Shown piece by piece: positions 1 through 64,000 of a stretch of DNA of 64,000 nucleotides (its first letter is position 1; each line of letters begins with the position of its first letter). Source of the stretch: an uncultured Gammaproteobacteria bacterium. GTDB taxonomy: Bacteria; Pseudomonadota; Gammaproteobacteria; Steroidobacterales; Rariloculaceae. The notes under the pieces were generated by a model. That model had not been told where the DNA came from. It saw only the letters and a list, made by a program, of their open reading frames with translations, and made no database searches. The position numbers were made by a program, and so were the translations under genes. The stretch covers positions 2,400 to 66,399 of the forward strand of contig CAYXNS010000008.1 of assembly GCA_964466315.1 (NCBI GenBank), given 5' to 3'.

Positions 1-347
1 TTCTACCTAGGATAGGGCTCAAATATTCCTGAAGTTTGCTTAAGATTGCTGCTCTAGGAGGCGTCTGGGGGAGGCCTGAATGTCCACTTTTTCCCCGAAT
101 GATTTTGCCCCAGTTTAATAGCCTGCCTGCAACTTCCATCTATCACCGTCCTTCACGAGCACTCCCGCAGAAGTTGCCGCTAGCTGGATGCCCGCCGGTC
201 GCCTAACTCGGTGTTTTCGAGCCGTTTCTTCGGGCAAAGGCGGCGGCCGCGGCAACCCGCGTTCGGTGCCGCTTCCACTCGTTCATTTCCAAGGTGTCTT
301 CCAGAAATTGCCCACGTTGCGCGGACGCCATAGAGTTCGAAAAACTC

Positions 348-1742
348 CTAAGCGTCAACTTCGATATCCTGAACGTTGCGCAACACGTCCAGCATGATGT
401 CGATGCCGGTGTCGAGGTACGACCGAGTAATCGTGAGGGATGGCATCAGTCGGAGGACGTTACCGTACCGTCCGCACGGCACCATGATCACACCCCGCTG
501 CAGCATCTCCTCCACGATGGCTGCGGTCCTGTTAGGGCTGATCGGCTCACCGGTCTCTCGGCTCGCCACGAGTTCGATGCCGATCATCAGACCACGACCA
601 CGAACTTCGCCGATGATCTCCAGCTCCTCGGCTGCAGCCTTCAACCGCTGCATGGCCTCATCACCGACCTCGGCCGCTCGCTGAACGAGACCGTCACGTT
701 CGATGATGTCGAGATTGGTCATGCACACCTCGGCCGAAAGGGCGTTGGCCGAGAAGGTCTGCGGCTGTGAGTGATCGTCGAGCTGCACGGCCAGATTTCG
801 GCGCATCAGGACGCCGGCCATGGGGAGGTCTCCACCCATCCCCTTGCCGAAGGTCATCATGTCCGACTCCACCCCGGCGTGCTCGACTGACCACATCTTG
901 CCGGTGCGGCCAGCGCCAGCCTGTACCTCGTCGGCTATGAACAATGCACCGTGCCTGTCGCAGGCGGCCTTGACCATCTGGACGAACTCCGGATCCGGAG
1001 GCACGTAGCCCCCCTCGCCCTGGAGCGGCTCCATGATCACCGCTGCCACGTCGTCGGCCGCAGTGTACGGCGTGTTCAGCACGTGTTCCACGTAGCCTGC
1101 GCAGGCCATGCCGCAACTGCTGCGTTCCAGACCGAGGGGGCAGCGATAGCAGTACTGATACGGCACGTGGATCACACCGGCCATGAAGGGTCCATAACCG
1201 GCCCGGTACTGATCGCCAGTCGTGAGCGAGTTCGCGGCATGCCATGTCCCGTGATATGCCCCATGGAAGGCGACGATCTGATGCCTTCCCGTGACCCTCT
1301 TCGCGAACTTGATCGCGCTCTCCACCGCGCCACTACCGCTCTGGGTGAAGTAGGTGATGCAGTTGTCACGAAGGCCGGGTGGTGCCACCGATGCAAGTTT
1401 CTTGGCGAGTTCCCCCCGTTTGGTGTTGCTGATGTCGGATCCGTGCATGAGCACCTTGGACTGGCGGTCGATCGCTGCGATGACATCGGGATGGACCCGT
1501 CCGACGCTGTTGACCGCAACCCCTGCCGACATGTCGATGTAGAGGTTCCCGTCCGGATCGAGCACCGTTACGCCCTTGCCGCTGTCGAAGATCAGCGGGA
1601 ACCGCCCACCACCGCGGGTCATGGACTCATAGTTCGGCACCTCCTCGAGCAAGGTTGCGCTTATCGGTCCCGGAAGAACAGCCGAGACGATCTTCGGAGC
1701 GCCGGAAAATGACAGTGCTTCGAGTTCCTGTTCTGAGATCAT
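348..1742 (-). CDS. Class-III PLP-dependent aminotransferase (omega-transaminase / 4-aminobutyrate aminotransferase-like)
   Basis: Track ORF 348..1946 trimmed to an internal Met (MISEQELEAL...). Its ATG (1742..1740) overlaps the upstream stop as ATGA. Family hallmarks present: FHGAYHG, MEPLQGEGG, IADEVQAGAGRTG, TFGKGMGG (PLP lysine). Confidence 0.85.
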   Translation of the reverse strand: MISEQELEALSFSGAPKIVSAVLPGPISATLLEEVPNYESMTRGGGRFPLIFDSGKGVTVLDPDGNLYIDMSAGVAVNSVGRVHPDVIAAIDRQSKVLMHGSDISNTKRGELAKKLASVAPPGLRDNCITYFTQSGSGAVESAIKFAKRVTGRHQIVAFHGAYHGTWHAANSLTTGDQYRAGYGPFMAGVIHVPYQYCYRCPLGLERSSCGMACAGYVEHVLNTPYTAADDVAAVIMEPLQGEGGYVPPDPEFVQMVKAACDRHGALFIADEVQAGAGRTGKMWSVEHAGVESDMMTFGKGMGGDLPMAGVLMRRNLAVQLDDHSQPQTFSANALSAEVCMTNLDIIERDGLVQRAAEVGDEAMQRLKAAAEELEIIGEVRGRGLMIGIELVASRETGEPISPNRTAAIVEEMLQRGVIMVPCGRYGNVLRLMPSLTITRSYLDTGIDIMLDVLRNVQDIEVDA

Positions 1743-3208
1743 GCATTCTCCTTCTTCGAAGCCGCCCGGTCGATGATGCTCCACAGTCGGTCGACGTCGT
1801 CGGCGGTCGTCCACGTCGATCCGACCGACACCCGGATGAAGCGCTCCGAGCCGAGGCTCGAACCCGTCAGATAGACGTTGGGCGCCGAGTTGATCGCATC
1901 CAGCAATGCGTTCGTGGCCTCGTTTCCCGAACGGTGGCGGAAACACACCAAACCGAAGGAGACCGGAGCAGTCAGGGCGAGGTGATCGTGCTGTTCGATC
2001 CTCGCAGCAACCGTCCCTGTGAGACGGATATATTCCCGGAGGTGGTGCCGGATCCCTTCGGCGCCATAGCTACGCAGCACCCACCATAGCTTGAGCGCTC
2101 GGAACCGCCGGCCCAGCGGCACCTGCCAGTCCCGGTAGTCGATCACCCGGCCGGATTCCGAAGCCGTATTCCTCAGATACGGAGGCGTAATGGACATGGC
2201 GTCGATCAGCGATGCGCGATCAGCGACGTAGAGAACGTTGCAGTCGAAGTTCGTGAACATCCATTTGTGGGGATTGAACGTGTAACTGTCTGCCGACGCG
2301 GCGCCCGCCTGGGAGGGGCGGAGCTCCGGACAGACCATGGCGGATCCGCCATATGCTGCATCGACGTGGTGCCACATGCCTTCGTCGCTCGCGATCTGCG
2401 ATATCGCGGCGATGGGATCGACCGCCGCAGTCCCCGTCGTGCCGAGGACGCTCGTGACGATGAGCGGCGTCAACCCCGTGTCTCGATCGGCGGTGAGCGC
2501 CGCTCGGAGCGCCTCCGGGTCGAGACTCCAGTTCTCATCGACGTCGATTGCCCGGAAGTGCTCGATGCCTGCGACGCGAGCCCCCTTCTCGACGGACGAA
2601 TGTGCCTGACCCGAGGCGTAGGCGACGAACTCTGGCCGACGGGTCTGCCCAGCCATCGCTCGTTCTCGGGCAACCACATGGACCAGGTGAGTAGAGTCCG
2701 AAGCACTCGACTGGAGGACGCCACCGCCCGGTCCGGTCCGGTTCCGCCATGCCGCGGGGAGGCCGAGGAGATCCACCAGCCAGTCCGTTACCCGATTCTC
2801 GATTTCGGTCGCAGCCGGACTCGTCGACCAGAGCATCCCCTGCACTCCGAGGCCAGCGCTCACGAGCTCACCCAGGATCGAGGGTCCCGACGTGGTTGCG
2901 GGGTAGTACGCGAACCACCCCGGTGACTGCCAGTGGGTGATACCGGGCATCACGACCTTGTCGAGATCACGAATCAGGTCCTCGAACTGCTCGGGCTTCT
3001 CCGGGGCCGTCGCCGGAATGGCCACGGTGATGTCTCCCGGCTCGACATCCGGCATCACCTGGCGTTCGCCGACCGTCTCCATGTAGCGGGCCAACCAGTC
3101 GACTAGGGCATGTCCATGACGCCGGAAATCGTCGGGGTCCATGTGATAGGACGGCGCCGATCCGCCGAGCTCGTCAGAGGTATCCCGATCGGATGGGCGA
3201 TCAGTCAT
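1739..3208 (-). CDS. PLP-dependent group II decarboxylase (aromatic-L-amino-acid / tyrosine decarboxylase-like)
   Basis: 489-aa ORF with the DOPA-decarboxylase-type PLP site SYTFNPHKWMFTNFDC, HVDAAYGG and the N-terminal HWQSPGWFAYYP motif. Its start overlaps the sulfatase stop by 8 nt. Confidence 0.85.
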   Translation of the reverse strand: MTDRPSDRDTSDELGGSAPSYHMDPDDFRRHGHALVDWLARYMETVGERQVMPDVEPGDITVAIPATAPEKPEQFEDLIRDLDKVVMPGITHWQSPGWFAYYPATTSGPSILGELVSAGLGVQGMLWSTSPAATEIENRVTDWLVDLLGLPAAWRNRTGPGGGVLQSSASDSTHLVHVVARERAMAGQTRRPEFVAYASGQAHSSVEKGARVAGIEHFRAIDVDENWSLDPEALRAALTADRDTGLTPLIVTSVLGTTGTAAVDPIAAISQIASDEGMWHHVDAAYGGSAMVCPELRPSQAGAASADSYTFNPHKWMFTNFDCNVLYVADRASLIDAMSITPPYLRNTASESGRVIDYRDWQVPLGRRFRALKLWWVLRSYGAEGIRHHLREYIRLTGTVAARIEQHDHLALTAPVSFGLVCFRHRSGNEATNALLDAINSAPNVYLTGSSLGSERFIRVSVGSTWTTADDVDRLWSIIDRAASKKENA

Positions 3209-5582
3209 CGAGGCGCTCCGCCAGCCGGTTGTGCTCTGCGTCTACACGGCTTCGAGACGATTGCAGCATCTCACTTAACCGTTGACCGGGTGTGATCGTG
3301 ATGGAACGGAGGGCCCCGGAGTAGGCGAATGTCCCCCGCCGCGACCGCAGTTCCCGTGAGACGGGCGATCTACGGTCGATCCCGACATCGATCCCCTGAA
3401 AGGGCGTGATGCCGGAGAACAGATTGAATTGTGCCGGGACCTCCCGCACCTCGCCGTGGACTGCGATACGCACGGAACACACGCCTTCGGGTTGGGCAAC
3501 GAACGCGACGTCGATCTGATCGAGGTGCGGACCGAGGGCACCCATGTCGAAGTCACGCGCCCGACCGCCGTAGTTGTGACAGAAGTGCAGATGGCCATCC
3601 TCGACGTACAGAAGGTAGCCGCCACCTTGGTCACCCTGTGCGATCAGAACACCTTCGTCGGTGGGCCGGTAGCTGTCCCCAAAATCTACTCGCACGTCGA
3701 AGGATCGCATCTGGACGAGGATTCGCGAGCGATACCTGTCCAGGGTCTGGGCCCCGCGCAGGTTCTCGATGGGCCGGGACGCTCGATGCTGCTCAGGCGA
3801 AACGGGATCCTTCAGTCCGCTGTCGTCCGTCAGGGGGAACACCTGCTTCTCCCACGCCGTGTCTTCCCACTCGGCGGCCATCGCGGTGGTGCGTTCGATC
3901 TCATCAGAGGACAGGTCCACGATCTGGGTCGGATCAGTGGTGAGGTCGTACAACTCCCAGTCCTCATCCGCGTAGCGGCCCACACCATCGTACCGTGCCA
4001 CGATCTCCCAGCCGTCCACGTACATGCTGCGATTGCCGTCCATCTCGTAGTACTGCTTGCGGTGTCGGCTGGTGGTTTCGGGATCGTGGATGGAGTCGAT
4101 GAAGCTGAACCCGTCGAGTTCGTCGAGTTGGTAATCCTCGCCCTTCGCTAGAGCCATTATCGTAGGGAGCACGTCGGTCACATGCAGGTACTGGCGACGC
4201 AAGGCGCCCATGTCGGCGATGCCTGCTGGCCAGGACAAGATAGCGGGGACGGAATGCCCGCCTGCATGTGTCTGACGCTTAAACAGCCGGAATGGGGTGT
4301 TGCTCAGGCGGGCCCACCCCCAGTTGTAGGCCGGCTTCGCATGCGGTGAGCCGATCAGATGGATGACGGAGTGGGCAAACTCGGGTGAGACCAGGCGCTT
4401 GTGCTCGTCGGTCTGCGGGAGTCCGGCGACCCTGGGCGCGCTGAAGTAGTAAGGTGATCCCGCTGGGCCTCCCTCCTGGCTCGCCCCGTTGTCGGAGAGG
4501 AACAGGAAGACGGTGTTGTCCCACTGGTTGGTCTCGATGAGATGGTCGCGGAGTCGCCCGACACTCCGGTCGATGCTGCTCACCATTGCGGCATAGACCT
4601 CCATGTACCGCGCGAAGACTGCCTGCTGCTCGCCAGTGAGGGAGTCCCACTCCGGCACCTCGTAACCCTCTTCCTCGCCGGAGGGCAGCCGCGTCTCCGG
4701 AGCAATGATCCCCATCAGCTTCTGTCGCTCGAAACGTTCGAGACGCGCCCGGTCCCAACCCATCGCGTAGCGCCCGTGGTGGCGCTCGATGTCGGGCTCC
4801 TTGGCCTCCAGGGGGAAGTGGACGGCGGCGTGAGCGAAGTAGAGGAAGAACGGGCGTGACTGCTCGCCGAGGTGGCGATCACGCAGCATCCGCAAAGCCT
4901 GGTCGGCAAGGTCATCCGTCATGTAGTAGCCATCAGGGTACTCGTCGACGTGCAGGATCGAGTTGCCGTCGACGAGTTGGTGGGGGTCGTGCAGACTTGT
5001 GAAGCCGTCAAGGATCCCATAGAACTCATCGAACCCGTTCTGGAGCGGCCAGTTCCGTCGCGGCGCATCGACGGACATGTGGGCTTCCCGTGCGAGATGC
5101 CATTTGCCGACCATGAGCGTTGAGTACCCCTCGTCACGGAGTCGCTCCGCGATCGTCGGGGCAACCCCCAGCTCCATCCGGTAGTTCGGGTAGCCGGGAT
5201 CGACGTGGACAACGTCGGCATAGCCGGCGAGGTGGTGATCGACACCCGTCATGAGTGAAGCGCGCGTGGTCGAGCATTTCGGGGTGGCATGGAAGTTCGT
5301 GTACCGGATGCCCTGAGCGGCGATGGCGTCGAGGTTGGGGGTAGGGATCTCCCCACCGAAGCAGCCGACGTCCGAATAACCGAGATCGTCGGCCAGCATC
5401 AAGATGATGTTCGGGCTTCCCGGCCTGGCCGAGGTCTCTGCGGGCCATGATGGGGTGGACTCGGAAAATGTCCGGCCGATCTTGCCATCGAAGTCGCCAT
5501 AGGCCCGTTTTCGCGCCCCCTGCGACGTGGTCATCCGAGGGCCCGACGGTTTCTTCTTATCTTCGGCATTCATCTTCGGCAT
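3201..5582 (-). CDS. Arylsulfatase, long (about 790 aa) AtsA-type with C-terminal extension
   Basis: Sulfatase motifs LMLADDLGYSDVGCFGG, PKCSTTRASLMTG (formylglycine site, Pro replaced by Thr), GKWHLA, FLSDNGA. The start is ambiguous: ATG 5582 (MPKMNAED...) or ATG 5534 (MTTSQGARK...). See findings. Confidence 0.85.
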   Translation of the reverse strand: MPKMNAEDKKKPSGPRMTTSQGARKRAYGDFDGKIGRTFSESTPSWPAETSARPGSPNIILMLADDLGYSDVGCFGGEIPTPNLDAIAAQGIRYTNFHATPKCSTTRASLMTGVDHHLAGYADVVHVDPGYPNYRMELGVAPTIAERLRDEGYSTLMVGKWHLAREAHMSVDAPRRNWPLQNGFDEFYGILDGFTSLHDPHQLVDGNSILHVDEYPDGYYMTDDLADQALRMLRDRHLGEQSRPFFLYFAHAAVHFPLEAKEPDIERHHGRYAMGWDRARLERFERQKLMGIIAPETRLPSGEEEGYEVPEWDSLTGEQQAVFARYMEVYAAMVSSIDRSVGRLRDHLIETNQWDNTVFLFLSDNGASQEGGPAGSPYYFSAPRVAGLPQTDEHKRLVSPEFAHSVIHLIGSPHAKPAYNWGWARLSNTPFRLFKRQTHAGGHSVPAILSWPAGIADMGALRRQYLHVTDVLPTIMALAKGEDYQLDELDGFSFIDSIHDPETTSRHRKQYYEMDGNRSMYVDGWEIVARYDGVGRYADEDWELYDLTTDPTQIVDLSSDEIERTTAMAAEWEDTAWEKQVFPLTDDSGLKDPVSPEQHRASRPIENLRGAQTLDRYRSRILVQMRSFDVRVDFGDSYRPTDEGVLIAQGDQGGGYLLYVEDGHLHFCHNYGGRARDFDMGALGPHLDQIDVAFVAQPEGVCSVRIAVHGEVREVPAQFNLFSGITPFQGIDVGIDRRSPVSRELRSRRGTFAYSGALRSITITPGQRLSEMLQSSRSRVDAEHNRLAERLDD

Positions 5583-5660
5583 TCCTCGCTCGAAGCCAGG
5601 CTCTCGTACCGGGAGGTGGCCCTACGATGTGGGATGGGAAAGCCCACATGACGGGACAGT
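5539..5660 (-). promoter_or_regulatory. Leader copy L1 upstream of the sulfatase operon (paralog of 8356..8477)
   Basis: About 85% identical by eye to 8356..8477 over the shared core. Contains the perfect inverted repeat ATGTGGG-N9-CCCACAT (5627..5633 / 5643..5649) and the shared ATGCCGAAGAT start region. Confidence 0.55.
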
Positions 5661-5776
5661 ATCATGAGTCGATGCTCGTGATCATGGTCCCGTGACCGAG
5701 AGTCGCTGCCGCGGCAAAAGGGCTGCGGCTCGACGGTGTTCCGTGCGCATCGCAGTCCACGACAAGGTGTGGGCCG

Positions 5777-6541
5777 TCATCCGATGACCCTTCGCAGGAA
5801 CGCTCGTGACCGCCCATCCTTCGGGTTCACGAGCACGTCACCCGGAGGACCGTGCTCGATGATCCCCCCATCAGCCATGATCGCCACGTCGTCACACGAG
5901 CTGCGCGCGAAACCGATCTCGTGGGTGATCACCAGCATCGTGATGCCGCGTCCGCTCAGTGCGGACATCGTGTCGAGAACCTCACCGACGAGCGCAGGGT
6001 CGAGCGAGCTCGTCGGCTCGTCGAGAAGCATAACTGTCGGGTCCATGGCGAGGGCCCTGGCGATGCCGACACGCTGTTGCTGGCCGCCGGAAAGCTCGCT
6101 GGGGTAGAAATCGGCCCGGTCCTCGACAGCTACGGTTCGAAGGTGCTCCATGGCGACGGCCCTGGCCTCGCCCTTGCTCACGCCCTTGACGTACACGGGC
6201 CCCGCCATCACGTTCTCGATAGCCGTCATGTGAGGGAACAGGTTGAAATGCTGGAACACCATCTGGATACCTGCCCGACGTCGTGCGATCTCACTGTGCC
6301 CGAGTTCGAGGAGCCGATTGCCCTCCCTGCGGTATCCCACCATCTCGCCGTGCACCTTGATGGTTCCTGAGTCGATGGTCTCGAGATGATTGATGCAGCG
6401 CAGCAGGGTGCTCTTCCCCGCACCCGACGGGCCGATCAGCCCGAGCGTAGTCCCAGTCTCCACAACGAGCGAGGTGTTGATGAGCACCTCGACATCGCCG
6501 TACGATTTCGAGACGTTCGTTATTTCTACCGCTGAAACCAT
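5777..6541 (-). CDS. Polar amino acid ABC transporter ATP-binding protein (GlnQ/HisP-like)
   Basis: Trimmed to MVSAVEITNV. Walker A GPSGAGKST, signature LSGGQQQRV, Walker B MLLDEPTS, H-loop ITHE. Overlaps the permease stop by 16 nt. Confidence 0.9.
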   Translation of the reverse strand: MVSAVEITNVSKSYGDVEVLINTSLVVETGTTLGLIGPSGAGKSTLLRCINHLETIDSGTIKVHGEMVGYRREGNRLLELGHSEIARRRAGIQMVFQHFNLFPHMTAIENVMAGPVYVKGVSKGEARAVAMEHLRTVAVEDRADFYPSELSGGQQQRVGIARALAMDPTVMLLDEPTSSLDPALVGEVLDTMSALSGRGITMLVITHEIGFARSSCDDVAIMADGGIIEHGPPGDVLVNPKDGRSRAFLRRVIG

Positions 6542-7449
6542 GCACGGACCTTTTGAACGGTCATCCGGATAGGCGAAGTGGACGTTTGCTCGCCACGGTA
6601 GCCCTTCGAGAACCGACGTTCGAGGAGCCGCTGTCCGGCGGTAGCGATTGCCACCATCGCCAAGTACCAAATGGACGCGACGGTCAGCAGCTCGAGTACT
6701 CGCAGATTTGTCGCGGCGATGTTCTGTGCGTTCGTCAATAGATCGCCGCCGGCGATCACGAAAATGAGCGAAGTCGCCTTCAACACAGAGATGAACTCAT
6801 TGCCCGCCGGTGGGACGATCACACGCATCGCCTGCGGCAGCATCACGCGGAACGTCACCTGGCGGCGCTGCATCCCCAGGCTCAGCGCCGCCTCTATCTG
6901 TCCGCGACCGACGGAGTTGATTCCCGCTCGCACAACCTCCGACATGCGGGCAGCCTGGTGGAGGCCCAATCCGAGGGTCCCCGCAACGAACGTGGTCATC
7001 AAATCGTTGGTATCGAGGTCGAACAGCGTGATGCTCGTGAAGGGGATCGTGAGCGTGAGCCGCTGGAAAAACAGAGAGAGATTTCCCCATATCAGGATCT
7101 GAACGAGCAGCGGAACGGCCCGAAAGAACGCGATATACGCCCGGTTGATCCCGGTGAGAACAGGATTGCTCGACCTCGACATGAGACCCAAGATCACCCC
7201 TAGGACCGTCGCGAGGGCCATCGCGGTGACTGCGAGCGTGATAGTTACCCACACACCGCCGAGGATCACGGGGTGGAATAAGTATTCGCCGATCACCGAG
7301 TGGTCGATGAACGGATTCGTGTAGAACGACTGGGCGATGAGGAAGGACAGCAGCAGGACGCCGGCAGCCGAAGCCCAGCGGCCGTATCTTCGCGGTTGGG
7401 TGAAGACAGGGGTGCTAAATTCAGACCCCTGGGATTCGGCCGTTTTCAT
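6526..7449 (-). CDS. Amino acid ABC transporter permease (His/Glu/Gln/Arg/opine family)
   Basis: Trimmed to MKTAESQG. Polytopic hydrophobic protein with the EAA-type loop EAALSLGMQRRQVTFRVMLPQA. Confidence 0.85.
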   Translation of the reverse strand: MKTAESQGSEFSTPVFTQPRRYGRWASAAGVLLLSFLIAQSFYTNPFIDHSVIGEYLFHPVILGGVWVTITLAVTAMALATVLGVILGLMSRSSNPVLTGINRAYIAFFRAVPLLVQILIWGNLSLFFQRLTLTIPFTSITLFDLDTNDLMTTFVAGTLGLGLHQAARMSEVVRAGINSVGRGQIEAALSLGMQRRQVTFRVMLPQAMRVIVPPAGNEFISVLKATSLIFVIAGGDLLTNAQNIAATNLRVLELLTVASIWYLAMVAIATAGQRLLERRFSKGYRGEQTSTSPIRMTVQKVRAWFQR

Positions 7450-7477
7450 CACCCTCACTCGGGTACGTCGCCGGCGA

Positions 7478-8386
7478 TCACTCGACAACGTTAATGGGAA
7501 TCGGGTCGTACAGACCGTCCGGGTCAACGCCGTATTTCTCGAGGATCCTTGCGGCCGTACCGTCGTCGACCAGTCGTTGCAGTGCCGCTCGCACGGCGTC
7601 GCGGAGCTCGTCTCTGCCCTTGAGGAACGCGAACGCATCCGGCTGGACCGTATAGGGGCCCCCAGGTGCCACCTCGAAGACCGTGCCGTCCTCGAGGTTC
7701 GCGGAAACGTAGCTCAAGGTAGCCACGGGACCGAAGGTCGCTTCGGCCTGCCCAGAGCGAACCGCCAATTGTGCATAGGAAATCCCGGGGAACTCTTTGA
7801 TCTCCATCGGATCGGGACACGATTCGTTGGCTTCGGTCACGACGCCGACAGCGACGGATCCAGCGAGAGCTGCCACCGTGTGGCCACAAAGCGACTCGAG
7901 ACTGTTGAAACCGTTCGGATTGCCGGCCGCAACCAAGATCCCGAGTCCGTTCCCTAGGTAGTCCACAAAATCGAGGAGATCATGGTGAGATTTCTTGTCG
8001 CTGATGGTGAGGGTCATGTCGATGCTCCCGCGCTGCAAGCCCGGAACCAGCGAAGCGAACGGCATGTCGGTGAACTCCATCTCGATGCCAAGCAGGTCGC
8101 CCACGGCATTGGAGATATCGGTCATGTACCCGGTGCGGGTAGCCGCATCTTCCTCAAGGTACACGGCTGGGATCTCGGTCACCGGCCCACCCGCCTTGAT
8201 GACGCCCGTCTCACGGATGTCGTCGGGGAGCAGCGCGTGCAATTCCCCGCTCATCGCTTCCGTAGCGGGACGTGGCGCATCTGTCGCCGCCTGTGGCGTG
8301 GTGTCGTCGTTTCCGCAAGCGGCAACGATCAAGAACACGGTAAGTAGTCCAATAGGAGTCCGACGGCTTTTTCTCATCTTCGGCAT
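7478..8386 (-). CDS. Amino acid ABC transporter substrate-binding lipoprotein (family 3 SBP)
   Basis: Trimmed to MPKMRKSRRTPIGLLTVFLIVAACG (basic n-region plus lipobox LIVAAC). First gene of an SBP-permease-ATPase string. Confidence 0.85.
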   Translation of the reverse strand: MPKMRKSRRTPIGLLTVFLIVAACGNDDTTPQAATDAPRPATEAMSGELHALLPDDIRETGVIKAGGPVTEIPAVYLEEDAATRTGYMTDISNAVGDLLGIEMEFTDMPFASLVPGLQRGSIDMTLTISDKKSHHDLLDFVDYLGNGLGILVAAGNPNGFNSLESLCGHTVAALAGSVAVGVVTEANESCPDPMEIKEFPGISYAQLAVRSGQAEATFGPVATLSYVSANLEDGTVFEVAPGGPYTVQPDAFAFLKGRDELRDAVRAALQRLVDDGTAARILEKYGVDPDGLYDPIPINVVE

Positions 8387-8477
8387 TTCTCTTTGGGGTT
8401 TCTCTCTCGAAGCCACGCCCTCGCACCGGGAGACCAACCTATGATGTGGGACGGGAAAGCCCACATGAGGGGACAGT
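8356..8477 (-). promoter_or_regulatory. Leader copy L2 upstream of the ABC transporter operon (paralog of 5539..5660)
   Basis: Same inverted repeat ATGTGGG-N9-CCCACAT (8444..8450 / 8460..8466), the same downstream CCCGGTRCGAG...GGCTTCGAG block and the same ATGCCGAAGATG start as L1. Confidence 0.55.
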
Positions 8478-8612
8478 GTGGTGATTTGCCAACCGCGTTG
8501 TCAAGCTAGATGCGGACTGCTCCAGGCAAGCGGTTGACAACCGTTTTAGGGTGGAGATAGCCTCATCCCACAATGCGGTATATGAATTCTTGCTAGGCAG
8601 GATAGAAGCGCT

Positions 8613-8882
8613 GTGACCACGAGCACTCCAGCCGAACCGGCATCACACCCCCTTGATCGTTTCGCCGTCGAGGGGAAGAGCGCCGTCATCACTGGTGCCT
8701 CGGGAGCACTGGGAGCCGGCATCGAGAACATCGGTGGAGACCTCGATGCGGCCACAGGCAAGCGGTGCACATTTGCGGCCTTCCCATGGCGATGGACCGA
8801 GGGCGACGGATCCGGAGTCCGTGTCGTCGCCATCCTGGATCGCAACGGGAGCTACCGGATCAGCCGGGACGAAGGTACATAG
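8613..8882 (+). pseudogene. Possible remnant of a short-chain dehydrogenase/reductase (N-terminal Rossmann segment only)
   Basis: The 89-aa ORF begins LDRFAVEGKSAVITGASGALGAGI (SDR TGxxxGxG cofactor motif). After about 37 aa no further SDR motifs are seen, and no YxxxK in any frame before the next gene. Confidence 0.35.
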
Positions 8883-8902
8883 AATAGAAAGGAGACGCGA
8901 AG

Positions 8903-10411
8903 ATGTCGACGCAACACCAAGCGATGTCGGTCACCTCTATGCCGGGGGAAGTCCAGGAGTTTTTGCAGAGTGCGCCGGCACACATCGTCGGAGGTAAGAA
9001 GCGACCTTCCGGGTTGGGTGAGGCAATCGAAGTTATCGACCCGTCCACCGGAGACGTGATCTCATACATCGCGCGCGGGCGATCCGAGGATATCGATGCT
9101 GCAGTTCAGGCAGCGGACTCCGCGCTACGTTCCTCATCCTGGGCGAACGCGAGCCCGGCAACACGCGAGTCCCTGCTTCACCGGCTCGCAACGCTCATCG
9201 ATGAGAACATCGAGACCCTTGCCCTGCTCGAGTCGCTTGACAACGGGATGCCGTTGCCCCTTTCTCGCAACCTCGACATCGCAGGAGCCGCCGATGTCGT
9301 GCGCTATATGGCGGGATGGCCCACGAAGATTGCCGGGCGGACCATGACGTTCGAGAGTCCCGGCGGCAACCGGGCGATGGGCTACACCCGCCGAGAGCCC
9401 ATCGGTGTCGTCGGAGGCATCATTCCGTGGAACGTGCCGTTCATGTTGGCGATCTGGAAGATGGCGCCCAGCCTTGCCGCCGGATGCACTATCGTCCTGA
9501 AACCGGCCGAGGACACGTCGCTCACGGCGCTGTTCCTGGGCGATCTGGTCCTCGATGCCGGCTTCCCGCCAGGGGTCGTGAACATCGTCACCGGGACCGG
9601 GTCCGAAGCCGGCCAGCCGCTCACTGAGCACCCGCTGGTCAGCAAGATCTTCTTCACGGGCTCGACCACGACGGGGATCGCTGTCGGCCGAGCGGCAGCT
9701 TCCCACGCCAAGCCCGTGTCCCTTGAGTTAGGCGGCAAGTCTCCTACGATCATCTTCGCCGACGCCGACCTCGAGGCGGCTGCGGCCGGTGCAGCAGAGT
9801 CGATCTTCCTGAACTCCGGACAGATCTGTGTAGCCGGCTCCCGGCTGTACGTGCAGAAGAGCGCCTACGACGAGGTGGTGAACCGCGTTGCATCTCTCGC
9901 ATCGAAGCACGTCGTCGGGAGCGGCCTCGACCCGGCCACGACCCTCGGGCCGGTGATCAGTCAACGACACAAGGAGCGGGTCGATGGGTACATCGACGAC
10001 GCCGAGAACAACGGGGCCGAGCTTATCTCGAGCCACACGATCCCCGAGCAGGGTTTCTTCGTGGCTCCCACAATCGTCACCGGCGCCAGGCACGAAGCAG
10101 CGATTACCCAGGAGGAGGTCTTCGGTCCGGTGCTCTCGGTTTACCCGTTCGACGACGAGGCCGACGTACTGCAGGCTGCGAACGGAACCCCGTACGGGCT
10201 CGCCGCCACCGTGTGGACATCTAGCCTCGACCACGCGGAGGCGATGATCGACGGTTTGGAGTGCGGCAAGATCTCGGTGAACTCACCCGGCTTCCCGTAC
10301 CCCGGACTACCCGAGGGCGGCAAGAAGGCGTCGGGCCACGGAAGGGATCTCGGACCGGAATCGCTGGACGGTTATCTCCACTCGAAGTCTGTCATCTTCG
10401 AACGGTCCTGA
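8903..10411 (+). CDS. NAD(P)+-dependent aldehyde dehydrogenase
   Basis: 502 aa. ALDH motifs LELGGKSP, catalytic Cys in FLNSGQICVAGSRLYV, EEVFGPV, FTGSTTTG. Confidence 0.9.
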   Translation: MSTQHQAMSVTSMPGEVQEFLQSAPAHIVGGKKRPSGLGEAIEVIDPSTGDVISYIARGRSEDIDAAVQAADSALRSSSWANASPATRESLLHRLATLIDENIETLALLESLDNGMPLPLSRNLDIAGAADVVRYMAGWPTKIAGRTMTFESPGGNRAMGYTRREPIGVVGGIIPWNVPFMLAIWKMAPSLAAGCTIVLKPAEDTSLTALFLGDLVLDAGFPPGVVNIVTGTGSEAGQPLTEHPLVSKIFFTGSTTTGIAVGRAAASHAKPVSLELGGKSPTIIFADADLEAAAAGAAESIFLNSGQICVAGSRLYVQKSAYDEVVNRVASLASKHVVGSGLDPATTLGPVISQRHKERVDGYIDDAENNGAELISSHTIPEQGFFVAPTIVTGARHEAAITQEEVFGPVLSVYPFDDEADVLQAANGTPYGLAATVWTSSLDHAEAMIDGLECGKISVNSPGFPYPGLPEGGKKASGHGRDLGPESLDGYLHSKSVIFERS

Positions 10412-10561
10412 GGGTATTGGTACTTTTCATGACACGAATCAGAAGCAGTGGAGGATCGCAAAGATAACTAACGGCTCGTTTTCGGACAGGCGGACCCTCC
10501 TGCAACGGCGTCGGTGAACGAAGGATGTAGGAGCGACGCCCTCGTCACGATCTCTCGCCAA

Positions 10562-11596
10562 TTAATTCAGGCCAAGGATCGTCTTCGCTTCCTCGACGAT
10601 CTCCGGAGGCGTCTGCAGCGCTTCGAGGACGAACGCAGTGAGATCATCCCCAACCGTCGGATTGAGTTGAGCGCGCATCGTTGCCGCTACCGCAGCGGCG
10701 AATTCGGCATCCTGAGTCAACTCAGCGAACGCTTGTTGCAGAGCCGCCGCACGATCGGTTGGGATCTCGGGTGGTGCGAATAGTGGCCAGCCGAGGTTCG
10801 CGCCGATCTCCAAGAAATCTACGAGCTGGTGGTGGCGCGGCGTACTCACGAGCTCGCGGAGATGCGGTACGCCGGGTGCGCGTTCGGCGTCGGTTGGTCC
10901 GATGTACACGAGATGCACGAGGTTGCCTTCGACGAGCCAATGCGGCCGCGAGATTTCCCAGTAATCCAACGCCGGTCCCTGGCCGTCGACCTCGCCCCGG
11001 TCCATGGCGAGGGTAATGTCACTACCGCCCTCGTAACCGGTGATGATCCGCATCGGCAGGCCAAGCAGCGCCTTGGTCATCGCGGGGAACTGGTACAAGG
11101 GCGAGCCCCTGCCGGATGCGCCAATGATGATCTCGGTATCTCGCGCATCTTCGATACTACGGACCGTCGTCGGCTCGAGTACAGAGAGGACGTTGGTCGC
11201 CTTGAATAGAGAGCCGATCCAGGTGAACTCCCGTGCGTCGTACTTCGCTCGGTTGGGTTCCATGAGTTGTGCAGTCAGTATTCCCGGGAGCGGGTAGCCG
11301 AGCACGAGCCCGTCCCGAGGGGCGGAACGATTGATGTAATTGGACATCGTGACGCTGCCGCCGCCAGGCATGTTCTGGACGATGACGGTGGGAGTACCGG
11401 GAATGTATTGCTCCAGGTACCGGCCCATGATGCGCGCTGACGTATCGGTGATGCCCCCGGGTCCCGAGCCGACGAGTATCGTAACCGTGCGGCCGGCGTA
11501 AAACTCGGCAGCGCTTTGTGCCGATGTGGTTACGGGGGAGAGGGTCGCCGCCATCGCCAGCAGGGTGAACTTGCCACGCAGTGTCTTCCTCATCAC
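10562..11596 (-). CDS. Periplasmic solute-binding protein, TctC/Bug (tripartite tricarboxylate transporter) family-like
   Basis: Signal peptide MMRKTLRGKFTLLAMAATLSPVTTSAQS. Bug-like pattern ILVGSGPGGITDTSARIMG...VIVQNMPGGGS...PRDGLVLG. Lies 16 nt downstream of the dioxygenase gene. Confidence 0.6.
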   Translation of the reverse strand: MMRKTLRGKFTLLAMAATLSPVTTSAQSAAEFYAGRTVTILVGSGPGGITDTSARIMGRYLEQYIPGTPTVIVQNMPGGGSVTMSNYINRSAPRDGLVLGYPLPGILTAQLMEPNRAKYDAREFTWIGSLFKATNVLSVLEPTTVRSIEDARDTEIIIGASGRGSPLYQFPAMTKALLGLPMRIITGYEGGSDITLAMDRGEVDGQGPALDYWEISRPHWLVEGNLVHLVYIGPTDAERAPGVPHLRELVSTPRHHQLVDFLEIGANLGWPLFAPPEIPTDRAAALQQAFAELTQDAEFAAAVAATMRAQLNPTVGDDLTAFVLEALQTPPEIVEEAKTILGLN

Positions 11597-11612
11597 GGAG
11601 AATCGACCGTGA

Positions 11613-12422
11613 TTAGTGGTAGCTCAACACGCCGCATCCGGTTGCCCAGCCCGGGATTGGTTCGTAGAACAAGACCTCGGCGTTGCGCTGGCCGCACACG
11701 CCGGCAAGTGTCATCCAGGTTCGAATCTCGTGGGTCCCGAGTCCTCGTGACGTTATCTCATCGTCTGTATAGGCGGTGATGGCATCAGCTTCGTGCGCCG
11801 TCAACCGACGAAGAAATTCCTTGTCGAATTCTACGTCGATGTCGCCATGGATACGTTCGCCCGGCGCGTGACTCAAGCCGCCTGTTGCCACCACTGCTAC
11901 CCTGCTCTCGTCGGCCTCAAGGGACGCACCCAATGCTTCACCCAGCGCGTAACAACGTGCGGGCGCCGGTGCCGGAAGCGTCATGCAATTGATGATCAGC
12001 GGTATGACGGGGATCTTTCGCTCGGGATCGAAAAAGCTCAATGGCACGATCGTGCCGTGATCCAGATCTAGTTCATGAGAGTAGTTGAGCTCGAAGCCGG
12101 CCTCGAAGCAGGCATTCAACAACCGCGACGCCAGCGCCGGCTCCCCCGGTGTGCGCCCCTGCTCGACCTTGAGCCAGGGCTCGAGAGGGCCGAAGTGCCA
12201 ATCACCCTGGCCGAGCGTGAATGCCGGCATGCCATCCAGGAAATAATTAGCGAAGTGTTCGCTCGAAATGATCAGAATGGCATCGGGATTCGTGTCCCGC
12301 AGTTGTTCTCCGAGTCGTTCTAATTCACCGAAAAAACGTTCTTTCTGCTCCGGGGGCGGCGCGTCTGCCCAGGCGCGGATACCCGGAGTGTGACTGGTTG
12401 CGCAAGCGAATACGATCGGCAT
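11613..12422 (-). CDS. Class III extradiol ring-cleavage dioxygenase, LigB-like catalytic subunit
   Basis: 269 aa. LigB-family pattern MPIVFACATSHTPG..., ILIISSEHFANYF, LDHGTIVPL, ATGGLSH. Confidence 0.8.
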   Translation of the reverse strand: MPIVFACATSHTPGIRAWADAPPPEQKERFFGELERLGEQLRDTNPDAILIISSEHFANYFLDGMPAFTLGQGDWHFGPLEPWLKVEQGRTPGEPALASRLLNACFEAGFELNYSHELDLDHGTIVPLSFFDPERKIPVIPLIINCMTLPAPAPARCYALGEALGASLEADESRVAVVATGGLSHAPGERIHGDIDVEFDKEFLRRLTAHEADAITAYTDDEITSRGLGTHEIRTWMTLAGVCGQRNAEVLFYEPIPGWATGCGVLSYH

Positions 12423-12425
12423 CGG

Positions 12426-12680
12426 TCAATTTTCCCCGCGTATGGTTTTGATGTAGTCGGGCTCCGACATTCCATTGATGATCGTGAACGGCCGCAAGAG
12501 CAACGGGTGGACGCCTAACTCATAGAGCTTGAAGGCATCGACTTCGGTCGCGGCAGCCTGCTCGTCCGGAGACAATTTGAATTCTGCGACGAGCGCGTCC
12601 CGTTCGTCGAAGAATCGTTGCCGGGCCGTCGGGTCGCGGTTGACTGCCTGAACGAGTTTCTGGAGTTGATAAATGCTCAT
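12426..12680 (-). CDS. LigA-like small subunit of the extradiol dioxygenase
   Basis: 84-aa ORF 3 nt upstream of the LigB-like gene. LigA-type sequence (QKLVQAVNRDPTARQRFFDE...LSPDEQAAATEVDAFKLYELGVHPLLL). Confidence 0.7.
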   Translation of the reverse strand: MSIYQLQKLVQAVNRDPTARQRFFDERDALVAEFKLSPDEQAAATEVDAFKLYELGVHPLLLRPFTIINGMSEPDYIKTIRGEN

Positions 12681-13046
12681 AGTGATCTAAATTCGTTCCG
12701 TATAGTTTGTGCTACGAAGAAATAATACTACCCCTTTCCATTCGCTGCAGGACACCGTGCCGTGAATGTCGCCGCAGCTTCCGGCCGGCGGTATCGCGCC
12801 GTGATCAGCCCCAGGCGGCCCGCGCCGAGCAGCGCGGTGGAAGATCCGCCTGTGCAGCAGGCCGTTGCCGGCGACTTGCTCGTGTTCCACGACGGGAACT
12901 AAGGGCTTGGGCATGGTTTTGCTCTCAGAAGTGCGTGCCAGTGGACAAACTCGCGACGGCCGGGGCAGCCGGGCCGAGATCGACGTATACTCATAGCTTA
13001 ATAAACAACAACCCGGACGATCTGTCCACAGCTAGGGGAATCGGCA

Positions 13047-14075
13047 ATGAAATTCAATCGCGTAGTCAGGTCTGGTCTGATTCTGAGCATCGCCGTGCTC
13101 GCGGCTCCGGCCATCCTGGCCCAGCAGGCGCCGACGAGGGCTATTAAGGAAATCGCCGACGATCTCTACTGGGCGCAGAATAATAACCATCACGCCGTGT
13201 TCCTCGTCACTGACGACGGCGTCATTCTGGCCGATCCGATCAATACGGACTTCGCCGGCTGGCTAAAGAGCGAGATCGATTCTCGCTTCGGCGTTCCGGT
13301 CCGTTATGTCCTGTACAGCCATAACCACTGGGATCACGCTTCGGGCGGCGGCGTCTTCGACGATACGGCACTGTTCGTCGGCCACGAGAACATGCCGGGC
13401 AACCTGGCCCTTCCGGCGGACGACACACCGTTTCCGGCTAACGCGGCCGAACTCGACGCCAATGGCGACGGCCAGATCGACGCCTCCGAAGCGACGGGGA
13501 ACTTTGCCGCGAACCTGAACCTGTTCGATGTCAATGGAGACGGCATGATCAGCGGCGCCGAAGCGACGCGCGGTGCGCTGAACGACGTTCGTGTGCCGGA
13601 CATCGTCTACAAGGATCGAATGACCGTCACGCTGGGCGGGAAGAGCGTGAACCTGATCCATGTCGGCACGATGGACCACACAAACGATTACAGTCTAGTT
13701 TACTTTCCGGGTGAGCGCGCGGTCTTCGTTGTCGACTACATCAGTATTGGCCGCGTAGCTTTCCAGACGATATTCCGTACTTCCGGTGCCGGTGTGCTGG
13801 ACGGCTTGCTGAATTCGATCCGGATGGTCGAATTCCTGGACTTCGATATCGTCGCGCCGGGCCATGGCGTTGTCGGCAGCAAATCTGATATCGCTGCATA
13901 CCGGCATTATCTTGAAGAGCTACGAGACGCGGTTGCCGCGGGAATCGCCGCGGGCAGCTCACTCGAGGACCTACAGGCGAGTATTCTCATGGAGCCCTAC
14001 CAGGATTGGATCAATTACGAGAACTGGCGCCCGCTCAATGTTGCCGGGATGTACAACTACCTGATGGATCAGTAG
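13047..14075 (+). CDS. Secreted metallo-beta-lactamase-fold hydrolase with an inserted EF-hand pair
   Basis: Signal peptide (LILSIAVLAAPAILAQQ), HxHxDH motif YSHNHWDHASGG, later APGHG, and two canonical 12-residue EF loops DANGDGQIDASE and DVNGDGMISGAE. Confidence 0.8.
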   Translation: MKFNRVVRSGLILSIAVLAAPAILAQQAPTRAIKEIADDLYWAQNNNHHAVFLVTDDGVILADPINTDFAGWLKSEIDSRFGVPVRYVLYSHNHWDHASGGGVFDDTALFVGHENMPGNLALPADDTPFPANAAELDANGDGQIDASEATGNFAANLNLFDVNGDGMISGAEATRGALNDVRVPDIVYKDRMTVTLGGKSVNLIHVGTMDHTNDYSLVYFPGERAVFVVDYISIGRVAFQTIFRTSGAGVLDGLLNSIRMVEFLDFDIVAPGHGVVGSKSDIAAYRHYLEELRDAVAAGIAAGSSLEDLQASILMEPYQDWINYENWRPLNVAGMYNYLMDQ

Positions 14076-14098
14076 TAGGAGCGACACCGTCGGCGCAA

Positions 14099-14137
14099 GG
14101 AAAAGGGGCCCCTTATTTCCCGCGGCCCTTTTTTTCG
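14099..14137. terminator. Bidirectional hairpin/terminator between convergent genes (GGAAAAGGGG/CCCCTTATTTCC, then GGCCC + T7)
   Basis: GC-rich palindrome AGGGGCCCCT flanked by GGAAA/TTTCC, followed by a T7 run on the plus strand and TTTTCCTT on the minus strand. A related element lies at 29991..30030. Confidence 0.45.
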
Positions 14138-14143
14138 GTCTCT

Positions 14144-14467
14144 TTATCTCTCGAGGTGCTGGAGCTTGTCCGGCGTGTCCTTCCAGTCGTCCGCGTCGTC
14201 GGGTGGATCCTGACCCTGCGAGATGACCGGCCAGCCCTTCGAGAGTTCAGCATTTAACGCGAGGAACTGTTCCTGGCCTTCCGGTAACTCGTCCTCGTCG
14301 TAGATGGCGTCGATCGGGCATTCAGGCTCACAGAGCGTGCAATCTATACACTCATCGGGGTCGATGACCAGCATATTCGGTCCCTCATGGAAGCAGTCCA
14401 CGGGGCAAACCTCGACGCAGTCAGTGTATTTACACTTGATACAGCTCTCTGTGACGACAAATGTCAT
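14144..14467 (-). CDS. fdxA: 7Fe ferredoxin (Azotobacter FdxA type, 3Fe-4S + 4Fe-4S)
   Basis: 107 aa. [35 protein letters not shown]...[12 protein letters not shown] is the classic FdxA cysteine pattern. Confidence 0.92.
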
Positions 14468-14700
14468 TTGACTGTCCTTGAAGCCCAGGTACCGGATCCC
14501 GACACCCGGTTATTGTAGTGGTTGAGGCGGGCCGCCGACAGCCCATTGTAGGCCGCGGCGACGGCTTCCACCTGCTGTCGATCGTCGTGGCGGCGCGATG
14601 AATCTCGAGCGCGTAGAAGAAAAAGCGCAGCGGCACCCAAACCAGTGGCGAGGATGTGCCGCTGCGAATGATATCGGCCGGTCGCCGATTACTCTTCTAG

Positions 14701-14853
14701 TTAAAAAATGAACCGATAGCGGGCGCCAGGCGAATCGACGAACGGATTTTCGCCCGTGGCAATGAGGTGCTGCATGAGTAGCAACAATCCGAAGGTGATG
14801 GCGGAGCCCAAAGAGATGACGCCTGCGTAACAGGTGACAGCGGCGTTGATCAT
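14701..14853 (-). CDS. Small (50 aa) single-pass membrane ORF resembling a TonB N-terminal anchor
   Basis: My own translation gives MINAAVTCYAGVISLGSAITFGLLLLMQHLIATGENPFVDSPGARYRFIF. The TM helix plus LMQxLI resembles TonB-type anchors, but no Pro-rich or C-terminal domain follows. Below the 60-aa track cutoff. Confidence 0.25.
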   Translation of the reverse strand: MINAAVTCYAGVISLGSAITFGLLLLMQHLIATGENPFVDSPGARYRFIF

Positions 14854-14915
14854 GGTGGTTACCTAGCTGCGGTCTGAAATGGCGGGTTCGACGCACCCTA
14901 ATACATCGAACGCCC

Positions 14916-14953
14916 AAGTATAGTTTGATATACCTTGAACCGAAAGGTATAGT
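14916..14953. promoter_or_regulatory. Candidate PadR operator: TATACCTT-N7-AAGGTATA plus an upstream AAGTATAG half-site
   Basis: Perfect 8-bp inverted repeat at 14929..14936 / 14944..14951, 32 nt upstream of the padR start. The half-site repeats at 14916..14924. Confidence 0.4.
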
Positions 14954-14982
14954 CGACATCGTTATAAGCCATGCGCTGAGAA

Positions 14983-15321
14983 ATGGGCCAATCGAATCCT
15001 CCGTTCATGAGCGGCGTGCCGGAACTCCTGGTTTTGAGGCTGCTCGCACGCCAGGAGATGTACGGTTACGAACTCGTGAAAGCCGTGCGGGTTGTGACCG
15101 GCGAGGCGATCGCGCTGGGGGAAGGTGTCATCTATCCAGCGCTGCACGCGCTCGAGAAGAATGGTGCGCTGAAGGCAACCCGTAAGCCCGTCAACGGCCG
15201 TACGCGCGTCTATTACTGCATGACATCGAAGGGCCAGCGCCGCCTCGACAAGCTGACGGCGGAGTGGGACCGAGTCAGCTCCGGCGTCCGCTCGGCGTTA
15301 GGGCAAGCGGGGCATGCGTAG
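14983..15321 (+). CDS. PadR family transcriptional regulator
   Basis: 112 aa. Winged-helix pattern LLVLRLLARQEMYGYELVKAV...GVIYPALHALEKNGALKA...RVYYCMTSKG. Confidence 0.9.
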   Translation: MGQSNPPFMSGVPELLVLRLLARQEMYGYELVKAVRVVTGEAIALGEGVIYPALHALEKNGALKATRKPVNGRTRVYYCMTSKGQRRLDKLTAEWDRVSSGVRSALGQAGHA

Positions 15322-15743
15322 AGAAAGCCTGAATGCGCTCAGAATGTCGCTGCAAGAGGGCGGCGTATCCCCGGGCCTACATCCACCGCCTCACGGCTGA
15401 ACTCGACGATCATTACGCTGACCTCGAACGAGAAGAATGCGCGACGGGTCGGGACAGGGCTGCCGCCGGAATCGAAGCCGAGCGGCGTCTCGGTCGGCAG
15501 GACGCGATCGCGGCGGCGGTGCTCACGAAGCCCGAACTGAAGTCCTGGTGTTATCGCTGGCCGTGGATCGTGAGCCTGCTCAAACCCGTTGTGCTGGCGC
15601 TGCTCTTGCCGGGGATGCCGATTCTGGCCTGCGTCGATAGAGGCGCGGCGATTGCGAGATGGAGTGTCTCGATCAGCCTCGCGACGGCAGTCACCGGTGG
15701 ACTGCTCTTGGTCATGGCGCAGTCGCTACTAGCCACAACCTAA
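15314..15743 (+). pseudogene. PadR-associated membrane protein, apparently frameshifted near its 5' end
   Basis: ATG 15314 (overlapping the padR stop) reads MRRESLNALRMSLQEGGVSPG... and stops after 28 codons. Track ORF 15333..15743 continues in the next frame with AYIHRLTAELDDHYADLERE and two TM helices. Removing one base in the run CCCCGGG (15369..15375) joins them. Confidence 0.55.
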
Positions 15744-15756
15744 TCGCGCATACCGT

Positions 15757-16866
15757 TCACGCGCGGAGCATCCCCGCGACCTCTTCGGCGATCGCCAGCG
15801 ATGACGTAAGGCCTGGTGATTCGATGCCGAACAGGTTGATCAGCCCATCCACACCGTGCTGTTCGGCGCTCTGAATGACGAAGTCTCCGGGTGGATCCCC
15901 CTGATCCACGATCTTCGGCCGGATCCCGACGTACCCCGGTGCGAGCGCGTCTTCCGTGATAGCGGGCCAATAGGTCCCAATCGCTTCAGCGAATGCCCCC
16001 GCACGGCTGGCATCCGGCCGATAATCGATCGCCGTCACCCACTCCTCATCCGGACCGAATCGAGTCTGTCCCGCCATATCCAGCGTCACGTGTACGCCCA
16101 GCCAGGTGCCCCGGGGCATGGGGTAGATGAGATGATTGAATGGGCTCTTGTGCTGGAGGACGAAGTAAGTACCCTTCGCGTAGCGGGTTCGCAGCACGTG
16201 GCGGGCATCGAGACCCGCGATACCGCCGGCGACCTCTGTCGCGTAAAGCCCGGCGGCATTGACGACGGCTCGCGCACGAATATCCAGGCTCTCCGACCCG
16301 CTTTTTACCGACAGTTTGATACCGTCGTCGGCGAATGACCCGCTCGCGAACTCCGATAGCACGGCGACGCGGCCTCCTGCGGTTTCGAGGTCTCCCTGCA
16401 ACGAAAGCATGAGATTGTGGCTGTCGACGATGCCGGTAGATGGGGAGAGTAGCCCCGCGGTGCAGCGTATCTCGGGTTCCAGCTTCGCAACGTCCTCGCG
16501 CGACAGCGGTTTCAGATCGTCGACCCCGTTGATCTCGGCCTGGTCACGCAACGCCTGCAGTCGCTCCTCCTGTTCGCTATTCAACGCCACCATGACTTTC
16601 CCACAACGACGGTGCGCAATGCCCTTGTCGGCACAGTACTGGTAGAGGAGATTCTTGCCACGTACGCAGAGACGCGCTTTGAGGCTGCCGGTTGGGTAAT
16701 AGATACCGGCATGGATAACCTCGGAATTGCGCGACGATGTTTCTTCACCGATTCGTTCGTTGCGTTCGAGCACGATGACGTCGCGTCCGGCGAGCGCAAG
16801 TTCGCGGGCGATTGCAAGCCCAACTACACCCGCACCGATGACCGCCACGTCGAGAGATTCATCCAT
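15757..16866 (-). CDS. FAD-dependent oxidoreductase, L-2-hydroxyglutarate oxidase/dehydrogenase-like
   Basis: 369 aa. Dinucleotide fold DVAVIGAGVVGLAIAREL, and SSRNSEVIHAGIYYPTGSLKARLC typical of the LhgO/L2HGDH group. Confidence 0.75.
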   Translation of the reverse strand: MDESLDVAVIGAGVVGLAIARELALAGRDVIVLERNERIGEETSSRNSEVIHAGIYYPTGSLKARLCVRGKNLLYQYCADKGIAHRRCGKVMVALNSEQEERLQALRDQAEINGVDDLKPLSREDVAKLEPEIRCTAGLLSPSTGIVDSHNLMLSLQGDLETAGGRVAVLSEFASGSFADDGIKLSVKSGSESLDIRARAVVNAAGLYATEVAGGIAGLDARHVLRTRYAKGTYFVLQHKSPFNHLIYPMPRGTWLGVHVTLDMAGQTRFGPDEEWVTAIDYRPDASRAGAFAEAIGTYWPAITEDALAPGYVGIRPKIVDQGDPPGDFVIQSAEQHGVDGLINLFGIESPGLTSSLAIAEEVAGMLRA

Positions 16867-16999
16867 AAGATCGGCTTATCCTATCGGTTGTCGGAGGGAG
16901 AGGGGTGTATTGTGCCGCCTCGGTCGGATGCACGCACGCGCGGTGCGGGCTGTCGTATAATCGCTGTCCAGACAAGCGGAGGGCGTCGGAGAGACAGGA

Positions 17000-17653
17000 T
17001 TGACCGAACTAGGGGGTTCAAACGACAAACACGCGAGGGGCGGTAGTTTCGTTCCGCCCAAGTCTTCCCGGGGCCACGCCCGGCGGGAACGTATCCTGAG
17101 CGCGGCTACGGAACTCTTCCTCGAGAACGGTTACGGTGGCACGTCCATCGATGCAATCATCGAGCGCTCGGGTGGCTCGAAGGCGACCTTGTACAGCTAT
17201 TTTTCGGTGAAGGACGAACTGTTCCGCGCCGTGATTGATGCCATTGTGTCTCATCGGGATGAGCCCGAACTCGACCCCGGGAGCGATATCCGGGCGGCGC
17301 TCGTGAACTTCAATCTGCGGCGAATGGCCATCGTATTCTCCAGTCAGCATCGCGCGCTGCTACGGTTGATCGTTGGCGAGCGCGAGCGCTTCCCCGATAT
17401 CGCGCGGATGTATTACGAACGCGGGCCGAAGCGCAGCCGGGAGTTCTTAACCGAATACATGACGATGTTGAAAAACGGGGACCTACTCGCGATAGAGGAT
17501 CCGGCGGAATCCGCGGAGTTCCTGATCGGTATGCTGTATTTCGAGTGGTATCTGACACAACTCTATCTCGGAGAGGGTCCACCGTCACGAGAGGCGATGC
17601 AACAGCGGACCGAGCGAGTCGTCGACCGTTTTATGGAGGCCTTGCAAAAATAA
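17000..17653 (+). CDS. TetR/AcrR family transcriptional regulator
   Basis: HTH region RERILSAATELFLENGYGGTSIDAIIERSGGSKATLYSYF. Non-ATG (TTG) start preceded by GGAGAG, so the exact start is uncertain. Confidence 0.85.
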   Translation: MTELGGSNDKHARGGSFVPPKSSRGHARRERILSAATELFLENGYGGTSIDAIIERSGGSKATLYSYFSVKDELFRAVIDAIVSHRDEPELDPGSDIRAALVNFNLRRMAIVFSSQHRALLRLIVGERERFPDIARMYYERGPKRSREFLTEYMTMLKNGDLLAIEDPAESAEFLIGMLYFEWYLTQLYLGEGPPSREAMQQRTERVVDRFMEALQK

Positions 17654-17678
17654 AGGCACCTTCGGATAGCATAGCGCC

Positions 17679-18572
17679 GTGATCTCTCATCCGACGGCGT
17701 ACGCCTTACTGATATTCAATATGGCGCTCTGGGGCAGCTCCCTCGTAGTTGCTCGAGCAACCCACGAGATCGTGCCGCCACTCGCACTGACTTTCTGGCG
17801 TTGGGTGTTCGCAGTTCTCGTGCTTCTGCCGATCGTATGGTCTAAGTTGCCGGGCACCGTGCCGTATCTGCGGTGATCCTGGCGGGGGCTTCTTCTGCTG
17901 TGCGCTGCCATGGTCGTGGGCAGTACGTTCTCGGTGATCGCGGTCAACTACACGACTGCAATCAACGCAAGTTTGATCAACGGCAGTCAACCGGCCGTCA
18001 CGGCGCTCGTTGCTTTAATGGTCGTGCGGGAACGTTTATCGATCGCGAGCGGAATCGGTATTGCGATCGCGTTTCTCGGAATCCTCGTGATGGTCTCGCA
18101 AGGTAGCCTCGAACTGCTATTCGATCTGGTTTTTAACGTCGGTGATCTCGTAATGGTCATCGCTGTGCTCGCCTGGGCGTTTTACTCCGTCGAATTGCAT
18201 CGCCAGCCGGAGCATCCGAGCGGCGATGTGCTGTTGTTTTTTATTGCCTGCGCGGGCCTGACCACCGTATTGCCGTTCTATCTCGCCGAAACCGTATACA
18301 TCAGGGAGTTCGTGCCTAGCCGAAACGCCGCCGCCGCCATCATCTATGTAAGCTTGTCGGCATCCCTGGTGGCAGTGGGGCTTTGGAATCTGGCGATTCG
18401 TTCGGTGGGCGCGATGCATGCGGCGCTGTTCATCAATCTCATTCCCGTGTTTGGGGCCGCATTTGCGATGTTATTCCTCGGCGAGCGCCTGTTCGCCTAT
18501 CACGTCATCGGCGCCGTGCTCGTCTTCATCGGGATCCTCATGGCCGTGCGAGGCCGGCTTACTGATCTATAA
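17679..18572 (+). pseudogene. EamA/DMT family transporter interrupted by an in-frame TGA (17874..17876)
   Basis: Track ORFs 17679..17876 and 17910..18572 are in the same frame. Read-through gives ...VPYLR*SWRGLLLLCAAMVVGSTFSVIAVNYTTAINASLI..., a continuous 10-TM EamA pattern. Confidence 0.7.
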
Positions 18573-18612
18573 AAATTATTTTATAAATATATAGTTATAT
18601 ATATTTTATAAA
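18568..18612. other. 45-nt block, nearly pure A/T, with two ATTTTATAAA copies 25 bp apart
   Basis: TATAAAAATTATTTTATAAATATATAGTTATATATATTTTATAAA contains a single G and sits between convergent genes in an otherwise GC-rich window. Confidence 0.6.
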
Positions 18613-18692
18613 GTGGATTCTAGATCCCGGCACGGGCGGAGCGTGCAACCTGTTTGCGTACGCCCGGGTTCCATGTTCCGATCGGCTGTGCA

Positions 18693-19103
18693 TCAGCGCA
18701 GGGGCATGCCGCCTCCGGGTACACCGCCGTGCCCGTCCGCACCGCTGCCGGGAACGATGATCGACGATGCCGACTCACGACGGAGTTCCTCAAGGCGCTC
18801 CATCGCTTCGGCGAGAGCAGCTTTCGCGCTGTCACCGAAATTCGCCACAGCATCTGCCAGCGATGACGCTTTGACCTCGAAGCTCAATGGTAGCGTACCT
18901 GCTGGCGTCAGTATCTGTGTCTGGCCCATATAGACGTCGTCGCGGGCATCGTCGCGGCTGCCGTCGGGCTTGGTCGGCGTGAGTCTCTGTAAACTGCCGA
19001 CGCGGCGGTCGGTGAACGTCTCCTCGCGGTAGAGATCGTCAGCCCCCATTCGGATGTCCGGTTCCTGCATATTTTCTGCCATGTTCTCGTGTCCTTTCGC
19101 CAT
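18693..19103 (-). CDS. Conserved-looking hypothetical protein (acidic N-terminus, Gly-rich tail)
   Basis: 136-aa ORF with sensible composition (..YMGQTQILTPAGTLPLSFEVKASSLADAVANFG..EELRRESASSIIVP..). No motif I can name. Confidence 0.5.
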   Translation of the reverse strand: MAKGHENMAENMQEPDIRMGADDLYREETFTDRRVGSLQRLTPTKPDGSRDDARDDVYMGQTQILTPAGTLPLSFEVKASSLADAVANFGDSAKAALAEAMERLEELRRESASSIIVPGSGADGHGGVPGGGMPLR

Positions 19104-19200
19104 TCGTCGAGGCTGAGTTCGAAGATCCGTAGGCTAACATTGTTTTCTCCCCACCGCGGCTCGCGGCGCGACCTGGAACCGATCTGGTAAGCTGCGGGCC

Positions 19201-19947
19201 ATGCGCAAGCTGTTGGTTTATCAGCACGTTCCGTTCGAACCGTTGGGTACATTGGATGCTCAATTCCGGGCGGCAGGGTTCCGGATACGCTATGTCAACT
19301 TCTCTCGGCTGGCCGAGGTGAGCCCGGATGTCGGGCGTTATAATGGGCTCGTCGTACTCGGCGGCCCGATGAGCGCGCTTGACATCGATCGCCACCCGCA
19401 TCTCGGTGTCGAGATCGATTCGATCCGACAGGCAGTGGATTCCGGCATACCCATACTCGGCATCTGCCTGGGAGCGCAACTGATTGCGAGCGCCCTAGGT
19501 GCGCGGATACGGCGTAATCCCGTCAGGGAAATCGGCTGGTACGAGGTCGCGCCGACGGCGGTTGGCTGGGAGGATCCGCTATTCTCGAAGTTCGATGGCG
19601 CCGAGCAGGTCTTCCAGTGGCACGGCGACACGTTTACGTTGCCGCACGGCGCACAGCACCTGGCGGAGTCGGAGGATTGCGCCAATCAGGCCTTTCGAAT
19701 CGGCGAGAGCGTCTACGGCGTACAGTTTCACCTCGAGGCGGATCAGGCGTTGATAGAACGATGGCTGCAAACGCCGGTCCATCTTCGTGAACTCGCCAAG
19801 CTCGGCTCGACCGTCGATCCCCAGCGAATTCTGGCGGACACGACGCGCTATATCGCCCGAGCGACGGCGCTCAGCAGCGTGTTCTTCGGGGAATTCATCG
19901 AACGATTCTACAGGCGACGGCGGCGCGTCGCGTTGCCGTCACGTTGA
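19201..19947 (+). CDS. Class I glutamine amidotransferase (GATase1, GuaA N-domain-like)
   Basis: Nucleophile elbow GICLGAQLIA and the His/Glu pair in VQFHLEAD. 248 aa. Confidence 0.85.
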   Translation: MRKLLVYQHVPFEPLGTLDAQFRAAGFRIRYVNFSRLAEVSPDVGRYNGLVVLGGPMSALDIDRHPHLGVEIDSIRQAVDSGIPILGICLGAQLIASALGARIRRNPVREIGWYEVAPTAVGWEDPLFSKFDGAEQVFQWHGDTFTLPHGAQHLAESEDCANQAFRIGESVYGVQFHLEADQALIERWLQTPVHLRELAKLGSTVDPQRILADTTRYIARATALSSVFFGEFIERFYRRRRRVALPSR

Positions 19948-19966
19948 GAGAGTGATGGGTGATCGG

Positions 19967-20311
19967 CTAGCGAATCCTCGACAGAGCATCCCGGGCTTCG
20001 CGCCGTGCCTCGGATGCTTCACGCCTCGCCGTGGCGACCTGGCGGCTGAGATCCCGGACTTCGCGCGTCAGGTCGCCGACCTCCCGTTCGAGCATATCGA
20101 TGCGAATTTGCGCAGCCAGCCCCGATTCCGAGGAACCGAGCGATCCGGCACCCACGGTCGTCCGCGTGTTCAGCCGCGTGTCGAGCGCGGCGATCTGGTT
20201 TTCGAATGAGGTGAGGCGTTCTTCGATCGTTAGAGGGCCGTCGGGAATCTGACCGTAGCCGATCGACATTGTGCCAAAAACGATTCCGCACAGAATGATT
20301 CTTACTAGCAT
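19967..20311 (-). CDS. Small secreted coiled-coil protein (hypothetical)
   Basis: Trimmed to MLVRIILCGIVFGTMSIGYG (signal-like). The remainder is heptad-like (EERLTSFENQIAALDTRL...EREVGDLTREVRDLSRQVATARREASEARREA). Confidence 0.45.
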   Translation of the reverse strand: MLVRIILCGIVFGTMSIGYGQIPDGPLTIEERLTSFENQIAALDTRLNTRTTVGAGSLGSSESGLAAQIRIDMLEREVGDLTREVRDLSRQVATARREASEARREARDALSRIR

Positions 20312-20473
20312 GCCGGTTCTCCGTAGGTATCGCCACGAGCGTTGTCGCGCCGGCCGGAGCATGTATGCCCGGGCCGGAACGACTCTGCGATATCTTACAC
20401 GGCCGGCGGCCAGTGCCCGTATCAGGTACGGCCGCGCAGCGTGCCGGCTATGGCCGCAAGGATCGGCCGAGTG

Positions 20474-21085
20474 CTATTGGCCCATGCCCATTCCCATGCC
20501 GCCGGCAGCGGGGGCCTCGCCGCCGTGCGTCGCTTCGATCTGGATCGTGATAGACACTTCGGTGCCGATGTTAGGCGCGCCGAAAGTCATCCCGTAGTCC
20601 GTCCGGTCGAGACTCGTACTTGCGCTGAATCCGACCTTGTCGGCACCGCGTTGCTGGCCGAGCTGATTCTGTGTGACGTCCAGTGAGACGGGATTCGTCT
20701 GACCGAGGATCGTGAGATCGCCATGCACGATCAGCTGATCGTCTCCTACTGCCTCGACTCCGGTGCTGACGAAGTGTAGGTTCGGATGGGTCTCGACGCC
20801 GAAGAAATCGTCGTTCTTTAGGTGACCGTTCAGTCCCTCGTGGAACATATTGATGCTCGCGGCGTCGATCATGATATCCAACGAACTGGCCGTCGGATCC
20901 TGCGCGTCGAAGTTGAAATTTCCGCCAAAGTCACGGAAGAGTCCACGCATGATGGAGTAGCCCTGGTGATTGACGTCGAACCAGATTCTCGAGTGGTTCG
21001 GATCGATGTTGAACGGTAGGGGCTCGGCGGTCGCTTGCGCGGCGAACCCGAGCGCGACTAGTGCGATTATTGCGAAACGGTTCAT
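20474..21085 (-). CDS. YceI family periplasmic polyisoprenoid-binding-like protein
   Basis: Signal peptide, then IDPNHSRIWFDVNHQGYSIMRGLF.DF.G...HGDLTILGQTNPVSL, typical of YceI. Unusual GGMGMGMGQ tail. Confidence 0.85.
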   Translation of the reverse strand: MNRFAIIALVALGFAAQATAEPLPFNIDPNHSRIWFDVNHQGYSIMRGLFRDFGGNFNFDAQDPTASSLDIMIDAASINMFHEGLNGHLKNDDFFGVETHPNLHFVSTGVEAVGDDQLIVHGDLTILGQTNPVSLDVTQNQLGQQRGADKVGFSASTSLDRTDYGMTFGAPNIGTEVSITIQIEATHGGEAPAAGGMGMGMGQ

Positions 21086-21307
21086 GTGAAATTCCTCGTG
21101 TTGGTGTTGTTGGTTCTTGATCTTGCCTGGCCTGCGGGGCCGGTTGCCCCGAAGCTTCCATTATTCTAATTGTCCCAGATATTAGCTCGATTCGGCGCGG
21201 ATTGCCGAGTTTATGTGATTCGCTGTGCCGGCCGTTTGCGTCTGGTCGCCGGAAACGCTAGTTTTCGCCGGCGAGGCTAACGCCACGCTGGGGCCTGGAG
21301 GCTTCTG

Positions 21308-22599
21308 ATGACTTTTACGCAACGAATACTTCTCGCCATGCTGGCCGGCATCCTCGTCGGTGTGTTTATCAACGCCCTCGGCGCTAATTTCCAGGCTATC
21401 AGTGATTTCCTCGTCGATGGGGCCTTCTATGTCCTCGGCGCGATCTTCATCGCGCTGCTCAAGCTTATGGTGGTTCCATTGGTGCTCGTCTCGCTCGTTT
21501 GCGGTGTAACCGCATTGGGTGATCTGCGAGCGCTCGGGCGAGTCGGGGGCAAAACGCTCGGGCTCTATCTCGTGACGACGGCGGTTGCTATTACGTTCGC
21601 GCTGACGATTGCGAATGTGGTCGATCCCGGTCAAGGCTTCGAGCTCGCCGGAGAGGAGTTCAGTTACGAGACTCGCGAGGCGCCGCCGCTCAGCGAAGTG
21701 ATTATCAATATGTTTCCGAGAACCCGATCCGCGCGATGGCAAACGATCAGATGCTGCAGATCATCCTGTTCGCGTTGTTGTTCGGTTTCGCGATCTCGGC
21801 AGCGGGCGAACGCGGTAAACACATCGCTTCGTTGTTCGCCGACCTGAACGAGGTGATTCTTCGGATGGTTCTGCTCGTGATCAAGCTGGCGCCGATCGGT
21901 GTGTTCGCTTTGATCGCACGAACCTTCGCGACGCAGGGCATGGATATCTTCAGGCCATTGCTGGGTTATTGCGTCGCCGTCGTGGTCGGTCTACTTCTAC
22001 ATCTGTTCGTCACTTATGGCTTATTACTGCGTGCCACGGGATTGAGCCCGATTCGGTTCCTTTCCCAGATGCGTGCGCCGATGTCGTTTGCGTTCAGCAC
22101 GTCTTCATCCAGCGCGACTATTCCCGTGACGTTAAACACCGTCGAGACGCGCCTCGGCGTGAAGAATTCGATCGCGTCGTTCACCATACCCTTGGGCGCG
22201 ACGATCAATATGGACGGAACCGCGATCATGCAAGGTGCGGCGACGGTCTTTATCGCCAATGTCTACGGTATCGATCTTGTGCTCGGCGACTATCTGACGG
22301 TAATCCTGACTGCGACCCTGGCATCGATCGGTACTGCGGCCGTGCCGAGCGCGGGCCTGATCATGCTGGCGATGGTGCTCTCGCAGGTCGGTTTGCCGGT
22401 CGAGGGCATCGCGTTGATCATCGGGATCGACCGGCTCCTCGATATGCTCAGGACGGCCGTGAACGTTGCCGGTGATGCCGCTGTGACCTGTTTTGTGGCG
22501 CGCTCGGAAGGCGCGCTGGATCGCGATGTCTTTTGGGATCCGAAAGGCGTGCTCGATCCAGATGCGAGGCGTGAATCGCTCGCTAGTGGTAGCTCGTAG
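21308..22599 (+). pseudogene. Dicarboxylate/amino acid:cation symporter (DAACS, GltP/SstT-like) split by a 1-nt frameshift near 21716..21720
   Basis: ORF 21308..21847 reads ...SEVIINMFP then goes out of frame. ORF 21736..22599 in the next frame back-extends as ENPIRAMANDQMLQIILFALLFGFAIS. Adding one base (TTTCCG[G]AGAAC) restores a single protein of about 430 aa. Confidence 0.8.
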
Positions 22600-22611
22600 T
22601 TCGGTCGATTC

Positions 22612-23421
22612 ATGACTTCGTCTCGCGACATTCTTCTCGTCGGCTGCGGCAACATGGGGCAGGCGCTCCTTACCGGCTGGTTGGCCGAAGGCCGCGACCC
22701 GGAACGGGTTCAGGTCGTCGACCCGAGCCCCGATGCTGTATCGGCCGCTCGCGAGTTAAATATCGATGCTTTCGAGAGCCTATCCGCGGCAAAGATGCCC
22801 GTAGACATCGTCCTCCTGGCCGTCAAGCCGCAGCAACTCGAGGCTGTACTCCCACCGTATCGTGAGTTGGCGGGATCGGGCGCTGTGTTTCTGACGATCG
22901 CAGCGGGTAGGCCGATCGAATTCTACGAACAAGCGCTCGGTGGAGAGCCTGCGATCGTTCGCGGTATGCCGAATACGCCTGCGGCGATTCGCCAAGGGAT
23001 GACCGTCTTGTCGGCGAATGCCGCCGTCTCCGACGATCAGCGCGCTCTATGCGAATCGTTGATGGGCGCCGTCGGCGAGGTAGCGTGGATTGTCGACGAG
23101 GAGACGATGGATGCGGTCACGGCGGTATCCGGAAGCGGGCCTGCCTACGTGTTCCTGTTGATCGAGTGCCTGGCCGACGCGGCCGTCAGCGCCGGCCTCG
23201 ATCCGGAGCTTGCTCGCCGGCTTGCCGAGACGACGGTTGCCGGTGCTGGCGCTTACGCTTTCGTGTCGGAGGAAGAATCCCGCGAGCTGAGACGGCGGGT
23301 CACAAGTCCGGGCGGTACGACAGAGGCGGCATTGGACGTCTTGATGCGCGATGAGGGTTTACCGGCTCTGCTCCGGCGGGCAGTACGGGCGGCAAAGGAG
23401 CGCGGCCGCGAGCTAGCATAG
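22612..23421 (+). CDS. proC: Pyrroline-5-carboxylate reductase
   Basis: 269 aa. LLVGCGNMGQAL Rossmann motif, MPNTPAAI, AVSGSGPAYVF, VTSPGGTTEAAL. Confidence 0.92.
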   Translation: MTSSRDILLVGCGNMGQALLTGWLAEGRDPERVQVVDPSPDAVSAARELNIDAFESLSAAKMPVDIVLLAVKPQQLEAVLPPYRELAGSGAVFLTIAAGRPIEFYEQALGGEPAIVRGMPNTPAAIRQGMTVLSANAAVSDDQRALCESLMGAVGEVAWIVDEETMDAVTAVSGSGPAYVFLLIECLADAAVSAGLDPELARRLAETTVAGAGAYAFVSEEESRELRRRVTSPGGTTEAALDVLMRDEGLPALLRRAVRAAKERGRELA

Positions 23422-23455
23422 CGTCACCAGCGCTCCGGTCGCGCCTCTGCCCGGG

Positions 23456-25006
23456 TTACCAGGTGTATCGAACACGATAACGCACGACGGCTTCGTCATC
23501 TTCCGGAACGACGACCGGAAAGTGCACGGTTCTTGCGTCCTGCCGATCGTACTCGTGGCTGGCCTCGACCACATCGTTATTCGTCCAGCGGAACATCGTC
23601 TCCTTGACGAATATCTCGACCGGCTCGGTCTTGTGATTCCGTAAGCCGATCTCGATCGTCTCCTCCATCCACCGGCGGTCGTAGTCGACCCGGAAATCGA
23701 CCTGGCGACGCTCGCCGACGACGTCGAATGCCGATCCCAGCTTGATCACGACCGTCTCGTCTTTGGGCGTATGGTCGATCACGTCCTCACCGATGAGTTC
23801 CAGCGTGTTGTCGGCCGAGTCAAGCTGGGACACGCGGATGCGGCCGGCAGGCAGCGGCATACCGAGACCGGCAGCTTCCTCGTTGTCGAATTCGATGTAG
23901 ACGTCGATTTTCGTGTTCATCGGAAGGCCGAGGTCCCGGTCGGTCGCGGGGCTGCCGTAGAACCCGTAGGCGGGCTCGAGGCCATAGTAGACGAGGCGCT
24001 TGGTCGCAGCGACTCGCTGAACTCGGGGAAGGAATTCTATCTGCTTGGTCGAGTTATCCGGGATTGCCGTCGTGCGCCCCAGCGTATACAAGTGAAACTC
24101 GAAGAAGCTTTGCTCATCGAATCCCTCGGTACTGGCCCGATCCACGGCGGCCGCCTCCAGGGCATACCTGACTCTCGGCATCGGCGGCGGCTCGGCGCGA
24201 TTGACGTCGCCGGCGATGAGCTTCAGCCGGGCATCCTCGTAGCTCGCACCCGAACGATTGAGAATGCTGACCCAGCCGCCGACGTCGAGATAGCCGCTGT
24301 TGGCATCCTCACCGTCGCTGTAAATCAGGTTGTAATCGGCCCACCATGTGAGGCCCGCAGTCTGATAGCTCACACGCACATCGTGCTCGCCGTCTCGTTC
24401 CGCCATCACATCCCAGATCAGTGTCGGCCTGGTCATGAGTCCGCCCGGGAGGTCGGGGAAGTGAATGTTCGAATAGTCTCTGATCGAGTGAATCCGACCG
24501 TCGTCGCTCGCCAGAATCAGGCCACCGTCAGCGCTTAGCAGTCTGCCTCCGATCTGGACGAGGTTCGCACCCGTTCCCTGGTCGACAGTGATTCGCTGAT
24601 CGATATAGCGCTCCATGAGTTTTTGCGCGCTGACAAGGTCGAATTGAAAGCTTTGTTCGAGCACTCGCGTCCCGTCCGGATCGGTGAGTGACTCGAAGTT
24701 GACGGTCGTCGGGTCGATATAGGCTGCGACATTACTGAAATTGAGGCGGTTGAGGCCGTCCTCGAGTTCCAGAGCGCGTAGATGTCGAACGACGGCATAG
24801 CCCGGGACGGGTCGGCCGTAGAGGTTGCTCTGGCCCTGAACGGGGCGATAGAGATCCGGTGCCACGGCGCCCGGCCGCGTCGTCGAGTAGATGGTGATTG
24901 CGGTCTGCGATGCGTCCTGAGCCTGACAGACTGCCGCACCGAAGCCGATCCCGCCGACGAGGCTCAAAATCGCGGTTGGTGTAACCAGCATTCGTCCATG
25001 GAACAT
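23456..25006 (-). CDS. Secreted DUF4139-like protein (MuiA-like family)
   Basis: Signal peptide. The central block VSYQTAGLTWWADYNLIY...GYLDVGGWVSILNRSGASYEDARLKLIAGDVNR matches my recollection of DUF4139 proteins. Confidence 0.65.
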   Translation of the reverse strand: MFHGRMLVTPTAILSLVGGIGFGAAVCQAQDASQTAITIYSTTRPGAVAPDLYRPVQGQSNLYGRPVPGYAVVRHLRALELEDGLNRLNFSNVAAYIDPTTVNFESLTDPDGTRVLEQSFQFDLVSAQKLMERYIDQRITVDQGTGANLVQIGGRLLSADGGLILASDDGRIHSIRDYSNIHFPDLPGGLMTRPTLIWDVMAERDGEHDVRVSYQTAGLTWWADYNLIYSDGEDANSGYLDVGGWVSILNRSGASYEDARLKLIAGDVNRAEPPPMPRVRYALEAAAVDRASTEGFDEQSFFEFHLYTLGRTTAIPDNSTKQIEFLPRVQRVAATKRLVYYGLEPAYGFYGSPATDRDLGLPMNTKIDVYIEFDNEEAAGLGMPLPAGRIRVSQLDSADNTLELIGEDVIDHTPKDETVVIKLGSAFDVVGERRQVDFRVDYDRRWMEETIEIGLRNHKTEPVEIFVKETMFRWTNNDVVEASHEYDRQDARTVHFPVVVPEDDEAVVRYRVRYTW

Positions 25007-25081
25007 CGTGGTCTCCTTGTGAATAGTTTTCGAATCTGGGACTTAGAACGCGCGACCGGGGCGAACGGGGTTAACGAGCAT

Positions 25082-25110
25082 AAAAAAAACCCGAACCTCT
25101 CGGCCGGGGG
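25082..25110 (-). terminator. Rho-independent terminator candidate after the 25130..27076 gene
   Basis: On the minus strand CCCCGGCCGAGAGGTTCGGG is followed by T8, 20 nt after the stop codon. Confidence 0.5.
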
Positions 25111-25129
25111 TCAGGGCTGAGGAGTATCC

Positions 25130-27076
25130 CTACTCCTCGGGGGGAATCATATGCACGGAGACTTTGTTCACCGTTATGGTGTTGGTCGACTCGTCGTAGG
25201 CGCCGTAAGCTGCGAGCGCTCGGGCACCATTGAAGCCGCTCAGGCGCAATGCTAGCTCGGCCGTGAAGTCTTCGAAGCTCTTGAACAGTTCCACGTGTCC
25301 CGGTTCGGAGATGCCGTACAGTGACCGGCGCGAGTCGGTCGGCGCGATCAGCGGCGACCCCGGGAGCTCGTAGAGGCTCACGACTTGGCGGCCCAGTTTG
25401 ATGTGGTGGCGCTCGCCGATCTCCGAGTTCTTTAGATCCAGGACCAGACCGTCTGGGCCCATGCTCAAGAAGGGCGCGGTTGTGCCACCTTCATCCCAGC
25501 CGATGCCGAGCGCCGACGGAATGCTGCGGTGGTCGACGACCGTGCGGCCCTCGAAGTCGGGTGGCGCGATGCCGAACGGCGTCACGAAGCCCATCACCTT
25601 GGCAGCTCTGTCGGTCACGATATTCGTCAGGGCCAGCGTGCTCGTAGCGATCTCGTACTCGTTGGGATCGGCGTCGAGCTCGGCGGTCAGGCCCGTGCCG
25701 GCAAAGTTGAAGTGATCGATGCCCAAGCGGTCGATACCGCGCAGGGTCATATTGAGCTGGCTGGGCATGACGCCTGTGACCGTGCCGTGCAGATGCGTCA
25801 CGAGTAGTCGAACTCTACCCTCGGTCGCATCCAGTTCCGGCGCGATACTCGGCGCATCGACGTCGACAGGTTCGGCGGCATCGACAGGCTCGACATCGAG
25901 CGCGACGAACTGTCCGAAAGCGGCGATTCGTTGGCCGACGGAGATTGCGTCCTCGGTCAGCAGTTGATCGCGATCGGCGATCTTGAAGACCATCGTGCCG
26001 GGGCCGACGTTGACGAGAATCGTGCGATGGAAGCGTGCGGCCCGATCCCGCCTCACGGCGAATGCCCCTTTGACGGTGAGCTGATCGCTGCTGCGCGCCA
26101 CGACGTTGCCGTAGACCGCATCGATGTCCTCACCACCTACGCTATTGCCGGCATGAACGATTTGAGCCGTGAACTCATACTCGGCCACGTTCACGATCCC
26201 GAACGCGACCACGACGGTTCGCTCTTCGAGAAGGGAAAGTGCTTCCAGGCCGGCCTGGCCCTCATACATTGCATCGCCGATCTCGTAGCTCGTCTCTGCC
26301 GTAGTATTCACGACGACTTCACCATGCTCGCCGTCCCGCTGATGTCTCGGCCGTACGGCGACGGTATAGGTACTGGCGTCGAGATCGACGTCGATAAGCG
26401 CGCCTCTAAGGCGCGTCTCTTTCTCGTCGACCGGCTCGACTTCGGTGACGATATACGGCTGGGCCGTCACGCGAATCGGTGCCACGCCCGTGTCCACGAC
26501 GTGCGATGCCGCGAGATCGAAATCGACACTCAGAAGCGCCACTCGACCGCGTGTTACGACGAGCCGGTTATCCTCGGCCAGCCGGACCTCGAGGTCCGTG
26601 ATGCCGAGCGGTTGACCGTCACTGTTGACGACATCGGCCTGGACCATCTCTCCGCCGGCTTCGACGAAGATCTCAGCGTTGCCGTAGTCCAAGCGAATCG
26701 TGCCGCCGCTGATATCGCCGGGCGCCAACGTCACGGCGCTCAGAACCTCCGATAGCTGGACCAGTTGCGCGAAATCCACGCGCGTCGTCGCCGGCAGGGC
26801 CTCCACCGTGGAGCCATCCGGCCGCTGCAGCGTCAGCGAGAGAATGTCCACGGAATAACTGATGAAATCTCCCTCAGCGTCCGTGACGCTGACGAGAACC
26901 GTGCCGCATTCGCCGGACGTGGCCGGGTCAGTTGGGTCACAGGTGGTGGCGCTCGTTCCCGTGGTGGCCAGCGGGGAGCCTGATCCTCCTCCGCAGCCAA
27001 CGATTGAGAGGGCAAGTGCCACAATCGGTACAGAGCGCAAAAGCGCTCGCAAGGGGCTTCCTAGCATCCAAAACAT
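25130..27076 (-). CDS. Large lipoprotein with an N-terminal DUF4382-like beta-sandwich domain
   Basis: Lipobox LSIVGCGG. TVLVSVTDAEGDFISYSVDILSLTLQRPDGS...VDFAQLV...LAPGDISGGTIRLDY resembles DUF4382. 648 aa. Confidence 0.6.
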   Translation of the reverse strand: MFWMLGSPLRALLRSVPIVALALSIVGCGGGSGSPLATTGTSATTCDPTDPATSGECGTVLVSVTDAEGDFISYSVDILSLTLQRPDGSTVEALPATTRVDFAQLVQLSEVLSAVTLAPGDISGGTIRLDYGNAEIFVEAGGEMVQADVVNSDGQPLGITDLEVRLAEDNRLVVTRGRVALLSVDFDLAASHVVDTGVAPIRVTAQPYIVTEVEPVDEKETRLRGALIDVDLDASTYTVAVRPRHQRDGEHGEVVVNTTAETSYEIGDAMYEGQAGLEALSLLEERTVVVAFGIVNVAEYEFTAQIVHAGNSVGGEDIDAVYGNVVARSSDQLTVKGAFAVRRDRAARFHRTILVNVGPGTMVFKIADRDQLLTEDAISVGQRIAAFGQFVALDVEPVDAAEPVDVDAPSIAPELDATEGRVRLLVTHLHGTVTGVMPSQLNMTLRGIDRLGIDHFNFAGTGLTAELDADPNEYEIATSTLALTNIVTDRAAKVMGFVTPFGIAPPDFEGRTVVDHRSIPSALGIGWDEGGTTAPFLSMGPDGLVLDLKNSEIGERHHIKLGRQVVSLYELPGSPLIAPTDSRRSLYGISEPGHVELFKSFEDFTAELALRLSGFNGARALAAYGAYDESTNTITVNKVSVHMIPPEE

Positions 27077-27268
27077 CGTTCTCTCCTTGAATCCGTCCTA
27101 GAAGGGCAAAACGCGCTGTGGCCCTGAATGTTGACGCTTGGCCTCAAACTCATGCCGTTATGTCGCCTGGTCGCAAAGTACGCTCAAGTATCGGAGAGGC
27201 AAAAAATAGGATTCCTCTTGTATTCTGACTAGTTACTGTCACAATTGAATGCGGTTTCAAGGTTGGAG

Positions 27269-27282
27269 CTGCAGATCTGCAG
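27269..27282. promoter_or_regulatory. Perfect 14-nt palindrome CTGCAGATCTGCAG immediately upstream of the GGDEF-EAL gene
   Basis: Self-complementary sequence ending 10 nt before the GTG at 27292 (61 nt before the alternative ATG at 27343). Confidence 0.3.
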
Positions 27283-27291
27283 TCCACACAG

Positions 27292-29964
27292 GTGGCTAGG
27301 GCGATAAGCGATACCTTCCGGGTGGCCGGCATACCGTCGAAGATGACGAGTCGCTCCCAACAGACCACCTCGGGTTTGCGCGCAGCGGGACTCGATCTCA
27401 TCGGGACCCAGATCGCTGTCGACTTTCAAAATTTCCGCATCGATAACCTCGCGGAGCGTATCCAGGACGGCCTGCAGGCCCTGACAGAGGCTACGGGCGC
27501 CGATGCGGTATTCGTTGCGTTGCTGGACGAATCTGGCAAGACGTTCGAAGAGGTTCATATGGGCCGCGCGACGTTCTCGGCCTGTAATCCCGAGGTGCTC
27601 AAGGATCGCGAGCTCTCGGACTTCCCATGGATCAAGAGGCATCTCGAGCATCTACGGCTGCTCGAAATCCGGGACACGGGCGAAGTATCGCCGGCGCAGC
27701 TCGCAGACGCTACGGAGCTCGGAAAACTCAATGTCGGGGCATTGACGGCGGTTGGCTTCGAGATTGCCAAGCGGCCAGCGGGTCTCCTGGGCGTCTTCAG
27801 CTCGACGCCGAACCCGGATTGGGGCGCCGATCTGCAGATTACACTGAAGCTCGTGGGTGTCAGCTGTGCGAGCGGGCTCGAGCGGCTTGGGCTCGAGGAA
27901 GATCTGCTCATGGTTAAGGAGCGTGATCAACTCATCACGAATACCTCGAATGACGGCCTATGGGACTACGACGTCCGCGGCAACTCCATGTATTTCTCCC
28001 CGCGCTGGCGCACGATGCTCGGCTACGTTCAGGATGAAGAGATTCCGGAGTGGCGCTTTCTAGTGCATCCGGACGATATAGCTCGTGTGCAGGCTCAGAT
28101 CCGCGAACATCTCGAAGGCCACACGGCTCTCTTCGAGAGCGTCCACCGCATGCGCCACGCGGATGGAGGCTGGCGCTGGGTCCAGAGCCGGGTTATGGGG
28201 CGCGTCGACGACCAGCACCGGCCACGGCGTCTCGTGGGTGTCGAGACCGATATCACCGAGCGCAAGCTTTACGAAGAGGCGCTGTTTCGCGAGAAGGAGA
28301 GCGCGCAGATTACGCTGCAGTCGATCGGCGACGGCGTCGTCACGACGGACGCGGATGCGCGGGTCCAGTATCTCAATCCCGTGGCCGAGGAACTCACGGG
28401 ATGGGAACTGGACGATGCCGTCACAATGCCCATCGACGAGATCTTCAGAGGATTTCACGAGGAGACCTGCGAGCCCGTCGAGAATTCCGTTTCCGTCTCC
28501 ATGCGCCGTAACTGCTCGATCAAGTCCGTACGGCCCACGCTGCTCATTCGGCGCGACGGAAACGAGCTCTATATCGAGAGCACGGCCGCGCCGATCCGCG
28601 ACGCCGGCGGTAGGGTCACGGGCGGTGTCCTCGTATTCCACGATGTCAGCGAAGCCCGGGAACTCAGCAACAAACTGAGTTTCCACGCCAGCCACGACAC
28701 GTTGACTCATCTCGTCAATCGACCGGAGTTCGAGAAGCGCCTCGAGCGTGCGCTGAAGAGCGCCAAAGCCGAGGAGGCCTCGTACGCGGTCCTCCATCTC
28801 GATCTCGATCAGTTCAAGATCGTCAACGACGCCTGTGGGCATTCCGCCGGCGACGAGATGTTGCGGCAGCTCAGCGCGCTCTTGAAGTCGAAGATACGCT
28901 GGCGCGATACGCTCGCTCGGCTCGGCGGAGACGAATTTGGCGTCCTGCTCGAGAGCTGCACGCTCGAAGAAGCGATGCGGACCGCCGAGACGTTGCGAGA
29001 GACCGTCAACGAATTCCGTTTCGTCTGGGACGACCGGACTTTCCGGCTCGGCGTGAGTGTCGGTGTCGTGCCGGTTATCGAGATCAACGAAGACGTCGCG
29101 GCGCTCGTCAGTGCCGCGGACAGCGCCTGCAGTGCGGCGAAGGAGGCCGGGAGAAATCGCGTCTATGCCTACGAGGAGACCGACATCGACCTCATGAAAC
29201 GGCGTAAGGAGATGCAATGGGCGGCCCGGATCACGAACGCGCTGGACGAGAATCGTTTCGAGCTCTTCCGGCAGACCATCGAGCCGTTGCAGCCGGGCAT
29301 GAACGAAGGTGCGCATTACGAGCTCTTGTTGCGGATGAAGGATGAGCGCGGAAACCTGATTTCGCCAGAACTCTTCATCGCGGCGGCGGAGCGTTACGGA
29401 ATTACTCCGAGTATCGATCGCTGGGTTATCGGTCAGGCATTTCGCTGGTTGGTCTCGGAGGCCGACGAGCGGGAGCGCTTGTCGTTGTGCTCGATCAACC
29501 TGTCGGGCCAGAGCCTGACGGACGAGAAATTCCTGCCGTTCGTTATTGATCAATTTCAGATGAGTGGACTGAATGCCAAGCAGATCTGCTTCGAGATCAC
29601 GGAAACGGCGGCGATCGCAAGCTACTCGCAGGCGAATCGATTCATCCATGCGCTCAAGGGGCTGGGTTGCATGTTCGCGCTCGACGACTTCGGCACCGGG
29701 TTGTCATCATTCGGCTATCTCAAACACTTCCCGGTGGATTTCCTGAAGATCGACGGCAGCTTCGTGAAGGAGATCCTGCACGATCCGATCGATCGCGAGA
29801 TGGTGCGCTCGATCAACGAGATCGGGCATCTCACGGGTAAGAAGACGATCGCGGAGTTCGCCGAGAACGCTGAGATCATCACGATGCTGCGCGGCATGGG
29901 CGTCGACTACGCGCAGGGCTACGGTGTCGAAGTCCCGAAGCCCATGCTCCAGGCTGTCGCCTGA
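27292..29964 (+). CDS. GAF-PAS-PAS-GGDEF-EAL c-di-GMP signalling protein
   Basis: 890 aa. PAS blocks (NDGLWDYDVRGNSMYFSPRW; SIGDGVVTTDADARVQYLNPVAEELTGW), A-site RLGGDEFGVLL, and EAL-domain residues YELLLRM, NLSG, EITETA, DDFGTG, KIDGSFV, QGY. Start uncertain (GTG 27292 or ATG 27343). Confidence 0.9.
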   Translation: MARAISDTFRVAGIPSKMTSRSQQTTSGLRAAGLDLIGTQIAVDFQNFRIDNLAERIQDGLQALTEATGADAVFVALLDESGKTFEEVHMGRATFSACNPEVLKDRELSDFPWIKRHLEHLRLLEIRDTGEVSPAQLADATELGKLNVGALTAVGFEIAKRPAGLLGVFSSTPNPDWGADLQITLKLVGVSCASGLERLGLEEDLLMVKERDQLITNTSNDGLWDYDVRGNSMYFSPRWRTMLGYVQDEEIPEWRFLVHPDDIARVQAQIREHLEGHTALFESVHRMRHADGGWRWVQSRVMGRVDDQHRPRRLVGVETDITERKLYEEALFREKESAQITLQSIGDGVVTTDADARVQYLNPVAEELTGWELDDAVTMPIDEIFRGFHEETCEPVENSVSVSMRRNCSIKSVRPTLLIRRDGNELYIESTAAPIRDAGGRVTGGVLVFHDVSEARELSNKLSFHASHDTLTHLVNRPEFEKRLERALKSAKAEEASYAVLHLDLDQFKIVNDACGHSAGDEMLRQLSALLKSKIRWRDTLARLGGDEFGVLLESCTLEEAMRTAETLRETVNEFRFVWDDRTFRLGVSVGVVPVIEINEDVAALVSAADSACSAAKEAGRNRVYAYEETDIDLMKRRKEMQWAARITNALDENRFELFRQTIEPLQPGMNEGAHYELLLRMKDERGNLISPELFIAAAERYGITPSIDRWVIGQAFRWLVSEADERERLSLCSINLSGQSLTDEKFLPFVIDQFQMSGLNAKQICFEITETAAIASYSQANRFIHALKGLGCMFALDDFGTGLSSFGYLKHFPVDFLKIDGSFVKEILHDPIDREMVRSINEIGHLTGKKTIAEFAENAEIITMLRGMGVDYAQGYGVEVPKPMLQAVA

Positions 29965-29990
29965 CGGCAATCCGCGTCGTCGGTCATCGA

Positions 29991-30030
29991 GGGGAAAAAA
30001 GGGATCTGGCCCCATTTTCCCCCGGCCCCT
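29991..30030. terminator. Bidirectional hairpin/terminator, second copy of the GGAAAAGGG...CCCTTTTCC element
   Basis: GGGGAAAAAAGGGATCTGGCCCCATTTTCCCC, then CGGCCCCTATTTCTT, between the convergent GGDEF-EAL gene and nadC. Confidence 0.45.
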
Positions 30031-30035
30031 ATTTC

Positions 30036-30890
30036 TTAGAGGAAACGCATCGAGAAATCGACGGCCGTAACGTTCTTCGTCAGCGCCCCCACGGAGATGA
30101 AATCGATGCCCGTCCCCGCGAGCGTTCGCAGGCCTTCGAGCTCGATACTCCCCGATACCTCGAGGTCCAGTCTCTTGCCGCTGTGCGCATCGCGGGCTGC
30201 GACCGCCGCGCGCACCGACTCTAGCGAGAAGTTGTCGAGCAGGATTCTGTCGATGTCTGCATCCAGCGCCGCGCGGACCTGCTCCAGCGATTCGACTTCG
30301 ACTTCGATCAGCACGTCCGCAGCCTGCTCACGTGCCGATCCCGCGGCTGCCTCGATACCACCGGCCGCGGCGATGTGATTCTCCTTGATGAGCACGGCGT
30401 CGTAGAGTCCTAGACGATGGTTGTTGCCGCCACCGCAAAGGACGGCGTACTTCTGGGCCAGGCGCAGTCCCGGGAGGGTCTTGCGCGTATCAAGTATTCG
30501 CGTCCGGGTGCCGGCGACGGCGGCGACGTGGTCGCGGGTGACGGTCGCCGTACCGGACAGTGTTTGCAAGAAGTTCAGCGCGGTGCGCTCGCCCGTCAAG
30601 ATCGGTCGTGCCGGACCGGCAATCTCGCATACGACCTGCGTCGGCTGGATCTCTGCGCTGTCCGCGTAATGCCACGATATCGCGATGCGCTCGTCGAGTT
30701 GGCGAAAGACCTCGTCGAACCAGGCACGGCCGCTCAGGATGGCTTTCTTGCCGGCCGTGACTTGAGCCTTCGCGGTCGCATCCGTGCCGATTAACCCGGC
30801 GGTCAGATCGCCGTCCCCCCGATCCTCGCCCAGAGCCCGGTTCACGGAATCGGTGATATCGGGCGGCAGCGGAATCGATTGCTCAGCCAT
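30036..30890 (-). CDS. nadC: Nicotinate-nucleotide diphosphorylase (carboxylating), quinolinate phosphoribosyltransferase
   Basis: Trimmed to MAEQSIPLPPDI. NadC pattern ALGEDRGDGDLTAGLI, GERTALNFLQTLSG, DTRKTLPGLR, GGGNNHRLGLYD, LDNF. Confidence 0.9.
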   Translation of the reverse strand: MAEQSIPLPPDITDSVNRALGEDRGDGDLTAGLIGTDATAKAQVTAGKKAILSGRAWFDEVFRQLDERIAISWHYADSAEIQPTQVVCEIAGPARPILTGERTALNFLQTLSGTATVTRDHVAAVAGTRTRILDTRKTLPGLRLAQKYAVLCGGGNNHRLGLYDAVLIKENHIAAAGGIEAAAGSAREQAADVLIEVEVESLEQVRAALDADIDRILLDNFSLESVRAAVAARDAHSGKRLDLEVSGSIELEGLRTLAGTGIDFISVGALTKNVTAVDFSMRFL

Positions 30891-30965
30891 ACTCGTTATC
30901 GTAGTCCACACAGAAAGACCCGGAAAGGCCGGTGCCTATCCGGGCCCTATCAGCGGTCGGTAGCG

Positions 30966-31550
30966 TTAAACGATAAATCCGCCGTGACCGAAGCCGACCA
31001 TGCTCATGAGCATGGGGATGGACAACAGCGTATTCGTTCGCGATGCGACGAAAGCAACTTTTCGTGCCTTCACGATTTCCTCGGCGGAAGCTTCTACGAA
31101 CCCGAGTATCTTCTTCTGGTTCGGCCAAATGAGGACCCAGACATTGAATAACATGATCGTGCCGAGCCAGGCGCCGACACCGATCGTGAAGCCGGCTTCA
31201 TTCAGCATGAACGCATCGTCGAGTATGCCGCGGCGCAGGAGATAGATAGCGCCGGAAAGCCAGGTAGCGACGGCGCCCCAACGGAACCACCACAACGCGC
31301 GCGGCGCGACGTATTTCGTGATTCCCGCCCCTCCGGGCCCACCCTCGTCCGCTGCGGCCGCGGCCAGAGCCGGAACCTGTACAAAGTTGAAGTAGTATAA
31401 AAGTCCTATCCACGTGACGCCTGCCATGACGTGGATCCAGACCAGTACGCTGGCCTCGTTTGGCGAGATACCCATGGTCACTAGTCCGAGCAGGACGGCG
31501 AGTAAGATGCCCCCGATGATCGTGCCATTCACCGAATTCAATGGGTTCAT
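30966..31550 (-). CDS. Polytopic membrane protein (urate-hydroxylase N-terminal-domain-like, function unknown)
   Basis: 194 aa with 4-5 TM segments. HVMAGVTWIGLLYYFNFVQVP resembles the heme-binding membrane domain family as I recall it. Confidence 0.5.
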   Translation of the reverse strand: MNPLNSVNGTIIGGILLAVLLGLVTMGISPNEASVLVWIHVMAGVTWIGLLYYFNFVQVPALAAAAADEGGPGGAGITKYVAPRALWWFRWGAVATWLSGAIYLLRRGILDDAFMLNEAGFTIGVGAWLGTIMLFNVWVLIWPNQKKILGFVEASAEEIVKARKVAFVASRTNTLLSIPMLMSMVGFGHGGFIV

Positions 31551-31742
31551 TAGAGTTCCTCCGCGTGGGTTTAGTCTTAGGGTTATCCGCAGGCCGATCG
31601 GGCGACTTGCCCTAGCCGGGGATCTTTAGAAGAATAGGGGAGGCATAGTCATTAATCAATTATTCCTGTTTCGGCACCGTCATCGCTTGCAAGATGCGTG
31701 CGCGCGCGGGACGGGTCTGTCAAGATCGGAGGTCGTATTGAA

Positions 31743-32087
31743 ATGGATGTCAACGAGCGAATTCAGAAACAGCTCGATAGCTATCCTGTGCTCCTGTACA
31801 TGAAGGGCACACCGGACTTCCCGCAATGCGGTTTCTCGGCTCAGACCGTCGCGGCACTCCGGGCTGTCGGTGCGGAGTTCGCCTACGTCAATATCTTTGA
31901 AGACCCGGAAGTTCGCGAAGCGCTCAAGGTGTTTTCCAACTGGCCGACGTTCCCGCAGTTGTATGTCGGCGGTGAGTTAATCGGCGGCTGCGATATCGCG
32001 CTGGAGTTGCACGAGTCCGGCGAGTTGAAAGAAATCGTGGCGACGGATCCGATGCCTCCAGCCGACGCCGCCGAGGCGACCGATTAA
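31743..32087 (+). CDS. grxD: Monothiol glutaredoxin (Grx4 family)
   Basis: Trimmed to MDVNERIQKQL. VLLYMKGTPDFPQCGFSAQ (CGFS active site), WPTFPQLYVGGELIGGCDI. Confidence 0.92.
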   Translation: MDVNERIQKQLDSYPVLLYMKGTPDFPQCGFSAQTVAALRAVGAEFAYVNIFEDPEVREALKVFSNWPTFPQLYVGGELIGGCDIALELHESGELKEIVATDPMPPADAAEATD

Positions 32088-32737
32088 GCCTGACTCTCGT
32101 ACACGCCGCGAAATCGATTGACGATCTCGCAGAATAGCATCGCGGTCATCTCCGCATCATAGGCCGCCGAGTGCGCTTTGTTCTCATCCCAGGTCAACCC
32201 GGCTGCGGCAACAGCGCGCCCCAATACCGTCTGGCCGAACGCGACACCCCCAAGCGTTGCCGTGTCGAAACTCGAGAACGGATGGAATGGGTTGCGCTTG
32301 ATATTGGTCCGTTCCGTCGCTGCATTGAGAAACTGTAAATCGAAAAAGGAATTGTGCCCGACGAGAATCGCGCGGTTGCAGGATTGCGCTTTGACTTCCC
32401 GTCGCACGGCCTGAAAGATCAGGCGCAGCGCCTCGCCTTCGTCGATGGCAGGCCGTAGCGGGTGAAATGGATCGATTCCCGTCACTTCCAGCGAGGCCGG
32501 TTCGATTCCGGCTCCCGGAAAGGGCTTCACATGATAGCGAATCGGTTCTTCTGGTCGTAGGTTGCCGCTCTCATCGAGTTTCAACAGGACGGCGGCGATC
32601 TCCAATAACGCGTCGGTCGCGGGATTGAAGCCGCCCGTTTCGACATCGACAACAATGGGTAAGAAGCCACGAAACCGCGCCGCGATTTGCGATACCGGTT
32701 GATCACCTGTGACTTGAGACGGTGTTGCGTGAGTCAT
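32084..32737 (-). CDS. rnt: Ribonuclease T
   Basis: DEDDh exonuclease motifs VVDVETGG, VGHNSFFDLQFL, HSAAYDAE. RFRGFLPIVVDVETGGFN is typical of RNase T. Confidence 0.9.
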   Translation of the reverse strand: MTHATPSQVTGDQPVSQIAARFRGFLPIVVDVETGGFNPATDALLEIAAVLLKLDESGNLRPEEPIRYHVKPFPGAGIEPASLEVTGIDPFHPLRPAIDEGEALRLIFQAVRREVKAQSCNRAILVGHNSFFDLQFLNAATERTNIKRNPFHPFSSFDTATLGGVAFGQTVLGRAVAAAGLTWDENKAHSAAYDAEMTAMLFCEIVNRFRGVYESQA

Positions 32738-34239
32738 TGTGATAGTTTTTTCGCGAGATCGATCGGATCGTGCTCGCGTAACAATTCGAGCGTTAGTTTT
32801 ACGCCGAAGCCGGTAATTTCGGATCGGACGTGCGCTAAACCGCCTTTATGTTGACCGGCGCTCAGATCCACGTGTATCCACGGAATCTCATTCGGGACGA
32901 ACCGTGACAGAAAGCGAGCGGCGAGAATGTGGTCGCCATATGCCGATGGCGCGCACTGTTTCACGTCGGCGATGTCGCTACGCAACGGCTCGTCGAAGTC
33001 CGCATCCATCGGAAACGGCCAGACGCGCTCACCACTAGTGACACCCGCCTGACGCAGAAGCGGATTTGCTGCCGCACGATTACTGAAGACGCCGGAGTAG
33101 TTCTCGGTGAGCGCAGCTACACAGGATCCGGTCAGTGTGGCGTAGTCGATAATCAGCCCAGGCTGTTCCCTGGCAGCCAATGCGAGTGTATCGGCAAGTA
33201 CCATCCGGCCTTCGGCATCGGTGTGAATGACTTGAATAGTCGTCCCATTCGATGCGCGGACGATGTCCTGGGATTTGTACGCAACCGATGAGATACGGTT
33301 CTCGGTGACGGCCATCCAGGCGTCGATTGCAAACGGCGCCTGTAGCGAAGCAAGTCCAATGATCGTTCCAAGCGCTACCGCACTGCCCTGCATGTCCGTA
33401 TGCATGTCGAGCATGCTCTTGAACGGCTTGAGATTCGTGCCGCCCGTATCAAATAGTACGCCTTTCCCGACAAGGGCAACATCGGGGGATTTGCGGCGCT
33501 TCGGTCGATAGCGAAGATGGATAATGCCGGCATCCTGACCCGGATTTCCCTGAGAAACGGCCAGGAAAGCGCCCGCGCCGAGTTTCTCGAGTTCAGCCTC
33601 ATTCAAGAAGTTATAGGCGATGCCGTTATCTTTGGCCAGACTCCGGACCGCGTCACGGTACGTTCGCGCGTCGAGCTTGTTCGGCGGTAATGCGGTAAAC
33701 CAGCGTGCGATATCGTTGCCGAGCGCTTGGGCGTGAATCGTGCGCAGATCTACTCGCTGCTTGCAGTCCAAGAGTGTCAGATTCGAGATCTGTCTATGCT
33801 TGTTTTGCGACGACTTAAACGAAGGCAGCTTGAACGCGGCTGCTTCAACCGCTGCAACGAGGCTCGTCAATGCGGCGGTCCGCGCTTCCTCGTCGAGTCC
33901 AATCGAGAAGACGCCGATACGTCCCGGCTTGTCACGCTGACAGTTGGTGACGATCTGCCTCGCCCATGAGAGTTGATCGAAGGATGTCGTTGCCGTAAAC
34001 GCTGCGATCGTTATGCCCGTCGCATTGCGGTTAGTCAATCGGGAGCCAGCACTTTCGCCACCGGCCCGGGAGAGTAGCTTTCGGAGCTGAGCGCCCTGCG
34101 GAATCCGCTGCAGGAGCTTGCCAGTCGGCTTCGCCGGCACGACGACGATGACGTGATCGAACGATTCGAACGTTCGCCGCGTCGGTTGCCGTGGCGATTG
34201 GGACACCTTAAGTCGACGGAGATCGGGTAATTCACTCAT
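32734..34239 (-). CDS. M17 family leucyl aminopeptidase-like protein
   Basis: Trimmed to MSELPDLRRL. VGKGVLFDTGGTNLKP, MHTDMQGSA, HTDAEGRMVLAD (variant of the NTDAEGRL signature). Confidence 0.85.
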   Translation of the reverse strand: MSELPDLRRLKVSQSPRQPTRRTFESFDHVIVVVPAKPTGKLLQRIPQGAQLRKLLSRAGGESAGSRLTNRNATGITIAAFTATTSFDQLSWARQIVTNCQRDKPGRIGVFSIGLDEEARTAALTSLVAAVEAAAFKLPSFKSSQNKHRQISNLTLLDCKQRVDLRTIHAQALGNDIARWFTALPPNKLDARTYRDAVRSLAKDNGIAYNFLNEAELEKLGAGAFLAVSQGNPGQDAGIIHLRYRPKRRKSPDVALVGKGVLFDTGGTNLKPFKSMLDMHTDMQGSAVALGTIIGLASLQAPFAIDAWMAVTENRISSVAYKSQDIVRASNGTTIQVIHTDAEGRMVLADTLALAAREQPGLIIDYATLTGSCVAALTENYSGVFSNRAAANPLLRQAGVTSGERVWPFPMDADFDEPLRSDIADVKQCAPSAYGDHILAARFLSRFVPNEIPWIHVDLSAGQHKGGLAHVRSEITGFGVKLTLELLREHDPIDLAKKLSQ

Positions 34240-34474
34240 GCGCCTATCTCGACCAGCTATGGGTAAACCCGATCGTATCGCGGCTGGGGGCGCGGGCTTG
34301 TCGGTGCGCTGAAGCGCAGGCGACGATCCTATCAGGAGCACCTTCTGAATTCACCACCGTCCGCTATTATCCCGTTGCATCCGTGACGATGGGCGCAGTG
34401 ACGGCCTCGTCGCGATACGCCTTGCCGCAAACGGCGGTGAGAGCGGGCGTCCTATCGCGGCCAGGCGGCCAGTC

Positions 34475-35110
34475 CTACTGTGGTGTCTTGCGTTTGTATT
34501 CACAGAGGTCCGCGATGACGCACGCTGGGCAATCCGGCTTGCGGGCCTTGCAGACATAGCGACCGTGAAGAATCAGCCAATGGTGCGCGTCGTGCTTTAA
34601 CTCCGCCGGTGTGAATTTCTCGAGCTTTTTCTCCACCTCCAGCACATTCTTGCCGGGAGAAAGTCGCGTTCTGTTGGAGACACGAAAGATGTGGGTGTCT
34701 ACGGCGATCGTCGGTTCGCCGAAGGCCGTATTCAAGATTACGCTGGCTGTCTTCCGGCCGACGCCCGGAAGTGCCTCCAGGGATGCTCTGTCGCGCGGTA
34801 CCTCGCCGCCATGCTGTTCCAGCAGGATTTTACAGGCACGAATAATATTCTTCGCCTTGGTATTGAATAGGCCGATCGTCCGTATGTAGGGCTTCAGGCT
34901 CTCCTCACCGAGCGCGAGGATTGCCGTGGGCGTGTTGGCGACCGTGAATAACACTGTCGTCGCTTTGTTGACGCTAATATCTGTTGCTTGTGCCGACAGC
35001 ACGACCGAAACCAGGAGTTCGAACGGCGAGCGGTATTCGAGTTCCGTGGTCGGCTTGGGGTTCGCAGCGGCCAGGCGCTCGTAGATCTGTCTGCGTCTCT
35101 CTGCGTTCAC
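34475..35110 (-). CDS. nth: Endonuclease III
   Basis: HhH-GPD fold LEALPGVGRKTASVILN, catalytic region, and C-terminal 4Fe-4S loop CKARKPDCPACVIADLC. GTG start overlaps the rnfE stop (GTGA). Confidence 0.92.
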   Translation of the reverse strand: MNAERRRQIYERLAAANPKPTTELEYRSPFELLVSVVLSAQATDISVNKATTVLFTVANTPTAILALGEESLKPYIRTIGLFNTKAKNIIRACKILLEQHGGEVPRDRASLEALPGVGRKTASVILNTAFGEPTIAVDTHIFRVSNRTRLSPGKNVLEVEKKLEKFTPAELKHDAHHWLILHGRYVCKARKPDCPACVIADLCEYKRKTPQ

Positions 35111-35781
35111 GGTGGTGATTTCTGCTCCTGCGCCTCGGCCGCCGGCGAACTCTCCTGGGCGTTACGAGCGAGATGGTTCTTCAATGCGATCAGCAGAGCG
35201 AGGCCGAAGAATGTGCCGGGGGCGAGTACCGCGATGAGGATTCCGTCGAACGGCAGGTCGAGATGCAATTCCGCCGCCGAACTTCCGAACAGCCGATCCA
35301 ATCCTGTGAATAATGTGCCCTGACCGACGATTTCTCGGAGCGCGCCCAGAGCGACTAGCGCAGCCGTGAAGCCCGCTCCCGTGCTGAGTCCTCCGAGAGC
35401 CGCAATGCCGATGGTCCGGCGGCTCGCGACTACTTCAGCCTGCGCGAGAATTGCGCAATTCGTCACGATCAACGAAATAAACAGCCCCAGCGTTTCGTGC
35501 AATTCGTGGAGATAGGCGTTGGTCAATAGATCCACGATCGTCACGAGCGAAGCAATGATCAGGACGAAGACGACAATCCGGGCGGCGGGGACGAGCACGC
35601 CGCGAATGAGCGATACGGTCATGTTGGTCGCGAGCAGTACGGTGGTGGTCGCGAGCCCCAACGCCAGGCCGTTTACGAGCGTGTTTGTGATCGCGAGTAG
35701 CGGGCAGAGTCCCAGTAGCTGTACGAGCGCCGGGTTGTTGCGCCAAACACCGTCTACGAAGACTGATTTGGCATCATTCAT
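35107..35781 (-). CDS. rnfE: Rnf/Rsx electron transport complex subunit E
   Basis: Trimmed to MNDAKSVFVDGVWRNNPALVQLLGLCPLLA, the RnfE/NqrD-like N-terminus. Operon position after rnfG. Confidence 0.9.
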   Translation of the reverse strand: MNDAKSVFVDGVWRNNPALVQLLGLCPLLAITNTLVNGLALGLATTTVLLATNMTVSLIRGVLVPAARIVVFVLIIASLVTIVDLLTNAYLHELHETLGLFISLIVTNCAILAQAEVVASRRTIGIAALGGLSTGAGFTAALVALGALREIVGQGTLFTGLDRLFGSSAAELHLDLPFDGILIAVLAPGTFFGLALLIALKNHLARNAQESSPAAEAQEQKSPP

Positions 35782-36436
35782 CGGCGCTATCGCCTGGCGA
35801 TAAATCGATTGTCGATGGATTGTCGAATAGTTCGCTTCTGTGTCGCTGAAAGTACAGCAAGGTATTCCTAACGCTGGTGACGATGGCACGGGCCGTTACG
35901 GTCGCGCCCGTGATCGAGTCGAAAGCGCCGCCGTCCCGGTTCACAGACCAATCGGCGGTCTGCGGCGAAGCCAGGCTCACTCCGTCGAAGCCGAAGATCC
36001 ATGGGGATTCTTCGATTTCGATTGCGTCGCCAAGACCCGGCGTCTCGCTGTGACTCGTTACGCGAACTCCGGTGACCGTGCCGTCCGTAGCGATACCGAT
36101 CAGCAGGCGGATAGGGCCGTTATAGCCTCGTGGAGCGACGCTCGAAAAGAGCGCAGCAACCGGTTGTCCCTCGCGTGTAGCGATAAACACGTCCGCGGGA
36201 TCCGCGCTGCCGAGAAGTTCTAGATTCCGAACCGATAGCCGGCCCTGCGTAAGATCGTTATCATGATCGGCTGGATCCAGGACCTGATGAAGCGATTGCA
36301 GAAGACGTTCCTGGCGATTCGCCTCGATCCGCTCATGGCTGATTTCGTAGCTCCCGCTCACGAGCGCGGCGGCGGAGATGGCGATCGCCGCGACCGAGAC
36401 GATCGCGCGCCACAGTTGCTTGTCAGGACCGACCAT
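35774..36436 (-). CDS. rnfG: Rnf/Rsx electron transport complex subunit G
   Basis: N-terminal TM anchor, FMN-binding domain with the covalent-flavinylation motif DSITGATVTARAI. Confidence 0.88.
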   Translation of the reverse strand: MVGPDKQLWRAIVSVAAIAISAAALVSGSYEISHERIEANRQERLLQSLHQVLDPADHDNDLTQGRLSVRNLELLGSADPADVFIATREGQPVAALFSSVAPRGYNGPIRLLIGIATDGTVTGVRVTSHSETPGLGDAIEIEESPWIFGFDGVSLASPQTADWSVNRDGGAFDSITGATVTARAIVTSVRNTLLYFQRHRSELFDNPSTIDLSPGDSADE

Positions 36437-37463
36437 AGATCCGTGGCCTCGTATATCGGTCCAGGAGCGGTACCGTCGCGTTCATTAGTAACACGGCAAA
36501 AGCGAGTCCATCCGGGTAGCCGCCCCAGGTGCGGATGGCATAGGTCAGTACGCCGATGCTGGCGCCGTATATCAGCCGGCCGCGCTCCGTCGTGGCGGCT
36601 GTAACGGGATCGGTCGCGATGAAAAATGCGCCCAACATGGTGGCACCACTGAATAGATGAAATCCCGGTGACAGGTAGCGGTCCGGGTCCAGCGTGTTGA
36701 GAATCAGCGCGGCCCCCAAAAGCCCGCAGAGCATGGCGACGGGAATATGCCAACGGATGGTGCCGCGATATAGAAGATAGAATCCGCCGAGTGCGGCGCA
36801 GCCGTTAATCCATTCCCAGCCGCGGCCGCCAAAAGCTCCGAACAGGGGCCCGACCTGGATTTCCCCGAGGGTGCGCATCTCTCCGAGGCCTTCTCTGGCC
36901 TGATCGAGCGGGGTCGCTAGCGTCAGAGCGTCGATGCCGATACCTGCGGGGACCTGGCCCGTTACGGCATAGGCGATATGCGCCCAGAATCCCAGTTGCT
37001 GGTTCACGATTTCGATTCCAGCGGGCGGGAGCCATTGCGTCATCTCGATCGGAAAAGAGATCAATAAGACGACGTAACCCACCATTGCGGGATTGAAGGG
37101 ATTTGATCCCAGGCCGCCGTAAAGATGCTTCGCGAGCACGATCGCGAGTCCGGCGCCCAAGGCAGGTAACCACCAGGGCGCGAGCGGTGGAAGCGCAAAA
37201 GCCAGCAAGATGGCGGTGACGGCGGTGCTGGTGTCCGCGATGCTGGGTTTGACGGCGCGCCCCCTGATTCGCAGCATCAGCGCTTCCGCCGCAAGCGCGG
37301 CAGTAACGGCAACCCCAATATTGATGAGCAGGCCCCAGCCGAAGAACCAAATGTAGACGATCGCCGCAGGGATGAGCGCAAAGAGAACGCGGCGCATGAC
37401 CAGTGGCACGCTCGTCGTGGGTATCACGTGGGGAGCGGGTCTGAGCGAGAATCTCATCTTCAC
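36423..37463 (-). CDS. rnfD: Rnf/Rsx electron transport complex subunit D
   Basis: 346-aa polytopic protein. NqrB/RnfD pattern ...GGLGSNPFNPAMVGY..., SGATMLGAFFIATDPVTAA. Confidence 0.9.
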   Translation of the reverse strand: MKMRFSLRPAPHVIPTTSVPLVMRRVLFALIPAAIVYIWFFGWGLLINIGVAVTAALAAEALMLRIRGRAVKPSIADTSTAVTAILLAFALPPLAPWWLPALGAGLAIVLAKHLYGGLGSNPFNPAMVGYVVLLISFPIEMTQWLPPAGIEIVNQQLGFWAHIAYAVTGQVPAGIGIDALTLATPLDQAREGLGEMRTLGEIQVGPLFGAFGGRGWEWINGCAALGGFYLLYRGTIRWHIPVAMLCGLLGAALILNTLDPDRYLSPGFHLFSGATMLGAFFIATDPVTAATTERGRLIYGASIGVLTYAIRTWGGYPDGLAFAVLLMNATVPLLDRYTRPRIYGRS

Positions 37464-37468
37464 GGAAT

Positions 37469-39001
37469 CTAAACCGCGTCGTCGTCCGCCGAACGTCGCC
37501 GCTGAACGCGATCGATGGCCGCCTGGATGGTTTCCTGTCGTGATTCCGAGTCCGCCGCCACCCGCGCCTTGAGTTCATCGCGAAACGTTTGCGTCTGCGC
37601 GTCCTGCAGGCGGAGGCGTTCCTGTTTGCTCAGATAGCGAACATACGACGTATCCGCGAGTTGCTGGTGTTGTACGTGCTTGAATTGGGCGTGTCTGGCG
37701 TTCCGAAAATACTCGGTCAAGGGAATCTGGCTCGGGCACACGACGTCGCAACAGCCGCACTCGATGCAATCGCTCAAGCCGAGGATGTCCAGTTGATCGA
37801 AGTCGAAACTCTTGGAGCGACCCAGCAGCTCCTGAGGTAGTAATCGTGCCGGGCAGACCTCGGCACAATCTCCGCAGCGAATACAGGGCGATTCGTCGTA
37901 CCGATCGCGAACCTCATCGTTGACTGCAGCTATCACGCAGTTGGTCGCCTTCGTAACGGGTAAGTCGTCTGATGACACGGTGTAGCCCATCATGCTGCCG
38001 CCGAGAATCAACCGTGTGACATCGTTCGCATAGCCCCCGCAATGCTCGATCAACTCGCGTATCGGTGTGCCGATAGGTACCTCGACATTCTGCGGTCTCT
38101 TCACGCCCTTACCGGTGACGGTGACAATCCTCGATGAAAGCGAATCCCCAGTGCGGACGAGTTGCCCGACGGCGTAGGCGGTGCCGACATTCTGGCAGAC
38201 GCAGCCGGTCGCGATCGGGTACCTGCCGCTCGGAACTTCCTGCCCGATCAACAGTTCGACGAGCTGTCGCTCACCGCCGGCGGGGTATTTGATCGTCACT
38301 ACCGTGATCCGCATACGATCGTCGCGCAATTCGGCGATTGCCACCTCCATGGCCTCGATGGCCCGTGGCTTATCTCGCTCTATCGCTAGTAAGCAGAGTT
38401 CTGCGTTGAGTAACTCCATCATTGTCTGTGCGCCGAGGAGAATCTCCGTGGCGCGCTCGCGCATGAGCATGTCATCGCAACTGATATAGGGTTCGCATTC
38501 GGCACCGTTGAGTATCAGTGTCGGGCAGCGCTCCCTTGTGTCGAGCTTCTCGGCGGTCGGGAATGCCGCGCCGCCTAACCCGACGATGCCGGCGGCGCGT
38601 ATTGCCCGAATGCGATCGGCATGAGAATCTGGCCACGCTGCCTGTCGTTCGACTCGTGTGTCAGCCCCATCGTTGTCTACGTCGACCAGGATGCACAGTG
38701 ACTCGATCAGTTCGCTACTGCCGGGTATGGGTCTCTCTTCCAGAGCAATGACTTCACCGCATCTCGGCGCATGGACTGCCGCTGACGGTGAATCGCCGGG
38801 TTCACCGATCATCTGGCCTTTGCGAACCCGCTCACCAACGGCAACGGTCAGTTTTGCCGGGGGCCCGGACTGCTGCCTCATGGGGATGATCAGCCGCTCG
38901 GGCATGAGGTCACGATCGATAGGCGATGCCGTCGACATTCTCTTTCGAGGCGCGACGCGTATGCCGCCCGTCATGCCGCGATGGATCCGATATTCAGTCA
39001 T
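37469..39001 (-). CDS. rnfC: Rnf/Rsx electron transport complex subunit C
   Basis: Trimmed to MTEYRIHRG (overlaps the rnfB stop by 8 nt). GIVGLGGAAFPT, two ferredoxin-type clusters CIRCGDCAEVCP and CIECGCCDVVCP. Confidence 0.9.
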   Translation of the reverse strand: MTEYRIHRGMTGGIRVAPRKRMSTASPIDRDLMPERLIIPMRQQSGPPAKLTVAVGERVRKGQMIGEPGDSPSAAVHAPRCGEVIALEERPIPGSSELIESLCILVDVDNDGADTRVERQAAWPDSHADRIRAIRAAGIVGLGGAAFPTAEKLDTRERCPTLILNGAECEPYISCDDMLMRERATEILLGAQTMMELLNAELCLLAIERDKPRAIEAMEVAIAELRDDRMRITVVTIKYPAGGERQLVELLIGQEVPSGRYPIATGCVCQNVGTAYAVGQLVRTGDSLSSRIVTVTGKGVKRPQNVEVPIGTPIRELIEHCGGYANDVTRLILGGSMMGYTVSSDDLPVTKATNCVIAAVNDEVRDRYDESPCIRCGDCAEVCPARLLPQELLGRSKSFDFDQLDILGLSDCIECGCCDVVCPSQIPLTEYFRNARHAQFKHVQHQQLADTSYVRYLSKQERLRLQDAQTQTFRDELKARVAADSESRQETIQAAIDRVQRRRSADDDAV

Positions 39002-39491
39002 CGCGGGGTTCCAAGACGATACAGTCCACTGGGCACGGCGGCAGGCATAATTCACAGCCTGTACAGTGGTCCGAGATGACCGTGTGCATCATCTGAGAAA
39101 TACCCACGATCGCATCCACCGGACAAACGCGGGCACAAAGATTACAGCCAATGCATTGACGCTCATCGATGCGTGCGACCCTGTCTAGGCTCGCATCTCC
39201 GAGGCTCGAGAGCAGCGGTTCCGGTTCGCGACCCAGCTCGCTTGCCAGCTGACGTATGGTTTCTTCTCCTCCCGGCGGGCAGCGATTGATGGACGTGAAA
39301 CCGGCGGCGATGGCTTCCGCATAAGCGCGGCATCCAGGATAGCCGCACTGCGCGCATTGAATTCTAGGCAGTAGTTGTTCGAGTCGATCCGCGATCGGAT
39401 CCATTGCGGGTCGGAGAAAGTGCCCGCTGATAACGAGTGCAACGGCGAGCGTCATGGCAAGCGCGGCCAGGATGACGGTGCCCGTGATCAT
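38994..39491 (-). CDS. rnfB: Rnf/Rsx electron transport complex subunit B
   Basis: TM anchor, CAQCGYPGCRAYAEA...CPPGG domain, then CIGCNLCARVCP and CTGCELCLPPCP. Confidence 0.9.
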   Translation of the reverse strand: MITGTVILAALAMTLAVALVISGHFLRPAMDPIADRLEQLLPRIQCAQCGYPGCRAYAEAIAAGFTSINRCPPGGEETIRQLASELGREPEPLLSSLGDASLDRVARIDERQCIGCNLCARVCPVDAIVGISQMMHTVISDHCTGCELCLPPCPVDCIVLEPRDD

Positions 39492-40072
39492 TACAGACGC
39501 ACAAATCCACTGAATCCGAGAAAGGCCATGGACATGATGCCGGCGGTGATCAGTGCGATGGCCGGGCCTTGGAAGGGTGTCGGCACATCCGCGCTTTCGA
39601 GCCGCTCCCGCAAGCCGCTGAGGAGTGTCAGTACGATTCCGAAACCCAGTGCGGCGCCGGCGCCGTAGAAGAGCGCCGAGAGCAGGGTTCGCTGCTCCGT
39701 GGAGTTCAGCAACGCGACGCCGAGAACCGCACAGTTACTCGCGATCAGGGGAATATAGAGGCCCAGAACGCGATGTAACACCGGCGAGGTTCTGCGCAGC
39801 CCCAGTTCCGTGAACTGCACCGCGGCACCGATGACGAGGATAAATGCGATCAGGCGCAGGTACTGTACGCCGAACGGCAGCAGCACATACCGCTCGATCA
39901 GATAGCTGAGCCCCGATGCGAGCGTGAGTACGAGACCCGTCGCCAACGCCATGCCCAATGCCCCATCCATTCGTCTGGAAGCGCCCAGAAACGGGCAGAG
40001 TCCGAGAAACTGAACCAGGACGAAGTTGTTCACGAGCGCTGCAGCGAAGATGATCAGCAACAGCTCGGTCAT
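39491..40072 (-). CDS. rnfA: Rnf/Rsx electron transport complex subunit A
   Basis: 193 aa with 6 TM segments. NNFVLVQFLGLCPFLG and IPLIASNCAVLG are typical of RnfA/NqrE. Confidence 0.9.
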   Translation of the reverse strand: MTELLLIIFAAALVNNFVLVQFLGLCPFLGASRRMDGALGMALATGLVLTLASGLSYLIERYVLLPFGVQYLRLIAFILVIGAAVQFTELGLRRTSPVLHRVLGLYIPLIASNCAVLGVALLNSTEQRTLLSALFYGAGAALGFGIVLTLLSGLRERLESADVPTPFQGPAIALITAGIMSMAFLGFSGFVRL

Positions 40073-40077
40073 GGCGG

Positions 40078-42081
40078 TCAGGTCACCTTCATGCCGGGTG
40101 TCGCACCGCTGTCCACGCTCAACAGAAAAATCTCCTTTCCGCCCGGTCCACTGGCGAGGACCATGCCCTCGGACACGCCGAAACGCATTTTCCGCGGGGC
40201 CAGGTTATCGACAGTGACAACGAGGCGTCCTTCCAGGTTCTCGGGCTCGTAGGCTGAGCGGATTCCGGCGAAAACCTCCCGTTCGGCATCGCCGACGTCT
40301 ATGCGCAGCTTCAGGAGTTTATCGGCGCCGCCGACGTAACTCGCCTCGATGATCTTCGCGACCCGCAAGTCGATCTTCGCGAAATGCTCGAACTCGATCT
40401 GCTCGGGGCGATCCGGGTCGTTCTTCGCGGCGGTTTCATCGGAGTTCTGGGATTCTTCGATCACGGCTTGGATCTCCTTCACATCGACGCGTTCGAGCAG
40501 CGGCTCGAAGCGCTCGATCTCGTGTCCGAGTAACGGTGTCTGGACGTCGGCCCAGTTCAGTGGCTCGACGCCGAGAAAAGCCTCGGTGCGTTCGGCCACA
40601 CCCGGTATGACGGGCTTCAGGTAAATCATCAGTGAGCGGAACAGATTCAGGCCCAATGTCGCGATACCAACGACCGTATCGGACTCGTCGGCATTCCTGG
40701 CCTTAATCCAGGGCTTCTGCTCGTCGATGTACTGATTGGCTTGGTCGGCGAGTCCCATGATTCGTCTTACGGCACGCGAATAGTTTCGCGACTCGTAATC
40801 CGTGGCTATATCGTCCGCCGCGGCAGCAAAGCCAGTGAATAACGATTCATCCGGCAGTTTGTCTGCGAGGCGTCCGGAGTTGAGCCGGTCGATGAAGCCC
40901 GCGCAGCGACTACCTATGTTCACGAGCTTGCCGACGAGATCAGAATTCACTCGCGCGACGAAGTCGTCCATATTGAGGTCGATGTCGTCGGCTGCCGGCC
41001 CGAGCTTCGCCGCAAAGTAATAACGCAAGCAGTCGGGTTCGAGATGCTTGGCATAGGTTGAAGCATTGATGAACGTGCCTCTGGACTTCGACATCTTGGA
41101 TCCATCGACTGTCAGGAATCCGTGGACGAAGACTCCCGACGGCTTTCGGTAGCCGGCGCCACTCAATACCGCCGGCCAGAACAATGTGTGAAAGTAGACG
41201 ATGTCCTTGCCGATGACGTGATAGAGTTCGGCGTCGCTGCCTTCGTCCCAGAACTGCTCGAAGCTCAATTCCGAGCGCCGGCACAGGTTGAGAAAACTCG
41301 CCATGTACCCGATCGGCGCGTCGAACCAGACATAGAAGAACTTGCCCTTCTCGCCGGGGATCTCGAAGCCGAAGTAGGGGCTGTCGCGCGAGATGTCCCA
41401 GTCCCTTAAGCCCGCCTCGAACCACTCATCGAGTTTCCGGGCGAGCGCGGCATCGACATGTTGCGGTACCCAGGCACGGAGTTCTTCCTCGAAATCGCCG
41501 AGGCGAAAGAACAAGTGTTCGGAGTCTCTAACGGATGGTGTCGTGCCCGAGATCACGGAGACTGGGTTCTCGAGTTCCATCGGTGTGTAGGTCGCGCTGC
41601 AGTTCTCGCAGGAATCACCGTACTGATCGGGCGTGTGGCACACGGGACAACCGCCGCGGACATAGCGGTCCGGCAGGAACATCTGCTTCTTTTCATCGTA
41701 CGCCTGCTGGATCGTACGACGGTGGATATGGCCGGCTTCGAGCAGACTCTTGTAGATTGACGCGGTGAGTTCCTCATTCTCCGGAGAGTGTGTCGTCAAA
41801 TAGTTGTCGACACTGATTCGAAACTGGTCGAAATCGGCCTGATGGCCGGTAGCTATCTCGGCGACGAGTTCCTCCGGGGTTACGCCGGCTGCCTCCGCGC
41901 GCAACATCGTCGGCGTGCCGTGTGCATCGCTGGCACAGACGAAAAAGCAGCGTTGCCCGCGCATACGCTGGAACCTGACCCAGACGTCGGTCTGCGTGTA
42001 CTCGACGACATGCCCGATATGCAGCGGTGCATTGGCATAGGGCAGGGCGCAGGTAACCAGAATGTCTCGTTGTTGGCCCAA
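40078..42081 (-). CDS. metG: Methionine--tRNA ligase
   Basis: HIGH region [17 protein letters not shown], zinc knuckles [22 protein letters not shown] (SKMSKSRG), C-terminal tRNA-binding (EMAP/Trbp111-like) domain. Confidence 0.95.
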
Positions 42082-42191
42082 CTGGCGGTACTCCTTGGTA
42101 ACAGAAGGAGCGCCCGGCCGAACGCGCGATACTTCGCAGCAGGGCTGCCGCTCCGATCGCGATTATGCCACCGGCGTCTGAGGGATGCTTC

Positions 42192-43247
42192 TTAAGAGGC
42201 GTCTTTGAATTTTTCGAATTTGCTCTTATCGAAGGCCTGATGGTATGCCTCTTCGCCGGCGATGACTTTCCGGTCGAGGAGTTCCTGAATCGCCCCGTCC
42301 ATCGTTCGCATACCGCTGGCGCCACCCGACTGCATGACATTCTCGAGTTGCTCCAGTTTGCCCTGTCGAATCAAGTTTGCCACGGCGGAGGTATTGACGA
42401 GGATCTCGAGGATCGCGACTCGGCCCGAGCCGTCTTTCTTCTTGGCGAGTTGCTGCGAGATAACGCCGCGCAGAGACGTCGACAGCATATTGCGAATGTG
42501 CTCCTGCTTTTCCACGGGGAAGATGTTGATCACGCGATCTACGGTAGCTGCGGCGCCATTCGTATGTAACGTCCCCATGATGAGGACCCCCATCTCCGCG
42601 GCCGTCATGGCGATGCTCATGGTTTCCAGGTCTCTGAGTTCCCCGACCAGAATAACGTCGGGATCTTCGCGCAACGCGGATTGCAACGCCTCCGCGAATG
42701 TCTGGGTGTGAATACCTATCTCACGCTGGCTGATGAGACAGTTCTGGCGCTGATGCACGAACTCGATTGGGTCTTCGATCGTCAGAATGTGGCCATGCTG
42801 GCGCTGGTTGATGGCATCGATCATGGCCGCGAGCGTCGTGGTCTTGCCGGACCCTGTCTTGCCGGTTACGAGTATCAAGCCCTTATTCGCTTTCGTGAAC
42901 TCACGAACCGACTTCGGCATGCCGAGTTCTTCGAGCGTCAGGGCAGTCGATGGAATGCCGCGAAAGACGGCGCCAACGCCGTTCAGATGACGGAAGGCAT
43001 TTACGCGGAATCGGGCCAGGTCGGGGATCGCGAAGGCGAAGTCGGCTGAATCGTCCGCTTCGAACTGCGCGCGAGTCGCTTCGGACATTATGCCGAGGAG
43101 CGCATTCAATAATTGTTCACCGTCGAGCTTCTGATTCTGCAGACTGATCAAGTCGCCGTTCACGCGCATGCGCGGCGGATCGCCCGAGATCACATGCAGG
43201 TCCGAACCTTTGCGGAGGTGCATGCTACGAAGGAAGTCATCGATCAT
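42192..43247 (-). CDS. PilT-family hexameric ATPase (type IV pilus retraction ATPase-like), copy 2
   Basis: 351 aa. Walker A GKTGSGKTTT, Asp box ILTIEDPIEFVH, Walker B DVILVGELRD, His box GTLHTNGAA, C-terminal AVANLIRQGK (AIRNLIRE-like). Confidence 0.85.
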   Translation of the reverse strand: MIDDFLRSMHLRKGSDLHVISGDPPRMRVNGDLISLQNQKLDGEQLLNALLGIMSEATRAQFEADDSADFAFAIPDLARFRVNAFRHLNGVGAVFRGIPSTALTLEELGMPKSVREFTKANKGLILVTGKTGSGKTTTLAAMIDAINQRQHGHILTIEDPIEFVHQRQNCLISQREIGIHTQTFAEALQSALREDPDVILVGELRDLETMSIAMTAAEMGVLIMGTLHTNGAAATVDRVINIFPVEKQEHIRNMLSTSLRGVISQQLAKKKDGSGRVAILEILVNTSAVANLIRQGKLEQLENVMQSGGASGMRTMDGAIQELLDRKVIAGEEAYHQAFDKSKFEKFKDAS

Positions 43248-43248
43248 C

Positions 43249-44337
43249 TCAGGCGATCTCTACGTCCTGCAGGATGGTCGTATCCGTGACGAAGCGCTCG
43301 AACTTCTTCATGTCCGTCGCGTAGCGATACGCGTCGTCCGGATCCACGAGTTTCTGCTTGATGGCATCCAGGAGGGCTTGATCCATCATCTGCATGCCGA
43401 GATCCTTACCGGTCTGCAGCTGCGCCGGGATCTGATACGTCTGATCGGATGTAATGAGCTTCGAGATCGCACGGGTCATCACGAGGATTTCGTGGACGGC
43501 TCTGCGGTCCCGGCCGTCAGGTGTCTTGACGAGATTCTGTGTCACGACAGCCTGCAGGCTATGGGACAGGAAGCTCTTTGTCTGTTCACGTTGATCGGCC
43601 GGCAGCGCGTCGATAATTCGATCGATCGACTTTACGGCGCCCGTCGTATGTAGCGTTCCCAGGACCAGATGGCCGGTCTCTGCCGCGGTCATCGCCATGC
43701 TGATGGTCTCGGTATCCCTGAGTTCGCCGACGAGAATCACATCGGGGTCTTCGCGGAGAGCCGCCCGCACGCCTTCGGCGAAACTCGGGACATGCGTTCC
43801 CAGTTCGCGCTGTATGACCTGTGCCTTCTTGCTGTGGTGGACGAACTCAATCGGGTCTTCGAGGCTGATGATATTGAGATTTCGAGTGCCATTGAGATGG
43901 TCGATCATCGACGCCAGCGTCGTGGACTTACCGGTGCCCGTCGATCCGGTGACGAGCACCATTCCTTGATGGAGGTCGCAGAACTTCACTACGACGGGCG
44001 GAAGGTCGAGCGATTCGATCGTTGGGATCTTATTCGGGATATTTCGGAAGGTAGCGCCGATGCCGGTTTCCTTGCGAAACACGTTGGCTCTGAATCGCCC
44101 GCCTTCCTGGCTGACATAGGAAAAGTCCAGATCGTGACCCTGAGAGAAGCGTTCTTTCTGCGCCTCCGTCAGTATCTCACCGACGTAGCTCTCCATCTCG
44201 GTGTCGGCGAGGTCCCGGAATTTGATGGGCATGAGATCGCCATGCAGACGAAGCATTGGCGGGATGCCGACGGCCAGGTGAACGTCCGAGCAGCCTTGCG
44301 CGAGCCCGAGCTTCAAGAATGAGTCGATCCGTGCCAT
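43249..44337 (-). CDS. PilT-family hexameric ATPase, copy 1
   Basis: 362 aa. Walker A GSTGTGKSTT, IISLEDPIEFVH, DVILVGELRD, GTLHTTGAV. The AIRNLIRE-equivalent position is AISKLITS. Confidence 0.85.
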   Translation of the reverse strand: MARIDSFLKLGLAQGCSDVHLAVGIPPMLRLHGDLMPIKFRDLADTEMESYVGEILTEAQKERFSQGHDLDFSYVSQEGGRFRANVFRKETGIGATFRNIPNKIPTIESLDLPPVVVKFCDLHQGMVLVTGSTGTGKSTTLASMIDHLNGTRNLNIISLEDPIEFVHHSKKAQVIQRELGTHVPSFAEGVRAALREDPDVILVGELRDTETISMAMTAAETGHLVLGTLHTTGAVKSIDRIIDALPADQREQTKSFLSHSLQAVVTQNLVKTPDGRDRRAVHEILVMTRAISKLITSDQTYQIPAQLQTGKDLGMQMMDQALLDAIKQKLVDPDDAYRYATDMKKFERFVTDTTILQDVEIA

Positions 44338-44340
44338 CGA

Positions 44341-46740
44341 CTAGTTGAGTTGCGCGGCAGTTTTTTCGAGAGCAGCCTTGAGTTGATCCATGGAAGTGAA
44401 TCGCTTGTCTTTATCGACCGACATGGCTTTCGTCACGATATCGCTGAGTTCCTTGGAGACGTCGTCGTTGAGCTCATCTAGCGCTGTCGCCTTTCCCTGG
44501 ACATGCTGATACATGACTGACATGTGATCACCGCGGTTGTAGGGCGGCTCACCGGCCAGCATCTCATAGAGCATGACGCCAAGGCTATAGATATCGGCTC
44601 CGATGTCGACCTTCTTGCCGAGAATCTGCTCCGGCGCCATGTATTTCGGTGAGCCGATGACGTAGCCCGTCTTCGTGAGTTGCGTGTCGCCGCTGGATGC
44701 CGCCGCTGCAACGCCGAAATCTACGATCTTCAACAGCCCATCATCGTTGATGAGAATGTTCGCCGGCTTGAGGTCCCGGTGAATGATCCCCTGGTAATGC
44801 GCGATCTGCATTCCCGTGCAGATATCACAGGCATAGGAAACGGCTTTCTTGGCGTCCATCGGCGTATCGTCTGAAATTTCCCTCCCCAGCGTGTGGGACG
44901 GGAAATACTCCATCGAGATCGCGTAGGCGTTTCCAATGGCCAGGAAGTCATAGATGCGGATGACGTTCTTATGCGTGATTTTTCGAGAGTAGCGTAGCTC
45001 GTGAACGAAACGCTTCATCATCTCTTCATCAGAGGAGACGTTCGGGTTCAAGAACTTCAGGATGAGTTGGTCGTCGACCACGGTATCATGTACTAGCACA
45101 ACGGTCCCGAAGGCGCCCTTGCCGATTTTTTGAATGAACTCGTAGCGGCCTTCGATGAGGCTTCCTACCTTGAGTGCGCTCAGGTCGAATGAACTCGAAC
45201 TCGTCTTGGCGGTCGGTTCGTCGGTAGCACTCTCCTTGCCAGTGTCCGCCATGAGCGAGCGAGTGAGATCGTCTTCGGCGCTAGTAGAAGCCGGTCTGAG
45301 CTGTCCGGTCGCAGCTCCATCGCCCTCGAGTTTCTGTAATGTCTTGGCAGCAGCTTTCGCGATCGTGTCGCCGTGGCCGCTTGCGTGTTTTCGAATGAAC
45401 GCTCCCACGGCTTCCGTATGTTTGGAATCGGTCAGATTCGCGACGGCTTCGATTGCAGCAGCCTTGACCTGTTTCTCATCGGTCTTGACGAACGGGAGGA
45501 CCTTCTTGAGCGCGCGTTTATCGCCCAGCTTGCCGATCGATCTCAGCGCCGTTGGCACCGATTTGCCGCCCCGGCTCAGCATCTTGACCAACGCCGGAAC
45601 GGCCTTCGCGTCACCGATCTCCGCGAGAGCATCCGCCGCTCGCTCACTGACCCACCAATCTTCATCGGCTGTCGCTTCGATCAACTGGTCGACGGCGCGT
45701 GGATCGTGGCAGGTATTCAGAATTTCGATGGCGGCGCGGCGAACGTCCTCGTCTTTGTCCTTGATCAGCTCCAACACTGCGCTGACGACGCGGTCTCCAC
45801 CGATGCGTGCTAACGCGTCAGATGCACGGGCGCGGACCCACCAGTCTTCGTCGGAGATAGCTTCGAGTAGATGCTTGATGTCGTTAGTTGTGCCGATCTC
45901 GTTCAAGACCTCGACCGCCGCGCGGCGGGAGAATTCATTGTCGGCCTTGAGTGCTGAGATCAGGTGTTTAACTGTGTCCGGATGCTTGAGATTGACGATG
46001 ACGTCGATGGCTTTGTTGATGACGTCGACATCGGGATCTTCGAGCAGTGAGCAGATTAGTTCGACGTTGACGGCACCGTTTAACTGAGAGAGTCCAGTGA
46101 GCGCCGCCTGCCGAACCAGCTTGTTGTCGTCTTTCAACTGTTGCTGCAGGGCGTCCTGGACATCGACTCGCTCGAACTGAGAGATGACCTTGATCAAGTG
46201 CATCTTGACGACCGGGTCCTTCCCGTTCATACGCGCCAGCAAATCCGGTATTTCGGCCTCGCTCGCGAGGTCTTTGACTATCTTGAACACGGCGGTCTTC
46301 TCGCTGGGCTGCAACTCGTACACCTGAGCGAGAAGATGATTGATATTCAGCCGCTTTCGATGCGCCAATAGAATGTCAACCAGGGCGGATTTGGAATAGC
46401 TGTCCTCGGCGAGCAGATCGACCAATCGGTTGGGGTTGTATCGCCGACTGGACGAGAGCGCGGTGGTCGCTCCCGAAACGGTTTTCGGATTCGCATCGGT
46501 CAGGCCCTGCAGTATGGCGGGCAAGGCCTTGTCGTCCGCGAGCCTCGTGAGGACATCGACGAACTCCGCAGTCTGGCGCCGGTCTGCGCTGGCGAGGGCC
46601 TGAAGAATTTTCGGTACGCCTGCAGGACCGACCTGGCGAAGTTTGTCGAATGCCTTCTTGGCGCTGGGCGACGAGAGATCCGCTTCGCCTCGGATCTGCG
46701 CGATTAGTCGCTCTGCCTTGATTGCACTGATGAAGTTCAT
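44341..46740 (-). CDS. HEAT-repeat protein fused to a C-terminal Hanks-type Ser/Thr protein kinase
   Basis: Trimmed to MNFISAIKAERL. N-terminal ~480 aa are PBS-lyase/HEAT-like repeats (DEDWWVRARASDALARIGGDRVV; DEDVRRAAIEILN; DEDWWVSERAADALAEIGDAKAVPALV). A low-complexity linker follows. Kinase motifs IGKGAFGTV, LILKFL (Lys), HRDLKPANIL, DFG, SPKYMAPE. Confidence 0.85.
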   Translation of the reverse strand: MNFISAIKAERLIAQIRGEADLSSPSAKKAFDKLRQVGPAGVPKILQALASADRRQTAEFVDVLTRLADDKALPAILQGLTDANPKTVSGATTALSSSRRYNPNRLVDLLAEDSYSKSALVDILLAHRKRLNINHLLAQVYELQPSEKTAVFKIVKDLASEAEIPDLLARMNGKDPVVKMHLIKVISQFERVDVQDALQQQLKDDNKLVRQAALTGLSQLNGAVNVELICSLLEDPDVDVINKAIDVIVNLKHPDTVKHLISALKADNEFSRRAAVEVLNEIGTTNDIKHLLEAISDEDWWVRARASDALARIGGDRVVSAVLELIKDKDEDVRRAAIEILNTCHDPRAVDQLIEATADEDWWVSERAADALAEIGDAKAVPALVKMLSRGGKSVPTALRSIGKLGDKRALKKVLPFVKTDEKQVKAAAIEAVANLTDSKHTEAVGAFIRKHASGHGDTIAKAAAKTLQKLEGDGAATGQLRPASTSAEDDLTRSLMADTGKESATDEPTAKTSSSSFDLSALKVGSLIEGRYEFIQKIGKGAFGTVVLVHDTVVDDQLILKFLNPNVSSDEEMMKRFVHELRYSRKITHKNVIRIYDFLAIGNAYAISMEYFPSHTLGREISDDTPMDAKKAVSYACDICTGMQIAHYQGIIHRDLKPANILINDDGLLKIVDFGVAAAASSGDTQLTKTGYVIGSPKYMAPEQILGKKVDIGADIYSLGVMLYEMLAGEPPYNRGDHMSVMYQHVQGKATALDELNDDVSKELSDIVTKAMSVDKDKRFTSMDQLKAALEKTAAQLN

Positions 46741-46951
46741 GAATTTCCGCACACGAAGCCGCACCTCCAACCCCACGCTGGGGTCGAGTATCCTACATAA
46801 TCATTGACTGGATCTGCGTCAATTATGCCATACGGGTTTTCCGAAAATGGAACCTGCCTCACAGGTTCAGGTGTCCGTTAAAAAGGTTGGGAAGGCCTGG
46901 AAATGCTGATCGATAAGGTACAATCCCGGCCCCCATGGTAAGGACCCAGGT

Positions 46952-48049
46952 ATGAGCCAGGAAGCCTTGGCGGTATTGCGAGAACACCTCGGCGAATTCA
47001 TCGTCCCATTCACGGGTTTCCCGCTCAGCGAAGCGGGCAGCACGTTCGAGATCGAGTCCAGCGCGGGGATTCCCCAGATCAGCATCGATCTGGGATTCCC
47101 GGCGGCACGGAGCGGCGCGGAACTGATCGCCGCGCTGCAGGCGTATTGCAGTGATCTGGATTTACCGTCGGCGCCAGTGTTCTCATTGACCTCGACGATC
47201 TTGTCGCATTCCGTCCAGCACGGCCTCAAGCCATTGGAGGGGATCAGCAATCTGATCGCCGTCGCATCGGGCAAGGGCGGCGTTGGGAAATCGACGGTCG
47301 CTGTCAATCTCGGTCTTGCGCTGGCCCAGGAAGGCGCAAGTGTCGGCATTCTCGACGCAGACATCTATGGACCGAGTCAGCCGCGAATGTTGGGTCTCGC
47401 CGGCGAGAGGCCCGTTACACCCGACGGCAAGACGCTCGACCCTCTAGAAGCCCATGGCGTGAAAGCGATGTCCATCGGCTTTCTCGTCGAGGACAATCAA
47501 CCGATGGCGTGGCGCGGCCCGATGGTGACGTCGGCGCTCAACCAGCTGCTTACGGATACGAACTGGGGGGAACTGGACTATCTTCTCGTCGACATGCCCC
47601 CGGGTACCGGCGATGTGCAACTGACATTGTCGCAACGCGTCCCTGTCAGCGGTGCCATCATCGTGACGACACCCCAGGACATCGCGCTGGCCGACGCACG
47701 CAAAGGACTCGAGATGTTCCAGAAGGTCAACGTCCCCGTCCTGGGCGTCGTCGAGAACATGAGTGTCCATGTCTGTTCGGACTGTGGTCACGAGGAATCG
47801 ATATTCGGCCAAGAAGGCGGCGAGCGCCTTGCCGCAGAGTATGGATTACCGTTGCTGGGCGCACTTCCGCTGGACCGAAAAATCAGCGAGCAGACGGACC
47901 ACGGGCGGCCGACCGTCGTCGCTGAGCCCGATGGTGTGGCCGCAGAGGCCTATCGCCGGATTGCCCTTTGTGCCGCGAGCCATCTCGCCGCGACGGCGAA
48001 AGATTACAGCAATCTGTTTCCGACGATCACCGTCGAGGAAAGTGAATGA
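46952..48049 (+). CDS. apbC: Iron-sulfur cluster carrier ATPase ApbC/Mrp
   Basis: Deviant Walker [13 protein letters not shown], CxxC in [11 protein letters not shown]-terminal MIP18-like domain. Confidence 0.92.
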
Positions 48050-48612
48050 GCATCAGGTCAGATCGTTGGATTCGGCGGATGGTTCGCGACCACGGGATGA
48101 TAGAACCCTTCGAGAACGATCAGATTCGAACCGTTAACGACCAGCGCGTGATCTCATACGGAACGTCGAGTTACGGTTATGACGTTCGCTGTGCCGCCGA
48201 CTTCAAGGTATTCACGAATATCAATTCAGCGGTTGTGGACCCGAAGCAGTTCGACGAGTCGAGTTTCGTCGATAAGTGCTCTGACATCTGCGTGATTCCG
48301 CCGAACTCATTCGTGCTCGCAAGGACTGTCGAATATTTTCGTATCCCGCGAAGCGTGCTGACGATCTGCCTCGGGAAGTCGACCTATGCGCGCTGCGGAA
48401 TCATCGTCAACGTCACGCCGTTGGAGCCGGAGTGGGAAGGGCACGTAACGCTCGAGTTTTCGAATACCACGCCGCTTCCGGCAAGAGTCTATGCCAACGA
48501 GGGCGTGGCGCAGATGATATTTTTCGAGTCGGATGAGGTCTGTGAGACCAGTTATCTGGACCGTGGCGGGAAGTATCAGGGCCAGAAAGGCGTGACCCTT
48601 CCCAAGACATAG
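48046..48612 (+). CDS. dcd: dCTP deaminase
   Basis: 188 aa. [55 protein letters not shown] overlap with apbC. Confidence 0.92.
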
Positions 48613-48632
48613 GCACCCGGCAGCCGATAGGG

Positions 48633-49394
48633 TTACTCGTCGGACTCGCCGAGCCACTCCAGGGATTCGAGTAGGAAGACGAGCCGGGTTTCCCCATTGC
48701 GACGTTGTTCGATCCGAACTGGTAAGTGGCGAAGATCCGGTGCAGTCCAGAACAATGTCTGCCGAGATGAGCCCGCGCGTTGCTGTATGCGTACCTGGGA
48801 CTCAAATTCGCCGAGGGACGTCTCGATAACCTCGTTGCCGTCCTCCGCGTAGTTATAGATCTGCGGGCCGTCTTCGTCGGCGACCGGGTAACTGTTCGAA
48901 CTCTTTGAACGCGCCGCGTCCAGCGTGAGTTGAACCTGCGTCGTTCCGGGATCCAGCATGCCTGGGGCCGCATCGAATAAAGCTCGCGCATCCGCCGTTT
49001 CGGTGACGATGGAGCCGTTGTTCCAGTCGAAGCGAATGTGGAAGTTATCGTCTCCGCCGCGTGTGCCGTCCTCGTACCAGAACTGGAGCGGCACGATCCT
49101 ACCGGCTTGTGACCGGAACTCACTTCGCCCGACGATGGCCCGCGGAGCGGCTAGGCGCAGTAAGAATCCGCGTAATCTGGTGGTTGAACTAAACCGGTAC
49201 ACGTCGCTTTCCGCATCGTAGTCGACCGAGAATTGCGACGTGCCGCGGTCCCGGCCCTCGTATTGGACTTGATAGACGGCCGAATAGGTATGAATGGCCG
49301 GATCCGGAGCGGAAGCCGCGACGTACGGCGCGGTGGCGGCCAGAAGGGCCGTGGCACGACGAAGGAATCCTGTCGCTCGCGTTCCTACAGTCAC
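48633..49394 (-). CDS. DUF3108-like secreted protein
   Basis: Signal peptide. Operon position after purN (4-nt overlap), as I recall for DUF3108 genes in pseudomonads. Beta-rich composition. Confidence 0.6.
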   Translation of the reverse strand: MTVGTRATGFLRRATALLAATAPYVAASAPDPAIHTYSAVYQVQYEGRDRGTSQFSVDYDAESDVYRFSSTTRLRGFLLRLAAPRAIVGRSEFRSQAGRIVPLQFWYEDGTRGGDDNFHIRFDWNNGSIVTETADARALFDAAPGMLDPGTTQVQLTLDAARSKSSNSYPVADEDGPQIYNYAEDGNEVIETSLGEFESQVRIQQRAGSSRQTLFWTAPDLRHLPVRIEQRRNGETRLVFLLESLEWLGESDE

Positions 49395-50050
49395 TCGTCA
49401 CCTTCGACTATTACCGGCTCGTCGAGCTGCCGACCGTCAAGCATGACGGCCCCATCGGCGAGCCTCAAGCGTCGCTCGGCGATCCAACCGACCGCACGCG
49501 GCAGAATAATATGCTCGCCTCGAGCCACGCGGGCTCCGAGCGAAGCCGAATCGTCGTCAGCGCGGACGGGGATGCGGTACTGGATCACGCACGGGCCGCT
49601 ATCGAGTTCCTTCGTCACGAAATGGACGGTCGCGCCGTGCTCGCGATCCCCTGCCTCGAGGACTCGGCGATGAGTATCGAGCCCTCTGAAGCGGGGCAGT
49701 AGAGACGGGTGGATATTGAGCATGCGCCCGGCGAACGTCTCGACGAAGCCCGGGCTCAAAATTCGCATGAAGCCGGCCAGGATCACGAGCTCGGGATCGT
49801 ACGCGAGTACTATCTGCGCGAGCGCGGTGTCGAACGCCGCAGTGTCGGCGAAACCCGCGGGATTCAGATACCGGGCCTCGATGCCCGCACGCCGTGCTCG
49901 TTCGAGCCCCGGCGCGTCGCTGCGGTCGCTGATGGCGGCACGGATGTCGATAGGGAGCGCGTCGGAGTGCTGCTCGTCGATGAGCGCCTGGAGATTCGTA
50001 CCCTGCCCGGATATCAGCACGGTGACGGTGAGCGGTCGGTAAGGCGTCAA
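49391..50050 (-). CDS. purN: Phosphoribosylglycinamide formyltransferase
   Basis: VLISGQGTNLQALID, LAGFMRIL, NIHPSLLPRFRGLDTH, GATVHFVTKELDSGP. Confidence 0.92.
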   Translation of the reverse strand: MTPYRPLTVTVLISGQGTNLQALIDEQHSDALPIDIRAAISDRSDAPGLERARRAGIEARYLNPAGFADTAAFDTALAQIVLAYDPELVILAGFMRILSPGFVETFAGRMLNIHPSLLPRFRGLDTHRRVLEAGDREHGATVHFVTKELDSGPCVIQYRIPVRADDDSASLGARVARGEHIILPRAVGWIAERRLRLADGAVMLDGRQLDEPVIVEGDE

Positions 50051-51078
50051 TCGACGGTGACCTGTTCCGCGGGGTCGGCGACGACCTCGCCGATCAACCA
50101 GGCCTCCTCACCGCTCTTCGCGAGTCTTGCCAACGCGGGTTCGACGTGTTCGCGTGCCACGATCACCACCATGCCGACGCCGCAGTTAAAGGTGCGCAGC
50201 ATCTCGTCGGCGGAGATGCCAGCCGCTTCAAGCCACTGAAAGACAGGCGGCGTACGCCATGCTGCGCGCTGCAGACTCACTCCGAGACCGTCGGGCAGCA
50301 CTCGCGGAATATTCTCCGTCAGGCCGCCACCGGTGATATGTGAGATCCCCTTGACCTCGGTCTCGGCGAGTAGGTCGCTGATCGCTCCGACGTAGATTCG
50401 AGTCGGTTTCAGCAGTTGCTCGATCAACGGTTGACCGTCGAGATCTTGGCGAGCTGCATTCGGCAACCGATCCAGTATCCGTCTGATCAACGAGAAGCCG
50501 TTGGAGTGCGGTCCGGATGAGGCGAGGCCGAGTACACTGTCGCCCGCGCGAATATTGCGGCCGTCGACGAGTTGTTTCTCCTCGACGACGCCGACGCAGA
50601 AGCCGGCTAGATCGTACTCTCCGGAAGCATGCATGCCCGGATGCTCTGCCGTCTCACCGCCGATCAATGCAGCCCCTGCGAGTTCACAGCCCTGGGCGAT
50701 ACCCTTGATTACGCGGGCCGCGACCGCCACGTCGAGCCGGGCCGTGACGAAGTAATCCAGAAAGAACAGCGGTTCAGCGCCGAGGACGATCACGTCGTTG
50801 ACGCACATGGCGACGAGGTCGATTCCGACCTCGTCGTGTGCGCCATGCTCGAGGACGAGCTTGAGTTTGGTGCCGACGCCGTCGGTCCCCGAAACTAGGA
50901 CGGGAGATTCATAACGTTCCGTCGCGAGCTTGAATAGCCCGCCGAATCCGCCAAGCCCGCCGATCACCTCAGGTCTCGAGGTACGGGTGACTGCAGCCTT
51001 GATTCGATTGACGAGTTCCTCACCCGCTTCGATATCGACGCCGGCGGCTTTGTAGGTGAGGGTCTCCTTCGCTGTCAT
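50047..51078 (-). CDS. purM: Phosphoribosylformylglycinamidine cyclo-ligase (AIR synthetase)
   Basis: YKAAGVDIEAG, IGGLGGFGGLF, VSGTDGVGTKL, GGETAEHPG, NCGVGMV. Confidence 0.95.
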   Translation of the reverse strand: MTAKETLTYKAAGVDIEAGEELVNRIKAAVTRTSRPEVIGGLGGFGGLFKLATERYESPVLVSGTDGVGTKLKLVLEHGAHDEVGIDLVAMCVNDVIVLGAEPLFFLDYFVTARLDVAVAARVIKGIAQGCELAGAALIGGETAEHPGMHASGEYDLAGFCVGVVEEKQLVDGRNIRAGDSVLGLASSGPHSNGFSLIRRILDRLPNAARQDLDGQPLIEQLLKPTRIYVGAISDLLAETEVKGISHITGGGLTENIPRVLPDGLGVSLQRAAWRTPPVFQWLEAAGISADEMLRTFNCGVGMVVIVAREHVEPALARLAKSGEEAWLIGEVVADPAEQVTVD

Positions 51079-51155
51079 GATTTCCTTCTCGTGGTGCGGC
51101 GGGGATCAGGGCTGAGGCCGCTATAATAAGCCAGCTTATTCCGCCGTGGACAGCG

Positions 51156-52247
51156 ATGATTCGATTTCCGCAGACGCTCCAGACATCGAGGGCCCTAATC
51201 GCCGTTTTGGCGGCCGGTGCCGTAGGTATCGGCGGCTCCAGCGGCTTTGCCGCAACGCTCGAGGATCTTTACAGCGTCACCGTGAGCCGAAGCATCGATC
51301 CCGATCAGCCTCTGCGTACGCAGGAGGATGAGATCCGATTCGCGATGGGCCAGCTATTGACGCGTGTCACGGGGCGGGTCGACACGGCCCTGGAGCCGGT
51401 GCTGGCGGGCATGCTGCAGAATGCGGGCCAGTACGTGATCCAGCGAGGCCAACTCGATCGCGAGACGCTTCTGGTGACCTTCGATGCGCGTGCTATCGAG
51501 GCGGCGCTGGTCGCGCGCGAGCAGCCGATCTGGGGTCCCGAGCGGCCGCTGACGCTGCTGTGGCTGGCGATCGATACCGGTCAGGGTGAGCGCAACATAC
51601 TTTCCGCTGGAGAGGCTTCCGGCGATCTCGGCCCCGAGTTCCGAGAGTTGCAGATTCGCATACGGGATGAAATAGTGGCCGTCGCGAATGAACGTGGATT
51701 GCCGTTAACGTTACCGCTCATGGATCTGGAGGACATGAGCGCCTTGAGCTTCGTCGACATTTGGGCCGGGTTCAACGCGCAGGTAAGCCGGGCCTCTACC
51801 CGTTACGGCGCAGATGCCATTCTGACCGGGCGCGTTCGCGTAATGCCTTTCGGTATCGACGTTCGCTGGACCTTGCTGAAGGACGGCGGTGAAGTCGATT
51901 TGAGTGGCGGCTCCGTGCGCGATGGGCTGGACCGCCTCGCGGATTTCTACGCGGCGGAATTCAGCACGCTGGGTGCTACACGCACGACGCTGATAACCAT
52001 CCTCGGCGTTGAGACGCTCGATGACTATGGCCGCGTAATGAACTACCTGGAATCGTTGAGCATTCTAGACTCGATCGGCACCGAGGTTGATTTCGACGGT
52101 GCCACACTCTCGGTCCGAGCGGACGCCAGAGGCAGTACGGCCGTACTCGAGCGAGTGTTAGCACTCGGCGCGATGCTTACACCCAGTACGGGCCAGCCCG
52201 ATTCGCCCGTCGAAGACGACCGGCTGATATTCACGCTCAGCGATTAG
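51156..52247 (+). CDS. DUF2066-like secreted protein
   Basis: Signal peptide. Divergent from purM, the usual position of DUF2066 genes in gammaproteobacteria as I recall. Confidence 0.6.
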   Translation: MIRFPQTLQTSRALIAVLAAGAVGIGGSSGFAATLEDLYSVTVSRSIDPDQPLRTQEDEIRFAMGQLLTRVTGRVDTALEPVLAGMLQNAGQYVIQRGQLDRETLLVTFDARAIEAALVAREQPIWGPERPLTLLWLAIDTGQGERNILSAGEASGDLGPEFRELQIRIRDEIVAVANERGLPLTLPLMDLEDMSALSFVDIWAGFNAQVSRASTRYGADAILTGRVRVMPFGIDVRWTLLKDGGEVDLSGGSVRDGLDRLADFYAAEFSTLGATRTTLITILGVETLDDYGRVMNYLESLSILDSIGTEVDFDGATLSVRADARGSTAVLERVLALGAMLTPSTGQPDSPVEDDRLIFTLSD

Positions 52248-52260
52248 GAGACGCGGCGCG

Positions 52261-52833
52261 ATGTCATTCAGCTGGCTCCCGAACGCGATTTGCGTCTTTC
52301 GTGTGCTGCTCGTTGGACCCATCGTGCTGGTACTTCTGCGTGAACAGTATCTTAGTGCGCTGGTATTGATCGCGATCGCGGGGTTATCGGACGGGCTGGA
52401 CGGCCTGCTGGCGCGCAGCTTCGATTGGCGCACGCCCCTCGGCAGTATCCTGGATCCGGCAGCGGATAAGCTGTTGATCGTCTGCGTCTTTTTGACACTG
52501 ACCTATCTCGGGCTGGTTCCAGTCGGGTTGACCGCCGTGGTCGTCATGCGGGACGTCGTTATCATCTCCGGGGCGTTGACTTATCAGGTTCTCGTCGCCC
52601 CGGTGCGCGGTGAGCCGACGCTCATCAGTAAGCTCAACACGGCGTGCCAGCTCGGCTTCGTCTTGTTTACGCTGACCGCTGCCGCGTTTCAGCGGCCACC
52701 GCAAAGCGTCTTGATCGTGCTCGGTGCGGTAGTCACCTTCACGAGCATCACGAGTGGCCTGAATTATGTCGTCGGCTGGAGTAAACGGGCCTGGCGCGAC
52801 ACCCACGGCGAGTCGTCCGGTACGGGGCACTAG
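52261..52833 (+). CDS. CDP-alcohol phosphatidyltransferase family protein
   Basis: D-G-x2-A-R...G-x3-D-x3-D motif: SDGLDGLLARSFDWRTPLGSILDPAADKLL. Polytopic. Confidence 0.85.
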   Translation: MSFSWLPNAICVFRVLLVGPIVLVLLREQYLSALVLIAIAGLSDGLDGLLARSFDWRTPLGSILDPAADKLLIVCVFLTLTYLGLVPVGLTAVVVMRDVVIISGALTYQVLVAPVRGEPTLISKLNTACQLGFVLFTLTAAAFQRPPQSVLIVLGAVVTFTSITSGLNYVVGWSKRAWRDTHGESSGTGH

Positions 52834-53490
52834 TGGCTCAGATCCCGCTGCCGCTCGTACTCGGCAAACACAGCCAGTTCGAGACGTTCGTTACCGGCGA
52901 GAATCGTGCGCTCGTCGCTCACCTTCGGACGTTCGCGTCGGGCGACATGCCCGCGATCCTTTGGATCTGGGGAGCCGCCGGATCCGGTAAGAGTCATCTA
53001 CTGCAAGCGGCCTGTGCGGCCAGTTCTGCACGACGGGCCATGTATCTGGCGCTGCGCTCGGCCTGTTCCGTCGGTGCCGACGTGCTCCAGGGTCTGGAAA
53101 CAATGAATCTCCTGGCACTCGACGACGTTGACGTGGTCAGCGGTGACGACGCCTGGGATCGGGCGCTGTTCGAGCTTTACAACCGCGTCCATTCGGGGCA
53201 TGGGCGATTGATCTTCGCTGCACGTCGAGCACCGGCGGGCACGACCTTCTCGTTGCCGGATCTCGCATCCCGTGCGGCTGGCGCGGTCGTCTATCAGCTG
53301 CGTTCGCTCGACGACGATCACTCGTTGGAGGCCCTGCGGGGGCACGCACGCTCGCGTGGCCTGGATCTTCCGGATGCGGCTGCCCGTTATCTGCTCGATC
53401 GTGTCAGCCGGGATATGGGCACAGTCTGCCGGTGGCTGGATGAACTCGATACGGCTTCACTCGTGACGAAACGCCGCCTCACGATCCCAT

Positions 53491-54798
<1,308 letters not shown>

Positions 54799-54972
54799 TT
54801 GTAACCCTATGTTTAATAATATTTTTACTGCAGTATCTCGGTGAAGATGTTCATTCGTCCGAACCTGCAGTGTAGAAATCCTGCGAGCCGCTTGCCAGGC
54901 GAGCTCGAACTGGCTTGACGACTGTCTGAGGCCCCTGTTAGGTTGCTCTCGTTCGGAACCTCTAGCATAAGA

Positions 54973-55284
54973 ATGATTCACACACGAGTCACGAATCGAC
55001 TCCTGGTGCTCTTGGCTGCACTCGTCATCGTCGGGTGTGCCACGTCTCCGCCCGTTCAGGAGATGAGCGATGCGCGCCAGGCTATTGCGGCGGCCGAAGA
55101 TGCCGACGCTGCCCGGTTCGCGCCGGCGCCGCTCGATGATGCGAAACGTTATCTGAGCGAAGCCGAGACTCAGATTCGGGTCCGCTCGTTCAATCTCGCC
55201 CGCAAGAATGCGATCCGCGCCAAGAACAGCGCCGTGGATGCATTGCAGGCTAGTCAGACCGCGAACCAATCGGCGGAAGACTGA
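54973..55284 (+). CDS. DUF4398-like lipoprotein
   Basis: Trimmed to MIHTRVTNRLLVLLAALVIVGCAT (lipobox). Helical Ala-rich body (ARQAIAAAEDADAARFAP..LDDAKRYLSEAE). Confidence 0.6.
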   Translation: MIHTRVTNRLLVLLAALVIVGCATSPPVQEMSDARQAIAAAEDADAARFAPAPLDDAKRYLSEAETQIRVRSFNLARKNAIRAKNSAVDALQASQTANQSAED

Positions 55285-55294
55285 CGCTTAGCGC

Positions 55295-55573
55295 ATGGGT
55301 GGCGACGAGCAAGCTGTGCGCTGTCTCGTTCACGGCCGCGTTCAGGGCGTGTGGTATCGCGCGAGTACCGCCAATAGAGCAGAGCAATTGAATCTGCGCG
55401 GTTGGGTGAAGAATCTCGCCGACGGGCGGGTCGAGGTCGTTATCGCGGGCCCGCCGGACAACGTTGCCGCGATGTGCCGCTGGCTATGGGTCGGGCCTTC
55501 CGGCGCCGAGGTCGCCGGCGTTACGGTTGTCGAGTGGACCGCTGCCGTCGAACGCGGTTTTCATGTTAGCTAG
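55295..55573 (+). CDS. Acylphosphatase
   Basis: Phosphate-binding loop VHGRVQGVWYR and GWVKNLADGRVEV. Confidence 0.88.
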   Translation: MGGDEQAVRCLVHGRVQGVWYRASTANRAEQLNLRGWVKNLADGRVEVVIAGPPDNVAAMCRWLWVGPSGAEVAGVTVVEWTAAVERGFHVS

Positions 55574-55576
55574 CAT

Positions 55577-56215
55577 CTAAATGCGGTACCATTTGCTGCG
55601 CAATACGTCGATCACCCGGTCTGCGTAGCCTCGGCGGCCCAGGCTGCCGTTGTAACGTGCCAGGGCACGCACGAGTTCGCCGTTCTCGAGATCCAGGTAG
55701 TACTTCAGAATCCGGCAACCGAGCAGCAGGTTGTATCGCACTTCGAACAGGTCGCTCTGATCGCCGCCGCCGAGTTCTTCGACCCAGAATGGCATCACTT
55801 GCATGAGACCCAGCGCGCTGCTCGACGAGATTGCGAAACGATCGAAGTTACTCTCGACCTCGATCACCGCGAGCACGAGTTCGGGCGAAAGATCCGTTCG
55901 TGTGGCTTCGTGATGGACAGTGCGCAAGATGTGCAGGCGTTCGTTGAGGTCTGGTACCTGGGCGGCGAGACGTTGCGACATATCGGTGAGCCAGACCTCC
56001 GCCGAGAATCGATCGTTGAAGCTGTCGGCATCGGCAACTGCTTCGAGCAGAATCGAACGAAGCTCTGGATCGACGGTTGCGCTCCGATTGTCGAGCATCG
56101 GGTGTTGCCCCCAGCCGCTTCCCGTCACGAGGCCCAGTGCCAGGAACGACAGCAATGCGATCTGCCGGCAGGCAGATCGACTCGTGGCCCATGCCGTCGC
56201 CGGATACCCTTTCAT
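55577..56215 (-). CDS. Lytic transglycosylase (SLT domain) protein
   Basis: Signal peptide. Catalytic block [26 protein letters not shown], and YNGS motif (ARYNGSLG). Confidence 0.82.
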
Positions 56216-57921
56216 GAGTGACGTCTCTCCGTGAGAAATTTGCTCAGAGTGGAAACCGCGACCATCTCCGTATCCACGGAATGGCGTGACTTGTATTCGA
56301 TCTGGCCTTCGTCCCAGGTTTTCTCGGCGATTACGAGGCGGTGAGGTATACCGATGAGATCGGCATCAGCGAATTTGACGCCTGGCCTCTGTGGCCGGTC
56401 GTCGAAGAGCACCTGAAATCCCTCGTCCTGTAGCTGTCCGTACAGTGCCGCGGCAGCCTCTTTGACGCGATATGACTTGTCGAGGTTGATAGGGATCAAG
56501 GCGACGTCGAACGGGGCGATCGCGTCGGGCCAGAGAATGCCGCGCTCGTCGTTATTCTGCTCGATCGCCGCGGCGACGACGCGCGTAACGCCTATGCCGT
56601 AGCATCCCATCTGCATGGCGCAGGCCTTGCCATCCCGATCGAGGACCATCGCCTCCATGGCATCACTGTATTTACTTCCCAGTTGAAAGATGTGACCGAC
56701 TTCAATTCCTCGCGCAATCGCGAGCGGGCCACCACCCGATGGGCTCGGGTCGCCGGCGACGGCATTACGCAGGTCTGCGATCTCCGGCACTGGCAGATCG
56801 CGCTCCCAGTTCACGCCGCGGTAATGGTGGTCGGGTTGATTCGCACCGCACACGAAATCACTGAGGTCGGCGACCGCTCGATCGGCATAGATCGGTATCT
56901 TGAGATCCTTTGGCCCGAGATATCCCGGCTCGCAGCCCGTCGTTGCTGCTACCTCTGCAGATCTGAGCATTCGTAACGGACGCGCGACGCTGGGTAGTGA
57001 TTCGGCCTTGATGCGATTCAGATCATGTTGGCCGCGGAGGAGTAAAGCGACGGCCGGCGCCTCCGTCCCGGCGACGACCAGTGTTTTCAAGCAAATTTCG
57101 GGGGTGACGTTGAGGAATGTGCTGAGTTCTTCGATGCTGCGAATATCAGGCGTATGCACGAGTTCCAGGTCGTCCTTGGCCGCGCCGCGTGCCGCCGCGC
57201 CGGATTCGATCGCGACAGTTTCCAGGTTCGCCGAGTAACCATCGGCCTCGCAGTAGGCGATTGCATCCTCGCCCGACTCGGCCAGGACATGAAATTCCTC
57301 GGACCGGCTCCCGCCGATCGCTCCCGGGTCTGCCTGAACGATCCGAAACTCGAGTTGAAGGCGTGTGAAGATTCGGTCATAAGCGACGCGCATCGATTCG
57401 TACCCTTCGAGCAGTGAGGCTTCGTCGAGATGAAAGGAGTACGCGTCCTTCATCGTGAACTCGCGCGCGCGCATCACACCGAACCGCGGTCGAATCTCGT
57501 CGCGGAACTTTGTCTGAATCTGATAGTAATTGACGGGTAGTTGCCGGTAACTGTCGAGTTCCGTGCGAGCGATGTCCGTGATGACTTCCTCGTGAGTCGG
57601 GCCCAGACAGAACTCCCTCTCGTGTCGATCCTTGAGGCGCAGCAGTTCCGGCCCATACGCCTCCCAGCGCTCGGACTCGCGCCACAGCTCGGCGGGTTGA
57701 ACGACAGGCATGGCGAGCTCGAGGGCGCCCGCGCGATCCATTTCCTCGCGGATGATGGCTTCGACCTTGTGCAGGACGCGCAAACCGAGCGGTAGCCAGG
57801 TGTAAAGACCGGATGCCAAACGCCTGATGAGACCTGCGCGCAGCATCAGGCGATGACTTGCAATTTCAGCCTCCGCCGGTACTTCTTTATAGGTTTTCAG
57901 GGAAAAATTCGTTAGTAGCAT
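56212..57921 (-). CDS. proS: Proline--tRNA ligase
   Basis: 569 aa bacterial-type ProRS with an editing insertion. [55 protein letters not shown]. Confidence 0.95.
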
Positions 57922-58006
57922 GGCCGCAAGTGTCTCAAGAAAGCATTGCGTCGGCTAGCCAAATCCCGCAGCATCACAAGGATGGATCATTTCTCATTCA
58001 AAGATC

Positions 58007-58783
58007 ATGGCCGGTTCTTCAGCGGATAGATCTCGGCGCAGGGGGATTTACCTCTTGCCGAATCTCCTGACGACCGGCGCATTGTTCGCCGGGTTCTATT
58101 CGATCATCGCCGCGATTGACGGCAATTTTCTCGGCGCGGCGTGGGCGATCTATATCGCAATGTTTCTAGATGGCCTAGACGGGCGTGTCGCGCGCATGAC
58201 GAGCACGGAAAGCGATTTCGGCAAGGAGTTCGATAGCTTGGCCGACATGGTGTCTTTCGGGCTGGCTCCGGCGATCGTCATCTACCAGTGGGGGCTGGAG
58301 CACTTACCCGAGTACGCAGCGCTGTGGGGTAGGCTGGGTTGGCTGGCTGCGTTTCTGTTTACGGTTGCTGCGGCATTCAGGCTTGCGCGATTCAATACGA
58401 GCACGAAGATCGACGATAAGCATTTTTTCCAGGGGCTGCCGAGTCCTCCCGCGGCGTCGGGAATAGCAGCAACGGTTTGGCTCAGCATCGAGTACGATAT
58501 TGGCGGCATGCTCGCGCTCGTCGTGGGTTTGGCCGTGACCGCGTTGGGCGGGCTGGCTATGATGTCGAATCTGCGCTATCTGAGCTTTAAGGACTTCAAC
58601 CTCAGTAGCCGCGTCCGATACGGCAATCTACTCATGATTCCGCTGCTGTTGATCCTCGTCTCGCTGAATCCGCCGGTCGCCCTGTTTGCGATGTACTTCA
58701 CTTACTCGACCGCCGGCCCCGTGATCTGGCTATGGCGCAAGCTACGCCGGCATAGTAACTCGCGGGGAGCAATGAACGCGTGA
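58007..58783 (+). CDS. pssA: CDP-diacylglycerol--serine O-phosphatidyltransferase (type II)
   Basis: IYLLPNLLTTGALFAGF, DGLDGRVARMTSTESDFGKEFDSLADMVSFG. Confidence 0.88.
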   Translation: MAGSSADRSRRRGIYLLPNLLTTGALFAGFYSIIAAIDGNFLGAAWAIYIAMFLDGLDGRVARMTSTESDFGKEFDSLADMVSFGLAPAIVIYQWGLEHLPEYAALWGRLGWLAAFLFTVAAAFRLARFNTSTKIDDKHFFQGLPSPPAASGIAATVWLSIEYDIGGMLALVVGLAVTALGGLAMMSNLRYLSFKDFNLSSRVRYGNLLMIPLLLILVSLNPPVALFAMYFTYSTAGPVIWLWRKLRRHSNSRGAMNA

Positions 58784-59439
58784 CCGCTGCGCGCGAGCAC
58801 TATCTCGCCGCGATGGGTATCCCCGTGTGGGCGTTGCGCGGCGAAGAGGATCAGGGGCCGGCGGAATCCGGAGCGGAATCGCTCGATTGGCTCGCTCTGG
58901 CCGAACGCGTGCGCGGTTGTGCTAAGTGTGCATTGCACGGCGGCCGAACACAGACTGTCTTCGGCGTAGGGAACGAAGATGCGGATCTCTTAATCGTCGG
59001 GGAAGCGCCGGGTGCCGAAGAGGATCGCCGGGGTGAGCCGTTCGTCGGACGCGCCGGCGGACTTCTGGATGCGATGATCGGTGCGATCGCACTCAGTCGC
59101 GAGGAAATTTACATAGCGAATATCCTGAAGTGTCGGCCACCGAATAATCGCGACCCGCGACCGGATGAGGCGATGGTTTGCACACCTTATCTCGAGCGGC
59201 AGATAGCACTTCTACAGCCCAAGGTCATTCTTGCGCTCGGCCGGATTGCGGCGCAGTGGTTATTGCAGTCGGATGCGCCCATCGGTAGGCTCAGAGGGCG
59301 GAAACTTGGCTTCGGCAATCCGGAGACGCCCTTGGTTGCGACCTATCACCCGGCCTATCTGTTGCGGAGTCCAGCGGCGAAAGCCAAGGTCTGGGAGGAT
59401 CTCAGGCTCGTAACGCGAATTCTTCGAACACAACGATGA
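58780..59439 (+). CDS. Uracil-DNA glycosylase, family 4
   Basis: [47 protein letters not shown]. 4-nt overlaps with both neighbours. Confidence 0.88.
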
Positions 59440-59909
59440 ACGCTTCGGTACAACCTCAAACTCAACTTCGCGCAATGCGGCCCGCGGATCTCAAGGCCGT
59501 AGCTGCGGTAGAGCTGTCGAGTTACCAGTTTCCCTGGAGTATCGGGATCGTCCGGGACTGCCTGCTCGCCGGGTATCACAGCCAGGTACTCGAAGTCGCA
59601 GGCGTCATCAATGGCTACAGCATAATGTCGACCGCCGGAGCCGAGGCACATCTGTTGAATCTATGCGTTCATCCCAGCTGTCAACGGTTGGGTTTCGGCC
59701 GCCGCTTGCTCAATGCCGCATTGTTGCGTGCGGAAGGGCTCGCCGTGGAGCGGGTGTTTCTCGAGGTTCGCCCATCGAACGCCGCGGCGATCGCGTTGTA
59801 CCAGTCCGCGGGCTTCGAGTTGATCGGTACGCGCCCATCTTATTACCAAGCCGAAGATGGGCGTGAAAACGCAGTGATATTCGCGGCGTCGATAGATCCT
59901 ACGGACTGA
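59436..59909 (+). CDS. rimI: Ribosomal-protein-alanine N-acetyltransferase
   Basis: GNAT fold with the acetyl-CoA motif VHPSCQRLGFGRRLL. Size and context typical of RimI. Confidence 0.8.
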   Translation: MNASVQPQTQLRAMRPADLKAVAAVELSSYQFPWSIGIVRDCLLAGYHSQVLEVAGVINGYSIMSTAGAEAHLLNLCVHPSCQRLGFGRRLLNAALLRAEGLAVERVFLEVRPSNAAAIALYQSAGFELIGTRPSYYQAEDGRENAVIFAASIDPTD

Positions 59910-59935
59910 CTCGCTAACTCAAGGCCTACCCGATC

Positions 59936-61522
59936 ATGTCCGACCAGCTGGAGCGCCGTACGTTCGCGATCATTTCGCATCCGGACGCGGGCAAGACCAC
60001 ACTTACGGAAAAATTCCTCCTGTTCGGCGGAGCCATCCAGATGGCCGGGACGGTCAAGGGGCGTAAAGCACAGCGCCACGCCAGAGCGGATTGGATGCAG
60101 CTCGAACAGGAACGCGGCATCTCCGTCACGTCTTCGGTCATGCAGTTCCTTTATGACGGGAGACTCATCAATCTGCTAGATACACCGGGTCATGAAGACT
60201 TCTCGGAGGATACGTATCGCACGCTGACGGCGGTCGACAGCGCTCTGATGGTGATCGACGTGGGCAAGGGTGTTGAGTTGCGCACGATCAAACTCATGGA
60301 AGTTTGCCGCTTGCGTAATACGCCGATCATGAGCTTCATCAACAAGCTCGACCGTGATGGGCGTGATCCTCTCGAACTGCTCGACGAGATCGAGACGATC
60401 CTGAAGATCGAATGCGCTCCCGTGACCTGGCCGATCGGGATGGGACGGGAGTTTAGGGGCATCTACCACTTCGCCGACGACTGCATCAATCTTTACGAGC
60501 GTGGCGATTCGAGCCGTATCTCCGAATCGAAGCAGATTGTTGGCTTGGCGTCGCCGGAAGTCGGTGAGCTGCTCGGAAGCGATGCAGAGGCATTGCGAGA
60601 GCAGGTTGACCTGATTCGGGGTGCGAGCCCGGAATTCGACGCCAGTCGTTACCTCAATGGCCAGCAGACTCCAGTGTTCTTCGGCGCCGCGATACAGAAC
60701 TTCGGCGTGAAGGAGTTACTCGATGCCTTCGTCGCGAATTCACCACCGCCGCAACCGCGGGCGAAGGTCGATCGAATCGTCGATCCGGCCGAGGGGGACT
60801 TAAGTGGGTTCGTGTTCAAGATTCAAGCGAACATGGATCCGGCTCACCGGGATCGGATCGCGTTTCTGCGCGTGTGCTCCGGTACCTACACGCCGGGTAT
60901 GCGCCTATATCACACGCGGCTCAAGCGCGAGGTTCGCGTCGGTGAAGCCATCACGTTTATGGCCGCCGACAGGCAGCATGTCGACGAGGCGGTCGCCGGT
61001 GACATCATCGGGCTCCATAATCACGGGACGATCAATATCGGCGACAGCTTCTCCCAGGGGGAGGATCTTGTATTCACCGGAATCCCGGATTTCGCGCCCG
61101 AGTTGTTTCGTAGAGCCGTACTCAAGGATCCGCTGCGGCTCAAGGCGCTGAATAAAGGCTTGGACCAGCTGTGCGAAGAGGGTGCGACCCAGCTCTTCCG
61201 CCCGTTGTCGAGTAACGATTTGATTCTCGGCGCCGTTGGGCCGCTGCAGTTCGATGTCGCTTCATTCCGTTTGCGCGATGAATATGGGGTCGAGTGTGCG
61301 TTCGAGCCCGTGAACGTCGTCACGGCGCGCTGGATCACAGCCGCCGATTCGAAGCTTCTCGAGGATTTCACGCGTAAGCAGAAGGCCAGCCTGGCGCTCG
61401 ATCACACCGGTCGGCTCGTCTATCTCGCGACGACGTCCGTGCGGCTTAACCTCACCGAGGAGCGCTGGCCCGACGTCAATTTTCAGGCAACCCGAGAGCA
61501 TGGCAGCACCGCCGCGGGCTGA
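59936..61522 (+). CDS. prfC: Peptide chain release factor 3
   Basis: [33 protein letters not shown], 528 aa. Confidence 0.95.
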
Positions 61523-61601
61523 CGATGCAGGAGCGGCCGCCTGGTCGCGATCAATGCTTGTGGTTGGGGGCGGTCACTCCTTCGGGGATAAGGTGGCTTT
61601 G

Positions 61602-63596
61602 CTACTGGGCGAGGCGGGGTTTGAAGCCTTTCACCAGGCGTTTGAGCCGCTCCAACTGGCTACCGCCCTCGTCGAGTTCATAGCGCGCCTTGACGTAAGC
61701 GTCCGTAATTTCAGCGATATCGATCGACGCGTTCGGGACGGTTTCGGCCGCCCGCCGTGCGAAATCCACGGGCCCTTCGGCCGGCCGGCGTGGCGGTACC
61801 TTCGCGCGGCTGAGCTTGTGGCAGAACTTCCCGAAGTAACGAGCAGCTGCATCGTTTCGCTGCCCACTCCGAAAGGTCCAGGCAAGGTAGAGCGTCAGCG
61901 CGCCCAGGAGCAGCACGAGGAGTCCGGCGCCGAGAGCGATCAGCTTGCTCCAATGGGGGCGCGCGAATCCCAACGATCGCAGTAGCGCTCGTTGGATTTC
62001 GGGGCCGTAACCCAGAACCCAGTCGTTCCAGTAAGTGTTCGCGGCATCCCAGGCCAGCGCCATACTCTTCAGCCACGGCAGGTTACGGAAGCCACCCGCC
62101 GCTCGCTGTCCCGCGAGAGAGCCGCTCGAAAGACCGGATTGGATTCGATCCGGCGCGACGGCTGCCGTTGGATCGACGCGCACCCAGCCTTCGCCTTCGA
62201 GCCAGACTTCGGTCCACGCATGCGCGTTCGACTGGTAGATGATGTAGTACTGACCCAGGGGGTTGAGTTCGCCTCCCTGATAACCTGTCACGACACGGGC
62301 CGGGATACCCGCCGCGCGCATGAGAACGGTGAACGCGGATGCGTAGTGCTCGCAAAATCCTTCGCGGGTCTCGAATAAGAAATCATCGGCCGCGTGGGCG
62401 CCGAGTGGCGGTGGCGTGAGCGTGTAATAGAAGGTTTCGGCGCGGAAGATTGCGAGCGCGTTGCGAATGATGTCGCGCGGCTCGGCGGAAGTTGCGCGCC
62501 ACTCGTTCGCGAGTTCTCGGCTGCGCGGATTGTTGCCGTCCGGGAGATAGAGGTAGACGTCGCGTTGTGCCTCCGTCAACGTCTCGCCCGCGTGGTACGC
62601 CGGGTAAGACCGCAGGTCGTACTCCTGCCGCGAGCGGATCGATCGTGGGAAACGAATGAGCTGGTAATGGCTCTCCATGACGATGTTCTCGTCGTCCGGC
62701 CATTCGGCGGGCATGTCCAGCGCGAAAACCCAACGTCGCCCGTTCGGTTCCAGCATCAAGCGGTAGTCGATGGGGTCGCCCGAGAAGTCCAGCGTGTCGA
62801 CGATACTGCCGCGCAGTTGCGTGCCTTCCCCTGACCACGTTCGGCCATTGAAGTTACTGAGCACGGGACCGCGCCAATACAGTTGGTCAGGACCCGGCAG
62901 TCGGCCGTAGAACTCGACTCGGAAAGCGACCGCGTCGGATAGGCCCAGTTGCGTAATGTCGCCCGGACTCATCGTATCGGAGAGGCCACTGCGTCCGCTC
63001 GTGTTGACGCCCGGAATTGCCCATAACGGGCCTGGTAGTCGAGGAAACAACAGGAAGAGCACGAGCATGATCGGTAACGCCTGTAATAGCAGGCGGCCCG
63101 AGAGCCGGATCGTCTCCCGTGCACTGAGGAGCGGCCCATGGCGACCGAGCTGCATGAGGCCGACGGTCGTGAACCATACGAAGCCGATGAGATAAACGAC
63201 GACGAGAGGGCTGCGCTGGGCCAGGAGGCCGGCGAACAGGAGGAAGAAAGAAATAATAATCAGCACGAGCTGATCGCGGTGCGTACGCGTCTCGAGGAAT
63301 TTGAGCGCCATCATGATCACGAGAAGTGCGCTGCCCGCCTCGATGCCGTTTACCGTGTGGTAGCGTTCCAGCACAGCGGCGAGCGCGCTGATGGCGAGTA
63401 CGATGCGGATGACTCCGTTAGGTAGTGGCCAGTTGAACAGATCGCCAGCGAGCCGCCAGCCGATACAGGTGCAGAGCAGAAAGGGCGCCCAGAAGGGTAG
63501 CGTGGGCCAATGCGGCAGGCTGGCACCGGCAACCACGCCGGCCGTCCAGATCACGCGTTGGGTTTCACTGCGGATACCGATCGCTAGCGCGTTCAT
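61602..63596 (-). CDS. Transglutaminase-like membrane protein (TgpA type: DUF3488 + transglutaminase core)
   Basis: Trimmed to MNALAIGIR (ATGA overlap with the upstream DUF58 gene). Multi-TM N-terminal half, Cys-His-Asp core REGFCEHYASAF ... NAHAWTEVW ... VRVDPT. Confidence 0.82.
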   Translation of the reverse strand: MNALAIGIRSETQRVIWTAGVVAGASLPHWPTLPFWAPFLLCTCIGWRLAGDLFNWPLPNGVIRIVLAISALAAVLERYHTVNGIEAGSALLVIMMALKFLETRTHRDQLVLIIISFFLLFAGLLAQRSPLVVVYLIGFVWFTTVGLMQLGRHGPLLSARETIRLSGRLLLQALPIMLVLFLLFPRLPGPLWAIPGVNTSGRSGLSDTMSPGDITQLGLSDAVAFRVEFYGRLPGPDQLYWRGPVLSNFNGRTWSGEGTQLRGSIVDTLDFSGDPIDYRLMLEPNGRRWVFALDMPAEWPDDENIVMESHYQLIRFPRSIRSRQEYDLRSYPAYHAGETLTEAQRDVYLYLPDGNNPRSRELANEWRATSAEPRDIIRNALAIFRAETFYYTLTPPPLGAHAADDFLFETREGFCEHYASAFTVLMRAAGIPARVVTGYQGGELNPLGQYYIIYQSNAHAWTEVWLEGEGWVRVDPTAAVAPDRIQSGLSSGSLAGQRAAGGFRNLPWLKSMALAWDAANTYWNDWVLGYGPEIQRALLRSLGFARPHWSKLIALGAGLLVLLLGALTLYLAWTFRSGQRNDAAARYFGKFCHKLSRAKVPPRRPAEGPVDFARRAAETVPNASIDIAEITDAYVKARYELDEGGSQLERLKRLVKGFKPRLAQ

Positions 63597-64000
63597 GGAT
63601 CCACGGCGTCGTCGAACAATGCCAGCATTCTGAGGCATTCGTGAAGATGATCGCGCCCGGCCCCGAGTTCGATTTTCTGGCCCGGAATGCTGAGCCCGAA
63701 CGCGCAGCCTTCTTCGGCCGCGTCGAGGCACCAGCGAGTCAACTGTGACAGGCGTTCCTCGACGTCGAGTCCGGAGAGAGAGTTCCAGTCGAGTATCTGT
63801 GCTCTCTGTTCGCCGCCGGCAAACTGCTTCGTTACGAGTTCGTCGTTGCGAGCATACGCCTTCCAGGCGATGTGTTGCGGTGGATCGCCCGGGATTGCGG
63901 TTCGGAGCCCCGCGAAGTCTGCATCGCCGTGCTGTCCCGTATCCTGTGAGCCGCCGATGGGTCCTGTCAGGGGCATTGACTTACCCGGGCTCACCGGCTT
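63593..64000 (-). CDS. DUF58 (vWA-like, MoxR-associated) protein, 5'-truncated by the window edge
   Basis: DFAGLRTAIPGDPPQHIAWKAYARNDELVTKQF is the characteristic DUF58 block. The ORF is open to the end of the window. Confidence 0.7.
   Translation of the reverse strand, partial: KPVSPGKSMPLTGPIGGSQDTGQHGDADFAGLRTAIPGDPPQHIAWKAYARNDELVTKQFAGGEQRAQILDWNSLSGLDVEERLSQLTRWCLDAAEEGCAFGLSIPGQKIELGAGRDHLHECLRMLALFDDAVDP

Follow-up and report, generated by a model that had tools for sequence, protein, structure and literature searches.

A three-gene unit at the apbC/metG junction

In the window, that is, the whole stretch of 64,000 nucleotides analysed here, three tightly packed genes on the minus strand occupy the interval between apbC-dcd and metG. 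They encode a HEAT-repeat Hanks-type Ser/Thr kinase of 799 aa (44341..46740; Pfam Pkinase and HEAT_2) and two PilT-family paralogues matching TIGR01420, ATPase-1 (43249..44337, 362 aa, 418 bits) and ATPase-2 (42192..43247, 351 aa, 444 bits). Only 3 nt separate the kinase gene from that of ATPase-1 and 1 nt lies between the two ATPase genes, a spacing that suggests translational coupling of the ATPases with the kinase. The kinase start is the ATG at 46740, which agrees with an invariant Met1 in homologues; an alternative GTG start lies at 46776.

Outside this module, metG, encoding methionyl-tRNA synthetase (40078..42081, minus strand; Pfam tRNA-synt_1g, E = 6e-153), lies 110 nt downstream of ATPase-2 on the same strand and is followed in synteny by rnfABCDGE-nth. 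On the plus strand, apbC/mrp (46952..48049; Pfam ParA/NUBPL, E = 8e-104) and dcd (48046..48612; Pfam DCD, E = 5e-36) are divergent from the kinase. Coordinates, gaps and flanking genes are thus as the first-pass annotation had described them. It had also stated that mrp and metG are divergent neighbours in E. coli, which we see in K-12, where the junction is intact and the genes are 131 nt apart; judged from this gene order, the triad is exactly at the ancestral apbC(mrp)/metG divergent junction. Its statement that the 64 kb hold no pilus genes agrees with our finding no type IV pilus gene among the 36 window proteins scanned against Pfam, the remaining ORFs outside that scan being mostly small. 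Pilus genes are likewise absent from the Pfam-labelled synteny of two relatives, which covers about 34-40 kb and 48-58 kb of the window.

An alpha-solenoid kinase with intact catalytic motifs

Profile searches upheld the kinase, HEAT-repeat and PilT-family assignments made at first reading. The Pkinase match spans aa 533-787 (E = 3.5e-56; 190.9 bits against a cut-off of 31.7) within a catalytic domain of aa 520-799 (44344..45183, minus strand). GKGAFG at 540, Lys562, HRDLKPAN at 654, DFG at 674 and APE at 702 are all in place, as had been claimed. Lys562, Glu581, HRDLKPxN (654-661), DFG (674-676) and APE (702-704) are invariant in 16 close homologues, and Lys, Asp, Asn, DFG and PE in 18 distant ones. 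With its above-cut-off profile score, Gly loop, Lys, alphaC Glu, HRD...N, DFG and APE, the protein has every hallmark of a Hanks-type Ser/Thr kinase. The activation-loop segment TQLTKTG (686-692) contains Thr686, Thr689 and Thr691, all invariant among 16 homologues.

The N-terminal region (aa 1-477; 45310..46740, minus strand) matches HEAT_2 in six stretches (E = 4.6e-53) and carries DWWVRxRAADAL-type repeats that are invariant among homologues. In the AlphaFold model (pLDDT 80.7) it has 30 helices arranged as continuous helical repeats at pLDDT 80-93, a predicted alpha-solenoid. In the model, solenoid (1-477), disordered linker (475-516) and kinase domain (about 520-799) follow one another, and there is no membrane segment; we presume the HEAT region to be a docking scaffold.

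Compared with bacterial HEAT-like proteins such as the PBS lyase CpcE/F and NblB, the solenoid matches HEAT_2 and HEAT_PBS and, weakly, the NblB and CpcE models. PknB_PASTA_kin matches over the catalytic domain only, and the NblB, CpcE and PknB_PASTA_kin scores are all far below the equivalog cut-offs. Unlike PknB/Stk1, the triad kinase has neither PASTA domains nor a membrane anchor. In having a 477-residue solenoid N-terminal to the kinase, the protein resembles eukaryotic PIKKs by analogy and not by homology; the paired hexameric ATPases RuvBL1/2 serve those kinases.

Two PilT-like paralogues with separate identities

Both ATPases, labelled "twitching motility protein PilT" in public records, exceed the curated cut-off of the TIGR01420 pilT_fam model (418.5 and 444.2 bits vs 319.1). 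The earlier view that both keep all four nucleotide-handling boxes holds for ATPase-1, where Walker A, Asp box, Walker B and both His-box histidines are intact, but only partly for ATPase-2, which keeps Walker A, Asp box, Walker B and the second His-box His and lacks the first (EMGVLIMGTLHT vs ETGHLVFGTLHT in P. aeruginosa PilT). Val or Ile stands in its place, a change kept across ATPase-2 orthologues. The counterpart of the AIRNLIRE motif is a degenerate AISKLITS in ATPase-1 and AVANLIRQ in ATPase-2, where A..NLIR is kept.

As a rule, PilT orthologues are more than 65% identical even across distant proteobacteria. ATPase-1 is 46.5% and ATPase-2 50.5% identical to P. aeruginosa PilT (3JVU), so that by this benchmark neither is a close orthologue of characterised PilT; their identity to each other is 43%. 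Both are nearer PilT (323 and 347 bits) than PilU (249 and 278 bits). Across phyla, ATPase-1 orthologues are 49-67% identical to the window copy vs 45-48% to P. aeruginosa PilT, and ATPase-2 orthologues 51-59% vs 49-52%, a small margin. Mean identity over 50 loci of the window's clade is 75% for ATPase-1, 67% for ATPase-2 and 55% for MetRS.

Extra or diverged PilT paralogues include Neisseria PilT2, Synechocystis PilT2, Thermus PilT1/PilT2 and the PilT paralogues of Myxococcus. Like the triad ATPases they either supplement the canonical retraction motor or have diverged from it, and to our knowledge none of them has a HEAT-repeat kinase linked to it. PilU, which depends on PilT, sets a precedent for an obligate pair. 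The P. aeruginosa PilT and PilU (PA0395/PA0396; PDB 3JVU for PilT, 9N32 for PilU) are likewise adjacent paralogous hexameric ATPases of the PilT family, one partner with an AIRNLIRE-like motif and the other without. The triad pair differs from them in its 46-50% identity to PilT, its reversed order, its operon-like unit with a HEAT-repeat kinase, the missing first His-box His of ATPase-2 and the separate subfamily that each paralogue forms across phyla.

Conservation of the triad and its partners

We assembled 91 non-redundant clade loci at kinase identity of at least 50% (50-75%), from Steroidobacteraceae, Woeseiaceae and further Gammaproteobacteria. The order kinase-ATPase-ATPase is found in 91/91, with apbC upstream in 85 and metG downstream in 88. 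Kinase relatives are encoded in at least 552 GTDB species genomes. Thirteen loci from several phyla, in Inmirania thermothiophila, Ca. Methylomirabilis, Ca. Eisenbacteria and ten further contigs (marine and sediment ones among them), have unrelated surroundings without adjacent apbC or metG, and there too the kinase is accompanied by these two ATPase paralogues. In all 104 triad loci surveyed the kinase is followed by two PilT paralogues, and ATPase-1 precedes ATPase-2 without exception. At kinase identities of 38-50%, both ATPases are present in 9/9 loci. Below about 35% identity, most HEAT-kinases are without the ATPases, and the most distant kinases with this architecture either have no partner or are accompanied by PP2C alone. 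The recurrence of the same triad in unrelated surroundings supports the earlier proposal of a self-contained module.

Outside the clade, the triad is part of extended clusters with FHA-domain proteins, PP2C phosphatases, FHA-fused c-di-GMP/cNMP enzymes and a conserved 155-aa protein, which is small and beta-rich. A small tandem-FHA protein, of a type weakly matching TIGR03354 VI_FHA, lies beside the triad in loci L085, L087, L169, L170 and L171, and a PP2C in L172 or HD-GYP-PP2C in L087. The fused enzymes are FHA-GAF-HD-GYP in L085, L169 and L170, FHA-EAL in L086, FHA-GAF-cyclase in L172 and cyclase-FHA in L103. A kinase-FHA-PP2C toolkit is seen in distant clusters (L085, L087, L169-L172) and not in the window's clade, where neither an FHA gene nor the 155-aa gene lies within about 10 kb of the triad in the window or in any clade locus, and tblastn found no PP2C near it. 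No pilus platform, pilin or PilB gene adjoins the triad in any context surveyed (the 64 kb of the window, and flanks of about 10 kb in relatives).

Threonine phosphorylation in the T6SS is a form of post-translational gating. Its pathway (PpkA, Fha1/TagH, PppA) likewise has a Hanks kinase, with an FHA protein as reader and a PP2C phosphatase as eraser, encoded next to an ATPase-driven nanomachine, and by analogy the extended clusters may follow the same gating logic. The triad kinase, however, is soluble with a HEAT solenoid, whereas the T6SS kinase has a transmembrane or periplasmic sensor, and the motors are of PilT type instead of ClpV or TssM. Also unlike the T6SS pathway, FHA is often fused to c-di-GMP/cNMP enzymes in the extended clusters, and FHA and PP2C genes are not adjacent to the triad in the window's clade.

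Composition and origin

The first-pass annotation had read the triad as an insertion into a conserved junction and its low GC as a hint of foreign origin; the position and the GC difference stand, and a recent or foreign origin is not supported. Raw GC is 0.53-0.60 in the triad vs about 0.58-0.65 in the flanks, and GC at codon position 2 is 0.38 vs about 0.45. GC3, by contrast, is 0.71-0.74 vs a window norm of about 0.72, and the codon-usage fit of the triad genes is above that of the average window gene (z = +0.65 to +1.63). The lower GC is thus due to codon position 2 and not to position 3. No tRNA, integrase or flanking repeat was found around the triad, which shows none of the marks of a genomic island (atypical composition, tRNA or repeats, integrase, patchy distribution). 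Typical GC3 and codon usage, the lack of tRNA and repeats and the presence of the triad in 91/91 relatives rule out a recent foreign insertion. Since placement is conserved across these relatives, any insertion must be an old one that goes back to the base of a clade of order rank, and the comparison of loci shows that the triad was vertically inherited in the window's clade.

Putative promoter elements

Upstream of the kinase, an extended -10-like element, TGGCATAAT (46822..46830, minus strand), lies 81 nt from the start codon. It is present in 98 of the 101 unique apbC-kinase spacers of the clade and occurs only twice in the window, and it may act as a promoter; a generic promoter scan returned no sigma-70 site. 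Further upstream, TGTGAGGCAGGTTCCA (46848..46863, minus strand) resembles a CRP/Vfr/Clp site by consensus match, which makes it a candidate for binding of that type. Its centre is about -40.5 from the putative transcription start, a class II position. The pattern AAACCTGTGA-N6-(G)TTaCaTTTT is shared by the 19-20 loci whose kinase is at least 58% identical, and the site lies 28 nt from the -10 in 19 loci and 29 nt in one; a loose CRP-like pattern occurs in 0.7% of random segments. Transcription of the triad probably starts from a conserved extended -10 promoter that has a CRP/Vfr/Clp-type site. The second TGGCATAAT copy (42162..42170, minus strand), in the ATPase-2/metG spacer, probably serves metG itself as promoter: of 93 unique junctions between ATPase-2 and metG, 54 contain TGGCATA[AC]T, vs 1.5% of random 170-nt segments.

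Proposed function and alternatives

We lean towards the view that the triad is a phosphothreonine signalling module gating a dedicated PilT-like motor pair, with type IV pilus dynamics as the likeliest output. In the mechanism that we infer, the kinase would autophosphorylate on the conserved activation-loop threonines, its HEAT solenoid would dock on the ATPase pair, and it would set how far the ATPases, or else the kinase itself and partner proteins, carry phosphothreonine. This state would gate motor activity, with ATPase-2 as the PilT-like and ATPase-1 as the PilU-like partner. In other lineages, adjacent FHA proteins would read the marks, adjacent PP2C would erase them, and FHA-fused HD-GYP, EAL or cyclase enzymes would couple them to c-di-GMP/cNMP turnover. 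Physical contact of kinase and ATPases, the directions of phosphorylation and control, and the pilus as target are putative elements of this scheme, whose likeliest output would be to control how type IV pili retract, or their dynamics.

The cross-phylum module suggests PilT-like motors switched by threonine phosphorylation, and with moderate confidence we regard the triad as the smallest version, passed on vertically, of a widespread module of a kinase and an obligate motor pair that has so far gone undescribed. Our literature searches found no paper describing such a module and, in full text, none joining PilT with HEAT-repeat and threonine-kinase terms; the three papers returned for kinase control of PilT appeared unrelated by title and abstract, and DUF6812 was not mentioned in full text.

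A rather less probable reading takes the ATPase pair off type IV pili and makes the module a cytoplasmic signalling or remodelling machine, in which a PilT-like hetero- or paired hexamer would either act on another substrate or sense energy or nucleotides upstream of the kinase, the output being cyclic-nucleotide turnover. No pilus gene is adjacent in 13/13 independent contexts, the recurrent partners are all soluble signalling proteins (FHA, PP2C, HD-GYP, EAL, cyclase and the 155-aa protein), the ATPases are only 46-50% identical to PilT and more conserved than MetRS, and for Ca. Methylomirabilis and Ca. Eisenbacteria, which carry the module, an uninformative search found no twitching record. 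Missing pilus neighbours say little, however, because in model organisms the canonical pilT-pilU pair, too, lies apart from the other pilus genes. Moreover, both ATPases score above the curated cut-off for the PilT/PilU family, most of the PilT-specific AIRNLIRE motif is retained in ATPase-2, and no neighbour points to an alternative substrate. We entertain only tentatively the specific form in which HEAT-scaffolded Hanks kinase and heteromeric PilT-like motor make up one multi-phylum complex independent of type IV pili. ATP-driven conformational work would there be turned into phosphothreonine marks, or the reverse, and FHA-fused c-di-GMP/cNMP enzymes would read them; if true, it would give the PilT ATPase family a function new to it.

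That the triad is a recently acquired foreign cassette or an anti-phage defence island at metG/apbC is highly improbable, its recent acquisition being already refuted. Raw GC slightly below the flanks, the interrupted core junction and matches of the kinase domain to the PADLOC PD-T4-6 and mad6 kinase models speak for it, but those matches reflect the generic kinase fold only. A search of PADLOC-DB 2.0 led us to reject a known anti-phage system, the ATPases having marginal P-loop matches and no meaningful one to defence models. The GC deficit at codon position 2 beside typical GC3 and codon usage, the absence of tRNA, integrase and flanking repeat, and the same placement in about 90 species-level relatives, with conservation above that of housekeeping genes, all tell against it. 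An ordinary pilT-pilU retraction locus adjoined by chance by an unrelated kinase is also improbable and is largely refuted by the neighbourhood survey, although two PilT-family genes do stand in tandem under that public name. Relatives share the locus with typical composition, one half of what had earlier been expected of such a chance arrangement, but the co-conservation of kinase and ATPases extends beyond the clade, across phyla and in unrelated contexts. Moreover, the order is the reverse of pilT-pilU, with the AIRNLIRE-bearing paralogue in second place, the two paralogues lie at about the same distance from PilT (46-50%) and nearer to it than to PilU, and the 3-nt and 1-nt gaps suggest translational coupling to the kinase. 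A report of pilT, pilU, pilI and pilJ in Woeseiaceae MAGs (PMC12175321), the one hint of type IV pili in triad-bearing genomes, would fit an ordinary locus, but its PilT/PilU calls may be these very triad ATPases.

A kinase and two PilT-like ATPases at the metG junction

Between metG and the divergent apbC-dcd pair, three minus-strand genes of the window encode a HEAT-repeat Hanks kinase (44341..46740) and two PilT/PilU-family proteins, ATPase-1 (43249..44337) and ATPase-2 (42192..43247). The genes are separated by gaps of 3 nt and 1 nt, with metG 110 nt downstream and apbC-dcd upstream of the kinase. This ORF call reproduces the layout reported in the first-pass annotation, and Pfam and NCBIfam profiles bear out its domain assignments, placing the kinase domain at aa 533-787 behind six HEAT_2 stretches and scoring both ATPases above the curated NCBIfam cut-off. 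The catalytic residues it had listed for the kinase are present and invariant in an alignment of homologues. In the predicted structure (pLDDT 80.7), an unbroken 30-helix solenoid (aa 1-477) is followed by a disordered linker (475-516) and the kinase domain, whose flexible activation loop bears an invariant TQLTKTG; the model contains no membrane segment. Sequence and model together describe a kinase that is soluble, looks active, and has a large scaffold domain. The two ATPases are likewise catalytically plausible from their motifs, but the earlier statement that both keep the His box holds only for ATPase-1, which retains every NTPase box along with a degenerate, PilU-like AIRNLIRE. ATPase-2 keeps A..NLIR, and the first histidine of its His box is replaced by Ile or Val across the whole subfamily.

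In keeping with the reported lack of pilus genes in the 64 kb, a Pfam scan of 36 window proteins yields no type IV pilus gene, nor do the synteny-labelled segments at ~34-40 kb and 48-58 kb. Elsewhere in the window, a PAS-PAS-GGDEF-EAL protein (27292-29964, plus strand) adjoins two neighboring large proteins of 516 and 648 aa (23456-25006 and 25130-27076, both minus strand), which have signal-peptide-like N-termini and no Pfam match at E<=1e-5.

The triad is a core locus of its clade

The first-pass annotation had read the three genes as an insertion and a lower GC content as consistent with foreign origin. The GC of the triad is indeed slightly below that of its flanks, but the deficit lies in codon position 2 (0.38 vs ~0.45) and hence in amino-acid composition; GC3 (0.71-0.74 vs a window norm of ~0.72) and codon usage are typical. 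In codon usage the three genes lie closer to the window than the average gene does (z=+0.65 to +1.63), and metG is similar. There is no tRNA in the window and no flanking repeat at the locus, the sole long repeat being the paralogous Walker A region. On these features, a foreign origin was rejected. In the same codon-usage analysis, an ORF at 54547-55269 (minus strand) is clearly atypical (z=-2.5, GC3 0.62); its translation is rich in Arg/Ser. This ORF is probably spurious and may run across a region with a small arsC-like gene.

Comparison with relatives leads to the same answer. Scanning one genome per GTDB species, we found relatives of the kinase in at least 552 species, the best 80 of which (51-68% identical) belong to Steroidobacteraceae, Woeseiaceae, and unnamed gammaproteobacterial MAGs. 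No recorded sequence matches ATPase-1 exactly, and the closest genome match to the kinase (68%) points to an as yet unsampled gammaproteobacterium with Steroidobacterales kinship as the source of the window. Every one of these 80 with enough flank has the order apbC(-) | kinase-ATPase-ATPase-metG(+), as do ~45 more metagenome loci. Taking the best 80 loci per collection scan, with up to 10 kb of context on each side, both ATPases lie downstream in 91/91 non-redundant loci with kinase identity of at least 50%, with apbC upstream in 85 and metG downstream in 88. Over 50 loci, ATPase-1 averages 75% identity to the window and ATPase-2 67%; the kinase stands at 56%, set beside 55% for MetRS and 61% for ApbC. 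The typical GC3 and codon usage, the clade-wide synteny, and the conservation of the ATPases mark the triad as a core element of this order-level clade, passed on vertically, and not a recent insert. In E. coli K-12, mrp (apbC) and metG are divergent neighbors, as the first-pass annotation stated; if the triad was ever inserted into such an ancestral mrp/metG junction, the event dates to the base of the clade.

The same three genes travel together across phyla

In a search covering all of 1.84 billion representatives, the ~800-aa HEAT-plus-kinase architecture extends down to ~26% identity, in ~12 subfamilies. We inspected the contexts of distant members, 33-42% identical, from Inmirania thermothiophila (locus L085), Ca. 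Methylomirabilis (L086), and Ca. Eisenbacteria (L087), and from ten more genome or metagenome contigs (L088, L099, L103, L115, L131, L145, and L169-L172). All have two T2SSE/PilT-like genes directly after the kinase, and none has apbC or metG next to it. In 104/104 loci the first ATPase best matches ATPase-1 of the window and the second ATPase-2. Orthologues of ATPase-1 share 49-67% identity with the window copy, clearly more than with Pseudomonas aeruginosa PilT (45-48%); for those of ATPase-2 the margin is small (51-59% vs 49-52%). By these sequence comparisons, the two ATPases belong to separate PilT subfamilies that are inherited together, and are not the product of a local duplication. 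The three genes are strictly co-inherited, in fixed order and with tight spacing, and their recurrence in unrelated contexts of several phyla upholds the earlier suggestion of a self-contained module. We consider it very probable that the three genes form a functional module, neither an accident nor a recent insert.

A gammaproteobacterial metagenome contig (L099, 1-12610) carries metG-rnfABCDGE-nth-module, with a gene for a conserved 155-aa protein, the kinase, and both ATPases at the far end of a conserved block, which suggests relocation inside one neighborhood, not independent acquisition. At 25-30% identity, the most distant HEAT-kinases form a very divergent subfamily of the same architecture (L090, L092, L093, L094, and L097, at ~8001-10390 or 6014-8410); they are lone genes with no ATPases beside them, in housekeeping surroundings that include clpB, a hydantoinase-like gene, and pta/pntAB. 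On another branch, at 32-36% identity (L124, L125, L132, and L149), the kinase is followed by a PP2C phosphatase without ATPases, and two of these loci (L132 and L149) have two tandem HEAT-kinases plus PP2C.

Distant clusters carry phosphothreonine signaling genes

Outside the clade, the triad shares its cluster with phosphothreonine readers, an eraser, and FHA-fused second-messenger enzymes. A divergently transcribed FHA-GAF-HD-GYP gene (L085, L169, and L170) is replaced elsewhere by FHA-GAF-cyclase (L172), FHA-EAL (L086), or cyclase-FHA (L103). A small two-domain FHA protein is encoded downstream in L085, L169, L170, and L171 and upstream in L087, and a PP2C phosphatase is found downstream in L172, with an HD-GYP-PP2C protein in L087. 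The extended cluster thus joins Hanks-kinase signaling to c-di-GMP/cNMP turnover through FHA fusions; our searches, which were not aimed at this link specifically, found no prior description of it.

In loci beyond the window's clade, the gene of the 155-aa family (153-164 aa) almost always adjoins the HEAT-kinase on its upstream side; this arrangement is seen in 10 loci, including L085 (7515-7994), L086 (7481-7942), L169 (9477-9944), L170 (6498-6959), L171 (6484-6948), and L172 (6469-6963). Its 624 homologues are all named "hypothetical" and share invariant HP.G, RFY, MDG, and NK.Y motifs; matches to DUF6812 are weak and sub-threshold, and we found no NCBIfam family or PDB sequence match. The structural model (pLDDT 70) suggests two small beta-barrel halves, for which a fold search returned only non-significant Sm/Hfq-like and tandem-Tudor-like matches. 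A PilZ assignment, considered for its RxxxR-like N-terminus, found no support. The window and all loci of its clade lack both an FHA ORF and the 155-aa gene, so the window has the minimal triad.

A candidate phosphothreonine switch for a motor pair

We infer that the kinase engages the ATPase pair through its HEAT solenoid and that a kinase-dependent phosphothreonine gates motor activity, or that the motor state gates the kinase. Where accessory genes are present, FHA proteins would read the phosphothreonine marks and PP2C would reset them, a control logic resembling that of the PpkA-Fha1-PppA pathway of type VI secretion. With PilT/PilU as the analogy, type IV pilus retraction would be the most economical target. 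We lean modestly toward this package as a whole, docking, gating, read/reset, and pilus retraction included; pili as the target we put at an even chance or somewhat less.

The motors could instead drive a pilus-independent machine, since a pilus gene is never adjacent in the contexts inspected and all partners are soluble signaling proteins; we give this reading about one chance in a few. That the locus is an ordinary pilTU pair with a kinase as chance neighbor is very unlikely, being contradicted by the cross-phylum linkage and by reversed gene order. Least probable of all is a recent foreign or defense cassette, against which composition and synteny both speak, as does PADLOC, whose matches are to a generic kinase only and leave no known defense system.

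The kinase switch acting on a PilT-like pair would bear on how PilT-family motors are turned on and off and on the roles of the many "extra" PilT paralogues, offering a conserved genetic handle in which a single, particular motor pair comes wired to its own kinase, readers, and eraser. Among its hosts, Povalibacter uvarum, Steroidobacter spp., Woeseia, and Inmirania thermothiophila can be cultivated. All parts come from known families; their conserved combination is, as far as we found, undescribed. The full-text literature held no paper joining PilT with HEAT-repeat and threonine-kinase terms and no mention of DUF6812, and broader searches on the module returned only papers seemingly unrelated by title or abstract. 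In public records the kinase is a "HEAT repeat domain-containing protein", while the ATPases go by "PilT/PilU family type 4a pilus ATPase" or "twitching motility protein PilT"; RefSeq and IMG give the latter name to both ATPases of Povalibacter uvarum (L025, 12532-14752). Metagenomic inferences of twitching may therefore mislead, and surveys of abundant sediment and soil groups such as Woeseiaceae and Steroidobacteraceae may draw them from genes of another system. For Woeseiaceae, a metagenomics paper inferred twitching motility from PilT/U/I/J calls (PMC12175321), which may rest partly on paralogues of this module.

Promoter-like elements bracket the triad

The 211-nt apbC-kinase spacer contains TGGCATAAT (TG-n-CATAAT, an extended -10-like element) at 46822-46830 on the minus strand, present in 98/101 unique spacers of the clade. 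The only other occurrence of this 9-mer in the 64-kb window, at 42162-42170 (minus strand), is in the ATPase-2/metG spacer, where it recurs in 54/93 such junctions vs 1.5% of random segments. E. coli has TGGTACTAT ~45 nt before metG, and the two window copies resemble a metG promoter duplicated to either side of the triad. A sigma-54 reading of TGGCATAAT was rejected by eye, because the aligned relatives neither conserve the -12 GC nor have it at the correct spacing. A generic promoter scan gave no sigma-70 site, with terminator-like matches at chance level.

A CRP/Vfr/Clp-like palindrome, AACCTGTGAGGCAGGTTCCATTTT, lies at 46844-46867 (site copy 46848-46863, minus strand; AAACCTGTGA-N6-TTaCaTTTT) and is conserved only in the 19-20 closest loci. 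It stands 28 nt from the -10 hexamer in 19/20 loci and 29 nt in one, centered at ~-40.5, a class II distance. The site hints at cyclic-nucleotide control of the triad, echoing the cNMP/c-di-GMP enzymes of the distant clusters; for all these elements, promoter and operator functions are putative. A conserved block, (T/G)ATTATGT.GGAT (46788-46802, minus strand), falls in what is presumably the 5' leader of the kinase transcript, and neither spacer, this block included, has an Rfam match to a structured RNA at E<=1. A few relatives have ATPase-2 and metG at most 11 nt apart or overlapping, so read-through into metG is likely in them.
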